This document shows, piece after piece, positions 1 to 64,000 of a stretch of 64,000 nucleotides of DNA. Under the pieces are notes generated by a model. The model was not told where the DNA came from and did no database searches. It saw nothing but the letters and a program-made list of their open reading frames with translations. The DNA is from Mantamonas sphyraenae STR306 (Eukaryota > Protista > CRuMs). The stretch is from the NCBI GenBank assembly GCA_026936335.1, contig JAPMXV010000067.1, positions 248,001 through 312,000 on the forward strand, in the 5' to 3' direction. The translations under genes were made by a program, and so were the position numbers. How positions within the stretch are numbered: the first letter of the stretch is position 1; every line of letters begins with the position of its first letter.

Positions 1-62
1 AAAAACCCTCCACGGCTTGACACGTGGCAGCCCCGCTCACACCTGTACACACACACGCACAG

Positions 63-802
63 GCATCCCGACCGCAACAGCGACGATCCCAAGGCCAGCG
101 ACAAGTACATGAACTTGCACACCGCATACAACACCCTCAAGGACCCCGAGAAGCGCGATCTCTACGACGCGGTCATGATCCTCACCCTCGGTCAGGGCAG
201 CATGGACGAGGCTGACAGGCTGTACACGGTACGTAAACGACATAGAGAAGACGGGATTGGGGGTTTGGAGGGTTGGGAGCACTGACACGCGTGTGGGCAT
301 CTCTCGGCTGGCACAGGAACTGTCCAAGGACTTGCTCAACTGGCTCAAGAGCGACCAGATCAAGCCTTACTGGGACATGGTGCCCAAGATGCCAAAGTGG
401 CTGAAGCAGAACAAGCTGCGTCTGACGCTGGCGGTGGTGGCTGTGAACGGCCTCGCCACCTTTTGGCTTGTTGGCAGCTCCAAGATCATGGGCGGGATTG
501 TGGGCGCCGTGTGGTGGTGCATCACGGGCGTGTTTGACCTCGTGCGCTTCTTTATGCTCGCTTTTACAGTCGACGGGATGCTGCATCCGAATGAGAAGCC
601 TGAGGAGGCGCCAGTCGACGGCGACTGGCAGAGCTTCGGCATCTCCGTTGCCATTTCGTTGGTGCTGTGGTATGTGGTGCTGCCGCAGTTGTGGAAACTT
701 ATCTGCTGTGGTGGGAGTGGCCCCGCCGACGAGGAGGACGGGCCAAAGACCTTGAAGAACAAGCGCGAGGGCAATGCACGCAAGGCGCGTGGGGGGAAGT
801 GA
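63..802 (+). CDS. DnaJ/Hsp40 J-domain membrane protein, 5' part outside the window; exons 63-228 and 317-802
   Basis: Exon 63-228 encodes HPDRNSDDPKASDKYMNLHTAYNTLKDPEKRDLYD (HPD motif and J-domain helices). A phase-0 intron 229-316 (GTACGT...CTGAC...CACAG) joins it in frame to ORF 257-802, which has about 3 hydrophobic segments. Confidence 0.85.
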
Positions 803-817
803 TTCCTGTTTGCGCAG

Positions 818-965
818 CGCAACACGTCAGCCAATCCTTCCACATTTCCTCCACTTCCAACCTCTCCTCATGTCCACTTCCCCCCCACCTCCCCTCTCCT
901 CCGTACGTCACCACCAGTTCGCCTTGCACACACCTCTCAGAATCAACTTGCACACCCGGTCGCAC
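818..965. repeat. Left terminal copy of the ~150-190 bp direct repeat bounding the ankyrin array
   Basis: cgcaacacgtcagcca...ctcctcatgtccact...cgccttgcacacacctctca...acccggtcgc recurs at 4746, 7917 and 11972. Confidence 0.85.
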
Positions 966-1179
966 CCACTTTGCTTCCATCACCACAGAACGCCTCGTTT
1001 CCGAGTGAACACCATCCGTGCACCCATCTCGTCGACTGGCATCCCAAAACCAACTGCACGAATCTTCTTTTGTTTCGGTGCTGTGCCCTCGACAGCCAAT
1101 CTTGGTCAATCACTTCCCATGTGCTTCGACACCCAGCTTGTGGGTCTCTCACCCTCCTGGTCCACGACCGATGCACCGA

Positions 1180-4100
1180 TCACCACGCTGCCATCGTGTC
1201 CAGCAGCATCGTCGCCGCTTCTGCGTGAGTCTGCGCAGTTGCAAAACACAACGGGGTCAATCCATGCGGATCCACCTTGTCCACCTCTGCACCATGGCCC
1301 AACAGTACCATCACCATGTCCACGTTACCAAAGGCTGCGGCAACAAACAGTGGCGAGAAGCCGCGGTCATCCGCCTCGTCCACCTCTGCTCCTCTGTCCA
1401 ACAGCATCATCGCCACCTCTGTGTACCCGTTCTGTGCTGCAATGTACAACGGCGTGGCACCGTTCGTCGACGCCTTGTTCACATCTGCTCCTCTGTCCGC
1501 CAGCAACGTCGCCGTCTCCGTATCTCCGTTCTGTGTTGCAATGAGCAACGGCGTCCACCCGTCCCAGTCCCCCTTGTTCACATCTGCTCCTCTGTCCACC
1601 AGCATCATCGCCATACCCGTGTACCCGTTTTGTGCTGCAATGAACAATGGTGTGTCTCCGTTCGCGTCAACATTGTCTACCTCTGCGCCCCTGTCCAGCA
1701 GCATCACCGCTGTCTCCGTATCTCCGTTCTGTGCTGCAATGAACAATGGTGTGTCTCCGTTCGCGTCAACATTGTCTACCTCTGCGCCCCTGTCCAACAG
1801 CATCACCGCTGTTTCCGTGTGCCCATTCTCTGCTGCAATGAACAATGGCGTGGCTCCGTTCACGTTGACCTTGTTCACATCTGCTCCTCTGTCCAGCAGC
1901 ATCGTCGTTGTCTCTGTGTGACCGTTTCGTGAAGCGATGTGTAAAGGCGTCCACCCGTCCCAGTCCCCTTTCTTCACATCTGCGCCCTTGTCCAGCAGCA
2001 TCGTCGCCATCCCCGTGTGACCGTTCTGTGCTGCAATGTACAACGGTGTGGCTCCGTTCGCGTCAACCTTGTCTACCTCTGCTCCCCTGTCCAGCAGCAT
2101 CGTCACCGTCTCTGTGTGTCCGTTCTGTACTGCAATGAGCAACGGCGTCCACCCATCCTCTTCAGCCTTGTTCATATCTGCTCCTCTGTCCAACAGCATC
2201 ACCGCTGTCTCTGTATCTCCGTTCTGTGCGGCAATGTACAACGGTGCGACTCCGTTCACGTCAACCTTGTCTACCTCTGCGCCCCTGTCAACCAGCATCA
2301 CCGCTGTCTCCATGTGCCCATTCTCTGCTGCAATGAACAATGGCGTGGCTCCGTTCACGTTGACCTTGTTCACATCTGCTCCTCTGTCCACCATCATCAT
2401 TGCCATGTCTGTGTGACCATTCCGTGAAGCGATGTGTAACGGCGTCCACCCGTCCCAGTACCCCTTGTCCACATCTGCTCCTCTGTCCACCAGCATCGTC
2501 GCTGTCTCCGTATGTCCCTTCTGTGCTGCAATGCACAACGGTGTGGCTCCTTTCACGGTGACCTTGTCCACCTCTGCGCCTCTGTCCAGCAGCATCGTCA
2601 CCATCTCCGTGTGTCCGTTCTGTGCTGCAATGAATAGCGGTGCGACTCCGTTCACGTTGACCGTGTTTACCTGTGCTCCGTTGTCCAGCAGTATTGTCAC
2701 CATCTCCATGTGCCAGTTCTGTGCTGCAATGCACAATGGCGTGGCACCGTTCACGTCAACCTTGTCCACCTGTGCTCCCCTGTTCAACAGCATCGTCGCC
2801 GTCTCTGTGTGTCCGCACTGTGCTGCAACGTACAACGCTGTGGCTCCGTTTACGTTCCCCTTGTTCACATCTGCTCCTCCGTCCAACAGCATTGTTGCCG
2901 TCTCCGTATCTCCGTTCTGTGCTGCAATGAACAATGGCGTGGCTCTGTTCACGTTGACCTTGTCTACCTCTGCGCCCCTGTTCAGGAGCATCGTCACCAT
3001 CTCCGCATGCCCGTTCTGTGCTGCAATGAATAGCGGTGCGACTCCGTTCACGTCAACCTTTTCTACCTGTGCTCCTCTGTCCACCAGCATCGTCGCCGTC
3101 TCTGTGTGCCCGTTCTGTGCGGCAATGTACAATGGTGTGGCTCCGTTCACGTTGACATTGTCCACCTCTGCTCCCCTGTCCACCAGTATGGCTGCTGTCT
3201 CTGTGTGCCCGTTCTGTGCGGCAATGTACAATGGTGTGGCTCCGTTCACGTTCCCCTTGTTCACTTGTGCGCCCCTGTCCAGCAGCATCGTCGCCGTCTC
3301 CGTATGCCCCTTCTTTGCGGCAATGTACAACGGTGTGGCTCCGTTCTTCAGCGACTCATTCACCCCTGCGCCTCTGTCCAGGAGCATCGTTGCCATCTCT
3401 GTGTGCCCTTGCAGTGCTGCAATGAACAACGGCGTGGCTCCGTTCACGTTCCCCTTGTTCACTTCTGCGCCCCTGTCCAGCAGCATTGTTGCCGTCTCTG
3501 TGTGCCCGTTCTGTGCTGCAATGAGCAACGGCGTCCACCCGTCGTCATCTGCCTTGTTCACTTCTGCGCCCCTGTCCAGCAGCATTGTTGCCGTCTCTGT
3601 GTGCCCGTTCTGTGCTGCAATGAGCAACGGCGTCCACCCGTCCTCTTCTGCCTTGTCCACATCTGCTCCCCTGTCCAGGAGCATCGTCGCCATCTCTGTG
3701 TGCCCGTTCAGCGCTGCAATGTACAACGGTGTGTCACCGTTCACGTTCCCCTTGTTCACTTTTGCGCCCGTGTCCAGCAGCATCGTCGCCATCTCTGTGT
3801 GCCCAATCTGTGCTGCAATGAGCAACGGCGTAGCTCCGTCCTGCGTCGCCATGTCCAACTCTGCGCCTCTCTCTACCAGCATTGTTGCCGTCTCCGTATG
3901 TCCGTTCTGTGCTGCAATGTACAGCGGCGTAGCTCCGTTCGTTCGCGGCTCATTTAACTTTGCTCCCCTGTCCAGCAGCATCACCGCCATCTCAGTGTGC
4001 CCGTTCTCTGCTGCAACGAACAACGGCGTCCACCCCTCCTTGGTCTCCTTGTCCACTTCTGCTCCCCTGTCCACCAGCATCGTTGCCATCTCTGTGTAAC

Positions 4101-4731
4101 CGTTCTGTGCTGCAATGTACAACGGCGTGGCTCCGTCCGTACGCGACTCACCCACCTGTGCTCCCCTGTCTAGCAATATCGTAGCCGTCTCTGTGTGCCC
4201 GTTCTGTGCTGCAATGAACAACGGTGTCCACCCGTCCTTTTTCGCCTTGTCCACTTCTGCTCCCCTGTCCAGAAACACCATTGCCATCTCGGTGTACCCG
4301 TTCTGTGCTGCAATGTACAACGGGGTGGCTCCGTCCTCCAACGCCTTGTCCACCCTTGCTCCCCTGTCCAGCAGTATCGTCACCATCTCTGTGTGCCCGG
4401 TCTCCGCTGCAATGTGTAGCGGCGTCCACGCGTCCCCGTCCGTTTTGTCCACTTCTGCTCCTCTATCCAGCAGCATCGTTGCCGTCTCCGTGTGTCCCTT
4501 ACGTGCTGCCATGTGTAGCGGCGTGCCTCCTTCCGCGTCCGCCTTGTCCACCTCTGCGCCCCTGTCCAGCAGCAGCTCTGCCGCCAAGGTGTTTCCCTCC
4601 GACGCGGCCTGCAGCAACGCCGTCCACCCATCCGTTTTCTGCTCATTCACATCCGCACCCCCATCCATCAACGACTCCATTCCACTCACGTCTCCCTTCT
4701 CCACTGCCCTCATCAGCTCTGTGTCCTGCAT
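1180..4731 (-). CDS. Ankyrin-repeat-only protein, copy 1 (36 repeats); probable short first exon at 4922-4936
   Basis: 1183-aa ORF of 33-aa units GxTPLxIAAxxGHTExAxMLLDRGAxVxK. The lengths 34 + 34x33 + 27 sum to 1183. Confidence 0.95.
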   Translation of the reverse strand: MQDTELMRAVEKGDVSGMESLMDGGADVNEQKTDGWTALLQAASEGNTLAAELLLDRGAEVDKADAEGGTPLHMAARKGHTETATMLLDRGAEVDKTDGDAWTPLHIAAETGHTEMVTILLDRGARVDKALEDGATPLYIAAQNGYTEMAMVFLDRGAEVDKAKKDGWTPLFIAAQNGHTETATILLDRGAQVGESRTDGATPLYIAAQNGYTEMATMLVDRGAEVDKETKEGWTPLFVAAENGHTEMAVMLLDRGAKLNEPRTNGATPLYIAAQNGHTETATMLVERGAELDMATQDGATPLLIAAQIGHTEMATMLLDTGAKVNKGNVNGDTPLYIAALNGHTEMATMLLDRGADVDKAEEDGWTPLLIAAQNGHTETATMLLDRGAEVNKADDDGWTPLLIAAQNGHTETATMLLDRGAEVNKGNVNGATPLFIAALQGHTEMATMLLDRGAGVNESLKNGATPLYIAAKKGHTETATMLLDRGAQVNKGNVNGATPLYIAAQNGHTETAAILVDRGAEVDNVNVNGATPLYIAAQNGHTETATMLVDRGAQVEKVDVNGVAPLFIAAQNGHAEMVTMLLNRGAEVDKVNVNRATPLFIAAQNGDTETATMLLDGGADVNKGNVNGATALYVAAQCGHTETATMLLNRGAQVDKVDVNGATPLCIAAQNWHMEMVTILLDNGAQVNTVNVNGVAPLFIAAQNGHTEMVTMLLDRGAEVDKVTVKGATPLCIAAQKGHTETATMLVDRGADVDKGYWDGWTPLHIASRNGHTDMAMMMVDRGADVNKVNVNGATPLFIAAENGHMETAVMLVDRGAEVDKVDVNGVAPLYIAAQNGDTETAVMLLDRGADMNKAEEDGWTPLLIAVQNGHTETVTMLLDRGAEVDKVDANGATPLYIAAQNGHTGMATMLLDKGADVKKGDWDGWTPLHIASRNGHTETTTMLLDRGADVNKVNVNGATPLFIAAENGHTETAVMLLDRGAEVDNVDANGDTPLFIAAQNGDTETAVMLLDRGAEVDNVDANGDTPLFIAAQNGYTGMAMMLVDRGADVNKGDWDGWTPLLIATQNGDTETATLLADRGADVNKASTNGATPLYIAAQNGYTEVAMMLLDRGAEVDEADDRGFSPLFVAAAFGNVDMVMVLLGHGAEVDKVDPHGLTPLCFATAQTHAEAATMLLDTMAAW

Positions 4732-5136
4732 CCTCGCTCTTCGCTCGCAACACGTCAGCCATATTCCACAGTTCCTTCACCTCTCCCCTCTCCTCATGTC
4801 CACTCCCCCCACCTCCCCTCTCTACCGTACGTCACCAACAGTACGCCTTGCACACACCTCTCACAATCAACTTGCACACCCGGTCGCTCTCGCTCTTCCC
4901 TGTCCCCACTTCTCCAACCACCCACTTTGCTTCCATCACCACAGAACGCCTCGTTTCCGAGTGAACACCATCCGTGCACCCATCTCGTCGACTGGCATCC
5001 CAAAAACCAACTGCACGAATCTTCTTTTGTTTCGGTGCTGTGCCCTCGACAGCCAATCTTGGTCAATCCCTTCCCATGTGCTTCGACACCCAGCTTGTGG
5101 GTCTCTCACCCTCCTGGACTACGACCGATGCACCGA
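4732..5136. repeat. Inter-copy spacer, near-identical to 7903-8306
   Basis: Direct comparison shows only an A-run length difference and a few substitutions. Its right half also matches 963-1179. Confidence 0.9.
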
Positions 5137-7902
5137 TCACCACGCTGCCATCGTGTCCAGCAGCATCGTCGCCGCTTCTGCATGAGTCTTCTCAGTTGCA
5201 AAACACAACGGGGTCAATCCATGCTGATCCACCTTGTCCACTTCTGCTCCATGGTCCAACAGTAGCATCACCATGTCCACGTTCCCTATCTCAGCTGCAA
5301 CAAACAGTGGTGACAAGCCGCGGTCATCTGCTTTGTCCACATCTGCTCCTCTGTCCAACAGCATCGTTGCCATCTCTGTGTGCCCACTCTGTGCTGCGAT
5401 GTGCAACGGCGTCCACCTGTCCCAGTCCCCCTTGTTCGCATCTGCTCCTCTGTCCAACAGCATCATCGCTGTCTCCGTATGTTCGTTCTGCGCTGCAATG
5501 TACAACGGTGTGGCTCCGTTCACGTCAACCTTGTCCACCTGTGCTCCCCTGTCCAGCAGCATCGTCACCGTCTCTGTGTGCCCGTTCTCTGCTGCAATGT
5601 GTAACGGCGTCCACCCATCCTCCTCTTCTGCCCTGTCCACCTCTGCTCCCCTGTCCAGCAGCATCATCGCCGTTTTTGTGTGTCCCCTCTGTGCTGCAAT
5701 GTGTAACGGCGTCCACCCATCCTCCTCTTCTGCCCTGTCCACCTCTGCTCCTCTGTCCAGCAGCATCACCGCCATCTCTGTGTGCCCACTCTGTGCTGCA
5801 ATGTACAACGGTGTGGCATCGTTCACGTTCCCCTGGTTCACATCTGCTCTTCTGTCCAGCAGCATCATCGCTGTTTCCGTATTTCCGTTCTGTGCTGCAA
5901 TGTACAACGGTGTGGCACCGTTCACGTTCCCCTGGTTCACATCTGCTCTTCTGTCCAGCAGCATCGTCACCATCTCTATGTGTCCGTTCTGCGCTGCAAT
6001 GTACAACGGTGTGGCTTCGTCTACGTTGACCTTGTTCACCTGTGCTCCCCTGTTCAATAGCATCGTCGCCGTTTCTGTGTGTCCGTTCTGCGCTGCAATG
6101 TACAACGGTGTGGCTTCGTCTACGTTGACCTTGTTCACCTGTGCTCCCCTGTTCAATAGCATCGTCGCCGTTTCCGTGTGTCCGTTCTGTGCTGCAATGT
6201 ACAACGGCGTGGCTCCGTTCGTACCCGACTTATTCACATCTGCTCCCCTGTCCAGCAGCATCATTGCCATCTCTGTGTGCCCGTTATTTGCTGCAATGTA
6301 CAACGGTGTTGCACCGTTCACGTTGACCTTGTCCACCTCTGCTCCTCTGTCCAGCAGCATCGTCGCCATCTCTGTGTGCCCGCTCACGGCTGCTGCAAAT
6401 AACGGCGTCCATCCGTCCTCCATCGCTTTGTCCACCGTTGCTCCCCTGTCCAGCAGCATCGTCGCCATCTCTGTGTGCCCGCTCACGGCTGCTGCAAATA
6501 ACGGCGTCCATCCGTCCTCCATCGCTTTGTCCACCGTTGCTCCCCTGTCCAGCAGCATCGTCGCTGTCTGTGTGTGCCCTTCCAGTACTGCAACAAACAA
6601 CGGCGTCCACTCGTCCTGCGTCCCCTTGTCCACTTCTGCTCCCCTGTCCAGCAGCATCGTTGCCATCTCTGTGTGTCCGTTCTCTGCTGCAATGTACAAC
6701 GGCGTGCATCCGCTCGTCAAAGGCTTGTCCACCTCTGCTCCCCTGTCCAGCAGCATCACCGCTGTCTCTGTATCTCCGTTCTGTGCTGCAATGTACAACG
6801 GTGTGGCTCCGCTCGTCAAAGGCTTGTCCACCTCTGCTCCCCTGTCCAGCAGCATCGTTGCCATCTCTGTGTGTCCGTTTTCTGCTGCAATGTACAACGG
6901 CGTGCATCCGCTCGTCAAAGGCTTGTCCACCTCTGCTCCCCTGTCCAGCAGCATCGTTGCCGTCTCTGTGTGCCCGTTCTGTGCTGCAATGTGCAACGGC
7001 GTGCACTCGTCCTCTGTCTCCTTGTCCACTTCAGCTCCTCTGTCCAGCAGCATCGCCACGATCTCTCTGTGACCGTTCTTTGATGCAACGAACAAGGCTG
7101 TGACCCCCATCCTCTCCGTCTTGCCCACTTCTGCGCCCGTGTCCAGCAGCATCGTCGCCATCTCTGTGTGCCCAATCTGTGCTGCAATGAGCAACGGCGT
7201 AGCTCCGTCCTGCGTCGCCATGTCCAACTCTGCGCCTCTCTCTACCAGCATTGTTGCCGTCTCCGTATGTCCGTTCTGTGCTGCAATGTACAGCGGCGTG
7301 GCTCCGTTCGTTCGCGGCTCATTTAACTTTGCTCCCCTGTCCAGCAGCATCATTGCCATCTCTGTGTGCCCGTTCTCTGCTGCAACGAACAACGGCGTCC
7401 ACCCCTCCTTGGTCTCCTTGTCCACTTCTGCTCCCCTGTCCAGAAACACCATTGCCATCTCGGTGTACCCGTTCTGTGCTGCAATGTACAACGGGGTGGC
7501 TCCGTCCTCCAACGCCTTGTCCACCCTTGCTCCCCTGTCCAGCAGTATCGTCACCATCTCTGTGTGCCCGGTCTCCGCTGCAATGTGTAGCGGCGTCCAC
7601 GCGTCCCCGTCCGTTTTGTCCACTTCTGCTCCTCTATCCAGCAGCATCGTTGCCGTCTCCGTGTGTCCCTTACGTGCTGCCATGTGTAGCGGCGTGCCTC
7701 CTTCCGCGTCCGCCTTGTCCACCTCTGCGCCCCTGTCCAGCAGCAGCTCTGCCGCCAAGGTGTTTCCCTCCGACGCGGCCTGCAGCAACGCCGTCCACCC
7801 ATCCGTTTTCTGCTCATTCACATCCGCACCCCCATCCATCAACGACTCCATTCCACTCACGTCTCCCTTCTCCACTGCCCTCATCAGCTCTGTGTCCTGC
7901 AT
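5137..7902 (-). CDS. Ankyrin-repeat-only protein, copy 2 (28 repeats, chimeric); probable short first exon at 8093-8107
   Basis: 921-aa ORF. The N-terminal ~160 aa are identical to copy 1 and the C-terminal cap is identical to copy 3. Confidence 0.95.
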   Translation of the reverse strand: MQDTELMRAVEKGDVSGMESLMDGGADVNEQKTDGWTALLQAASEGNTLAAELLLDRGAEVDKADAEGGTPLHMAARKGHTETATMLLDRGAEVDKTDGDAWTPLHIAAETGHTEMVTILLDRGARVDKALEDGATPLYIAAQNGYTEMAMVFLDRGAEVDKETKEGWTPLFVAAENGHTEMAMMLLDRGAKLNEPRTNGATPLYIAAQNGHTETATMLVERGAELDMATQDGATPLLIAAQIGHTEMATMLLDTGAEVGKTERMGVTALFVASKNGHREIVAMLLDRGAEVDKETEDECTPLHIAAQNGHTETATMLLDRGAEVDKPLTSGCTPLYIAAENGHTEMATMLLDRGAEVDKPLTSGATPLYIAAQNGDTETAVMLLDRGAEVDKPLTSGCTPLYIAAENGHTEMATMLLDRGAEVDKGTQDEWTPLFVAVLEGHTQTATMLLDRGATVDKAMEDGWTPLFAAAVSGHTEMATMLLDRGATVDKAMEDGWTPLFAAAVSGHTEMATMLLDRGAEVDKVNVNGATPLYIAANNGHTEMAMMLLDRGADVNKSGTNGATPLYIAAQNGHTETATMLLNRGAQVNKVNVDEATPLYIAAQNGHTETATMLLNRGAQVNKVNVDEATPLYIAAQNGHIEMVTMLLDRRADVNQGNVNGATPLYIAAQNGNTETAMMLLDRRADVNQGNVNDATPLYIAAQSGHTEMAVMLLDRGAEVDRAEEEDGWTPLHIAAQRGHTKTAMMLLDRGAEVDRAEEEDGWTPLHIAAENGHTETVTMLLDRGAQVDKVDVNGATPLYIAAQNEHTETAMMLLDRGADANKGDWDRWTPLHIAAQSGHTEMATMLLDRGADVDKADDRGLSPLFVAAEIGNVDMVMLLLDHGAEVDKVDQHGLTPLCFATEKTHAEAATMLLDTMAAW

Positions 7903-8306
7903 CCTCGCTCTTCGCTCGCAACACGTCAGCCATATTCCACAGTTCCTTCACCTCTCCCCTCTCCTCATGTCCACTCCCCCCACCTCCCCTCTCTACCGTA
8001 CGTCACCAACAGTACGCCTTGCACACACCTCTCACAATCAACTTGCACACCCGGTCGCTCTCGCTCTTCCCTGTCCCCACTTCTCCAACCACCCACTTTG
8101 CTTCCATCACCACAGAACGCCTCGTTTCCGAGTGAACACCATCCGTGCACCCATCTCGTCGACTGGCATCCCAAAACCAACTGCACGAATCTTCTTTTGT
8201 TTCGGTGCTGTGCCCTCGACAGCCAATCTTGGTCAATCCCTTCCCATGTGCTTCGACACCCAGCTTGTGGGTCTCTCACCCTCCTGGACCACGACCGATG
8301 CACCGA
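7903..8306. repeat. Inter-copy spacer, second copy
   Basis: Near-identical to 4732-5136. Confidence 0.9.
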
Positions 8307-11300
8307 TCACCACGCTGCCATCGTGTCCAGCAGCATCGTCGCCGCTTCTGCATGAGTCTTCTCAGTTGCAAAACACAACGGGGTCAATCCATGCTGATCC
8401 ACCTTGTCCACTTCTGCTCCATGGTCCAACAGTAGCATCACCATGTCCACGTTCCCTATCTCAGCTGCAACAAACAGTGGTGACAAGCCGCGGTCATCTG
8501 CTTTGTCCACATCTGCTCCTCTGTCCAACAGCATCGTTGCCATCTCTGTGTGCCCACTCTGTGCTGCGATGTGCAACGGCGTCCACCTGTCCCAGTCCCC
8601 CTTGTTCGCATCTGCTCCTCTGTCCAACAGCATCATCGCTGTCTCCGTATCTCCGTTCTCTGCTGCAATGTGTAACGGCGTGGCTCCGTTCACGTCAACC
8701 TTGTCCACCTCTGCTCCCCTGTCCAGCAGCATCGTCGCTGTCTCTGTGTGCCCGTTCTGTGCTGCAATGAGCAACGGCGTCCACCCATACTCTTCTGCCC
8801 TGTCCACATCTGCTCCCCTGTCCAGCAGCATCGTCGCCGTTTCTGTGTGCCCGTACAGTGCTGCAATGTACAACGGTGTGGCGCCGTTCGTCCGAGACTT
8901 ATTCGCCTCTGCTCCTCTGTCCAGCAGCATCACCGCCATCTCTGTGTGCCCACTCTGTGCTGCAATGTACAACGGTGTGGCACCGTTCACGTTCCCCTGG
9001 TTCACATCTGCTCCTCTGTCCAACAGCATCATCGCTGTTTCCGTATCTCCGTTCTGTGCTGCAATGAACAGCGGCGTGGTTCCGTTCACGTTCGCCTGGT
9101 TCACATCTGCTCTTCTGTCCACCAGCATCATCGCTGTCTCCGTATCTCCGTTCTCTGCTGCAATGTGTAACGGCGTGGCTCCGTCCTCCATCGCCATGTC
9201 CACCTGTGCTCCCCTGTCCAGCAGCATCGTCGCTGTCTCTGTGTGCCCGTTCTGTGCTGCAATGTGTAACGGCGTCCACCCATCCTCTTCTGCCCTGTCC
9301 ACATCTGCTCCCCTGTCCAGCAGCATCGTCGCCGTTTCTGTGTGCCCGTACAGTGCTGCAATGTACAACGGTGTGGCGCCGTTCGTCCGAGACTTATTCG
9401 CCTCTGCTCCTCTGTCCAGCAGCATCACCGCCATCTCTGTGTGCCCACTCTGTGCTGCAATGTACAACGGTGTGGCACCGTTCACGTTCCCCTGGTTCAC
9501 ATCTGCTCTTCTGTCCACCAGCATCATCGCTGTTTCCGTATTCCCGTTCTGTGCTGCAATGTACAACGGTGTGGCACCGTTCACGTTCCCCTGGTTCACA
9601 TCTGCTCCGCTGTCCAGCAGTATCATCGCTGTTTCCGCATCTCCGTTCTGTGCTGCAATGAACAGCGGCGTGGTTCCGTTCACGTTCGCCTTGTCCACTT
9701 CTGCTCCTCTGTCCAGCAGCATCGTCACCATCTCTGTGTGCCCACTCTGCGCTGCAATGTACAACGGTGTGGCTTCGTCTACGTTGACCTTGTTCACCTG
9801 TGCTCCCCTGTTCAACAGCATCGTCGCCGTTTCTGTGTGCCCGTTCTGTGCTGCAATGTACAACGGTGTGGCACCGTTCACGTTCCCCTGGTTCACATCT
9901 GCTCCGCTGTCCACCAGCATCACCGCTGTCTCCGTATCTCCGTTCTGTGCTGCAACGAGCAACGGCGTCCATCCGTCCTCTGTCGCCTTGTCCAACTCTG
10001 CTCCCCTCTTCACCAGCATTGCCAACATCTCCGTGTGTCCGTTCTGTGCTGCAATGTACAACGGCGTGGCTCCGTTCGTACCCGACTTATTCACATCTGC
10101 TCCCCTGTCCAGCAGCATTGCCAACATCTCTGTGTGCCCGTTATTTGCTGCAATGTACAACGGTGTTGCACCGTTCACGTTGACCTTGTCCACCTCTGCT
10201 CCTCTGTCCAGCAGCATCGTCGCCATCTCTGTGTGCCCGCTCACGGCTGCTGCAAATAACGGCGTCCATCCGTCCTCCATCGCTTTGTCCACCGTTGCTC
10301 CCCTGTCCAGCAGCATCGTCGCCATCTCTGTGTGCCCATTCACGGCTGCTGCAAATAACGGCGTCCACTCGTCCTGCGTCCCCTTGTCCACTTCTGCTCC
10401 CCTGTCCAGCAGCATCGTTGCCATCTCTGTGTGTCCGTTCTCTGCTGCAATGTACAATGGTGTGTCTCCGTTCATGTTGACCTTGTCCACCTCTGCTCCC
10501 CTGTCCAGAAGCATCATCGCTGTTTCCGTATGTCCGTTTTCTGCTGCAATGTACAACGGCGTGGCTCCGTTCGTACGCGGCTCATTCACCTTTGCTCCCA
10601 TGTCCACCAGCATCGTCGCCGTCGATGTGTGCCCTTCCAATACTGCAACAAACAACGGTGTCCACTCGTCCTCTGTCTCCTTGTCCACTTCAGCTCCTCT
10701 GTCCAGCAGCATCGCCACGATCTCTCTGTGACCGTTCTTTGATGCAACGAACAAAGCTGTGACCCCCATCCTATCCGTCTTGCCCACTTCTGCGCCCCTG
10801 TCCAGCAGCATCGCCACGATCTCTCTGTGACCGTTCTTTGATGCAACGAGCAACGGCGTCCACCCCTCCTCTGTCGCCTTGTCCACTTCTGCTCCCCTGT
10901 CCAGAATCATCATTGCCATCTCTGTGTACCCGTTCTGGGCTGCAATGTACAACGGCGTGGCTCCGTCCTCCATCGCCATGTCCACCTGTGCTCCCCTGTC
11001 CACAAGCATCGTCACCGTCTCTGTGTGTCCGTCCAGTGCTGCAATGTGTAACGGCGTCCACCCGTCGTCATCTGCCTTGTTCACTTCTGCTCCCCTGTCC
11101 ACCAGCATCGTTGCCGTCTCTGTGTGCCCGTTCTGTGCTGAAATGTGTAACGGCGTCCACCCGAACTCCAATGACTTGTCCACTTCTGCTCCTCTGTCCA
11201 GCAGCATTGTTGCAATATCCGTGTGCCCGTTCTCTGCTGCAACGAACAACGGCGTCCACCCCTCCTTGGTCTCCTTGTCCACCTCTGCTCCCCTGTCCAG

Positions 11301-11957
11301 AATAATCGTTGCCATCTCTGTGTAACCGTTCTGTGCTGCAATGTACAACGGCGTGGCTCCGTCCGTACGCGACTCACCCACCTGTGCTCCCCTGTCCAGA
11401 AACACCATTGCCATCTCGGTGTACCCGTTCTGTGCTGCAATGTACAACGGCGTGGCTCCGTCCTTTTTCGCCTTGTCCACCTCTGCTCCCCTGTCCAGAA
11501 ACACCATTGCCATCTCGGTGTACCCGTTCTGTGCTGCAATGTACAACGGGGTGGCTCCGTCCTCCAACGCCTTGTCCACCCTTGCTCCCCTGTCCAGCAG
11601 TATCGTCACCATCTCTGTGTGCCCGGTCTCCGCTGCAATGTGTAGCGGCGTCCACGCGTCCCCGTCCGTTTTGTCCACTTCTGCTCCTCTATCCAGCAGC
11701 ATTGTCGCCGTCTCCGTGTGTCCCTTACGTGCTGCCATGTGTAGCGGCGTGCCTCCTTCCGCGTCCGCCTTGTCCACCTCTGCGCCCCTGTCCAGCAGCA
11801 GCTCTGCCGCGAGCGTGTTTCCCTCCGACACGGCCTGCAGCAACGCCGTCCACCCATCCGCTTTCTGCTCGTCTACGTCCGCACCCACTTCTATCAACGT
11901 CTCCATTCCACTCACGTCTCCCTTCTCCACTGCCCTCATCAGCTCTGTGTCCTGCAT
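8307..11957 (-). CDS. Ankyrin-repeat-only protein, copy 3 (37 repeats)
   Basis: 1216 aa from MQDTEL at 11957, with the same type of caps. A block of repeats is duplicated internally at a 495-bp offset (about 8790-9010 vs 9285-9505). Confidence 0.95.
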   Translation of the reverse strand: MQDTELMRAVEKGDVSGMETLIEVGADVDEQKADGWTALLQAVSEGNTLAAELLLDRGAEVDKADAEGGTPLHMAARKGHTETATMLLDRGAEVDKTDGDAWTPLHIAAETGHTEMVTILLDRGARVDKALEDGATPLYIAAQNGYTEMAMVFLDRGAEVDKAKKDGATPLYIAAQNGYTEMAMVFLDRGAQVGESRTDGATPLYIAAQNGYTEMATIILDRGAEVDKETKEGWTPLFVAAENGHTDIATMLLDRGAEVDKSLEFGWTPLHISAQNGHTETATMLVDRGAEVNKADDDGWTPLHIAALDGHTETVTMLVDRGAQVDMAMEDGATPLYIAAQNGYTEMAMMILDRGAEVDKATEEGWTPLLVASKNGHREIVAMLLDRGAEVGKTDRMGVTALFVASKNGHREIVAMLLDRGAEVDKETEDEWTPLFVAVLEGHTSTATMLVDMGAKVNEPRTNGATPLYIAAENGHTETAMMLLDRGAEVDKVNMNGDTPLYIAAENGHTEMATMLLDRGAEVDKGTQDEWTPLFAAAVNGHTEMATMLLDRGATVDKAMEDGWTPLFAAAVSGHTEMATMLLDRGAEVDKVNVNGATPLYIAANNGHTEMLAMLLDRGADVNKSGTNGATPLYIAAQNGHTEMLAMLVKRGAELDKATEDGWTPLLVAAQNGDTETAVMLVDSGADVNQGNVNGATPLYIAAQNGHTETATMLLNRGAQVNKVNVDEATPLYIAAQSGHTEMVTMLLDRGAEVDKANVNGTTPLFIAAQNGDAETAMILLDSGADVNQGNVNGATPLYIAAQNGNTETAMMLVDRRADVNQGNVNGATPLYIAAQSGHTEMAVMLLDRGAEANKSRTNGATPLYIAALYGHTETATMLLDRGADVDRAEEDGWTPLHIAAQNGHTETATMLLDRGAQVDMAMEDGATPLHIAAENGDTETAMMLVDRRADVNQANVNGTTPLFIAAQNGDTETAMMLLDRGADVNQGNVNGATPLYIAAQSGHTEMAVMLLDRGAEANKSRTNGATPLYIAALYGHTETATMLLDRGADVDRAEEYGWTPLLIAAQNGHTETATMLLDRGAEVDKVDVNGATPLHIAAENGDTETAMMLLDRGADANKGDWDRWTPLHIAAQSGHTEMATMLLDRGADVDKADDRGLSPLFVAAEIGNVDMVMLLLDHGAEVDKVDQHGLTPLCFATEKTHAEAATMLLDTMAAW

Positions 11958-11971
11958 CCTCGCTCTTCGCT

Positions 11972-12165
11972 CGCAACACGTCAGCCAATATTCCACAGTT
12001 CCTTCACCTCTCCCCTCTCCTCATGTCCACTCCCCCACCTCCCCTCCCCACCTCCCCTCCCCACCAGTTCGCCTTGCACACACCTCTCACAATCAATCCA
12101 ATTGCGCCTCCTCGCGCATACCAACCCGGTCGCCTTCTTCCCTGTCCCCGCTCCTCCAACCACCC
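11972..12165. repeat. Right terminal copy of the direct repeat (probable intron of ankyrin copy 3)
   Basis: Diverged homolog of 818-965, 4746-4921 and 7917-8092. Confidence 0.8.
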
Positions 12166-12308
12166 CAACCACCAACAACCATCTCACCTCACCTCACACT
12201 CCCCATCAACGCAACATGCTACTTCCATCCCATCCCAAAGCAAGACCCCAACTCGACCCAATCATCCTCCGGACCCTTTCTTCCCCCTTCTTCCCCCCTC
12301 CCCTCCCT

Positions 12309-14641
12309 TCACCGGTTCAAGGACATCAGCTTGTCAAACAATCCCGCTACAAACGGCGTGAGCTTCGTCCGGTTGTAAAAGTCACCACATCGACGAAGCG
12401 CGTCCATCTGCGTGGGATACGGATGAATCACGGTTGCCTGGCTCGCCATGCTGACCCCGTTCACCATACACGTCGTCACCTCGCTGATCATGTCACCGGC
12501 ATTCTCTGCCACAATCGTCCCGCCCAGAATGGCCCCGCTGCTGTTCACGTGAACCCGCACAAATCCTTGCTCCTCCCCGTCGCAAATTGCACGGTCGTTG
12601 TCCGCAAGCATCACCTCGTACGTGCTGTACTCCACTCCTGCTTCCTCCAGCTCTTGAGGGTACGATCCCACGTGCGCCAGTTCCGGGCTCGTGTACGTGC
12701 ACCAAGGCACCACCAACGACGACTCTTTCGCCCGCCCATAGAACAAAGCGTTGCGGATCACCAGCCGCGCGTGCCAGTCCGACACGTGCGTAAACTTAAA
12801 CTTGGAGCACACGTCTCCCACGCCGTAGATGTTGCTCACCGTCGTCTGCAGCGAGTCCGACACCGTCAGGCCCTTCTTGGCGTCGTACTCCACGCCAATC
12901 TCCTCCAGGTTCATCCCCTCCACGTTTGGTTTGCGACCCGTTGCCACCAGCAGCTCGTCCACCACGTACGTCTGCACCTCGCCTGTTGTCTCGTTCCGCA
13001 CGTCCACCTCGATCTCTCCCGCCTCGTTCTCGCGCACCTCCTCGTATGCAATGCCCAGCACCATCTCAACACCATCGCTTGCCATCTGACCCTGCACCAC
13101 CGCCGCCGCATCTGCCTCCTCCGTCTTCAGGATGCCTTCCGAGCGCCCAAACAGATACGTTTCCGATCCAAACCGCGCAAACGCTTGCGCCATTTCGCAC
13201 CCGATGGCTCCCGTGCCAATCACGCCAAATCGTCGTGGCAGCTCCTCCAGGTTAAACAGGGTCGCGTTCGTCAGGAAACGTACGCCGTCGATGCCCTTGA
13301 TCGGCGGCACCGCTGCGCGTGCTCCCGTCGCAATCACCGCCTTGGTGAAATTCAGCTGCTGGCCGTTCACACTCACGCAGTTGCGGTTTTCAAACTGCGC
13401 GTGGCCGATAAACACGTCAATGCCCAGCTCCGTGAACCGGTGCACAGAGTCGTTCGGCGCAATCTTGGCCCGAATCGCACGCATACGCTCCATAATCGCA
13501 CCAAAGTCCACCTTCACCTCTCCTTGCACCTCCACTCCAAAGCTGGCGCTGTTCTTTACCTCCCAGCACGTGCGTGCGCATCGCAGCAGTGCCTTGGACG
13601 GCACGCAGCCCACGTTCAGGCAGTCTCCCCCATACAGGTGCTCCTCAATAATGGCCACACGTGCGCCGACGCCTGCACTGCCAGCTGCCGTCACCAACCC
13701 GCCTGCACCGGCTCCAATCACAACCACGTTGTAGTTCTCCGCCGGCGTCGGGTTGATCCACTCCTCCGGGTGCACGTGCTTGATCAGCTCCTGGTTGTGC
13801 TCGTCCATGGGCGACAGGTTCAACTCGGACGGGTCCGTGTTCACCACTCGCTCAGACGCAGGGAACCCACGTGTCAACGTGTGCAGAAACGCATCCGCCT
13901 CCTTTGACGACAGCGGCGGCAGAAGCGCCGCCAGAGCCTGCTCCACGCCCCCCACCCCCACCACATCACCCAACTCTGTGTCAGCGAGCCTTTCTCCCTT
14001 TCCCCTCACTCATCACCGCTCTTGGGCGCCACCCTTCCACCCAAAAAGAAAAGCCCCGTTCCAGGGTGCCCGCCTGCCTGTTCCCTGCACCTCTCTCCCT
14101 CTCTCTCCTCTTCCCCCCATTCAACCCGTCACCCACCTCCTTTTCCATCCCCTGTGCCTCGTTCTCGGTCCCGTTCAGCTTCTCCACAAACTCTGGGTCG
14201 TGGTGACGGAACCGATAGTACAACGCCTCGTCCTTCAGCTCGTGGTCGTTCGTCACGTGCTGAAACAGCCCGTTGCGATACTGCCCTCCCACACCACCAT
14301 CCACACATCCCATGTCAGTCCTCTCTTTCACCAGCCCTCACCCTCACCCTCACCCTCACCCCTCCGTCCCCTCCGTCCCCTCCTCACCAACTCACCAGCA
14401 CGTTGCCCATCTCCACTGCCACCTCACGGTCGCCAGCATAGTTGTTCTTGATCAGCCAGTCCACGAGCTCCGTGCCCACAAAGCAGTTCTCGTATGTGCG
14501 GAAGAAGTACGTGCGGTCCTTCACCTGCACCCCCTTGGGTCCAGACACCTCCTGCGCCAGCTGCTGGTAGCGCTGGTCCACGTTGATCTCCTCCTCGCTC
14601 CCTTCTCCCGTTGTTGTCACTTTGCCATCAGTCGTGGACAT
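12309..14641 (-). CDS. DEP domain fused to a class-I pyridine nucleotide-disulfide oxidoreductase (mercuric-reductase-like); exons 14641-14396, 14280-14137, 13937-12309 (~672 aa)
   Basis: Exons 1-2 encode VKDRTYFFRTYENCFVGTELVDWL...GLFQHV...LYYRF (DEP). Exon 3 has GAGAGG, GGDCLNVGCVPSKAL, GTGAIG, YGVGD and HPYPT. Both introns are phase 0 GT...CTGAC...CAG. Confidence 0.85.
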
Positions 14642-15027
14642 TGTCAGTTTTTCAGATGGGGCCGTTGGCGCCGCCGCCCCGTCGCCCCCAGCCCAAACCC
14701 GTTCTTTGCAAGCTCAATCGTCTGTCGGCACAGTAGACACTCGCCGAACTAGCAACAAGGTATGCAACGTGATGCCCACCCTCCTTCTCCACCCCACCCC
14801 TCCCCTCCGGATACCCACCGTCCTGGCTGCCCAAACCCACGCCGACATCACTCCCCAAGTGCTCACTCCCCACCCCACGGCGCCCAACCCCCCCCTTGCC
14901 CTTGCTCCACCCCAGACTACCCCCCTATGATTTCGGGACCCGCACAACAGCATCCCTAAGTGATCCAAGCCACCCCGACCGCACAGCGCAAAGAAAACAC
15001 AGACACAGAGACACACACCCGCCGAAA

Positions 15028-15574
15028 ATGACGCAGATGACCTTGCCCAACAAGCCGTCGCTTATCCACTTTGGCGACTACAACTTTATGGTGATGGAGT
15101 CGCCCACCAATAGTAATCTGCATTTGTACATGGAAGAGTTTGAAAAGAACAACGTCACCAAGCTGGTCCGCGTCTGTGAGCCCTCCTACGACATCAAGCC
15201 CCTCACGGACGCGAACATCGACGTTCACGTGCGTTACCTCAGCCCGACGCCCCACCGCCCGTTTCCCGCACTCGGGCGTTCCATTGTCCCCGCCAGCCCG
15301 TCCCACCACACACATGCCCACCCGTCCCACCGGGTGTCTTGCATGCAATGCGTCTCCTTGCCCTTGCACTGCCCCTTGCCGCCAATGCATTTTTTTTCGC
15401 GGAACCCAGCTTCCACCGGCTACCTGCGCTCACATTGCCCTGTGCCTCTCCTCGCACCCGTGCGTATCCCACAGGACTGGCCATTCAAGGATGGCGAGAG
15501 TCCGCCCGCAGACATCATCGACTCATGGCTCGACCTCGTCGACGAGACGTTTGGGAAGGGAAAGAAGAAGTCGG

Positions 15575-15608
<34 letters not shown>

Positions 15609-15864
15609 GAGCAGCAGCATGAGCAGCAGCAGCAACAGCTCAGGCGACGCAGCCAATGGCGAGACCATTGCTATCCACTGTGTGGCCGGCCTTGGACGTG
15701 CCCCGGTCCTTGTTGCTCTTGCTCTTGTCGAAAACGGCATGGAGCCCCTCGACGCCATCGACTACGTCCGTGAGTCCCGCCGAGGCGCCATCAACCAGCG
15801 CCAGCTCAAGTTTATCTCTCAAACATACAAGAAGCGCAAGAAGCCCTTTTGCATCATCCTCTAA
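15028..15864 (+). CDS. PTP4A: PRL / PTP4A prenylated protein tyrosine phosphatase; exons 15028-15228, 15475-15864
   Basis: VRVCEPSY, DWPFKDG, HCVAGLGRA active site, RRGAIN and a C-terminal CAAX (CIIL). Intron 15229-15474 is GTGCGT...CACAG. Confidence 0.92.
15577..15638 (+). repeat. (AGC)n poly-Ser microsatellite inside the PRL coding region
   Basis: Visible AGC tract. Similar tracts lie at ~16552-16602, ~45711-45740 and ~52327-52361. Confidence 0.85.
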
Positions 15865-15918
15865 GGACCCAGAAACACAACCAATACAGCGGTCACCTCA
15901 CCAACGCAACCAACCCCC

Positions 15919-17160
15919 ATGCCGGCCAAAAAGAAGGACGCCAGCTTCTTGCAAGGGTTGGACTTTAGTTCTGAACTGGACTTTGGCGGAGACAGCTCGG
16001 CGGCAGCGGCTGGCGATGGTCTGCTGGACCAGCAGCTGGCCAGTCTGGACACCTCGGCCAAGTCGGTCTCGTTCGCCACCGACCTGCCCGCCTTTGCTCT
16101 GCCCGACGTGGGCGGCGCACAGAGCGCACCTGTCGTCGACGAGGCCGAGCTCAACCGTCAGTTGCGCGAGCATGTGCAGCAGGAGAGCATGCTCACCAAC
16201 CCTTCCGCCAGGCCCAGGCGGCAGACCCGCGGAGGGCGACGCAGCAGCTCTCGCCGCCGCAAAACACGCAAGGTCGAAGACGACGGTGCCGAATTCGATG
16301 ACAGCGAGGACGAAGACAGCGAACCGCCGGAAGAGGATGATTCGGATGAGTACAAAGGGCCCTCTGACGACGACGACGAGGACGATTACGAATTGGACGA
16401 GGACGACCTCGAGTTTGACGAAGACGACCTGCGCCTCGACGACGACGGCGACTATGACGACGACGACGATGAGTATGCACAGGACGGGGAAGTCGTCGAC
16501 TTTAGCCGCAAGGGCTCTCAGCCTGCCAGCAAGCGTCAGAGGACAGGCGGAAGCAGCAGCAGCAGCAGCAGCAGCAGTAGCAGCAGCAGTAGCAGCAGCA
16601 GCAAACCCAAGGAGCGTGGCCCGGGCAGGGAACGCGCACGTGTGTACACAGCAGATGCAAAGGATGACGAAACAGTGCATGCTCATGTGCGTGCCAAACG
16701 CAAGCGTCGCCGCGAGGACCTTAATCTGGAGGGCAAGAAGGGGTCCTACATGAGTTCCCACGGAAGCGAGTGGAGCTCCAACGCAATTGCCATCGATTAC
16801 GAAGACACTCGCGTCGTCGGTTCCAAGAACGTCACCGTCCCGCAGCGCTGGCGCAAGTTTGAGGGCCAGCTCAAGATGATGATGTTTGGCTTTGGCGACT
16901 CGGCCACCCCCGACGCAGACAGCCTCGCCCTCATGGAGAGCATTGCCTGGCGCTATATTTATGACGTTACTCACGACAGCTTCCACGTTGGCAAGAACCG
17001 CAAGCGCTTCCAGTACGACGACGTCCTCTTCAACGTCCGCAAGGACACAAAGAAGTACCGCCGTGGTCAGCAGCTCCTTCACCTCAACCGCGAGCTCCAA
17101 AAGGCCCGAAAGACGTACCAATACGACGAACGGGCCATGGCAGCCGACGAAAAGGCATGA
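15919..17160 (+). CDS. TAF13: TFIID subunit TAF13-like histone-fold protein with a long acidic N-terminal extension
   Basis: The C-terminal LKMMMFGFGD...DDVLFNVRKDTKKY...ELQKARK matches the TAF13 pattern. Confidence 0.8.
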   Translation: MPAKKKDASFLQGLDFSSELDFGGDSSAAAAGDGLLDQQLASLDTSAKSVSFATDLPAFALPDVGGAQSAPVVDEAELNRQLREHVQQESMLTNPSARPRRQTRGGRRSSSRRRKTRKVEDDGAEFDDSEDEDSEPPEEDDSDEYKGPSDDDDEDDYELDEDDLEFDEDDLRLDDDGDYDDDDDEYAQDGEVVDFSRKGSQPASKRQRTGGSSSSSSSSSSSSSSSSSKPKERGPGRERARVYTADAKDDETVHAHVRAKRKRRREDLNLEGKKGSYMSSHGSEWSSNAIAIDYEDTRVVGSKNVTVPQRWRKFEGQLKMMMFGFGDSATPDADSLALMESIAWRYIYDVTHDSFHVGKNRKRFQYDDVLFNVRKDTKKYRRGQQLLHLNRELQKARKTYQYDERAMAADEKA

Positions 17161-17360
17161 AGGAGCCCACACACACCACACAGCCCTCACCTTTTTGCCC
17201 ACGATGCAATGCGTACACAATGCAACACAACACATCAGTCACACTTTGCTCCTCCTCCTCCTCCTCCTCTTCCTCCCCTCTCTCACACACTCCCCCATTC
17301 TCAATGCGGCTCCCGCCCTCGCCCTGTCGCAGCAACTCCAACACCCGACTCCCCTCCCAA

Positions 17361-18281
17361 ATGGGCAACGCAATCAACTCGCTGGTGTTTCCGACACACC
17401 TGTTCGGAAGCATGGTCGTCCACTACCCCGACTACTACCAATATGTGACGTTGGACGACGGCCTCCAGGTGTGCTGGGCTGAAATCAAGGCCGACGTCGA
17501 CACCGACGAATACATCCTTTACTCCCACGGAAACGGAGAGATGATGCCTCTCATCGACGAATGGATGCAGTACCTTGCCCGCACCCTCGGTCGCAACGTC
17601 GTCTTCTACGACTACCCCGGCTACGGCAACTCGGACGGCGTGCCCACGGAAAAGAGCGTATACCAGGCCGTCAACGCCGTCTACGATCACATGGTCTTCT
17701 CCATGGGCATCGACCCGCGCAACATTGTCCTTTGGGGCCGTTCCTTGGGCAGCGGGCCCACCTGTGAACTGGCCTCCACCAAGCCCGTCAAGGCCGTTTT
17801 TCTTCAGTCCCCTCTCGCCAGTGCCTTCCGCGCTGTCATCGACACAAACGTCACCTTCCCGGGCGACATGTTTGTCAACGTGAACAAGGTCGACAAGATC
17901 AAGGGCCTCGTCACCATCATCCACGGCACCGACGACGAGGTCGTTCCCTGCCGCTGCGGCGAAGCCGTCGCAGAGAAGCTGGTCAACGTCTTTGAACCCA
18001 TGTGGCTCGACGGTGCTGGTCACAACGACATCGACAGTCACTACACAGGCGTCATTGTCGAGCATGTCCAAAACTTCCTCGCCGCAGTCGACGACCAAGA
18101 CACGGACGCCCTCCTCGCAGAGGACATCACCACCCTCCACGAGAAACGCGCAGCTGCCCTCAAGAAGAAGGAGGAGGATGCCCAAAGGCCCACCTCTTCC
18201 TTCTCCTCCATGTTCTCCGGCAGCTCCGCACCTCGCGACGACGACGACGACAACACCCAGACCTCTTCCTCGCTCATGTGA
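17361..18281 (+). CDS. ABHD17: ABHD17-like alpha/beta hydrolase (depalmitoylase family)
   Basis: YSHGNGE, YDYPGYGNS, the GRSLG nucleophile elbow, HGTDDEVV and GAGHND. It starts MGNAINSLVFP. Confidence 0.85.
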   Translation: MGNAINSLVFPTHLFGSMVVHYPDYYQYVTLDDGLQVCWAEIKADVDTDEYILYSHGNGEMMPLIDEWMQYLARTLGRNVVFYDYPGYGNSDGVPTEKSVYQAVNAVYDHMVFSMGIDPRNIVLWGRSLGSGPTCELASTKPVKAVFLQSPLASAFRAVIDTNVTFPGDMFVNVNKVDKIKGLVTIIHGTDDEVVPCRCGEAVAEKLVNVFEPMWLDGAGHNDIDSHYTGVIVEHVQNFLAAVDDQDTDALLAEDITTLHEKRAAALKKKEEDAQRPTSSFSSMFSGSSAPRDDDDDNTQTSSSLM

Positions 18282-18383
18282 CACAGAGACGAAACAAGGA
18301 CAGCAGACAGTTCCCCAGCCCACCTATCCATCCATCCACAACTGCACATCCTTGCTTGTCATTTCAATTTGCATTCCTTCCCT

Positions 18384-19306
18384 TCATCGCAACAGATCGC
18401 TCGTCTCGTGGCCAATGATCTTGTCGTGCAGGTGCAGGAAAAAGGGAATGTGGAGCACAAACTCGAAAAAGTCGATCATCCCATCCATGTTGACGTCGAT
18501 TTGGCGCACCAGTTCACTCGTGGCCGCCTCGCTCAGTTTGTGCTCGCCCGTCAGCAGCACCAGTCGCAGTTCCTCCTCGCTCACATACCCGTCCTTGTCG
18601 TCGTCGTACAGCTCATACAGCTCCTTGTACTTTTTGATGGCCTTGCTCAGCAGATCAAAGTCCATCCGTTCGAAAGCCATGGCAACTTCGTTCCCACCCT
18701 TGTTTGCTTCGTTCTTCTCCGTCAGCTTCTCCTGCAGCCTGTCCGACAGCGCTGCCAGCACCACAAACTCGTCTTCATGCACACGTGTGTCGGAATCCAG
18801 ATCCAAAATCGTCCCCACCACCATGGCCTGCCTCGCTCCCCCCTCAAGCAGCTCTCCCAGCTCCTCAAAGCTTAATGACTTTTGCTGCACATGTCACACA
18901 CCCGTCTCCTTGTCAGTGATTGGTTCTTCCTCTCACTGCATGCATCCTGTGCCAGGATCGAGAGCCCGTGCTGCTGCAAGGAGCCCTTGAGAGTCTAACG
19001 TCCCTCGACCCTTTTCTTCTCTTCGCCACCTACGTTGTTGCTCAGCTCACGGAACACCGTGCGGTACTTTGCATCCAGCCCGTCGTCCCATACACTGCTC
19101 ATGTGCATTGCCAGCTCCATGTTTGTTGACGACAGCTTGCGCATGAGCTTGTTTTCCCTGCCGGCTTCCACGTCGTCACCACGTCCATCCTCCTTCTCCT
19201 CCGTCTCCAAGTCCTCGCCCTCCGGGTGCGTCAGCTGCGACGACGTGCTGCTTCCACTACTCGAGCTGACCATCCCCACAATGCGTTTGTCTCTGATGTT
19301 GCTCAT
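18384..19306 (-). CDS. Calmodulin-like EF-hand protein; exons 19306-19034, 18884-18384
   Basis: EF loops DLDSDTRVHEDE, DDDKDGYVSEEE and DVNMDGMIDFFE. The phase-0 intron is GTAGGT...CTGAC...TGCAG. Confidence 0.8.
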
Positions 19307-19359
19307 CTCCCCTCTTGCCCGCGTCCACGCGTTTCCTTGTCCCTGCGCTCGCCAATCCA

Positions 19360-21493
19360 ATGTTCACCCGTCGTCTCCTCCCACCCGTTCGACTGCGTTC
19401 TGTCTCACGTGCCCTCCACACAGCACGCACAGCTTCGCTCCCTGCCTCCACGGCCCGCAAAACCCGTTCCTCTCCGCGCTCCTTGCCCACCCTTGCCGTC
19501 GCCCTCGCAACCGCCAGTGGCCTGTATGCAGCCTCCCATCACATCCAAACACACTCTTTGTCCGACCAGAACGAGCCACGTGGCGCCGTCGTCTTTGCCG
19601 CCTCGCGTGACAAGACCTCCCCACCACCACCAGCGGACGACCGCAAACACGCGCAGATGCACAAACACTTCACAAAGTATGCATCGCAGGTGGACCCACA
19701 CACGGGCGAACCCGTCATGACGCCCCTGGACTTTTTCAACTCCCTCGTGGTCGGTCAGCACAAGGAGACGCAAGTGCCGCAACACATCCAGCTCTTCTTC
19801 TCCCTCGTCGACGAGGACGAAAACGGCGTCCTCAGCTTCCACGAATATGTTTCCCTGACCCAAATGCTGCAGAAACCAAACTCGGAAATTCGAGGTGGCC
19901 ATGCGCCTGGCAGACAAGGACGGCAACGGCCTCATTGACCTCACCGAGTTTTGTGCCATCATGGGCATCGACCCCTCCGAAGCCTCGGCCGCCACGCCCA
20001 ACTCCTCCCTCCTGCGTCGCTTCTTTGGTCCCGATGGCTCCCGTCTCCTTGACTTTCGCCAGTTCAGCAACCTCCTGGCCTCCATCGAGCAGCGCGTCCT
20101 CGAATCCGAATTTGCCCAGCGTGACGCAAACCGAGATGGACTGCTCACGGGCCATGAGTTTGCCCAACTGCTCACTTCCAACACTCCGCTCGCTGCACGT
20201 GTCCACGGCGCCATGGTGCGATCCAAGAGGCGGCAGCAACACGGCGACGGCGACACCACCAACAACGACAGCGATGATGCGGAGGACGTGGTCACTCTCG
20301 ACCAGTACGTCGATCTCCACAAAGTCATGTCCATGGTCGACGATCTGGAGGCTGTGATGCGCACCCATCCACAGGGGTTGGACAGGGTGGCGTTTCGACA
20401 GATGGTCCAGGACACCATGCATCTCACCCTCAGTGCCTTTGAGGTAAACATCATCTTCAACCTGCTCGACACAGACGGCAACGGCGTCCTCCAGGGCTCT
20501 GAAATCACTGCTTTCTTCAAGGCCCGTCGCGATGCACGTGTCACCGGAGGCACCACCGTCATGGGTGCAGGGAGCACCTTTGCCTTTGGGTTTGCTGGTG
20601 GCATGGTTGCCGCCGTCGCTGTCCAGCCTGCAGATATGCTCAAGACACGCGTCATGAACATGCGCTCGCAGGCAGGTGTGAACAAATCTGCCGCCACCGT
20701 TGTCCGCGACATTGTCCGCAACGAAGGCTTCCTCCGACTCTACCGTGGCATGAGCATGACAGTGCTCCTTGTGCCCTTTGAGATGTCCGTGCGCATTGGC
20801 GTCAGCAACGCCATCAACAGCAGCTTCGAGCATACGCCTTGGCTTCCTGTCGCCGCTGCCGTCGGCGCCGCCGTCGCCAAAGCCTCCCTCACAAACAGCA
20901 TGGAAGTGCTCAAGATCCAACGCCAGCAGGCCGCGCATGCAGGACGCTCAATGGCTGAATTGCGAGCCGCCATCGGCCCGTCTGGCTTCACGCGTGCTCT
21001 TCACGTCCACATCCTCCGTGACTCCATGTTTGCCAGCACCTTTGTCACTCTGTACGGTCTGGCCAAGAAGGGCTTGCGCGACGCCGATGGCGATCTCAGC
21101 GTCTCGGCCCTTCTTGCATCTGGCTGTCTTGCAGGCGCCATTGCTGGTGCCGTGTCGGCCCCCATGGACATGGTCAAGACGCGGCTGCAGGCTGCAAGCC
21201 CGCACGACTCGGACCGCTACCGTGGCCTCGTGGACTGCGTACGGCGCGTGTACGCTTCCGAAGGACTGGCTGCGTTTGGCAAGGGTGCCGGCGTGCGTGC
21301 AGCGTTTTCAGCGCCCCTCTTTGCCATCTCCCTCACCACGTTTGAACTCCTCAAGACCTGGGTGTACGGTGACGACGTAACCACAGCCATCAGCGAACTC
21401 AACGAAGACCTGGAGGTCATGGACAAGATCAACGCACGCAAACTCGCGCGCGTCGCCGACAAGCTGGATCGGCTTGGTGTCAAGATGGAATGA
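19360..21493 (+). CDS. Ca2+-binding mitochondrial carrier (aralar/AGC-like) with a MICU-like EF-hand N-terminus; apparent 1-nt frameshift at 19886-19888
   Basis: Arg-rich presequence, YAS...MTPLDF, several EF hands, and carrier motifs PADMLKTR, NSMEVLKIQ and PMDMVKTR. Removing one A joins ORFs 19315-19938 and 19895-21493 as KPNSEFEVAMRLAD. Confidence 0.85.
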
Positions 21494-21554
21494 CCCGTTT
21501 CGTGTCTGTGTGCACTGCCACTGCATTGCTGTTCCCCCTTCCCTCGTTCTCATG

Positions 21555-24500
21555 TCACCTGTCCAGAAAGCCTCCCAACCAGCTCGTTGTGGACGACCCG
21601 CTACTGCTTCCCGTGCCGCCACCGCCACGTTCCATCGCGTCGTTTCCGGCCAGACTGGACACCATCTTTTCCACAAACGACACTGTCTTGGTGTAGTTGG
21701 AGTGAGTGGTCCGTGTGTTGCCTGCGCCTGATAGGCTGCTGCTTGTGCCTGCGCTGCCGCCGTGGCGTTCATCATACAGCTGCGAAGCCTCCAGCTCGGC
21801 AGCCACCGCTTCGTCCAGTCCCTGCAAGCCCATCAGCGACGTTTCCTTGTCCGCCGCCACGTCTGTGTAGCCTGTGGGCAGCGTGGCAAATCGGTTGCAC
21901 TGCTCCACCAGCGGCAGCCAGTTGGCAGTGCGTGCAGACGATCCTGCGCTGTGGCTGCTCTGCCCGATGGCTTCGCTGAACGCGCTGCCATGCAAGCTGG
22001 TCAGGGCGCCGTACAGCACTGCAGTGCCCGCCAGGTAACGCGGAACACTGTCACGCAACACCGAGTCGTAGAACTGAAAGTCGATCGGATCGATGGTGCT
22101 CTGCACACTCGTGACCAGTGCATCCCATCGTGTGCGCCACATGCGGTCCTCTTCGCTCACCTCTGCCAACGTACTGCCCCTGCTCGGGTCCACAAAAGCA
22201 CCCCGGTTGCCCTGCGAGGTTGTCAGCTCGTAGTTCCGCGCCCAAAAGATCTGTCGCAGCGCTTGCAAGTCAAACAGCACCTGAACACACAGGTCCTCGT
22301 CCCATGCGTCCTCCTCTGTCGCCGCAGCTGCAGCCACTGCCTCTTCGTACACGGCCAACACTTGGTCGCTGATGTGCACGAGAAACCTACGCACAACCTC
22401 CTGCTCCAGTGCAAGCACGCCCGCACGGTGCATCTCTTGGTTGGCCTCAAACAGCATGGCTGCCACGTATGTCGACGTACTCGCAGGCATGCGTTCCTCT
22501 CCGTCTGACGACGCCTGGGACACCAGCGGCCACCCGTCCTTGCGACTGCTCCCTGCGTTGCTGTGCCTCACATCCTGTGCCAACATCTCACGCAACTGGT
22601 CGCCCAGCATCAGTGCCACACACTGGGCCCAGCTCTCGTGAGCCTGCAGAAACACGGCGTGAAAGTGGCTCCGCAGCTTGTCCATCTTGCCGTTGCTCTC
22701 GCTGGCCTTCTTCTTCCTCCTGCGTCGTCGCATGCCTCCGCTCTGGCTCGCCTGTGCACGTGCGCCTGCACTGATGCGCGCGTCCACCAGCAGTTCACCC
22801 ACGCCGTCCGAATCCAGCAGCGCAGGCAGCACCTTTGCCTGTTCGCTCAGCGCACGCAACATGCGCGCCACAAACAGCGTCTGGTCCAGCGTAATGTCCA
22901 GCTTCTCCTTGTTCACAGCCTCACGATCCTCCCTCCACTTTCCCAGCACCTTGCTGTCCAACTGTGCCAGGTGCTGTGCCAGCGACTGTGCAAAGCTGTC
23001 CTGCAATACACGCACCGTCGTGTCCTGTAGACAGTCATGCAGCCGCTGCACCGTCCCTGCCCACTCGTCCTGCAGTCGCGCCACAGCTGCTTTTGCTTCT
23101 CGCTCCTCAGCTCGTCGTTTGCGTCGTTGCTCTGCCGCTTCCTCGTTGCCCTCAATTCCATCCGCAAATTCGTCCTCCTCGGCTTCCTCTTCCTCATCTC
23201 CCACCTTGCCCTTCAACAGCTCCACGAATGGCGACTGCAGCAGGAAGCGAAGGTCATCAATGAATGTGTCCAGCTGCGTGTCCAGCTCCTTGCAAATGTC
23301 CTGGCAGGTGTCGGTCAGGGCCATCGCCCTCACGTCGGCGTGCTTTGCTCCTTTGCCCTGCGCCCCCGACGCTGCAGCTGCTGCCTCGGCCGCTGCAGCT
23401 GCACGCGGGTTCGCCCACATGTACTCGCACATGTTTGCCTCGTGGCTGCCCTTGTGCGACTGTTTGATGTGTTGCAGGTGCGCCTGCACTGCTGGCGAGA
23501 TGTTCAGCGTGTGCAGCGTGCGCACAATCAGCTGCTGGCTCTTTTGCTCCAGGAGCGACGTGCCAAAGATGGGCCACACGTCCTGCAGCGTCAGGCCGTC
23601 TTCCACCGGCTGCTGCAGATTGCTCAAGATGCTCAACTCTACCCCATACAGCGCCTCCGCCGTCTCGATGGGCTGGAACAACCTGTCAAAGTGCAGTTGC
23701 AGCTGCGACGTGCACCGTTCCACAAACTCGTCCACGTGTGCGTCCAGCTGTGCGCTCGACAGCGGCTCCAGGCTCGCTGTGGACACCTGTGCCTCTGCAA
23801 TCAGCGGGCGGATGTACGCCTCAAAGTTATTGGTTTCGTTGAGGGTGGTCACAATGAAGCTGCGGTTGCAGATTTCCTTGATGTCTGCAAACGGTGCCTG
23901 CAGTGTCTTCTGCAGCGCCTGTGCAGGCCCAAACAGCAGTCGCAGCTGGTGCACCGATTGCCGCAGCAGATCCAACAGACGACAAACAAGCGGTGCCACC
24001 TCCTCCGCCCTCTCCACCTGAGTTTCCATCAGCTTGCGAAACGCACGAAGTCGTGCGTTGACAAAGAGCGACCGCACCTTTGACGCTGCCGCTGGCTTCA
24101 GATGCACATAGGCTGCCAACGTGCGCACGGCTGCCGTGTCGTCAATGCACTCGTGTTGCAGGAATGCCTGGCTTTGGCTGCGAATCTGCGTGGGGAACTG
24201 GCTGACACTGTGCCACTGGCGCTGCATCAACTGCTGGAGTTTCGGGTCGTCAGCGACCTCTTCCACGCCCCGTGCGTGGATTAGCGCACTCATCAGATAT
24301 ACATGCGCAGCATCGAGGTACTGTTGTGTCTCCATGATCGACCACAGCCGTTCCGACGAGTCCATGATGAACTTGACCCGTGTGGCCAGCCCAAACTGTG
24401 CGTTGCTGCTGCCGCTCGCCTCTCCCAGCCGCTGCCGCTTTAGCCGCTCCAGCTTTGCCGTGTTGTACCCCTCCTGCACCTCCTTCATCCTTTCCACCGT

Positions 24501-24891
24501 CTGTACAAACTGTGCGGTGCTCTCCCGGATGCTGTGAATTGCGTCCGCAGAGTCAATCAGGTCGCGATAGCGCGTCCTGTGCATCACACGCCCGCCAATG
24601 CCACACACGGGACACACACGCCACACCCATGTGTCATGCACCATCGTCACGTGTCAGTGCACAGTTTTCAGATTGTTGTTGGTCCCCCTTTCTCTTCTCC
24701 CTCGTCCTTTCAGCACGACGAGCCCTTCCTTCTGCGTCCCCTCCCACCACTCACCCAACCAGCTGCCGCAGCTCCTCCTGCTTCCGCTTCACCGCCTCGG
24801 TCGCCAGCTGCTCTACACGCATGGCCTCGGGCACAGTATGCCGTTGCAGCACGTCGTTGGCGTCCCTGTAACTCGACAGGTCCGTGCTCAT
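21555..24891 (-). CDS. COG1: Conserved oligomeric Golgi complex subunit 1; exons 24891-24755, 24576-21555
   Basis: The spliced N-terminus KQEELRQLVG|TRYRDLIDSADAI is a Vps51/COG1 signature. C-terminal QVLFDL and IDPIDF are also present. Confidence 0.85.
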
Positions 24892-24975
24892 GGCAGGTAT
24901 GTGTGGGTGGAAACGTTGCTTGTCGCCGCGCGCCCCCGCACCCACCCCATTGAAACACACCACCCAAATCCACCA

Positions 24976-25644
24976 ATGAGCGAATCCACCGAGCAGACTC
25001 TGATCCTGGTCAAGCCCGACGGCGTCGAGCGCGGCCTGATTGGCAAGATCGTCACCCGCTTTGAGGAGCGTGGCATCAAGATCGCTGCCATGAAGCTGCT
25101 CAAGCCCTCTGAGGACCTGGCCAAGGAGCACTACATCGAGCACGCCGAGCGCCCCTTCTACGGCGAGGTCGTTGAGTTCCTCAGCGGTGGCGCTGTGGTC
25201 GCCATGGTCCTCGAGGCCGACGGCATCATCGAGACCGCCCGCAAGATGATCGGCGAGACCAACGTGAGTGTCATCCACCACACGCCTTTCCCCTCATACA
25301 CACCATGCGCTGTGCATTCTGTCTCTGTTCCTGCATGTGGCCAGTCGCCCCCGCGCCTCTGGATGCCTGTGGAGTGCGGGGACGGACCAAATGCAGAAAA
25401 ATCCGGTGGCGGCTCTCACGGCTCCGTCGTCCACGCGATCCCTGGGGTTGCACACACGGGACGCAAACACTCACACCCAGCCACCGACCACCGTTTACAC
25501 CAACAGCCGTCCAACTCTGCCCCGGGCACCATCCGTGGCGACTTTGCCCTGTCCGTGGCTGCCAACGTCATCCACGGCTCCGCAGAGAAGTCCGACGCCG
25601 ACCGCGAGATCCCCCTGTGGTTCAAGGACGACGAGCTGTTCTAA
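24976..25644 (+). CDS. NDK: Nucleoside diphosphate kinase; exons 24976-25263, 25507-25644
   Basis: EQTLILVKPDGVERGL, GETN|PSNSAPGTIRGDF and NVIHGS. Intron is GTGAGT...AACAG. Confidence 0.95.
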   Translation: MSESTEQTLILVKPDGVERGLIGKIVTRFEERGIKIAAMKLLKPSEDLAKEHYIEHAERPFYGEVVEFLSGGAVVAMVLEADGIIETARKMIGETNVSVIHHTPFPSYTPCAVHSVSVPACGQSPPRLWMPVECGDGPNAEKSGGGSHGSVVHAIPGVAHTGRKHSHPATDHRLHQQPSNSAPGTIRGDFALSVAANVIHGSAEKSDADREIPLWFKDDELF

Positions 25645-25841
25645 GCCTGCCATGTCCACCACAGCCCCTACGCCTGCACACGCGCGCTTTCTCAATGCGT
25701 CGTGTTTGCGGCGCGAGAACGTTTGCCAAGAACCCTGCGAACAAAAACAAGCGTTCTGAAACCCAAAATCCATTGTCCAGGTTGCCTCTTGTCATGCACA
25801 CTGAAAGTGTAACATCCCCAGTTTGCGCACAATGTGTGCTG

Positions 25842-26556
25842 TTACTCGTCCTCCTCACGCGCAGGCGGCAACCCCACAGGTTGGACCATCTTCTGCTCGA
25901 CGTCACACACCGTTGCCGTAGTGATAGGAACACGCGTTGGTCAGTCTTGCGCTCACACTCTCCCTCTCTTCACGTCCCCTCTTTTCGTCGCTGCGGCTTC
26001 CCCCCCCCACGCTTTCACCCACCTCCAGCAGGCCGTGCTTCACGCGTCCGATGCTCTCGTTCTGTGCAATCGCAAAGTAACCGGCCATGTACTCGTGGCC
26101 AAGGTACGAAGCGTACGAGTCGCGATGTTGGTTCGACGCCCACTCACTGTGTGCATTCCACCACCGCAACCATGTTGTGTCAACGTCGTCCGCACAACTC
26201 GTGTCAGCGGCGAAAAGAAAGACGATGGAGGATCGACTGCGCGCGGGTTCCGTCCTACGGTTTCTCCCGGCGGCCCCGTCTTCCTTGACCGTGAACGTCC
26301 CTCCCAACAACACGTCAACATCCTACACGCACTTTGCTCCCTCCACTGCCTCTCACAACCTACAACTTTGTCAGGTCCGCGTGTCCTGTGCCCACAAACT
26401 TGTTCTGAAGATGCTCCAGCGACGCCGCTCCCTTCTTGCTCTGCACATCCACATCCCACAGTCCCACAGTCCCACACGCAAAGTGTCAGCACATCTCTTG
26501 CCCGTCCCCGTGCGCATGCTCATGCAACCCAGCCACACCAAACACCGTCGTACCAT
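25842..26556 (-). CDS. SF3B5: Splicing factor 3B subunit 5; exons 26556-26554 (ATG only, tentative), 26440-26364, 26146-26023, 25892-25842
   Basis: Spliced product is SLEHLQNKFVGTGHADLTKFEWASNQHRDSYASYLGH...YFAIAQNESIGRV...LEKMVQPVGLPP. All intron phases are consistent. Confidence 0.9.
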
Positions 26557-26582
26557 CGCTTTCCACAAACACACGCGTTGGC

Positions 26583-27632
26583 ATGGACGGCGCATCGTTG
26601 CTGAGGAACCGAGATGCTGGCGAGGAGGCACACAGCCCCACCGCCACAGAGATGTCTGTGATGGACACCAACAACGGCACTACCAAGCTGCCGGACACTT
26701 TCAGCGACGACGCTGAGCTTCATCACCACCGCGACGACTCGCCCATGCTTGCTGCAGGCGACTCGGGCGACTCCTCCCTCTCCGACCCAGAGCTGTACAC
26801 AGCCACTGTGTTTTCCATGCAATCGCTCACCCTCCTCGTCAAGACCCCGCTCGTCCTTGTCGCCATCGCCCTCACCCTCGCTGTCACCCTCAACCTCACC
26901 AACCCCAGTCACCACATTATTCTCAACGGACGCTTTGTGTTCCCCACCCTTTCCATCGTCGGCTCCTTCCCTCCCGAGCAGTACATCTTTACGGTTGGGC
27001 TCACCCTCACCGTCTTTCTTCTCCTCCTCGCCCTCGTCGCCCTCTACGTCGTCCAGCGCTACCGCCTGGCCTCCATCATCTCCACTCTGCGTCGTATTGA
27101 ACGCACCACTCCTCTCCACCTCGACACCAATTGCTGCTCCTGCTGCGGCTGCATCGCACTCGACACGGCCAATCGCCTTCAAGCCTTCTTTGGCCTCCTC
27201 TCCCTCTTCTTCCTGGCCGTTCTCGCCTGTGTTCCTCTGTTTGAAAGCGTTGGCGGTTCGCCCGACGTCCACCAGCTCGCCGCCTCCCTCTTCTTCCTCT
27301 TTGCCTTTGTGCAGCTGTTCTTCGACCTCACCATTGCCCTTCGCGTACACGCCCTCAAGCGTTTCATAGTCCTCGACGAACGCCTGCCCTGGGGTCCCTC
27401 CCTCCGTGCCAAGCTTGCCATTGCCACACTGCTTCTGTTTTTCACCATCGTCGTGCCCATCATCGAGGGCCTCCTCGTTTTCGCAAGCGACAACCGCACC
27501 GAGGCGACAAACACCCTCATATCCGTGGGTGCCCTCAACCAGTACACCATTGTGTTTTGTCTCTTTGCATACCAGCTCACACACCTCCGAGCGATGCAAT
27601 CTGTGCGTGTGGACATGATTCTGGGCGAGTAA
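26583..27632 (+). CDS. Frag1/DRAM/Sfk1 (TMEM150-like) multi-pass membrane protein
   Basis: FPTLSIVGSFPPEQYIF, VHQLAASLFF and about 6 TM segments. The start codon is uncertain (26583 or 26652). Confidence 0.75.
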   Translation: MDGASLLRNRDAGEEAHSPTATEMSVMDTNNGTTKLPDTFSDDAELHHHRDDSPMLAAGDSGDSSLSDPELYTATVFSMQSLTLLVKTPLVLVAIALTLAVTLNLTNPSHHIILNGRFVFPTLSIVGSFPPEQYIFTVGLTLTVFLLLLALVALYVVQRYRLASIISTLRRIERTTPLHLDTNCCSCCGCIALDTANRLQAFFGLLSLFFLAVLACVPLFESVGGSPDVHQLAASLFFLFAFVQLFFDLTIALRVHALKRFIVLDERLPWGPSLRAKLAIATLLLFFTIVVPIIEGLLVFASDNRTEATNTLISVGALNQYTIVFCLFAYQLTHLRAMQSVRVDMILGE

Positions 27633-27645
27633 AACCCCGTTCTGT

Positions 27646-29563
27646 TCATTCCTCCTGCTCCTCTTCCTCTCCCTCCTCCTGCTCCTCATCCTCACCCTGC
27701 TCTCGCTCCAGCAGCAGCACAAGCTCAAAGTGCGGCGTGTGCGGAAACAGGTCCACCACCATCGCCTTGACTGGTGCAAACGGCCTTCCAGAAAACCTCT
27801 TGGAACCAGGTGCAAGCAGCGGCCACAGGGATTGCTCCAGCGTCTTGGGGTTGCATGCGACGTACACAATGCGGTCCAGGCGCTTGCAGCCTCGCATGAG
27901 ACGACCCGTGTCTGTGTGCAGTCCTGCACGTGCAGGATCCACAGTTGCAATCACCGTGTCGCTGTCGCCTACATACTCCTCCAGCACGCCAGCCATTGTC
28001 TCTTCTGCCGGTCCGGCCACAAACACTGCGTTTTCCACTCCGTTTGCCTGTGCGTTTTTGCGAGCGTCCTCTACGGCGCTCTCCACAATCTCCAAACCCA
28101 CCACCTTGCGCACGTGCTTGGCCATGCACAGGCCAATCGTCCCTGTGCCACAACACACGTCCAGCAGCACCGTGTCTTTGTCCACACCCGCCCACTCGAT
28201 CACTCGCGAGTACAGCAGCTCCGCCCCCTTTGTGTTTACCTGGAAGAACGCCTCGGGCGAGATGCTAAACGTCAACCCCAGCAACGTCTCGTGGATCACC
28301 TCCTTGCCGTCCAGCAGCTCCAGTGTCGCATTGTCTCCTGCTGCGTTGCTCACTCCCCTGTGCAATTGCAGGTACACCGACGACGCATGGCCCTTGAGCG
28401 CATCCACAAGCGCCTCTTTGACGCCGGCAAGATACTCCTCCGCCACGCCACGTGGGTTCACCGTCACCATGGCCATGCTCTCGCCGCTCTCGCAGGTGCG
28501 CACCATCATTGTGCGCCAGAACCCGCTGTGGTCGTTTTTGTCCCACGGTTGCAGCGTGTCTGCGTACGACCTGGCCACCTTGACCACCACAGCCACCAGT
28601 TCCTTGGCCTTGTCGCTCACGTGCAAACACCCGTCGGGTGCATCGACCACCGTGAAGCCACTCGTAAAGAGACCCCTCTGAAATCCCAGCGTCACCTCCT
28701 TGTCCTCACTCAGTCCAAACGTAAACTCGCACTTGTTGCGGTATCCCGTCGTGCTGGGCGACGCGTGCACCTCGTCAATCTCGCACAGGATTTTCGATTT
28801 GCTCACTCTGTCCATCCACTGCGCCCGCTTCTGGTTCCCTCTCGACTTGTGCAGCAGCTGACGTGCCGCTCGTTTCAGATGCTTCACTGCCTCCCGCCTC
28901 ACCTTGACCACCTGTCGCTCGTACTCAATGTTGTGCCACGGCGTCACCTTGTCCTCAATGCTCACCGCCTCCGCCTCTGCGTCTCTGTTTCCCTCCCCGC
29001 GTGCTCGCTTGCTATCCTGGCCTGCTCCGTCCGTCGTCGACGACGCATCGCTTCCCTTCCGCTTGCGATCCACAGGTTCCTTGCGCTCCACTCGCCACGT
29101 GTCCTTGCCCTGCTTGTATCCTTGCAACAGTTTCATCCCTGCCTGCAGCGCCTCTTCCGTGTCAAAGACCACAAACCCGAAGCGTCGCTTCAGGCCCTTG
29201 CGTGCTTTGCCCTGCACGCCCAGCCTGTCCAGGATCCTCTGGAACCGCTTGTTGTCCAGCTGCGAGCGCATGTTGTGCACAACCACCCTGGGTTTCTCTT
29301 CCACCGTAAACCCCTCTGCATTGTTGCCCACCAATGCCTCCAGCTCTTCTTGAGTCTCCGGTGCATGGCTGTTGCCAGCCGTGCCTTGCCCGCTGCTACT
29401 GCTGGACGAAGACGAGGAAGAGGACGACGCAGCACTGGCGCTGCTATTGCTTCCTGTCTCAGTTCACGCCCACCTCCACGCTTGTTCCCGTCTCCTCTTC
29501 CTCCATCGCGTCCTGCGTCGACCCGGCTGCGTCACGTTCAGTCATCCTGTTTGCCGTGGCCAT
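27646..29563 (-). CDS. TRMT2A: tRNA (uracil-54-C5)-methyltransferase TRMT2A-like; apparent frameshift near 29463
   Basis: RRM-like N-terminal part, GYRNKCEFTFG, AFFQVN, LLDVCCGTGTIG, VDPARAGL, YVACNP and VDLFPHTPHFE. The 5' end is inferred across a 1-nt shift. Confidence 0.88.
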
Positions 29564-29741
29564 CCCGGCGCGTGTGTGTGTGTGTGAGCAGCCCCAACGC
29601 ATGAATTCCGCCTGTACTCATAGGTACATCCACGCATGCACTTGAACAGGCATGTTGCATGGCAGTGGCAATGCAGGGGAGGCATTGAGGAGCAACGGCT
29701 CCAGCCGGCGCAACCCATTCAATCCCGACTTCCCATCACTC

Positions 29742-32018
29742 ATGGGCTGTGCTCCCTCCAAGAAGAAAACAAACGTGAGCCGCCCGTCCGGCGATGGAGG
29801 CGGGGCGATTCTGGTGACGACGCGGTCAGTGGCAGGCGAGGGAAGCACGCCGCCGACCCCGGGCTCCTTGCCCGACGATGAGTACCACACCAGCTACCCC
29901 GAGCGCAAGGAGACGCCCGGACGCATGGTGCACAGCCGTTCGGCTGCCTCGCAGGGCGACGAACTGGCGGAAATCACAGAGGTGGAACGCAAGCAAATCG
30001 AGTCGTTGCTGGCTCGGGCCGAACGGGAGTTTGTGGCGGAAACGCGCAGGCTGTGCCAGGCGCACAGGCATGACAAGGCACAGCACTACCCGTCTCTGGT
30101 GCGTGCGTTCCGGGAGCTGGAGCAGGATCCATGTGAACACTGGAACAACGCCTGGACGCTGGGGTTTCGGCTGTGCAACCTGGGTCACCTGGAGCTGGCC
30201 GAGGCCTGGCTGTATCTGGGGATCGAAATGTCTGAAATCCTCATGCGACCCTGCTCCTATTCGTTCTTTCTGTACCTGAGCGACGTGTTGCTGCAGCAGT
30301 CACAGGCTGGCACGCAGCGCACGCAGGAAGCGTTGCTTGTGGCCCAGCGCGGCTTGGACTACACCCAGAGTCGCGACGAGACCCTGGAAATGAAGGAAAT
30401 GGTGCAGCGATGCAGGGACCAGGCTGTGGACGACGCATCGGCACGCAGGCGCAAGTTGCACATGGCACATCACAAGGTGCGTGCGGCTGTGCGACTGCAG
30501 GCGACGTACCGAGGGTTCAGTGCTCGCAAGCGACTCAGTGCGGGAAAGGGCGAAGCCGAGGCGGACGAAGCGGCAGAGAGGGAACGGGTGGAGGCGGTGA
30601 CAAGCATTCAGGCACAGTTCCGAGGCCACATGGCGCGACGACGGGTGTCGGAGCTGCGCAACGAGGCTGGACAAGACAGAAAGGAACAGGAGCAGGCGGC
30701 AGTGCGCATCCAATCGCAATTCCGCGGCCACAAGGCACGACAGGAGGTGGGACAGCTGAAGGAGGAGACAGCGGCAGCGGTGCGCATCCAAAGCGTGCAG
30801 CGAGGACGCACGGCACGCAAGGAACTGGAGGAGCAAAAGGGGGCGGCGGTGCGCATCCAGGCACAGGTGAGGCGCAGACAGGGAAAGAAGCGAGTGATGC
30901 TGATGAAACAGGAGGTGTTGGACGCATGGCGACGCAGGCTGGCAGAGGAACCTGTGCAGGATGGCACGGCGTTGCGGCTGGCCAGCCCTGTGGGGGGCCA
31001 AAAGGCACAGCGACCGTGCAGCGTGGAGGCAGACCCAGAGGGCAATGGTCACCGTGGCGTGGTGCGAGGCACTTGGAGCACAGAGGATGGCACATCGGGA
31101 GGCGGGTTTGCAGCAGACAGTTGGGTGGAGTCGCCTCAATTCCTTGTGCAGGTCGCCGAGGATGGCACACTGGGCATCCGATTGCGTTCAGACAGGACCA
31201 TGGATACACTTGGGTTCCACTTGTTTGCAGCGGCAGAGACGCCGATGCGTCGGCTGCACGGGTCGCAGAGCGAGGCGTTGCTTGGCGAGGAGGGAGTGCA
31301 GGCGAGCGAGGCGAGCGAGACGGAGCAGGGCAGCTTTGAGTTGGTGGCATCGGACAGCCAGTGGTATGTGCTCATGGTGTATGCGCACCCGGAGGGCCTG
31401 GTGGGTGAGTACACGGTGGAGCTGGAGTTTCAAGGCAACGGCGGGGCCGGGATGGAAGCTGTGTCGGTGGCTGGGGTCAACGAGTGGCACGAGAGCATTC
31501 ACTTTGGCGAGTGGACAGCCAACACATCGGGAGGCAGTTCGGCGTACACGTGGGTCACAAACGCACAGATGTCAGTGCATGTGGCCGAAGACACCCAGTG
31601 TCACTTTGTGCTCTCGCGTGTGGACAACGGCCAGGAGGACGACGAGTTGCCGCCGGCTGCCCTGCATCTGTTTGACAGCAGCACCCAGAGCGATGCCATG
31701 CAGTCGCACGGCGTGCTCGTGGGTACCCAGGACACAGTGTTGGCCAGCACGTCTCCCAGTGCAACCCGCATTGTCCACTTGGCATACACCCTCCATGCTG
31801 GACACACATACAACGTGGTGCCCTGCACTGCCGAACCGGCCCAACTGGGCAAGTATGCTTTGACACTGGCCTCCGACAAACCCGTGGAACAGTTTCAGAT
31901 TGTGGCCGGCGGCCTCACCGAATCGGACGCCCAGGCGATGCTGGATCACACCATGGATCTGCGCAAGGAGCAACAGAGGCGCCTCACACAGTTCCTTCAC
32001 ACAGCTGGGAGCTTTTGA
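29742..32018 (+). CDS. N-acylated protein with ~5 IQ motifs and two calpain domain-III (C2-like) domains
   Basis: MGCAPSKKK start and [IL]QxxxRGxxAR repeats. GTWSTEDGTSGGG...PQFLV and GEWTANTSGG...YNVVPCT...YALTLAS resemble calpain domain III. Confidence 0.75.
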   Translation: MGCAPSKKKTNVSRPSGDGGGAILVTTRSVAGEGSTPPTPGSLPDDEYHTSYPERKETPGRMVHSRSAASQGDELAEITEVERKQIESLLARAEREFVAETRRLCQAHRHDKAQHYPSLVRAFRELEQDPCEHWNNAWTLGFRLCNLGHLELAEAWLYLGIEMSEILMRPCSYSFFLYLSDVLLQQSQAGTQRTQEALLVAQRGLDYTQSRDETLEMKEMVQRCRDQAVDDASARRRKLHMAHHKVRAAVRLQATYRGFSARKRLSAGKGEAEADEAAERERVEAVTSIQAQFRGHMARRRVSELRNEAGQDRKEQEQAAVRIQSQFRGHKARQEVGQLKEETAAAVRIQSVQRGRTARKELEEQKGAAVRIQAQVRRRQGKKRVMLMKQEVLDAWRRRLAEEPVQDGTALRLASPVGGQKAQRPCSVEADPEGNGHRGVVRGTWSTEDGTSGGGFAADSWVESPQFLVQVAEDGTLGIRLRSDRTMDTLGFHLFAAAETPMRRLHGSQSEALLGEEGVQASEASETEQGSFELVASDSQWYVLMVYAHPEGLVGEYTVELEFQGNGGAGMEAVSVAGVNEWHESIHFGEWTANTSGGSSAYTWVTNAQMSVHVAEDTQCHFVLSRVDNGQEDDELPPAALHLFDSSTQSDAMQSHGVLVGTQDTVLASTSPSATRIVHLAYTLHAGHTYNVVPCTAEPAQLGKYALTLASDKPVEQFQIVAGGLTESDAQAMLDHTMDLRKEQQRRLTQFLHTAGSF

Positions 32019-32068
32019 GGAGGGATGGGGTGGGATGCTGCGCGAGTTGAGGCAACTGTTCGCCCACA

Positions 32069-33460
32069 ATGAAGATTGCCTTTGTGCACCCGGACTTGGG
32101 CATTGGGGGGGCTGAAAAGTTGATTGTGGATGCTGCAGTGGGTCTGCAACAACAGGGTCACACTGTTGACATCTTTACAGCGCATCACGATCCAAACCAC
32201 GCGTTTGAAGCGACGCGAGACGGGACGCTTGCGGTGCATACGTACGGCGACTGGATGCCTCGGTCTGTGTTTGGACGCCTGCATGTGTTCTTTGCAGTGC
32301 TGCGCTGTCTGTGGTGCTCATGGGCATTGCTACTCACGCGTGGCCGGGGTGCTTATGACGTCATTGTGTGCGACCAGGTGTCTGCCATGATCCCCGTGTT
32401 GCGTCTCAGCAAGTCCCATGTGGTGTTCTACTGCCACTTTCCCGACCTTCTGCTCACCCAGCGTCGCTCTTGGCTCAAGAAATTGTACAGGTGGCCGTTT
32501 GACTTGTTGGAAGAGGTGGGTTTCTCCGCGGCGCGATTCCCCGGTGCAGAAAGCGGGTTTCCGGCAGCTGACACGCGTGCATGACCTCGTGTGTGTGCAT
32601 ACATTGCGGTACAGTACACCACGGCAATGGCACATCGTGTGCTGGTCAATTCAGAGTTTACGGCGGGGGTGGTCAAGGCAACGTTTACGCGGCTGCCGAA
32701 CCTGGTCACGCGTGTCGTGTACCCAGCCATCCAATTTTCAGACTACGACAGCACAGTGACGGAAGAGGCGCTGGCAGAGTTTCCACACAAGCACCTGCTG
32801 CTGTCCATCAACCGGTTTGAGCGCAAGAAGAACCTGAGGCTTGTGGTGGAGAGCTTTGCGGCCGTGCGCGAGCTGCTTGCCAACGGGGACAACAAGGACA
32901 GGGTTGATCTGGACGAGGTGCATCTGGTGTTGGCCGGTGGCTATGACGAGCGTGTCAAGGAGAATGTGGAGCATCTGAAGGAGCTGGAGATGCTTGCGTC
33001 GTCGCTGGGCGTTGCGTCTCACGTCACCTTTGTGCCTTCGTTTTCCGAGGCCCAGCGCAGTGCTCTGCTGCGTCGTGCCACCTGTGTCATCTACTCGCCG
33101 TCCAACGAACACTTTGGCATTGTGCCACTGGAGGCCATGTACTCGCGCGTGCCGGTTGTGGCGGTCAACAGCGGCGGACCCATGGAAACAGTCGTCAACG
33201 ATGTCACAGGTTTCCATTGCGAGCCTGAGCCTGCTGCGTTTGCTCAGGCCATTGTCAAGTTTCTGGAGCCTGGCTCGGGCGAGCAGCTGCGCCAACGGAT
33301 GGGCGACGCCGGACGCGAGCACGTCCTGGCAAAGTTTGCGTACCAAGTCTTTGTCCGCCAGTGGGAAGAGGCCATGGACTTTGGCGGGGCCCACGCTACA
33401 CAGGGCGACGCCAAGGCAAAGGGCAAAGGCAAGAGCAAATCGGCAAAGAAGGTAGACTGA
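32069..33460 (+). CDS. ALG2: Alpha-1,3/1,6-mannosyltransferase ALG2; exons 32069-32515, 32615-33460
   Basis: HPDLGIGGAE, FYCHFPD, LSINRFERKKN and NEHFGIVPLEAM. Confidence 0.95.
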
Positions 33461-33595
33461 AGGGTGGAGTGTGCGACGCAGACGGAAAATATGATTGCAA
33501 ATGAACTGGCCGAACGCAACTCGAGTGAATGTGTGCGTGAAGAAGCAGGGGGGTGGGGGGGGGGGCAGGAACTTTTCCACATCGCGATCATGCAT

Positions 33596-34411
33596 TTACG
33601 AAGCGTACTTCTCGGTCCACTCCTTGGCGGTGGCGTCAAAGGCCTCCTTGTCGTTGGTGAACTGATCGGCAATCTCGGGCATGAGCGAGCCCTTGGCGTC
33701 GGGGAACATCAGCAGGGAGAGGATGGCCTCGAGAACGCTGACAAGGTTCATGGACGGGGCCCACTCGTCCTTGAGGATGGGGAGGCAGATTCCTCCGTCC
33801 TCCTTGATGTTGGGGTGGTAGACGCGGGTCGTGAAGTGCACGCTGGGCGGCTGGAACGGGTAGTTGGACGGGAACTTGATGTCCAGGAAGAAGACACCAC
33901 CCTCATACGGGGTCTCCTCCTGTGTGCACACGTGTCCATGCGGCGGGGGTTCCGTGTGAGCAGCAGCATGGCGGTGCAGCGGGCGGGTCTCGCGCAGAGA
34001 GGGTTTCGAGGGGTCCCAAAAAAAAAAGGCCCGCACGGTAACCGGGCTCATACGCAGGCACGTACAGGTCCCTCAATGGTGGCGGTCCACTTGGTGAGGT
34101 CGTCGTCGGACGGCGTGGCGGTGATGGTCTCCGGCAGTTCCTCGCAGGCGCGGATTTCCTGTGCAAGGCCAGAGGCGTCAGTCGGAAGGCCGGAAAAAGA
34201 TGTGGGGGCTGGCCGCAAACGTCGCAGGGCGCCCGTGCGAGCGGATACAGACGGTGGGCGTGTGACGACGCAGGCACACGGCAAGCACACATGTTGCACA
34301 CACGTCTCGTATGGGTTTGCAGACACCTGCAGGCGTTGGTGCGTGTGGAGCGGCCCGAGTGCATGCATCGGCGGTTGTGCAACTCACCTTGTTCATAGCA
34401 CGGCTGGACAT
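33596..34411 (-). CDS. Ubiquitin-conjugating enzyme E2 (UBC4/5-like); exons 34411-34388, 34158-34066, 33919-33596
   Basis: WTATIEGP|EETPYEGGVFFL, YPFQPP and YHPNIKEDGGICL (catalytic Cys). Confidence 0.92.
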
Positions 34412-34577
34412 GATTGTACTGTGGTGGGATTGGGTGGACGGGGTTGTGTGTTCTTGTGTGTTCCTTGGCTAGGTGCGGCGATGCAGATGGGTGGAGTTGA
34501 AACGGGGTTTGTTTCCTTCCGGGTGTGGTTTTTCGGGTGGCAGCGCAAGCGCTGCCAACCTGCAGCCATCCGATTTG

Positions 34578-36440
34578 ATGCAACACTTCTGGGAAACACA
34601 CCACGACAAACTCGTGGACACATGCATTGTCACAGCAGACGCCGTACGAGGCATTCAGAGGGTAAATGACGACGACACTGTCGACGCACAGCTTGTTGCG
34701 CAACTCGACTCACTTGCCCGCATGGTCATGGACGACACGTTCCGGTAAGCGCAGATTTAGGCTGTTCCGTGCCCAGAGGGAAAAGCATCAAAAGTCGTGT
34801 TGGCAACAGGTCACCCCTCGTCCTGTTTACTGACACCAGAACTGTTCAGCTCCGACAAGGACACGCTGGAGGCCCTGGGCCATGCCATGGCCACGTGTAT
34901 GGCACGCGCTCTGGACGACACCACTGATGCAAGCGTATCGGCGCGCTTGGAGGAGCTCAAGAGGGTGTTGAGAATTTCCCGGAATCTGAGCGTGCACTCG
35001 TCTGCGTGCAAGTCGCTGCTCATCTCGCACGAACTGCCCCAGTTGGCGGCCTCGGCCCTGATGTGGATTTGCCAGACTCAGGAGCAGCAGAACAATTCCC
35101 ATGGCGTGCATCCTGCCTTTCAGACTGCCCTCATGGCTTGCACACAGGCGCTGGCCAACCTGACGGCCGGGGCGAGTCCAGAGCAGCGCCAGGCGGTCTG
35201 GGATGCCATCCAGGAGGAGTGCATCGACACCATGCTGCACCAGGACACTTTAGACATGGTGTCTGCCAAGGCCATGTCACCATTCATGTGCTGTGTCTAC
35301 AACTGCATGTGCGATGCACGTCTGGAGTGCACAGCCGCGTTCTGCTCCTTGGATGCCCGTGAGGACAGGTTGCCACGTTTGATGCAGCTGTGTGATAAGC
35401 ATGTGAGCGAAGCAGAGGATGAGCAACAGCACGGTGGGCCCGCAGATGTCTATCAGTGGCTCTTGCTCGTGTTTGAGCGCATTGTGCACACAGAGGGCTG
35501 CTTCCAGCGCCTGCTGGAGGCTTCCGAACAGGCAAGCGCACACCAAATCACGGCATTGCAAATGTTGGATGGCCACGTGCACAGTTTGTCCACCAACAAG
35601 CACACCCGCGGCGAGGAACCGCCCACAACGCGCAAAGGGATTTCCACAGCCAACCAGGAGCTCCTCGACTCGATCATGCACCCCACGACCATTCGGTCCT
35701 TGTGTGCATTGTTTTGCAACCTTATGGCGATCGATGCAGAGGGATCATCATCATCGTCGTCGTCGTCGTCGTCCTCCGCCTCATCATCCTCATCGTCCTC
35801 CTCATTGTCCTCGTTCTCCCTTGGCACAGAGAGCACGTCAGACATGGAAAAGGTGTCGGATGTGCAACTGCTGCAGTTCTCCGACCTGCACAATCTGAAC
35901 ATGGACGAGTCGCACGTGCTGTGCCTGCAGCTGCTCCTGAACATCATGGGCCCTGTGAGCATGTTGGCAGATGCAGCGACAAAGGACGGTCTGGTGGACG
36001 ACGCACAACTCATGCGTTGCATTCTCAAGCTGTTGGGCTATGTGGTGCTGTCGGAAAAGGCTGTGGTGGACAAGGACAGCCAACCGCGTGGTGCCTCGCA
36101 GCAGAGCGTCAGCCTGCGCGTGGACATCCTGCGCTGTGTGGCCAACTTGTGTTTTGAACACAAGGGCAGCCAGGATGCAGTGCGTGAGCTCAACGCCATC
36201 CCGCTGCTGCTCAATCAGTGCAACTTTGATGACCACAAGATGTTCCAGCGCGAGTGGGCGCTCTTTGCCATTCGCAACATCTGCATTGGCAACGACGAGA
36301 ACCAGCGCGTGGTGGCTATGTTTGAGATGCAGGGAGTGTCCGAGGTCGACCAGCAGAAGCTTGACGACTGGGGCATGGAGGCTGAGTTTGACGACACTGG
36401 TCATCTTCGCTTCAAGCGCAAGGAGGAGGAGGAGGAGTGA
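34578..36440 (+). CDS. ATXN10: Ataxin-10 homolog; exons 34578-34744, 34850-36440
   Basis: C-terminal ANLCF...QDAVRELNAIPLLLNQC..DD....REWALFAIRNIC..NDENQ. The phase-2 intron is GTAAGC...CTGAC...TTCAG. Confidence 0.85.
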
Positions 36441-36540
36441 CACACCCACATCGTACATAGAGGTGTCACTCTGCACATGAGAACAATCCAATCCATCCAA
36501 CCATCGCACCCGCCATCGCATCCATCTCATCACCAAACGC

Positions 36541-37741
36541 ATGTTTGCTCGTCGTGCTTCCGTCATCAGCGTTCCTGCCAAGGTTTGCCAACCTGCGGCA
36601 ACACGCGCCTTTACCGTGTCAGCCGTCGCCGATGACAAGGTCGGCTTCATTGGTCTGGGCAACATGGGCGGGCCCATGGCTGCCAACCTGCTCAAGGCCG
36701 GCAACGATCTCGTCGTGTTTGACACCAACGACGCGGCCATGCAAAAGGCCGCCTCCAACGGTGCCAGCACCGCCTCGTCGCCTGCCGAGGTTGCTGAACA
36801 GGCCGACGTGGTGATCACCATGCTCCCGTCCTCGCCCCATGTGGACAACGTGTACAACAACCCGGACTACGGCGTGTTCTCCACAGTTCGCCCCAACACG
36901 CTGCTCATCGACACGTCCACCATCGACCCGAATGTCTCCATGCGCGTCGCAAAGGAGGCCCGCGATAAGGCGGATTGCCCCATGATTGATGCTCCCGTAT
37001 CTGGCGGTAAGTTGGAACAATGGGTGCCACACAGCGGCGACCGGAACGCTTGTTGCGTTGGGGAGACCATCGAGACCCTCTCCCAACGTCCACTCCGCTC
37101 CAACCTCCGCTGCGTCTGTGTGTCGGCATGTCACTCACACACCTCGCGGGGCACTTGGTCCACTGTCCACCCTCAATCTCTGCATCCCTTCCGTCCTTCT
37201 CCGTCCCGTAGGCGTGGGAGGCGCCACTGCAGGCACTTTGACCTTCATGGTCGGCGGCGCAGCGCTTGACTTTCAGCGTGCTGTGCCCTTCCTGGAGGGC
37301 ATGGGCGCCAACCTGGTGCACTGTGGCGACAATGGCACGGGCCAGGTCGCCAAGGTGTGCAACAACCTGGTGCTGGGCATTAGCATGATCGGAGTTTCCG
37401 AGGCCATGAACCTCGGCAAGACCCTGGGCATCGACCCCAAGGCTCTGGCTGGCATCATCAACACCAGCTCCGGTCGTTGCTGGAGCTCCGACACCTACAA
37501 CCCGTGCCCGGGCGTCATGGAGGGTGTCCCTTCCGCAAACAACTACGAGGGAGGCTTTGGTGCCGATCTGATGAAGAAGGATCTGGGCCTGGCCATCTCT
37601 GCTGCCGCCACTGCACGCACCCCGTTGCCCATGGGCAGTGCCGCACACTCCATCTACGAGATTCTCTCTGCCAACGGATACGGCAAGAAGGACTTTAGCT
37701 CTGTGTTTGCCTTTTTTGAGCGTGAGGAAAAAGACATGTGA
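36541..37741 (+). CDS. HIBADH: 3-hydroxyisobutyrate dehydrogenase, mitochondrial; exons 36541-37006, 37212-37741
   Basis: GFIGLGNMG, DAPVSGG|VGGA, AKVCNN and SSGRCWSSDTYNPCPG. Confidence 0.95.
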
Positions 37742-37865
37742 ATGAATTGAACGAAAAACTCGCTGCTGTGAGCAGCTTTCCTGACTTTGTTGATGTGTGA
37801 AGTGGATGGTGGGACCATATGTGTTGTGTGCGTGTGTGTGTGTGTGTGGATGTGTGGTCACAACC

Positions 37866-40095
37866 TCAGCGCAGCGGCTGGGTGACCGTGTCAAACGCCT
37901 TGCCTTCCTTGTCCACGGCGGTAAACGTGACACTGCTGTTGCTGGTTTGCACAAACCAGCAATGATGCACCTGTTGGAACTTGGCAATGTACCACCGTTC
38001 GCCATCGCCTCTCACGGGCACACCCATGGCGCCGTCGCCAAGGTACACAGTGCCCTCGCTTGCCTCCTTGTTGTTCTTCAGCACCTTGGATCGCTTAAAG
38101 GCGTGCTCGTGGTGCTCAAACGCAACCGTGACGTTGTACTCGTCAAACACGGGTGCCCACAGCTTGCGCCCTTCCACGGCCGCAAACCAGTCAAACTCTT
38201 TGCGCGACGGATACAGAGGCGAGTGGTACATCACCATCTTGTTGCGCCTGTGCTTGTGTGTTTCCAGCACCTGCTTCATCCATGTCAATTGAGCGCCGCC
38301 CCACGGCTTGTCGTGGCCGCTGTCCAGACTCAGGATCAGCGTGTCGCCAAAGTAGTGTTCATGGTACGACAGACGTTTTGTCGGCTCCTTCAGCTCTGTG
38401 TAGGGCAGCACATTGTAGTAATGCGGCACCGTGTACTGGTCCTGCAGCAGCCACCCGCCAATTTCGTGGTTTCCTGGAGCAGTGATCAGCGGCACCAATT
38501 TCTTGTGCTGGTGCAGATACTTGTCCACCAGCACGAACCAATGATCCCACAGACGGTAGCATGCAGGGATGGCGTTGGCATACGCAATGTCGCCGCCCAT
38601 CAGGAACGCATCTACGTCCCGTTTGGCAGCCTGTTCCAGCAGCGGGAAGAAGCCCTCCCAGCGGCCTGAATCGCCGCCCTGCAGAATCGTCACGCTGGTG
38701 TCGTCTGCAGGCATCGTGTGGAACATGCGCTCTCCGCTCCACCCGTCGTCCTTGTTCCCTGCAACCATGTAGTACGTCGTGTTGGGAGCCTGTGGTGTGT
38801 GTGTGTGTGTGAGTTGTGCTCCCCCCGTCCTTTCGACACACCTGCTACACACGCAACGTACCAGTCCTGTGAGCTGCACAGAGTGCACACGTCGCAAGGT
38901 GTACTTGCGGATTGGTTCGTAGATGTGATTGCTGCCCTTGGTGGACATGGCGTGAGGAGGAGTGCTTCCTGCGGTCACGTTGCCCCGCGACACTGTGTCA
39001 TAGTACACAAACGAGTCCACGCTTTGCCTGTGGCCACAAACCCCACACAGGTGCGCACCCACGCTTGTGTCAGCTTCTGTCTCATTGTGTGTCGTCCAAG
39101 TGCCCTCCCTCTCGGCAAGGGGACGTTTGCCCGTGCCGTTGTTGGTGTTGGCTTACTTTTCAATTGTTTCGGTCGTCTGGTAGTTTACAATCACGCTGCT
39201 GCTCATGTCGGGCGCAGCTGTGATGTACACCAAGCACGGTGCCGTGCTCGTGGCCGCTGTAGTTTGTCGGCGGTGTGTGTGTAAGCGTGGCTGCGAGGCA
39301 ACACGAGCGAATTGGGGAAAAAAGGGCCAAAGAGGGTTGCCCCGACGGGACGCGTACTGGCCAGCACAGGCACATATGCTCTGTGATGTGTGGCCGCATA
39401 CATGGCAAATGTGTCTCTTTGGGACATGGACCTGTGCATGTGGGCGCACTGTGCCCCATGCGGTGTGGCAGGCACTTACGGCAAAAGTCGGGCTCAAAGG
39501 CGCGGGTGAAGCGTGTGGAGAGGTGCACCGGCTGGGTGCCCCAACACATGCCGTCAAAGAACACCACTGCAAACAGGAGGAACAGGGTGAGTGCAGCTGC
39601 ACGCGCCCCAAACTGCTTGGGTTGTGCCTTGATCTTGTTGACCACCTGGTTGCGATAAAAGTGGCGAAAGGCGTTTTCGTCGTGCTCCACCGCGGCATTT
39701 TCCACACGCGCGTAGTAAAAGAATGGCAGGAGGCCCATAGGCAGCACCAGCAGCCATCCAAGCACAAAGTGCACCCAGTCGCCAGCCACCATGGCCAGCG
39801 TCATGATCACACCCGTCGTGGACAGCACCGTGATCACATAGCGAGTCGTACGTTGCAGCAGCGTCTCGCTTCCTCCCGCTGCATCTCCACCGCCACCTTT
39901 GCCCTTGCCCAAATCATCCATTTCCTGTCCTCCTTGTCCGCCATCCTCTTGCCGTTTGGTGTACATGTACACACCCAACCAGGCCACCAGCGCCACTACG
40001 TCTAGCAGCAGGCCGTACACAATTGGCGAGATGAAGAAGAGCGTCCGGTACGAGTACGGGTCCTCCATGGGACCCAGGTACGAAAACGTGCCCAT
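37866..40095 (-). CDS. Membrane-anchored purple-acid-phosphatase-like metallophosphoesterase; exons 40095-39480, 39256-39157, 39027-38862, 38789-37866
   Basis: About 4 N-terminal TM segments, an FN3-like segment (VHSVQLTGL|APNTTYY), and motifs GGD, GGDIAY, GNHE, YH.P.YPS and FEHHEH. Intron phases 1, 2 and 0 are consistent. Confidence 0.8.
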
Positions 40096-40298
40096 CTCTT
40101 CAACGAATTACACACACTCTCTCTCTCTTCTCTACGACGTGGAACGACCAGCAAAAACAATGCTCTCCCCACGCGGTGTGCCTGTGTGTGTCCCAGTTTG
40201 CCTGCGTCTGCGCACCCACCGCAAAGCCACCCTTCCATCCGGGTCACCCCCCCCCCTGCCTCGCCATCCTTTCTCGACACCATATTTGGCGCCGACAC

Positions 40299-41232
40299 AT
40301 GAGCAGCACTGCCTCCGTCTCCACCACTGCGTCTGCCGAGCTGGACGCTTCTTCGACATCCGTCGTCTTCTCCCTGCTCGCAGACAATGCTCAGGACAAC
40401 GAGCAGGACAGCGGCAAGGTCAGCGAGGCTGTTCAGCTCGCCGCTGCGGCTCTTCGCAATCAATTGGTGATTGCCACTCCCACAGACACCCTGTACGGCG
40501 TCGCTGCCCTTGCCCAGAGCACAAGTGCGGTGGACAAGTTGTATGAGATCAAGCAGCGCAACACAAGCAAACCCATCGCCATCTGTGTCGGCACCATTGA
40601 CGAAATCCCCACGTAAGTTGCCGCCTCGTGCTGTGTGTGCCTTTGCCACCCCTGGGTCCTCGATGGCGAGCGTCCTCAGAAAAATCCACTTCGAACACGC
40701 CCCCAAAAAACTCTCCGCTGACCACCCTTGCCCTGGTCGCTCACCCCCACACCCCCTCCCCGCGAATGCCGCTTCACACAACCCCATGTACATTAGATAT
40801 GCTCACACCGAGCATTTGCCCGAGGGGCTCCTGGACAAGCTGCTGCCCGGTGCCGTCACCCTGTGCTTGCCTCGCGCAGAAGCCCTCAACCCGGAGCTTA
40901 ACCCAGACGCCCCCATGGTTGGAGTGCGCATTCCCAAACATGACTTTATCAACCAACTGTGCATCGAATTGGGCGAACCCATCGCCCTGACCAGTGCCAA
41001 TGTGTCGGGCGGCCTCAGTGCAACCTGTGTCGACGACTTTCGCGAGCTGTGGGACAAGGTGGAGCATGTGTTTGACGCAGGCAAGGTCCACGACGACCGT
41101 GCCGGTTCCACCGTCGTCGACCTTGCCGACACCGTCAACAACACGTATTCCATCATCAGGGACGGGGTGGCCCTTGACGCAACTGTCGCCGTACTGAAGG
41201 AAGCCGGCTTCCAGCCTGCCACCGAGGAGTAA
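40299..41232 (+). CDS. YRDC: Threonylcarbamoyl-AMP synthase YRDC/Sua5; exons 40299-40612, 40797-41232
   Basis: PTDTLYG, KQR...KPIAI, LLPGAVT, GVRIP, TSANVSG and GSTVVDL. Confidence 0.92.
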
Positions 41233-41306
41233 TGCGCGTCACACAGATAATAGAGGTGAAAAATGCAAATGTGATTTGTGATTTGTTGCGTTTGTTGCTG
41301 TTGTTG

Positions 41307-44300
41307 TCATCTGCGGCGTCCCACGGATTTTTCCAGCGCTTTGATCAACTCCAGGTCGTGTTCCACGTCCACTTGGGCCAGAATATCCAAACCTCGCATC
41401 TCGCCGGCTTGTGCATTGCCATCGTCCCCACGTCGCTTCTTGTTGCTGCCACCACGGTCCACTGCGTCTCGCAACGTGTCCAGCAGCCGTTCGCTGGCGT
41501 GGTCCATGGAAGGGGCGGAGCCTATCAAGCCATGATCGGGCTCCAGCAGCTGTACCAGCCGCTCGTGCATCGTTTCGCCGCTGCGGACACTCCAGTAGCC
41601 CACCATGGCACGTGTGAGCTCCCACGTGGCCAGCGTCTCGGCCTGCATCAATCTGTGCACAAGTTGCGCACTCGGCGTGTGGATGGCCCGCGCCAGATTC
41701 ATCAATCCCAACATCATTTCGTTGTGGTCTTCTTTGGTCAGCAGCTCAATGGCCCCGGACACAACGTACTCCAGTTCGGGCTGCGCAGCAGAGCCCATCT
41801 CTGCACACAACAACGACCAGAAGCTTGTCTGTTCAAACGATTCCCATTCACGCGAGCGTGCGATGAGTTTGAGCACGCCGCTGCCGCTGCCCAGAAGCCG
41901 GTACTGATTGGCATACAGGGCCATGCACATCACGCGCAACTGCACAGGGTCCATGGAGCTCACCACCAGTTCGCACACGTCCTCCCGTCCCACCAGCTGC
42001 CTGTCGCACGCGCGCAGCAGCTCCGGCAGCACAGCGTACAGAGTGTCCACATTTTTCACCTGACACGACTGCAGATCCCGCACCATTGTACCGCCCGCGT
42101 CCTCGTCTCCAGACACAAACAGGGTGTACGCACGCAGCAGCCGTCGTCGGTCCTTGCTCACAAACTCCCACGACTCCCACGGCACCAATCGCTTCAACAT
42201 GACGTAACCCAGGTGCGACACCCCGCCCATCACGCTTACCTGTCGCAGCACAGACACAAGCATCTCTTCGTTGGCGCTGCCGAGAGCTCCCAACTGCTGC
42301 TGCTGCTGCTGCTGGTCCTCCTCCTCATCCACACTCTCCACCGCCAGGCGGCTGATGGCAAACTCCACCAGTGCAATCAAAATCACCGAATCGTGCTTGT
42401 GTCGCTCCTCGCGGCGTATCAGCCTGCCCAAGTGCGCGCCGAGACGTGGAAGCACGTCGTCATCTTCGTCGTCAGCATTCGCTTGCGTCGACGCAGATGA
42501 CGATGCGCTGCTGTACGATCGGTTTAAATGCACCAAAAGCGTCATCCATGCACGGCTGCTGGCCTGTGCCAGCGCTCCCACATTGCGACGCGAGACCGTC
42601 ATGTTCACCAGCGACTCCTGCAGCGCTTCGATGTGCGGTACCAGCCCAATGAGCACACCCACGTCGTACTCTCCTTGCAAAGACATTTCTGCATGCATGC
42701 TGTCAGCCTCTGGCAACGGATCCACCTGTCTGTCCTCGTCTTCGTCCACCTCCACCGCCACACTGTCCGTTCCCGCACCCAACAGCCGTTCCGGTGTCGT
42801 TTTGCTGCTGGAAATATGCGCAGCACGTGCGACATTCCTCTCACGATTCCCAGCATCGTGATGCCCGTGCCTGTCCAGGTCCACCGGCGATCCGATGCCA
42901 GCCCTCACTGATCCGTCGTCCGACGACCCATCGCTCGCTGGCACGACGTTTGCCTGTGACCTGCGGCTGTCCTGTTCTTCCTCCTCGTCGTCTTCGTCTT
43001 CGTCGTCGTCGTCCTCATCATCATCATCGTCATCATCATCGTCGTCATCGTCATCTGCCTCTCCTCCACCACTTGCTCGGTCACTGTTGGCCTCGACAGC
43101 CATTGGATCATTGTCGTGCTTGTGCAACACATTGTGTTTGGATGCCATGGACGCCGGCAGGCTGCCAGTAGCCTTGGCGAGGTGCGAGCTCTTGCTCTCA
43201 TTGTCTTCGTCGTCTTCGTCGTCGTCGTCGTCGTCGTCCACGTCATCATCAAACGTGATCTCCACCTCCTCACTCTCACCCACGTCCAGCAAATCGTCCA
43301 GCGGGTCGTCCTGCGAACCGGCATGCATGAGTTCGTGTTCAGGTGTGCGATTGAGCAGGATGCGCGACAGCTTCTTTTCTGTGTAATCAAACAACTCCAG
43401 GAAGGCCTTGCGTTGCTCTGCATCCAGAGCAATGTTGTCAAACACATCCAAGGATGGCAGCAACTGCTGTTCGAGAGCAGCATCCATGCCGCTGGCCAAA
43501 CTCTCGCGTATCTGCTGTTGCAGGCTAGGGTGGTACTCCTTGGCCATGAGGCGCAGGAACTGCATCAGCGACTCGCTGAGGGCCGCGTACTGGTCGATAG
43601 ACTCACTGATGAGCAGGATGGCAGGCTCCACGCGGCGGATGCTGTCTTGGTTGCGGTCAAAGAACATCCAGTCCAGCATGAGGGACAGCTTGGCATTGGC
43701 CGAGCCTGTCTGTGTGTCGACTTTGGTCAAGAACCAGCCGATGAGCGCATAGCGCGGAATGGTTGCGGGCGGCAGGTGCTGGTGGCCGTTGCTGCCCACG
43801 TTGCTTTGCCGCTGGCGCTGGCGGCGCAGTTTGTACGTGGGTGTGGCATTGGGTGAGGAGGAGGAGGACAGCTTAAAGTCGTCGTCTTGGAGACAGGCGA
43901 GGACATAGCGGACAATATCGGCCACGAGGAGACTTGGGTGGGAGACCTGAAGGTGATCACGAGCAAACCACTCAAAGTACCGCTTCTGCTGGCCCTGCTT
44001 GACGTTGGTGACCAGAAAGCGCAGCTTGGTCTCCATGGCAGGACTCACTCTGCAGGACAGGACGTCTGCGGGCGACTCCTTCATGACGATGCTGTGCACC
44101 CCTTTGAGCGATTTGACCCCAAACGAGGACGGGTTGGTGAGCAGCTGTTGCCACACGGCATCTATCTCCTCAACCAACGCCACGTCCTGGAGGGCACGTA
44201 TGAGATCGCGCCCCAGGGTCAGACAGGCGGCCATGCTGTGGTGGAGGAGGTCGACGCAAATGGCCACTTCTCGCCTTTGCAACGCCGCGAGCTGGTGGCT

Positions 44301-45532
44301 GGTGTGCGTGGCCACCATGCGCAGCATTGTGTAGAGCACGTGTGGAACCAGGCCATGATTGCCATGCAGCCATTGGGGATGGTTTTCAAACACGGCCAAG
44401 AGAGTCGTGTTCAGCCACACGTTGGCGGTGCTGGTGTCACCAGTGCATAGATTGCGCAGAAGCTTCACACACAGCTCTGGAGCCTTGGCTGCATCCATGC
44501 CCACACATTGTTCAAAGAACCACAGCAGCTGCGTGCGGTACAGGGCCGAGACGCGTCAGTGTCGCGAACCAGGAACGGGAAGAAGAAATACAAGGAAGTT
44601 TTCCACGGCGCCTCCACACCAGCACCGCAGGGGATCGCCTGAGGAATGCCTCGTGTGTCCATGCCTATGATCATCTCTCCTGCTGAGGTGGCCTCTCCAC
44701 TTACGTTTCCGCGCACAGCTCGGTGCATGAGGGCGTAGTGTTCACACAAAGCGGTCGCGAGCTGCAGCACCTCGTCGTATCCGTCACGCAGAGTCGACAC
44801 CATGATGCGGACACACTGTAGATGTGTTTCCACGAGACGTCAAGCGGGGTCAGCGATCTACGCAGTCCACAGATGTGTGGATGGGCGTGCGGAGGAACGA
44901 AAACGCCGGCGACTGGTTTGCGGGACGGAGGATTGCTTCCATCATCAGCAGAGAGCCCGTCGGGACTTCCAGTACGCCTGTCACACACGTCGCAAACTCA
45001 CCTGCTGTGCACTCTGCTCGCTTTGACTGGTCAAAACACCATACAGCAGCGCCTGGCTGAGGTGACTATGGCTGCCAGAGGAACTCTGCGCAAAAAAAGA
45101 ACGCGGAGGACAAGCCGCGCGTGGCCCTTTGTCAGCTTCTGCGCCCGAAACAGCGCCGGGCGGCGGCCGAGGGTAACACAGCAGGGTGGGGACGGCACTT
45201 ACCATGCGAAACAGCTTGTTGCTGTTCTCCACGTCGTCTGGCTCCTCCAACACATCGCTCAGGTCCTTGTACGCGTTCTCCAGTGAGACGTCGATTTGGG
45301 GACGGACGTCCACCAGAGTGAGCTCGAGGAGGCGGGACGGATTGACGAAGCGCTCGTTTGAAAAGGCCTCTCGCGAATTTGCGGAAGAACGCCGCTTCTG
45401 TGCCTGCGCCACCGTGGACGAGACACTAGTCGACGAGCCGGCAGACGCCACGGAAGCGACAGAGGCGATCGACGAAGCCGACGATGGAAGTTGGGCACCC
45501 CCGGTTGAAGACCTGGCGTACAGAGGGTCCAT
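41307..45532 (-). CDS. INTS3: Integrator complex subunit 3 (SOSS-A); exons 45532-45203, 45085-45002, 44815-44705, 44528-41307
   Basis: GRDLIRALQDVA, METKLRFL..VKQGQQKRYFEWF, PRYALIGW, ANAKLSLMLDWMFF and EPAILL. Three phase-0 GT-AG introns. Confidence 0.88.
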
Positions 45533-45635
45533 CTCTTCTGACTATTGGCAATGGCAACAAGGTGCGGGGCCAAGCCCAATGGGGAGATGGGTTGGAGGAG
45601 CAAGGGGAACTGCCTTCACTGTTTGTCTTCTGCTC

Positions 45636-48600
45636 TCACACGCGTGCAAGGAGCTCGTCAATGGCCATCATGTTGTCTTGGTTGTCATGGCCATAGGCAA
45701 TATCACCGGCACTGCTGCTGCTGCTGCTGCTGCTGCTGCTACTGGACCTGCCGCCGAGCGGGGCTGTGGAGGTGCTGCTGCCTGCACCATAGAACACCGA
45801 GGGGTGCTCCAGATGCCACATGACCACTTCGTAAAGCCAGTCAAAGTTGTGGAACTTGGCAATGCTCGCAAATGTGCGGAGGTTGCGGCGGAACTCGTCG
45901 GCGTTTGTGCGCAGACGGTAGGTGCCCGTGCAGGAGCAGGACTCGTCGAGGTTGGCTCGTTTGATGGTGCCACAGTTGACACAGTATGCATCTTGGAGCT
46001 GGTAGGACAGCGACTTGTCCTGGATGATGTTGACCAGGCGCGTTTCGACGGCGGCCTTGTTGTACGGGTGGTTGCACTGGCTGCATCGCCACTTGTGCTC
46101 AATCAGGTTGTGCTCACGGCAAAGATCCAGGTCGCAAGCAAAGTCGCAGTATTGGCAGATGACATCTTGGAGCACGTAGGTGAGGCATGGGTCGCGGAAC
46201 TGCGCCTCGGGTGCAAACTCGCCCACCTGGATGGTACGCAGCAGATTCTTCTTCATGATGCGCACCGACTCTCGGATCTCCGGGTCCAGAGCAAACACGT
46301 GACACAAAAAGTTGACCAATTCCAGCGCAGGGTTGGTCATCTTACGGTGGGAGCCCGGCAACTCCGGGAACGAGCTGCCCGTCGTGTCCGAGTGCATCTG
46401 CTCGTGGATGCCTTCCACCACTTTGAAGAGCTTGCTGGAAAAGTGCACGTTGATCAGGCGATTGCGTTGGTCGCGCAGCCAGTCCTCTGCCATCTTCTTC
46501 TTGGCTGCCTTGATGTCCATTACGCTGCCACCCAGGTTGGTCAGCTTGTTCTCGCCAGAGTTTTCGTCGTTGAAGCCCCCCATGGCCGACAGAGAGCCTG
46601 CGCCTCGTTTCTCGCCAAGGGTGGCATCCAAACCCACACCCGTCTTGCACTTGCGCTCCAGCGCGTCCTGCTTCATCATGAACTGCACCACAAAGTGTTC
46701 AAACAGCTGTTGGATGTGCTCGGGCAGGTATGTGGCAATGTTAAACTCATACATCAGATGCTTCTGCTCGGCTGTGCTTCCTGTCGTTCCCCGCTGCTTC
46801 CCTCGGCCACCGCTCCCTGCATGTGCCTGGGCGTGCTCCTGGGCCAATTGTTGCGAGTCCAGATGCATGGCTTCTGACAGCGACGTGGTGTCGCCCTCAC
46901 CCTGGGATGCAGCAGCCGCAGCGGCAGCCGCCTCCTGGGCCGCCTGCTGCTCCAACAGATGCTCGCGCCACACCTCTTCGGCCTTCTTGTTGAAGCCTGC
47001 GTAGTTGGCACGGTCCATGTACACAAAGTGCGACCAGTAGTCGGTGGGGTCGATCTCCAGATGGGAGAACAAATCGCGCTTGCGGATGACGTGGAGGATG
47101 TAGCGCACGTAGGCCTGTGCGTTGCGAAAGTCGCTCTTGTTGGTGCCAATGATGATCTTGTTGAAGTTTGCATACACAATCGTGGAGCCCAGGCGCTGCA
47201 GCTCGCCCAGCAGCTGCTGGAAAACCTTTCGCATCAGCTTGTGCACGATGTAGGCCAGCATGGGGTCGTGTGATTCGGCACTGACGGTGCGCACCCAGCG
47301 GTAAAAGTGCTGGGCCACGTTGTCTGCAAAGCCGTTGCTGTGCTCCACGGCGTCCTGCACCCACTGATGCACAAGCGACTTGAGGATGCGAAACGCAGAC
47401 GCACAGCGCACCGACTCGTCCATGATGTTGTACGACGACACCATCTTGTCAGCGCCGCTGCTGCTCAGGCTAGTCGTGGCCACAAAGTCCAGGCCTCCGT
47501 CGTCCAGGAACGAGGAGCGGATCACGGCGTTCACCGCCAGGTTGCTCAGGTGCAACGAGACACACACGTTGCGGTACACGCCTGCCTGAAGCAGCTCCGG
47601 GTTGCTCAGCTCTTCTGCAAACAGGTTCTCGTCCGTTTGCGACCCTCCCAGATCCGGCCGCTTGGACTTGCTCGTCCACAGCAGGCTCTTGGCTCGCTTG
47701 AGCTGGCGTGCGTACATGAGGTCGGCCACAAAGACAGGGTGGTCGCGTGTGAGGTTGCCTACAGGGGCCAGGGCAAAGCGTGCATAGCCCACCTGATCCA
47801 TGAACCATTCGTGGGCGCTCAGGTAGTAGCTGACCAGTCGGTCGCTGATGAATGTCTGCCAGCCCAGCTGCGGGAACTGCAGGTCCTGGCCATTGGTCAG
47901 CAGCTGCAAGGTGGGGAACTTGTCCAGGGCCTTGGCCATCTTGCGCAGGCGGTCATGCTTGACGCTCGACTGCACAATCAACAGCGTGGGTCCTTCCAGA
48001 CCGGCGTACGTGTTCAGCACCTGCTGCATGCGGTTTTGTGCTCGCTTGCGCGTGTCCATGTGCAGTTCAATGGCCATGTCTGCGTCGTAACCCTGCTGCG
48101 TCAACGTGGAGGCGCGGCGTGCAAAGTGCTCGCGGTACAGGCGGTCGATGTTGGGCCGGTCGACGTTGTTGATGCCACGCGAGGCAAAGCACATCACGTC
48201 TGCGCTGCTGCCGTCCATGTTGATGACAGCCGCCATGCCGTGGCCGTTGCGCTCGCAGTAAAACACAAAGATCTTGCGGAAGGAGACGTCGGGCAGATAG
48301 GGATACTCGGCAGTGTTGCGGAACTGCAGGTCCTCCATGTCAAACACGTCTTGGTTGATGCGCTTGGTGCGTGCGTGCTTCTTGACCGAGACCACACAGC
48401 CGAGCTGTTGGATGGCACGCGACAGCAGAGGCACCTGCGTCTCGTACACTCCTTCCACGTCGCTGGATTGGAACAGCTGCCGCAGCGCCTTGGCCTCCTC
48501 TTGGTAGGCCTGCTCGCTCATGCGCACCTCGTACAGATAGCCTGCTTTTTTGCTGTGTGGCAGTTCCATGGTCACAGGCTTCATCACTGACTCGTCCACT

Positions 48601-49309
48601 TGCGCTGGCTCGTGCTGGTTGACATACAGCACACGAGGCACACGCAGGTGCACCTGTCGGAACTCTCCACCTGTCATCACCCACGTACGGAACACTCCAG
48701 GCTCCACGGGTGTGCTCTCGATGCCCACAATGCTCCAGAACCGCGTCGATGCCATATGCTCGGCCCGTCGGCTGGCGCTTCCTGGCGCAATCAACCCTGC
48801 GCCACGTCCGCCTGCATGTTCCAGTTCCATCAACGGCTGCGCAGGCGACGGCGTCACTGTGGACTGGTCGCGCTGCGCACGCGCCTTGCGCTCCTTGCGC
48901 TGCAGCTTCCACTTCCACTTCATGTACCGCAGCCACTCCTGAGCGTCTTCTTCACGAGTGCACGGTGGCTCTGCTGGCAGGTCGCGCAATGAGCGGAATC
49001 GGCGCGAACGCGGGTCGAATTCACTTTCCAGCTCCTCCTCGTCGACCCCAGCCTGGTTCTTGCCCTTGCCACGGCGTTTGCGCTTGGGGTCGTAGAAGCC
49101 TGTGTTGCTTGCGCGTTCCATCTCGATGCGCTGCTGGAACCGTGCAAACTGGCTCTCCATCACGTCCAGCTGCCTGCGGCTGCCGCCCGCTTCAGACCCT
49201 GCCTTCTTGGTCACTCGGGGTCGTCCCAGTTTCGTTGGCGATTCGCCTGAGATGGTGTACCCAATGTTTTCGATTTCGGTCAGGGCCATAGAGCCGACGC
49301 CGTCTGTGG

Positions 49310-49340
<31 letters not shown>

Positions 49341-52300
49341 TTCACCTCCGCTGCCGTTGCTATCCTCCACGTCTGTGATGCGCTCAAAGTCCAGCTTGCG
49401 CTGCTGGAATCGGTCGTTCTTGGCACGCACGCGCTTCTCGAGCCAGTCCGGGTGAGGTACGCGCGGCACAGGATTGGCCACCTTTTGCATGGCTGCCGGG
49501 ATGGTGATGATCTTTTGGATGGTGGAACCCAGCCGCTCCATGTAGTAGTCCCAGTCGATGATGCTGCGGATGTCAAACTCGCACATGGAGGCGTCGCGCG
49601 TCCATTTCTTCAGATAGGAGCGCTTCACGCTCTCCTCGGCGCTAAAGATCTGCAGGGGCACTGCGCGAGTGCTGACAGGGTCACCCACAGGCTTGCGAGA
49701 AATGACAAAGTGACAATTGAGGCCCTTTTCGCGCACCATCTGGTCACCCAGAAACTCTGCAATACGACGTGCCGCAGTGATTGTCGTTGACTTTTGCTCG
49801 CCGTACTCGTCCAGTCGCTTGCTCATCGTGCGATGCTCTCCAATCAGGTCGACCAGTTCGTCCGTCTCGATCCCTTCGCCGCGGCAGTCCAGCACGTCCA
49901 GCCAGCGGTTGGCCACAATGGCCACCGAGTCGTAGCACTCCTCCAGCGTGCTGCCTTCCAGGAACTTTTCAAATACCTGCGACTGGAAGATCTTGATGAT
50001 GTTCAGCTCGCCGCGGCGCTTGAGCTCAAAGCCCTTGAGTTCGGCCAGAGTGTGGTCGTCATTGAAGACGGCGTAGCGCTTCTTCAGCAACTTGTCTTCC
50101 TCTTTGGAGGCGGGCAAGATCATGGCCAAGTAGGGACCGTCGACTTCAAACTCGATGGAGTTTTCGCTGTGCGTGTCGTAGTCGCCCGTGTTCTCATTCA
50201 GGTTCTGGTACTGATGGTTGGTAAAGTTGTCGTGGACGCCCTTGTTGAGGACCACGCACGGGTAGTTGATATTGTACTTGGCCTTTCTTGGGGTTGGTAG
50301 TGCGCAGGGTGAAGTTTTCGGGAAAGGTGCTCGGGAGGCAGCACCAAATGCCGTCTGTGTCGAGCTCGAGGGGTTTCCCGACGCGCTCTACGAGTTCGCG
50401 CGCCTGTGTGATGATGCAAGCGCCCGTGTATGTGACAATGCCGGCCATCTCCATGCTGTACCAGCGTGAGCCTCGTCGCATGACGTAGCCGTAGAACGAG
50501 TTGAGGATGCACTTGTGGGCAAGCTGCAGCGAGTCGTAGAGCACCACCATGTCCTTTCCGTGCTTGATGCGCTCCAGATCCTTGTCCTGCACCGCCTCGT
50601 CTGTCTTGTTCTTCCACTTTTTCAGCTCCTTCTTGTACGTGTAGCGACGATCGCGGAACATGCGCACGGTGTCGACGTAGAAAGGGTTCTCGCGCTGGCA
50701 CACTGTGTCCTGCTTTTGGCCTCTTCGCGCAGCTTGCTCTTGCGGTACACCTTGGACGAGAGGCTTTTGAGGCGCTTGCGGATGAGCACGCTTTGGTCGG
50801 CTTCGTTGAGCTGGTGGAAAAACACGGGCTCGCCCTCCTCGTCGCGCGGGTTTGGGAAGCGCTCGGTTTCCAGCTGGCTGCGGATGTGCTCAAAGTCCGC
50901 CCTGTTGCAAGGGCTGTACTCGCCGCGCCAGATCCACTCCATGCTGCGCTGGCAGCCGTTCTGCGGATCGTTGAAATCGCACGCGGCACACATCTCCTGG
51001 CTGACAATGGACGAAGGCTGCAGGCGGTTGGTCAGGATGATGTTGGGGTACATGGCACTGACGTCGAGATGGTAGATCTGAGGGCATTCGACGCGCATGG
51101 GGGTGTCGCGAAGGTCCACCAGCCCCTGGATGATTTCGTCACGCACCTGGTCGTAGTTGGTGACCTCTTCGAGGGTCAGGCCGCCCTCGACGCAGATGGA
51201 GAACTCGAGGTACTCGTCGACGCGGTCAATGAGCTCCTGAAAGGCGTCGGGCTCGAGTTTGAACTTGCACGGGATATCGGAGCGGAAGACGCCCGACTCG
51301 AGGGCTTCGACGTGGCCACCGATGTAGGTTTCAGTTTCGAGAAGATGGCCGTTGTGGAAGCTGTAGGTGGGGTCGACGTGCTTGTTAGGCGCAACGATGT
51401 TCTTGTGGAAGGCCTCGACCATGAGGAGGGTTTCGCACAGGGTACCGCTGCCCTTGCGCAGGACGTCGTCCGGGTGCATGGGGATGATGTTGCAGAGGGA
51501 AAAGATAAAGGGATGGACGTAGGTCATGTACAGGTAGTAGGTTGCAACGGCGTCGGAGACGGAGTAGGAGGCCATGACCTGGGGCCGCTCTTGGGCAGCG
51601 TTGAGCATCTCCTCGGGGTCGATCTCGACCGGATCGTATCCGAGCTTGTGCTTGCAGACAGCTTTGAGGCCCTGGGAACCTTGCGGGAGGTAGGAGTCGC
51701 GCTTGACCCAGTTGAAGGCGTCGAGATGGGAGCAAAAGCGGGAGGTGTAGATGTCCTGAAGGTTCTTGGAGAAGCCAATCTCGCGCTGCATGTCGAGGCC
51801 GTGGTGCTTGGCACGCGTCTCGACAAAGGGCCAATCGAAAAAGTCGCCGTTGTAGGTGACAATTACGGTGGGGCGGACCTGGCGGATGTGCTCAAAGAAG
51901 CAGGTGATGAGGTCGTATTCGTTGGCCTTGTTCCAGACAATGAACTCGCCGGGCAGATCTGGCTTGGGTGTGTACTCAAAGTCCTGGATGTCCGCTGTGA
52001 CGACCTCACGGTTGATGATGAGGTAGCCCTGGCCGTCGATCATGTAGGAAATCATGTAGATGGCGTCGATTTCTGCGTCGGGGAACTTGAGGGGCATCTT
52101 TGTGGTTTCGATATCAAAGGCAAGCACGCGTACCTCTGCACGCTCGATGATGTCCTGCTTCTCCAGCTGGCAGACGCCAGCACGTGCGGTGACCATGTAC
52201 CAATAGCCCACGCGGAAGTCCTGGTCGATGGCGACGCGGACGTAGTAGGGGACGTCGTACTCGCGCAGGTCGACAATGGCCTGCATGAGACTGAGGTCTG

Positions 52301-53559
52301 TGTTTGCGTGAGCCGAAGAGGAAGAGGAGCTGCTACTGCTGCTGCTGCTGCTGCTGCTGCTATTGTACAGACCGCCAAACGAGGAGGATGAGGAAGAGGA
52401 TGCTGAAGCAGAGATGTCAATGAGGTCTGTGTCCATGTGAGTGTCGTTCTTTGCGGCCTTGCGGTTCTTGCGGAGGATGCGCTCGATGTCTCGGCGCACC
52501 GCGACAAGGTCGTCGACTGTGTGGAAGAGCATTTTGTAGTACGTGGCCTTGATACCCGAGAGGTGGTTCGGCTGTGATGGCGGGTAGTGGGAGCGGGAGT
52601 GAGGTGTGGAGAAGAACGTGTGAGCGAGCAAGGCGGCCAAAAAGCAGACGGGGTGATGATCACCACGAACGGCTGACAGGGCAAGCTGCGTCGAAATATG
52701 ACGCAGCACAGGAGAGGCAGAGGCGCAAAGAGAACGGGCGGTGTAAAGAACAAGGGCACAGGGAAACGCAAGGAGCGGGGTTGGGCAGACGTACGAGATC
52801 GAGGTCCTCCTTGCTGACAGTCTGGATGCGAGCGAGGTTGTGGATGTAGTTCTTCTGCAGCTGGGAGAGCGTGGCCTCGGCCATGTCGTCCTTGATGCGC
52901 AGATAGAAGTAGGGCTCGCACATGTAGGTGCTCTTGAATGTTTTCCCGTCCTGTGGGGTCATAAAGGCAAGGCGTGAAGGGCGGTGGCCTGAGTGTGAGG
53001 GCGGAAGGGGCAAATGGGAGGCGGCCTGATCAAGCGAGACGGCTGCGCTTTCGGACGGCCGGCAAACGCAGAGGCGCAGGCACAGACGCATACAAAACGC
53101 ACCTGTTGAATAAAATAGTAGTCGATGCCGCTCTTGAGACGTCCTTCCTCGTCAGTGAGGGTGGTCTGTGGGTGGCCAGGGCGGTGTCAGGGGTGAATGT
53201 TTTTTTTTTGCGCGGGCTTTTGGCGCCAAAAAATCGCGGGAGGGGTGGGGCGTGGCAGGCAGATGGCAGGCACGCACAGGCTTCATGTTGGTCATCCAGC
53301 CGAGACGGCTGGGTCCGTCGCTGTATTTCTCGTAGCCAAAGAAGGCATCTGAGGAATCGTTCTTCTCCTGCAGCTGCTTCTTGGTCTCGATGGTGGCCTC
53401 GGTCAATTTGGTGACGCGCTTGCCCGAGCGGCGACCTGAGGAGCGGCGGTGTGTGTTGTTGCCACGGCCATTGACGCCTGTGCCTCCGATGAAGTTGCCG
53501 CTGCCCAGGTCCTGGGCGGATGCTTTGCGTGAGCGTTTGGGGACGCGGTAGCCGCTCAT
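45636..53559 (-). CDS. POLE: DNA polymerase epsilon catalytic subunit; exons 53559-53278, 53165-53103, 52950-52795, 52571-45636, with two apparent 1-nt frameshifts (~50715, ~50285)
   Basis: LAFDIETTK (exonuclease), [54 protein letters not shown] and C-terminal Cys clusters. Confidence 0.96.
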
Positions 53560-53610
53560 GGAGATTGGAGTGGTTTGGAGTGGGCAGGTTGGTGGGGGAT
53601 TCATTCGAGC

Positions 53611-56037
53611 TCACCTGTCCTGCAGCGCATCGTCAATGTGCTGTGGCATGACGCACATGTCTTGCAGCAGTGACTCGTGCTTGTCTGCTGCGGCTGCTGT
53701 GGAAGGCGCAGAAGAGGCAGACGACGGCTGATGGTCCAGAGCATGCTCCTGGATGGCTGTCATGGCAGCCGTACGCAACAAACCGTCCAAATCAGCGCCA
53801 GAGAAGCCCTGGGTGCGGTCGGCAAGGTCGTCAAAGTCGACGCCAGGGTGGACAGGAATCGCGGTGGCAATGTGCGCCAGAATGCGGGCACGGGTGGGTG
53901 TGTCGGGCAGAGCCAGGCTCAAGGTGGTGGAAAAGCGGGAGTGGCGTAGGAGAGCATCGTTGACATCGGACACACGAGGACATGTGGCGACAACGACGAC
54001 GGTAGAGCGGGTAGAATTGTACAGAGTGTCCATCTGCTTAAGCAGGGTGCTGAGCATGCGGTCAAAGGTTGCCGAGGAGGAGGATGAAGAAGAGCCCGAG
54101 TTGTGATTGGGAGCCAGGGATTGGATGCCGTCGATGCAGAGGATGCATGGTGACGAGTTGCGAGCGAGTTCAAACAGACGTGCGATGCTCTGTTCGCTCT
54201 GGCCTATGATTTTGCCCAGCAACTGCGACGACGTTGCGTACATGTAGTTTGCATGTGCGTTGTGGACGATCCAGTCCACGAGCAACGACTTGCCCGTGCC
54301 TGTGGGGCCCTCGATGAGGATGCCCGTGCACGGACGCCCGCCGTTCTGCAGCGGCGACAGCACGAGGTCCTGCAGAAGCTGTTGCTCGTGCTCCAAACCA
54401 GCCACAGGATACTTGAGAGGAGTGGGGCGCACGTGGAAGGGCGAACGCAAGCTGGTATGCACCGAACGTGTCGCCCGCAGCAAGTCGGCCGCCTGCACAT
54501 CCTCTCGATGATCTTGAAGGGCCACAAAGGCAGCCTGGCGCACAACGGCCTGCAGATCTGCAGCGACGAAACCAAAGGTGTGGTGCGCGGCGAGGTTGTG
54601 AAACACTGCGTGCGGATCGGGATCGTCAAGGCGCACACGTTGACACAATTGTGCCAGCATTTCTTCCTTGTGCTGGACAAGAGGCACAGTGAGAGCAATG
54701 CGAGTGTCCAGCCGATTTGTCTGCATCAGGGCTGTGTGCACCTCGTCCAAGCGCTGGGTGGTGGCAAAGACAAGGATTGGTGCGGCATGGCCCAGCGATT
54801 GGTCGCGGAAGTGCAGATGTTCGTCGAGCAGATTCTTGAGCAGAGTGATGAGACGCAACTGGATGGTGCCTGGCTGTTCGGGAGCCACGGTGTCGATGTC
54901 GTCGATGATGAGAGCAGCACACTGGCTGGGATGTGTGGGGAGGCTATCGAGCAGGGTGGCAGTCTGCAGGCGCGCAAAGAGGTCGTTAAGATAGGTTTCG
55001 GCCAGTCCAGACTCGGGTTGGAACATGCGAGTGGGCTGGAGAGTGAGCACACAGGCCGGATTGAGCTGCTGGAGCACCTGTCGGACCAGATGTGTTTTGC
55101 CCGTGCCTGCAAGACCGTGGACGACAAAGCCCAGGCCATGAGCGGGAGCTGGTACGTCGCTTTGTTGACATTGTTGGAGGCAGTCGTCGATGTGCTTGCA
55201 CACGAGATCGGCCTGGGCCTGGAGACCAGGGACAGCCACTTGCACGGGCACAAGTTCGTCAGGAAGCAGACGAGCACGAAGCACATCGGGAGTCAACGGG
55301 TCGTGGTACACGGTGCTTGTGTCAAGGGTAAGTTCGAAGCTTGTGTGTGGGTGGCTGACCTTGACGAGAGTGGATGCGCCGCTGGCTGCTTGCACAGCGA
55401 GCAACTGTTCGGTGTTGTACCAACGCACTATGTACAGGCGGCGGGCTACCAAACGCACATGGTCCATCATCAGTGCAATGGTATCGAGAGCCTCACGGCC
55501 CAATTTCTCCTGGACCGGCTGAGAAGAGGCGACGGTGCCAGCGTCGCCGGGCCAGTTTGCACACCATGCACGCAGTGCAGCACCACTCTGTTCGGCACTG
55601 GTCAGCACAGCAGAGATGTGTGTGCAGGTGGCTGCAGTGACAATGTGCTCGTCAGCCACGGCCGTAATGTGGCACTGCGGCTCGTCCTCTGGCGGCCAAG
55701 AGGCACACAGTTCCATGGCTACAGCTGGGCTGAGGATCAGCGCAGGGTTGTCCTCCTGTTGCTGATTCAGTTGCTCGTGGGGCGAGGCAGACACGTGCGT
55801 TGGCGTTGCTGGGTGCACGTGCTCAGGCGCTATTCGCGGGTCCTTGGCGTGATGGAGTGCGACCACGGCCAGGGCGCTGCGCTGCTCCGTGTGGTTGTGC
55901 ACGCGTACCACCTGCCCCACGTTTGGCATTGGGTCATTGTCGTCGGTGCACAGGGATGGCCACTGTTGTGCGTCCAACCACACCGTGCCCGTGTCAAAGA
56001 GCAAGGGACTGGTGGTCAGCGCAACCCACGCAGCCAT
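53611..56037 (-). CDS. Double-ring AAA+ ATPase, CDC48/AFG2-family-like (possibly SPATA5L1/AFG2B), degenerate
   Basis: Walker A motifs GLAGTGKT and GPTGTGKS, Walker B motifs LIIDDID and LCIDGIQ, plus GFVAADL and GFSGADL. Confidence 0.75.
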   Translation of the reverse strand: MAAWVALTTSPLLFDTGTVWLDAQQWPSLCTDDNDPMPNVGQVVRVHNHTEQRSALAVVALHHAKDPRIAPEHVHPATPTHVSASPHEQLNQQQEDNPALILSPAVAMELCASWPPEDEPQCHITAVADEHIVTAATCTHISAVLTSAEQSGAALRAWCANWPGDAGTVASSQPVQEKLGREALDTIALMMDHVRLVARRLYIVRWYNTEQLLAVQAASGASTLVKVSHPHTSFELTLDTSTVYHDPLTPDVLRARLLPDELVPVQVAVPGLQAQADLVCKHIDDCLQQCQQSDVPAPAHGLGFVVHGLAGTGKTHLVRQVLQQLNPACVLTLQPTRMFQPESGLAETYLNDLFARLQTATLLDSLPTHPSQCAALIIDDIDTVAPEQPGTIQLRLITLLKNLLDEHLHFRDQSLGHAAPILVFATTQRLDEVHTALMQTNRLDTRIALTVPLVQHKEEMLAQLCQRVRLDDPDPHAVFHNLAAHHTFGFVAADLQAVVRQAAFVALQDHREDVQAADLLRATRSVHTSLRSPFHVRPTPLKYPVAGLEHEQQLLQDLVLSPLQNGGRPCTGILIEGPTGTGKSLLVDWIVHNAHANYMYATSSQLLGKIIGQSEQSIARLFELARNSSPCILCIDGIQSLAPNHNSGSSSSSSSATFDRMLSTLLKQMDTLYNSTRSTVVVVATCPRVSDVNDALLRHSRFSTTLSLALPDTPTRARILAHIATAIPVHPGVDFDDLADRTQGFSGADLDGLLRTAAMTAIQEHALDHQPSSASSAPSTAAAADKHESLLQDMCVMPQHIDDALQDR

Positions 56038-56163
56038 GTTGGGGTCACGGGGGAATGGGATGGTGGGAATGGAGCAAGCCCATGGGATGGGCAATGGACA
56101 TTGGAATGATGACAATGAGCTGGGTGTTTGTTTGGTGTTGTGTTTGTGTGGTTTGCTGTCTGC

Positions 56164-58770
56164 TCAGATGGTGGTTGTGCTCGGAGAGAAGATGTTCCAG
56201 CCGACCTGGAAGAAGAAGGTGCAGATGGCCACCAGGAGCTCGAGGACATACCAGTAGGAAAGGAAGCGAGGGAACTTTGCGTCAGAGGTGGCTGCACCAT
56301 CCCTAGGGCGGTGGTCAAACCACTGTTCGCGCAGCATGATGGGCAGCTGGGCGGCCATCAAAGGCAGCAAAATTACGGTAAACACAGGGAAGAGGAGCAC
56401 AAAGACGATGCCGCCGCCCTGCGGGAAGGTCTTGGTCGGGTTGACGGCTGTGAGTTCGACGAGGACGCCGAGAAGGTTGATGTTGGTGAAGAGGATGACG
56501 ACAAACTCGACCCAGGTGCCGAGGCGGCGGTTGATGAACTTGGCGTTGTTGGCACGCACAGTCGACTCTGTTTGCATCGGGCTGATGGAAAACATCTGGG
56601 AGCAGGTGACCTCTGCTTGGGCGCCCGGAATGCCGTCTCCACCCGCTGAAGCGCAGCCCATGCGGTAGTGGAAGATCTTGAGGATATAGATGCCAAAGGA
56701 GGCCAGCCAAAAGATGAGCAGCACAACATAGGCGCCCAGGCCGGCTTCGGAACTGGGCACGCGCTCGGTGGCAAATGCCGGGAACAGGCTGAAGTAGCGG
56801 CCGTTGAACGAGTTTGTGTGCTGGATGAAGGATGCCAGGTCTGCGTGGTGGCGTTTGAACCAATAGTTGAGCTTCTCGCCATTGACGACAACGAGTCCTG
56901 CACGGAAGACGTTCTTGTCGAGATCGGTGGGCAGGAGGGCAAGCCACTGGGGGCCGAGGCCTGTGACGATCATGTGTGCATCTTCGACGTCGTTGAGTCT
57001 GGCGCACACGGTGAGGCCAAACCAGTTCTGGACCTTCATCCAAGTGGTATGCTCGGAGCGGCAGAGGCGGTAGCATCCCTCACATGCATACATGCGCTCG
57101 CGCAGAGCAAGGGCGGCCTTTGCTTCGGTCACCCTGGGGATCTGGTCCCAGACTTCGTAGCAGATGCCGTCCTTGAGCTCTGTCTTTTTGCCGTTGGGGC
57201 CTGGGGTGCAGGCGAGGCCGAGCACCTTTTGCTCGAGAAAGGCTTCCCAATGCTGATCGAGAGTTCCCTGGAAGGAGGCGGGCCCCGTGTAGAAAACAAG
57301 CATGGAAACGTTCTTGGACGGGACGATGTTGAGTTGCAGGTGGTAGGGGCTGATGTCGCCCTTGTGCTCAATCCAGCGTGTGCCGTTGCCGTTGATGTCT
57401 CCGGCGACGTGGTCAAACCACGGATAGGCAATGCCCTGCGTCTTGGGGTTGGGACGGAACTGGGTTGCCTGCTGCATCTCGATGGTGGCCGGGTCGAGGA
57501 GGGTGTAGTTTCCACTGATACCCTTGTTGGCGTGGGCAATGGCGTACCTGGTCATCTCTTCCATGGTGGACACGACACCGCCGGCGGGCCACTGGTTGCC
57601 CCAGGGCAGCTGCGGGTCGGTGACGACAACGCCGTTGACCTTGTACTTGGGCTGAGCAAAGTTCTTGTCTGCAGCAATCTTGGGGGTCAACTCGACCGAG
57701 CTCTTGGACATGCCCAGCGGGTCAAAGACGTACTTCTTGACAAGGTCAGCAAAGCTCTGGCCCGAGACGAGTTCTGCAACGACACCGGCAAGTGTGATGC
57801 CGTGGTTGCTGTAGGTGATGACCTCGTTGGCCTTGCGGATGCGAGGCGGAAAGATGGTTTTGACCGACTTGAGCGGGGCCATGCTCGTCTCGTACGTGTT
57901 GGCAAAGATGCCGATTGCACGCTCGTCAAAGCCCGCCGTATGTGTGAGAAGGTTGTGGGTGGTGATCTTCTCTGTGGTCGGGTATGTGGGTGATCCGCCA
58001 TAGTCAGAGTAGTTACCGACAATGATGTCCTTGATGAGGGGCGGGTTGGCAAGCTCGGCGTCCTTCTTGAGGTACTCCATGACGTCCTTTTTCAGGTCGA
58101 TCTTGCCGTCCTTGACGAGCCCCATGATCATGGTGGCTGTAATGGTCTTGGAGAGTGATGCAATGGGCACCAGTGTCTGTGTGTGTGGGAAGAGCGTTGT
58201 TTGCGTGTGAGCAGGCAGGGTGACGGTGAGAACCGGGGGTCCCGCGCGCAAGAGGGAAACGCAGGAAGGAGCCGTGGCAGGAGCGCAGGGATGCATCAAG
58301 CGAAGCACACGGGCGGTGATGCAGGCTCAAGGCAGACACCTCCGTGGAGCATTAGCATACGAGCATGCAAAACGCAACGGCGGGATGAGGTGGAGGGGGA
58401 ACGGTGAGGGATGCTTGCAACGAACGTTTTGGTAGTCCACAGCTTCGTCACCAAAGGAGTTCTGGTAGATAACGTCCTGGCCCTGGGTGATGACGATGTA
58501 CCCCTGGGTGACACCAGCATCCTTGGCCTTTGTTGTGAAGGAGGAACCAAAGATGGCCTGTGCGTCTGTGGTGTGCCAGGTGGAGGCCAAAATGTGGGCA
58601 GGTGTCGGTGGTGTCAGCGACGACGGAGCAAATCCGGGACGCCCTTGCAGGCGCATGCAGAATGCAGACTCACCCGCTGTGGTTACAGTGGAGCTGTTCT
58701 GTGCCACACACAACTGTGTGCAGGCAAACAGCACTGCCAGTGCCACAAAGAGTCGTGGGGTGGGGTGCAT
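56164..58770 (-). CDS. Secreted / membrane-anchored beta-lactamase-family (AmpC-like) serine hydrolase; exons 58770-58674, 58565-58426, 58176-56164
   Basis: Signal peptide, SLSK (SxxK), LLTHTAG, YSN, PLGM, PAGG, HKG and about 4 C-terminal TM helices. Confidence 0.85.
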
Positions 58771-58819
58771 TGGTGGACTGGGAATTCGGGTTGGCGCACA
58801 CATCGCGTTCATTGCTCTC

Positions 58820-59890
58820 TCAGTCGTTCAGCTGACCCATCAGCAGAGAGACCTGGTCCTGCAGAGCCTTGAGCTTCTTCATGGCTGCTCGTTTGGCCTC
58901 GTCGGACATCTCCTCCGGGTTGGAGTTGAGTTGCGCAATGGCGTCCATGCTCTGCTTGGGCCTCCTGCTCTTCTTGCCATGGGTGCTGCCCTTGCCGCTG
59001 TGTGAGGACTTTGAGTTGGCACTTGTCTTTTTGCTGCGCTTGCTCTTTGTGGATCCGGCCTGGATGTCCATGCAGCTGTTGAGGTCGCTGAGGGCTTCCA
59101 AAGCACTCATACGACGCGAGGCTGTCTTTTTGCTCTTGGTCGCCTTGTCCTTGAGCGAGGCTTTGGCACGTGCACTGGTGCGTGTGGAGCTGGTGGACGT
59201 ATCGCTGGCATCGCTGGCACGGGATCGCTTGGTGGCCGGGGCCATCTCTTCCGTGTCTGCAGTGGCATCGTCCTGGTTCTCGTCACGCTCGGATTGCTGG
59301 TCATGCCCACTGATCAAAGGTTTGTTGTTGCGCAACGGGAGCATCGAATCACGACCGGCTGTGGAGGCGATGCTGTCGCGTTCGCGCTTGCGAGCGGCCT
59401 GGTAGGTGCGGTACTTGCGCATGGAGGCCTTGCTGGCTGTGCCGTGGACAGCCTGATCAAAAGCGGCAGAGGAGTCGCGTGGGCGCGCACGCTTGGTCTT
59501 GAGTGTGCTGGGTGTGGTGAATTTACCACCCTTGCGCGGCGTGCTGATGCTCTGTTCGAGCTTCGCTTTGTCGGCTGCCAGGACAGCACTGCTCTCGCCC
59601 TTGTAGGTTTCCACAAACTCAACGATGTTCATGGTGCGTACACGTTTGTTCAACTTCATGAGGTCGATGAACACGGCGTTCTTGAGGCTGAGGCACGCCT
59701 GTTGCGCTTGACGCTGAAGTTGGACACGTCGCGCCTCAACCTCGATGTCGAATTCCTGCACGATGTGGTGCTTCGAGTAGTCTTTCTGCTTGCTGACACT
59801 CACTGGAGAGCCATGGGCAGCATCTCCTGCATGCAAATGGCCGTGCAGCTGCTCAGGCGTGTGTGGGAGCGCTGAAAGCGGAGTTCGCAT
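58820..59890 (-). CDS. Borealin/Nbl1-like chromosomal passenger protein (start uncertain)
   Basis: EFDIEVEARR...LMKLNKRVRTMNIVEF resembles the Borealin N-terminal domain. It has a basic low-complexity middle and a short C-terminal helix. Confidence 0.6.
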   Translation of the reverse strand: MRTPLSALPHTPEQLHGHLHAGDAAHGSPVSVSKQKDYSKHHIVQEFDIEVEARRVQLQRQAQQACLSLKNAVFIDLMKLNKRVRTMNIVEFVETYKGESSAVLAADKAKLEQSISTPRKGGKFTTPSTLKTKRARPRDSSAAFDQAVHGTASKASMRKYRTYQAARKRERDSIASTAGRDSMLPLRNNKPLISGHDQQSERDENQDDATADTEEMAPATKRSRASDASDTSTSSTRTSARAKASLKDKATKSKKTASRRMSALEALSDLNSCMDIQAGSTKSKRSKKTSANSKSSHSGKGSTHGKKSRRPKQSMDAIAQLNSNPEEMSDEAKRAAMKKLKALQDQVSLLMGQLND

Positions 59891-62800
59891 GGCCGTTGTC
59901 AAAAAATCCGCGTTCAAACTTGGTTTTGGCGCGCGAGCGCAACAGCGCGCAAATCAAATGCGCACGTCCAACAGTGGGCAGGAAAGCGTGGGAAGCGGTG
60001 CGTCGGATGCATCGCGGGTGTCACGCGAGCCCGTGGCGACCGTGCGTTTCGAGTTGCCGCAGGAAAAGGACAGCGACGACGAATCGCTGGGCTCAGACGA
60101 CGTGGTGGATGAGGAAACCGACCGAAAGATGCTGGAAGGCAGGCAAACACGCCGCAGGGGCATGTCGCTGGCTGTCAACCAGGCATGGATGCAAGACGGC
60201 GACTACATGGTCAACTTTTCGGGCCAGCGCATCACCGTGGAGGACTACCAAGCCCTGATGGAGGCACGCAAGCTGGCAGAGAGCCGAGAAGCAGCTGGAG
60301 GGGCAGGCATGGGTGGTGTGGAGGACGAAAGCGGCGATGGAACGGGCCATGCGGTGTTTTCTGTGAGTGTCGAGGCAGATGCGCCGCTGAGGTGGGCGGA
60401 CGTCAACTCGAGGGTGGCGCAACTGGACGCGAAACTCGCGAGCCAGCTGGAGAGCGGGAAGAGATGAGGCGTGAAGCGTCAAGCGTGTCTGGGCAAGGGT
60501 CTGAGGACAGCGAGGGGCCGGCGGACGATGAGGTGATTCCTGGGATGCTGAACGAACTGGCGCAGGAAACGGCAGCGTTGCAACGGCTGCAGTCGCGAGC
60601 GGCGCAGGAGGCAGAAGAGATGGAGCAGCGAGTGAGCGAAGAGTATTTGCAGAATGTGGGCTACGAAAGCTTGCTGACCAAGTTCCTGCGAGACATGGAC
60701 TCGTTTGTGGCGCCCGAGGCGGAGCATCCGGAGGACGAGCTGCGCTGGCACATCGACGCAGGCAATCCAAACGTGTTGTTTGAGAACCAAAAGGTGGCGT
60801 CGTTCTCCAAGATTCTTCACGACGTGTTCACCGAGCTCAAAGACATCAAACGGGCGCTGGACGGGCGGTTTGTGGAGTCGTACAAACAAATGTACGAGTC
60901 GACGGTGCGCAGCATCCTGGACCGCATTCAGGACGACGAGGAGTTGTACAACGACATGGTGGACGTGTGCACAGGTGTGTACAGCAAACTGAGGGCGCTG
61001 CTGAAGATGGAACAGCGGCGGCGAGCAGACACAGAGAGCAAGGCCACGCGCAAGCTGATGTCGGTGCTGGTGAAGGAGCACGCGGCGCTGGTGGAGCTTC
61101 AGACGCTGGAATATCAGCACCGAGTGGACTATTTGCAGGAAGAGCACGAACGGACAGTGGCCACAGTGCGCAAGGCGATGGAGGTGGAGTTGCGTTCGCT
61201 GCTGATCAAACAAGAAGCGCAGCTGTTGGCAAAGTACAACACGGGTGCAGGGGATTACATGGAGCGACAGAGGCAGCTGATCGAGAAGCACAGGGATGAG
61301 GAGGAGGAGATGAGGCGGAAGTACACAAGCATCAAAGCGACGCTGGACGTGGAGATCCGCAGCCTGCAAGAACGGTGCAAATCGCTGAACAAGCAGCTGG
61401 ACTCGGCACGCACAGAGGCGTTGGACAAAGACTTGAAAATCCGCAAGCTGGAGGCGTGGATGACGGACCTGTACAACAAGCAGAAGGAGAAGGAAGGAAA
61501 GAGCTCGGAGGAACTGAGTCAATTCCAGCGCATGCTGGAGCGCATGGACAGCGTGGTGAACTTTCACCGCAGTGGCGAAGAGAGCAGTAGCGAAGACGAG
61601 GCGGACAGCGATGAGGGCGACAAGGCCAGGCGTGGGAAATCGTCGGGCAAACGCCAAGCCCCCGAAGAAACGGATGAGGAGGAAGGCGGAAACGAGGGGC
61701 GGGAGGCGGCGGCGGCAGCAGATGATGAAGATGTGGATGCAGAGGAAAAGAAGCTGCGAAGGAAGAAGAAGCGGCTGCAAAGAACGGACCCGTACTCGCT
61801 GCAAGTTGCCGAGTTGCTGATCCAACGACCAGATCTGATGAAGGAGATGATGCAGTTGCTGATCCACGGGGGTGTGGATGCACAGGGGAACACAGTGCCT
61901 GCTTCAAAGCTGCCAGAGTGGATGTATGGGTGGGAAGATCTGCATCCAGCGGCGAGCGGAAGCGGACGGCTGCGAAAGGAGGCAGCAGCTTGCTGGCACC
62001 CGGTGGTGGACGGCAGCGCAGCGAGAGTGTAACCAGTCAATCGTCGCAACGCTCTGCATTCCGGGGCGAGGACGGACGCGATCTGCTGTCGGAATACCTG
62101 AGCACACAGGCGACGCCGGAGATGCAGGAAAAGCTGGCGAGGTCAAAGCAGGAGATTGACCAACGGCTGGGCCAAAGCGGAGGCAGTGCAGGCGACGCAA
62201 AGCTTTCAACAAAGCGTCAGGCGATGCTGACACGTCTGGCCATGCAAGGGATGGGCAGGAGCGCAAGCGGCGGCGACGGGCAAAGGACGCGACCGGTGAG
62301 TGGCACGTCACACGGGTCGAACGAAGCGCAAGCACAAGAATTAGAGGCAGTGGAGGAGGAAGGACAGCAGGGTGCAATTGGGCAGGACAACGGTGATGGG
62401 GACGAGTATGAGGAATGGTACTCCGGGGTGGATGCACTGGAACAACAGAGCGCGCTGCGGCGACACAATGCGCTGCGAAACAGAAAGAAGAGACTGCAGG
62501 AAATGATGGAAACGGGCCAAAGGAGCATGGAAATTGAGGATTATCTACGGGAGGGCCGCACGCGTTTGTCAATGCGAGAGAACGTGGAGCGTGCCAATGC
62601 ACACGGACGCACGCGAGAGGAGGCGTACCGTGAAAGCATCCGAAGGCATCGTGAGAACATTCAGAGCCAAGAGAAGATGATGGCGGAGCGGAACAGGTTC
62701 AAGGCGGAGCTGGACAACTACAGGATGCCCGTACGAAGGCGGATGTCTAGCGGAGGCGTACTGCCAGCAAGGCAGGAGGGGTCGAGTCTGCCACGAGTGG

Positions 62801-63321
62801 CGGTGGGCTCGGAAGACATCCAATTGAACGAGCAGGATGCGCTGCACACAAGGAATCACAGACAAGGAGGCGGACGCAGGAGACGCAGCAGCAACAAAGA
62901 ACAGAGTGGACCGGCAGGGGACGGCTCGCTGAACCGGTGGATGAAGCAGGCGCGGGAAGGCACGGGCGAGCAGTACCCGGACGGAGTGCAGCAGCCAAGA
63001 CGGCCTTCGACAAGCTCGGGCCAGGGTGCAAGCGGCGATGGAGGCGGCGGGATGCTTCGCAGACACAGGCGACGTGCTGGGCCGAGGATGTCGCGCACCA
63101 TGCGAGCTGTGATGCGTGACGAGGAGGTGCAAACGAACTTTAACGCGCAGCAACATACGGCAGATGTGTTTGCAGACTTTACCCAGTTTGAGAAGGAGCG
63201 CATCCTGGAGATATCGCGCAGGAAGCGGCGTGAGCGTCAGTACGACGTCGGCGTGGGAGGTAATCGATGGGTGGACTCGGTGCAATTCCAGGAGGACCTT
63301 GCCAAGATTTGGATGGGATGA
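59889..63321 (+). CDS. Large uncharacterised coiled-coil protein, probably one gene broken by two -1 shifts (~60433 and ~61976) or by unrecognised introns
   Basis: Three consecutive overlapping ORFs (59790-60467, 60185-62032, 61918-63321) with E/K/R-rich helical composition. Confidence 0.6.
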
Positions 63322-63406
63322 AGTGTGTGTGTGTGGGGGATCGGCGGCGGACAGCGTGCAAAGCAAACAACAAATTCCAACCAACAAGGGACACCCGAGC
63401 GAGTGA

Positions 63407-63694
63407 ATGTCGTCTTCGGAGGCGGTTTCCATCAAGTTTCAGGTGTGGGGCAAAGTGCAGGGTGTGTTCTTCCGTGCAAACACAAAGAAGCAGGCCGACA
63501 AGCTGGGTGTGGTCGGCTGGGTCCGAAACAACCGCGACGGCACGGTGTCGGGCGAGGCACAGGGGTCAGAGGAAGCCATCGAGTCGTTGAAGCACTGGCT
63601 GAGCAGTGTAGGCTCCAAATCGTCACGCATCGACGACGCAGAGTTTGGCGAGATCGACCCCTTTGATGCGAGCGAGTTTGTCGTCCGTCGCTGA
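63407..63694 (+). CDS. ACYP: Acylphosphatase
   Basis: VWGKVQGVFFR, GWVRNNRDGTVSGEAQG and F.VRR at the end. Confidence 0.95.
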   Translation: MSSSEAVSIKFQVWGKVQGVFFRANTKKQADKLGVVGWVRNNRDGTVSGEAQGSEEAIESLKHWLSSVGSKSSRIDDAEFGEIDPFDASEFVVRR

Positions 63695-63783
63695 CGGACC
63701 AGAGGGCAACGACCACAGCAGAGGAAGGAAAGAATAAATTGGGGGAATATGAAACCATGTGAATTGCCGGTGTGCGTGAGTGG

Positions 63784-64000
63784 ATGTTGCACACATGGGA
63801 GGAGGCGCTGGAGGCGCCAGTGCCAAAGCCGAAGATGTCCGCGCAGCTGTTTGATTCGCAGCAGATTCTGGGTGGCGACTCGGAGCCCATGCATTTGACA
63901 AATTGCGGCAATATGTTTCTGATTGGGACACGTGACGGCACCATCGCCGCGTACGCAACGGGCGACACCTGCGAAATGGTCCACCAATTCTCAACCACGG
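63784..64000 (+). CDS. 5' part of a possible HPS3 (BLOC-2 subunit)-like beta-propeller protein, running off the window
   Basis: Open frame LFDSQQILGGDSEPMHLTNCGNMFLIGTRDGTIAAYATGDTCEMVHQFSTT resembles, from memory, the HPS3 N-terminus (F.SQQ...EP...C...FST). Start is 63784 or 63835. Confidence 0.45.
   Translation, partial: MLHTWEEALEAPVPKPKMSAQLFDSQQILGGDSEPMHLTNCGNMFLIGTRDGTIAAYATGDTCEMVHQFSTT

What the first reader, a model, noticed from the sequence alone, without database searches (positions are those of the whole stretch)
1180..11957. Natural DARPin-like ankyrin repertoire: fixed caps with shuffled 99-bp cassettes, a candidate diversifying recognition (immune-like) system
Seen: three tandem genes are made only of ankyrin repeats (36, 28 and 37 units). 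The first ~5 and last ~2 units are conserved, while the middle units differ in number and order. Length differences are whole multiples of 99 bp (plus two single-codon insertions), with no stop or frameshift in about 10 kb. The scaffold GxTPLxIAAxxGHTE...LLDRGAxV is nearly invariant. Variation concentrates in the beta-turn (NVNGA, DWDGW, MEDGW, LTSGC, RTNGA, EEDGW, TQDEW) and helix 1 (Y/F/H/L/C; QN/EN/LY/VS/RN/KK). The same turn cassettes recur with different helix cassettes, which implies recombination within repeats. Known: these positions form the target-binding surface that is randomised in designed ankyrin repeat proteins. Inference: this is a recombination-driven library of intracellular binders, for example for pathogen or virus sensing, analogous to shuffled LRR/TPR receptors. 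No effector domain is visible.
Basis: partly seen in the sequence, partly recalled or inferred. Interest (0 to 1): 0.8.

Follow-up and report, generated by a model that had tools for sequence, protein, structure and literature searches.

The report
Three tandem giant ankyrin-repeat genes
Three neighbouring genes in a protist genome (its statistics match Mantamonas sphyraenae) encode proteins made only of 28 to 37 ankyrin repeats; they change by ordinary unequal crossing-over and show no sign of immune-like diversifying selection, though their closest relatives carry a GTPase switch.

Summary
The described sequence is real. There are three intact minus-strand genes of 36, 28 and 37 ankyrin (ANK) units. 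Their ends are near-identical and their lengths differ by whole 99-bp units. Variation peaks at unit positions 1, 2, 3, 5, 9, 13, 14 and 33.

The immune-like reading is not borne out:
- These same positions are the variable ones in unrelated ANK proteins (rho 0.75).
- Surface sites give pN/pS of 0.5-0.95, and the turn sites alone 1.3 (not significant).
- Units average only 72% nucleotide and 62% amino-acid identity, about the same as to a cluster on another contig. The scaffold is therefore old and held by purifying selection.
- Unit order is collinear between genes, not shuffled.
- Turn and helix residues are tightly coupled (W5 never pairs with Y9).

Recombination is real but generic. Gene B is the expected product of an unequal crossover (5' part from A, 3' part from C), and units are in-register mosaics (z = 11.5).

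New context: about 15 genes share the N-terminal cap. Two clusters are ANK-only. Six full-length paralogs (plus one truncated copy) join 5-17 ANK units to a conserved, divergent LRR-Roc-COR-like module.

Reads could not test array order, and no RNA data were available. Other readers of this scan noted the same stretch, and other variable LRR/ANK/ROCO families elsewhere in this genome.

The parts
1180..4731 (-). Gene A: ANK-only protein of 1183 aa, 36 units (N-terminal half unit plus 35). Its middle units 10-33 are the most diverged from genes B and C.
   Evidence: ORF and translation; Pfam finds ANK only; unit segmentation; unit identities.
5137..7902 (-). Gene B: ANK-only protein of 921 aa, 28 units. 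It is a recombinant. Units 1-4 match A1-4 and units 5-7 match A7-9 at 95-100%. Units 8-27 are collinear with C12-36, and the last three are 100% identical to C. It holds the two 34-aa units and the B-specific LTSG units 10-12.
8307..11957 (-). Gene C: ANK-only protein of 1216 aa counted from the conserved ATG at 11957, 37 units. It has an internal two-unit duplication (C25-26 = C30-31, 100% identical).
   Evidence: The Met is at the same position in all 15 family members.
4732..5136 (-). Spacer between B and A (3' flank of B plus 5' flank of A). It is 99.8% identical to the C/B spacer.
7903..8306 (-). Spacer between C and B.
818..1179 (-). Copy of the spacer downstream of gene A (95.8% identity over 358 nt). 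It ends 14 nt before the position where a fourth ATG would lie. This is the end of the tandem duplication unit.
11958..12165 (-). Upstream flank of gene C, homologous (94%) to the promoter-proximal 190 nt of the spacers. This is the start of the tandem array.

Best explanation
These are three tandemly duplicated, most likely single-exon genes for very long cytosolic ankyrin solenoids (28-37 repeats). They belong to a lineage-specific family of about 15 genes that share one N-terminal cap and one repeat consensus (xxDGxTPLxIAAQNGHTETATMLLDRGAEVDKA). The other members are a second ANK-only tandem cluster and paralogs in which 5-17 such repeats precede an LRR and a divergent Roc-COR-like GTPase module.

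The arrays change in the germline by ordinary in-register homologous recombination: unequal crossing-over and gene conversion between 99-bp units. This adds, deletes and hybridises whole units while keeping the reading frame. Gene B is the product of one such crossover between A and C. Purifying selection holds the structural scaffold, and the concave-surface positions are close to neutral.

The inferred function is protein-protein interaction scaffolding. These proteins may act as free ANK modules working alongside the GTPase-bearing paralogs. That last step is inference only.
For: Shown:
- Intact ORFs that contain only ANK domains.
- Collinear unit maps with whole-unit gaps.
- B combines the 5' part of A with the 3' part of C, the outcome expected from a misaligned A x C exchange in a C-A tandem. 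The spacers are 99.8% identical.
- Hybrid units with breakpoints in register. For example, B17 equals the first 51 nt of C19 plus the last 48 nt of B18 with no mismatch. Overall z = 11.5.
- Scaffold pN/pS is 0.32-0.49 and surface pN/pS is 0.54-0.95.
- Mean unit identity is 73% within the cluster and 72% to the C51 cluster on another contig, with the same consensus in all three groups. The scaffold is therefore old and selected, not recently homogenised.
- Family census and tree.
- The paralogs' post-ANK module is 79-86% identical with dN/dS of 0.24-0.36. It has a GxxxxGKT P-loop and DxxGQ and THxD motifs. All six remote profile hits that were scanned carry Roc in the matched stretch, and two also carry COR-A/COR-B.
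- The genome statistics (25.06 Mb, 78 contigs, GC about 59%) match the PacBio FALCON assembly of Mantamonas sphyraenae, whose genes are described as mostly mono-exonic (PMC10492846).
Against: - There is no expression evidence. No RNA run holds the stretch, and the exact proteins are not in the protein collection.
- The order of units and genes rests on the assembly alone. The available runs are short-read contigs of 100-600 nt, which cannot span a unit array.
- The turn sites taken alone give pN/pS of 1.3 here and 1.6 in the GTPase-type paralogs. Neither is significant, but weak diversifying selection is not excluded.
- The Roc-COR assignment of the paralogs rests on weak matches (E = 4e-7 to 7e-4), and the structure model failed (pLDDT 33).
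- The proposed cellular role is untested.
Confidence: 0.62

Rival explanations
1. This is an immune-like diversifying repertoire. The ANK arrays would be a library of intracellular binders kept diverse by positive selection and recombination, to sense pathogens or viruses.
For: - Variation is concentrated on the binding surface.
- Genes lie in tandem clusters with variable unit numbers, in two clusters.
- Intra-unit mosaics are present.
- Turn-site pN/pS is 1.3-1.6 in two of the three groups, though not significant.
- Paralogs join a variable ANK array (5-17 units) to a constant GTPase module, an NLR-like or ROCO-like layout.
- There is precedent in the LRR-ROCO genes of brown algae (PMC3341825) and in fungal NLR ANK repeats (PMC4986451).
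Against: - There is no significant dN excess. The full surface set gives 0.54-0.95, and the second ANK-only cluster gives 0.71 at the turn sites.
- The variable positions are the generic ones of ANK repeats.
- Units are old, with pS of about 0.4.
- Unit order is collinear.
- Positions 5 and 9 are coupled rather than freely assorted.
- The locus is interior to its contig, among housekeeping genes.
- There is no infection, expression or population data.
Confidence: 0.12
2. This is an assembly artefact. The three copies, or the chimeric gene B, would come from collapsed or mis-joined haplotypes or repeats.
For: - B looks like a join of A and C, with stretches 100% identical to each.
- The spacers are 99.8% identical.
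- The short-read contigs are fragmented, and none spans the array.
Against: - B carries units found in neither A nor C. B10-12 match A or C units at 91% or less.
- Contigs from three short-read runs lie on that part of B (tables 2 and 8).
- The reading frame is intact over all 10 kb.
- The source assembly is a polished long-read assembly in which most contigs end in telomeres (PMC10492846).
- A second cluster on another contig shows the same kind of unit-number variation.
Confidence: 0.06
3. These are redundant, decaying duplicates with no function of their own: truncated 5' copies of GTPase-type genes drifting neutrally.
For: - The proteins are ANK-only, ending shortly after the last ANK unit.
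- Surface sites are near neutral.
- There is no expression evidence.
Against: - There are no stops or frameshifts in 3320 codons.
- Scaffold pN/pS is 0.32-0.49 even in young unit pairs.
- The arrays are longer (28-37 units) than in the GTPase-type paralogs (5-17 units), so they expanded rather than decayed.
Confidence: 0.08

Closest known systems
Fungal NLR repeat domains (ANK, TPR, WD) with high internal conservation (Dyrka et al. 2014, PMC4986451)
   Same: Long ANK arrays with a conserved scaffold. Variation lies on the concave face. Repeat number varies, and repeats are exchanged within and between paralogs.
   Different: The fungal class is defined by repeats at least 85% identical, positive selection at a few sites, and attachment to a NACHT or NB-ARC domain. 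Here repeats average 62% amino-acid identity, no dN excess is detectable, and there is no NOD domain.
LRR-ROCO and NB-ARC-TPR candidate receptors of the brown alga Ectocarpus (Zambounis et al. 2012, PMC3341825)
   Same: A variable repeat array is joined to a Roc-COR GTPase in clustered, fast-changing gene families of a protist. This applies to the paralogs of the window genes.
   Different: In Ectocarpus the variable part is LRR, each repeat is a separate exon, shuffling breaks collinearity, and positive selection was reported. Here the variable part is ANK inside one exon, order is collinear, and the window genes lack Roc-COR altogether.
Designed ankyrin repeat proteins (DARPins) and consensus ANK designs
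   Same: The 33-aa consensus-like scaffold is shared. All six positions randomised in DARPins (2, 3, 5, 13, 14, 33) are among the eight most variable positions here. DARPin chains are strong PDB matches.
   Different: DARPin positions were taken from natural ANK variability, so the overlap is expected for any ANK family. The pooled control arrays show the same six positions in their top eight. Natural units here show coupled, not independent, residues, and 28-37 repeats instead of 4-6.
Long natural ANK solenoids: ankyrin-R/B/G membrane-binding domain (24 repeats) and NOMPC (29 repeats)
   Same: These are the best solved-structure matches (4rlv E = 3e-206, 7tw3, 5vkq). They are uninterrupted ANK superhelices used as interaction platforms or springs.
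   Different: Those proteins carry further domains (ZU5-death domain, or an ion channel) and more diverged repeats (mean entropy 1.9 bits against 1.17 here). The window proteins are ANK-only and longer.
ROCO proteins (LRRK2-type ANK-LRR-Roc-COR)
   Same: The closest paralogs have the order ANK - LRR - P-loop GTPase with a THxD motif - a COR-like region.
   Different: The window genes stop after the last ANK unit. The paralogs have no kinase, and their Roc-COR is so divergent that Pfam does not reach threshold (Roc E = 0.42).

Membership tests
Ankyrin repeat proteins (Pfam Ank, Ank_2) | 33-residue helix-turn-helix units that match the ANK profiles | tested here: met
   Ank_2 and Ank match all three proteins at E = 1e-216 to 1e-303, with 25-33 separate stretches. 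Units are spaced exactly 33 aa apart.
Fungal-type repeat arrays with high internal conservation | Repeats of one gene at least about 85% identical in amino acids | tested here: not met
   Mean unit identity is 62% in amino acids and 73% in nucleotides. Only a few pairs exceed 90%.
Fungal-type repeat arrays with high internal conservation | Positive selection at interaction-surface positions | tested here: not met
   pN/pS is 0.54-0.95 at the eight variable sites. The turn sites alone give 1.30, P = 0.34. The tests were pairwise counts, not recombination-aware codon models.
Fungal-type repeat arrays with high internal conservation | Array attached to a NACHT or NB-ARC nucleotide-binding domain | tested here: not met
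   No such domain is found in the three proteins. The paralogs carry a Roc-like GTPase instead.
Concerted evolution of repeats | Units within one locus more alike than units of different loci | tested here: not met
   Mean nucleotide identity is 0.732 within the window cluster and 0.717 to the C51 cluster.
Combinatorial binder library (DARPin-like) | Variable residues confined to the binding surface | tested here: met
   The top-entropy positions are 1, 2, 3, 5, 9, 13, 14 and 33. The same profile holds for unrelated ANK arrays (rho 0.75), so this feature does not discriminate.
Combinatorial binder library (DARPin-like) | Variable positions assorted independently | tested here: not met
   Variable positions are strongly coupled. 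Positions 5 and 9 give z = 13, and positions 1 and 2 give z = 17.6. W5 never occurs with Y9.
Programmed or somatic cassette diversification (VLR- or VSG-like) | Array differs between cells or clones; donor cassettes and dedicated enzymes present | not testable with these tools
   Only short-read contigs from one study were available. No recombinase, reverse transcriptase or deaminase gene turned up among the 20 larger window ORFs scanned with Pfam.
ROCO proteins | Roc GTPase followed by a COR domain | tested here: not met
   For the three window genes, the proteins end after the last ANK unit.
ROCO proteins (paralogs on other contigs) | Roc GTPase followed by a COR domain | tested here: inconclusive
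   G1, G3 and G4 motifs are present (GHGGQGKT, DYGGQ, THAD). Pfam Roc reaches only E = 0.42. The profile of six paralogs finds 8 proteins at E = 4e-7 to 7e-4. All six that were scanned carry Roc, and two also carry COR-A/COR-B, in the matched stretch. The AlphaFold model was unusable.

The most novel reading that the evidence does not exclude
The shared-cap ANK array may be the variable recognition module of a ROCO-based surveillance system in a deep-branching eukaryote (CRuMs). In this reading, the paralogs with a constant LRR-Roc-COR-like module and 5-17 ANK units are the signalling receptors. The two ANK-only tandem clusters (10-37 units) would serve as free sensors, decoys or adaptors that feed into them. 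Unequal crossing-over would supply new surfaces.
Probability: 0.1. Interest if true: 0.75.

Novelty: new member of a known kind. Interest (0 to 1): 0.35.

Why it matters
The finding documents a clean example of how a long repeat protein grows, shrinks and hybridises by in-register unequal crossing-over, including one gene whose two parents sit on either side of it.

It also shows that overlap with DARPin randomised positions is not, by itself, evidence for a natural binder library. Any ANK family shows that overlap.

The more useful lead is the family context. An orphan, divergent Roc-COR-like GTPase family with ANK arrays of variable length, plus ANK-only offshoots, lies in the first sequenced genome of the CRuMs supergroup. 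If these proteins proved to be receptors, repeat-plus-switch surveillance proteins would extend to a lineage near the base of Amorphea. Nothing here shows that yet.

Tried and rejected
- **Read evidence.** The four holder runs are short-read contigs from one study, mostly 100-600 nt over the array. The 'joints' they show have short sides and are expected from paralogous mosaic units. They cannot test unit order, haplotype collapse or somatic change. No RNA run was listed.
- **Relatives of the N-terminal cap.** The search was swamped by generic ANK proteins at 50% identity or less, so no orthologue could be identified.
- **Exact look-up of the three proteins.** They are not in the collection.
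- **Word-based homology search of the paralogs' post-LRR region.** No hit.
- **AlphaFold2 on the six-sequence alignment of that region.** Mean pLDDT was 33, which is unusable, so no fold search was run.
- **Alignment of the C-terminal cap with the last ANK units of a GTPase-type paralog.** Only generic ANK alignments resulted. The idea that the window genes are cut exactly at the ANK/LRR boundary remains an impression.
- **One spliced mega-gene.** Joining the GT that overlaps the stop codon to the AG inside 'ATGCAG' gives a stop within six codons, read. Rejected.
All 15 family members have Met at this position, with unrelated sequence upstream. An ordinary start codon is therefore more likely.
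- **First BLAST attempts with identity filters.** They returned nothing, because alignments ran through the whole array. I replaced them with unit-level matrices.
Full report
**What is there.** The minus strand of window 1180-11957 holds three long open reading frames. They are A at 1180-4731 (1183 aa), B at 5137-7902 (921 aa) and C at 8307-11957 (1216 aa counted from the conserved ATG). Pfam finds nothing but ankyrin (ANK) families, at E-values of 1e-216 to 1e-303. Tandem Repeats Finder sees a single array of period 99 with 105 copies. TPL-type anchors are spaced exactly 33 residues apart. With the N-terminal half unit this gives 36, 28 and 37 units. The only indels are two 34-residue units in B. 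The length differences follow: C minus A is 99 nt, and A minus B is 8 x 99 minus 6 nt.

**Which genome.** The genome has 25,061,354 bases in 78 contigs, and the window's GC content is about 59%. Neighbouring genes are eukaryotic: DNA polymerase epsilon, Integrator subunit 3 and an ataxin-10 homologue. The polymerase has no close relative in the protein collection; the best local identities are about 70%, to fungi. The published FALCON PacBio assembly of Mantamonas sphyraenae has exactly these figures (25.06 Mb, 78 primary contigs, GC 59.19%), and its genes are described as mostly mono-exonic (PMC10492846). That paper does not contain the word ankyrin. The array lies about 250 kb into a 393-kb contig, among housekeeping genes, so it is not subtelomeric.

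**Where the variation lies and what it means.** Across the 95 full units, entropy is highest at positions 1, 2, 3, 5, 9, 13, 14 and 33, counting the residue five before the T of TPL as position 1. All six positions randomised in DARPins are in this set. This is not special to this locus. I cut the repeats of 13 unrelated ANK proteins (vertebrate ankyrins, ANKRD50, fungal NACHT-ANK proteins and others) into the same 33 columns. Their pooled variability profile correlates with this one at Spearman 0.75 (P = 5e-7), and the same six positions are in their top eight. What does stand out is a tighter scaffold: mean entropy is 1.17 bits, against about 1.9 for vertebrate ankyrins. This resembles some fungal NLR-type arrays, at 0.6-0.96 bits.

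**Selection.** Over all unit pairs, synonymous divergence is high everywhere (pS about 0.4-0.47). pN/pS is 0.95 at the eight variable sites and 0.37 elsewhere. All-pairs counts are close to saturation, so I also took 29 independent nearest-neighbour unit pairs with 85-99% identity. These give 0.69 at the variable sites against 0.36 at the scaffold sites. The contrast is significant (odds ratio 3.0, P = 5e-4), but there is no excess over 1 (P = 0.93). The youngest pairs give 0.54. The turn positions alone (1, 2, 3, 5) give 1.30 with P = 0.34. The same test gives 0.71 in the second ANK-only cluster and 1.56 (P = 0.24) in the GTPase-type paralogs. Surface sites therefore look relaxed to roughly neutral. 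Weak diversifying selection at the turn cannot be excluded, but it is not demonstrated.

**Age of the units.** Mean unit identity is 73% in nucleotides and 62% in amino acids within the window. It is 72% and 60% to the units of a cluster on another contig. The consensus (xxDGxTPLxIAAQNGHTETATMLLDRGAEVDKA) is the same in all three groups of the family. The scaffold is thus an old family-wide consensus held by purifying selection. It is not the result of recent amplification or of homogenisation within the locus.

**Recombination.** At unit level, B1-4 equal A1-4 (99-100%) and B5-7 equal A7-9 (95-99%). B8 to B27 run collinearly with C12 to C36, and the last three units are 100% identical to C. 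The transcriptional order of the genes is C, B, A. A misaligned exchange between A on one chromatid and C on the other yields exactly C - (5' part of A, 3' part of C) - A. The two spacers are 99.8% identical. The array starts about 210 nt upstream of C, at 12165. It ends in a spacer copy below A (1179 to 818) that stops 14 nt short of a fourth ATG.

All inter-gene unit matches of 90% or more are on a collinear path or are explained by internal duplicates such as C25-26 = C30-31. The genes therefore differ in unit number, not in unit order.

Within units, differences are spatially clustered, so that many units are exact hybrids of two others with the breakpoint in register. For example, B17 equals the first 51 nt of C19 plus the last 48 nt of B18, with no mismatch. 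Summed over all units, the two-parent improvement is 287, against 159 +/- 11 for column-shuffled alignments (z = 11.5). These are the footprints of unequal crossing-over and gene conversion inside a tandem repeat. They explain why one turn type can sit next to different helix types.

Assortment is far from free, however. W at position 5 occurs with H, L or F at position 9 and never with Y (0 of 32). A at position 5 goes with Y in 33 of 43 units.

**The family.** A search of the genome with the first 99 residues finds about 15 genes with the same cap at 60-69% identity. From the fetched loci they fall into three groups:
- the three window genes;
- a second tandem cluster of five ANK-only genes with 10-33 units on contig 51, beside a sixth, more divergent one;
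- paralogs on contigs 74 (three genes), 56, 52 and 51, in which 5-17 ANK units are followed by a short LRR and about 700 further residues.

That downstream module is 79-86% identical among six paralogs, with dN/dS of 0.24-0.36. It has a GHGGQGKT P-loop, DYGGQ and THAD motifs, and only sub-threshold Pfam matches (GTP_EFTU 3e-4, Roc 0.42). A profile of the six sequences, scored against 1.8 billion representative proteins, finds only eight proteins (E = 4e-7 to 7e-4). All six that I scanned carry a Roc domain in the matched stretch, and two also carry COR-A/COR-B. The paralogs are thus best read as very divergent ROCO-like GTPases with a constant switch and an ANK array of variable length.

A tree of the caps resolves each tandem cluster as a clade but not the order of the clades. 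Whether the ANK-only genes derive from GTPase-type genes is therefore open.

**Gene models.** Met lies at the same position in all 15 members, with unrelated sequence upstream. Joining the three ORFs by splicing at the obvious GT and AG gives an immediate stop (read).

**What could not be tested.** The only public runs that hold the stretch are four short-read data sets from one study, kept as contigs. Over the array they are 100-600 nt long. They lie on B-specific units, but they cannot test unit order, haplotype collapse or somatic variation. The apparent joints have short sides and are what paralogous mosaic units would produce. No RNA run was listed. The exact proteins are not in the protein collection. 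The structure model of the GTPase module failed (pLDDT 33).

**Comparison with known systems.** The nearest described phenomenon is the class of fungal NLR repeat domains with high internal conservation. Those are ANK, TPR or WD units at least 85% identical, with repeat-number polymorphism, repeat exchange and positive selection on the concave face (PMC4986451). The window arrays share the architecture and the recombination. They fail the identity criterion, the selection criterion and the NOD-domain criterion.

The brown-alga LRR-ROCO genes (PMC3341825) are the nearest parallel for the paralogs. There, however, the variable module is LRR, it is built from separate exons, and it is reported to be under positive selection.

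By sequence, the best solved relatives are the 24-repeat ankyrin membrane-binding domain, NOMPC and DARPins.

**Verdict.** The mechanism that generates the differences is ordinary germline unequal recombination. The tests that could be run do not support the diversifying, immune-like function. I rate this a new member of a known kind. Interest is moderate to low for the locus itself. One lead is worth keeping: a divergent ROCO-like family with variable ANK arrays and ANK-only offshoots in a deep-branching protist.

Noticed in passing
L019:3156-6260 (+); L014:450-3788 and 6100-9828 (-); L026:1885-6111 (-); L015:1744-5889 (-); L017:2235-5663 (-): Six paralogs have the same N-terminal cap, 5-17 ANK units, a short LRR, a P-loop GTPase with DxxGQ and THxD motifs, a COR-like stretch and a C-terminal coiled-coil tail. 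The post-ANK part is 79-86% identical between them and is almost an orphan in public protein space (8 weak hits; all six scanned carry Roc).
   Followed up: partly
L013 and L025 (contig 51, about 207.8-222.6 kb): This is a second tandem cluster of ANK-only genes: five of 441-1152 aa (10-33 units) with the same cap and repeat consensus, plus a sixth, more divergent 390-aa one. Turn-site pN/pS there is 0.71.
   Followed up: partly
L016 (contig 56, about 194.4-195.6 kb): A 388-aa relative of the contig-56 GTPase-type gene keeps the cap, six ANK units and the start of the LRR, then ends. It is probably a truncated duplicate.
   Followed up: no
window 818-1179: A copy of the inter-gene spacer lies downstream of gene A. 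It stops 14 nt before the place of a fourth start codon and abuts the end of the next gene. I read it as the boundary of the tandem duplication unit rather than as an orphan exon.
   Followed up: partly
window 4763-4765 and 7934-7936 (minus strand): An out-of-frame ATG lies 31 nt upstream of the start codons of A and B. The same place upstream of C reads ATT. It could be a short upstream ORF that differs between copies.
   Followed up: no
window units, positions 5 and 9 of the repeat: There are two unit classes: D-G-W with H, L or F at position 9, and N-G-A with Y at position 9. W5 and Y9 never occur together. This may reflect packing between the turn and helix 1, or two old unit lineages.
   Followed up: partly
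window 45636-50255 and 50622-52709 (minus strand): DNA polymerase epsilon is split over two ORFs: the exonuclease domain in one, and the thumb, DUF1744 and zinc fingers in the other. This is consistent with an intron in a genome described as mostly mono-exonic.
   Followed up: no
window 12309-14009 (minus strand): A pyridine nucleotide-disulphide oxidoreductase lies directly upstream of the array. Another reader noted a DEP domain fused to it.
   Followed up: no
   Followed up: yes
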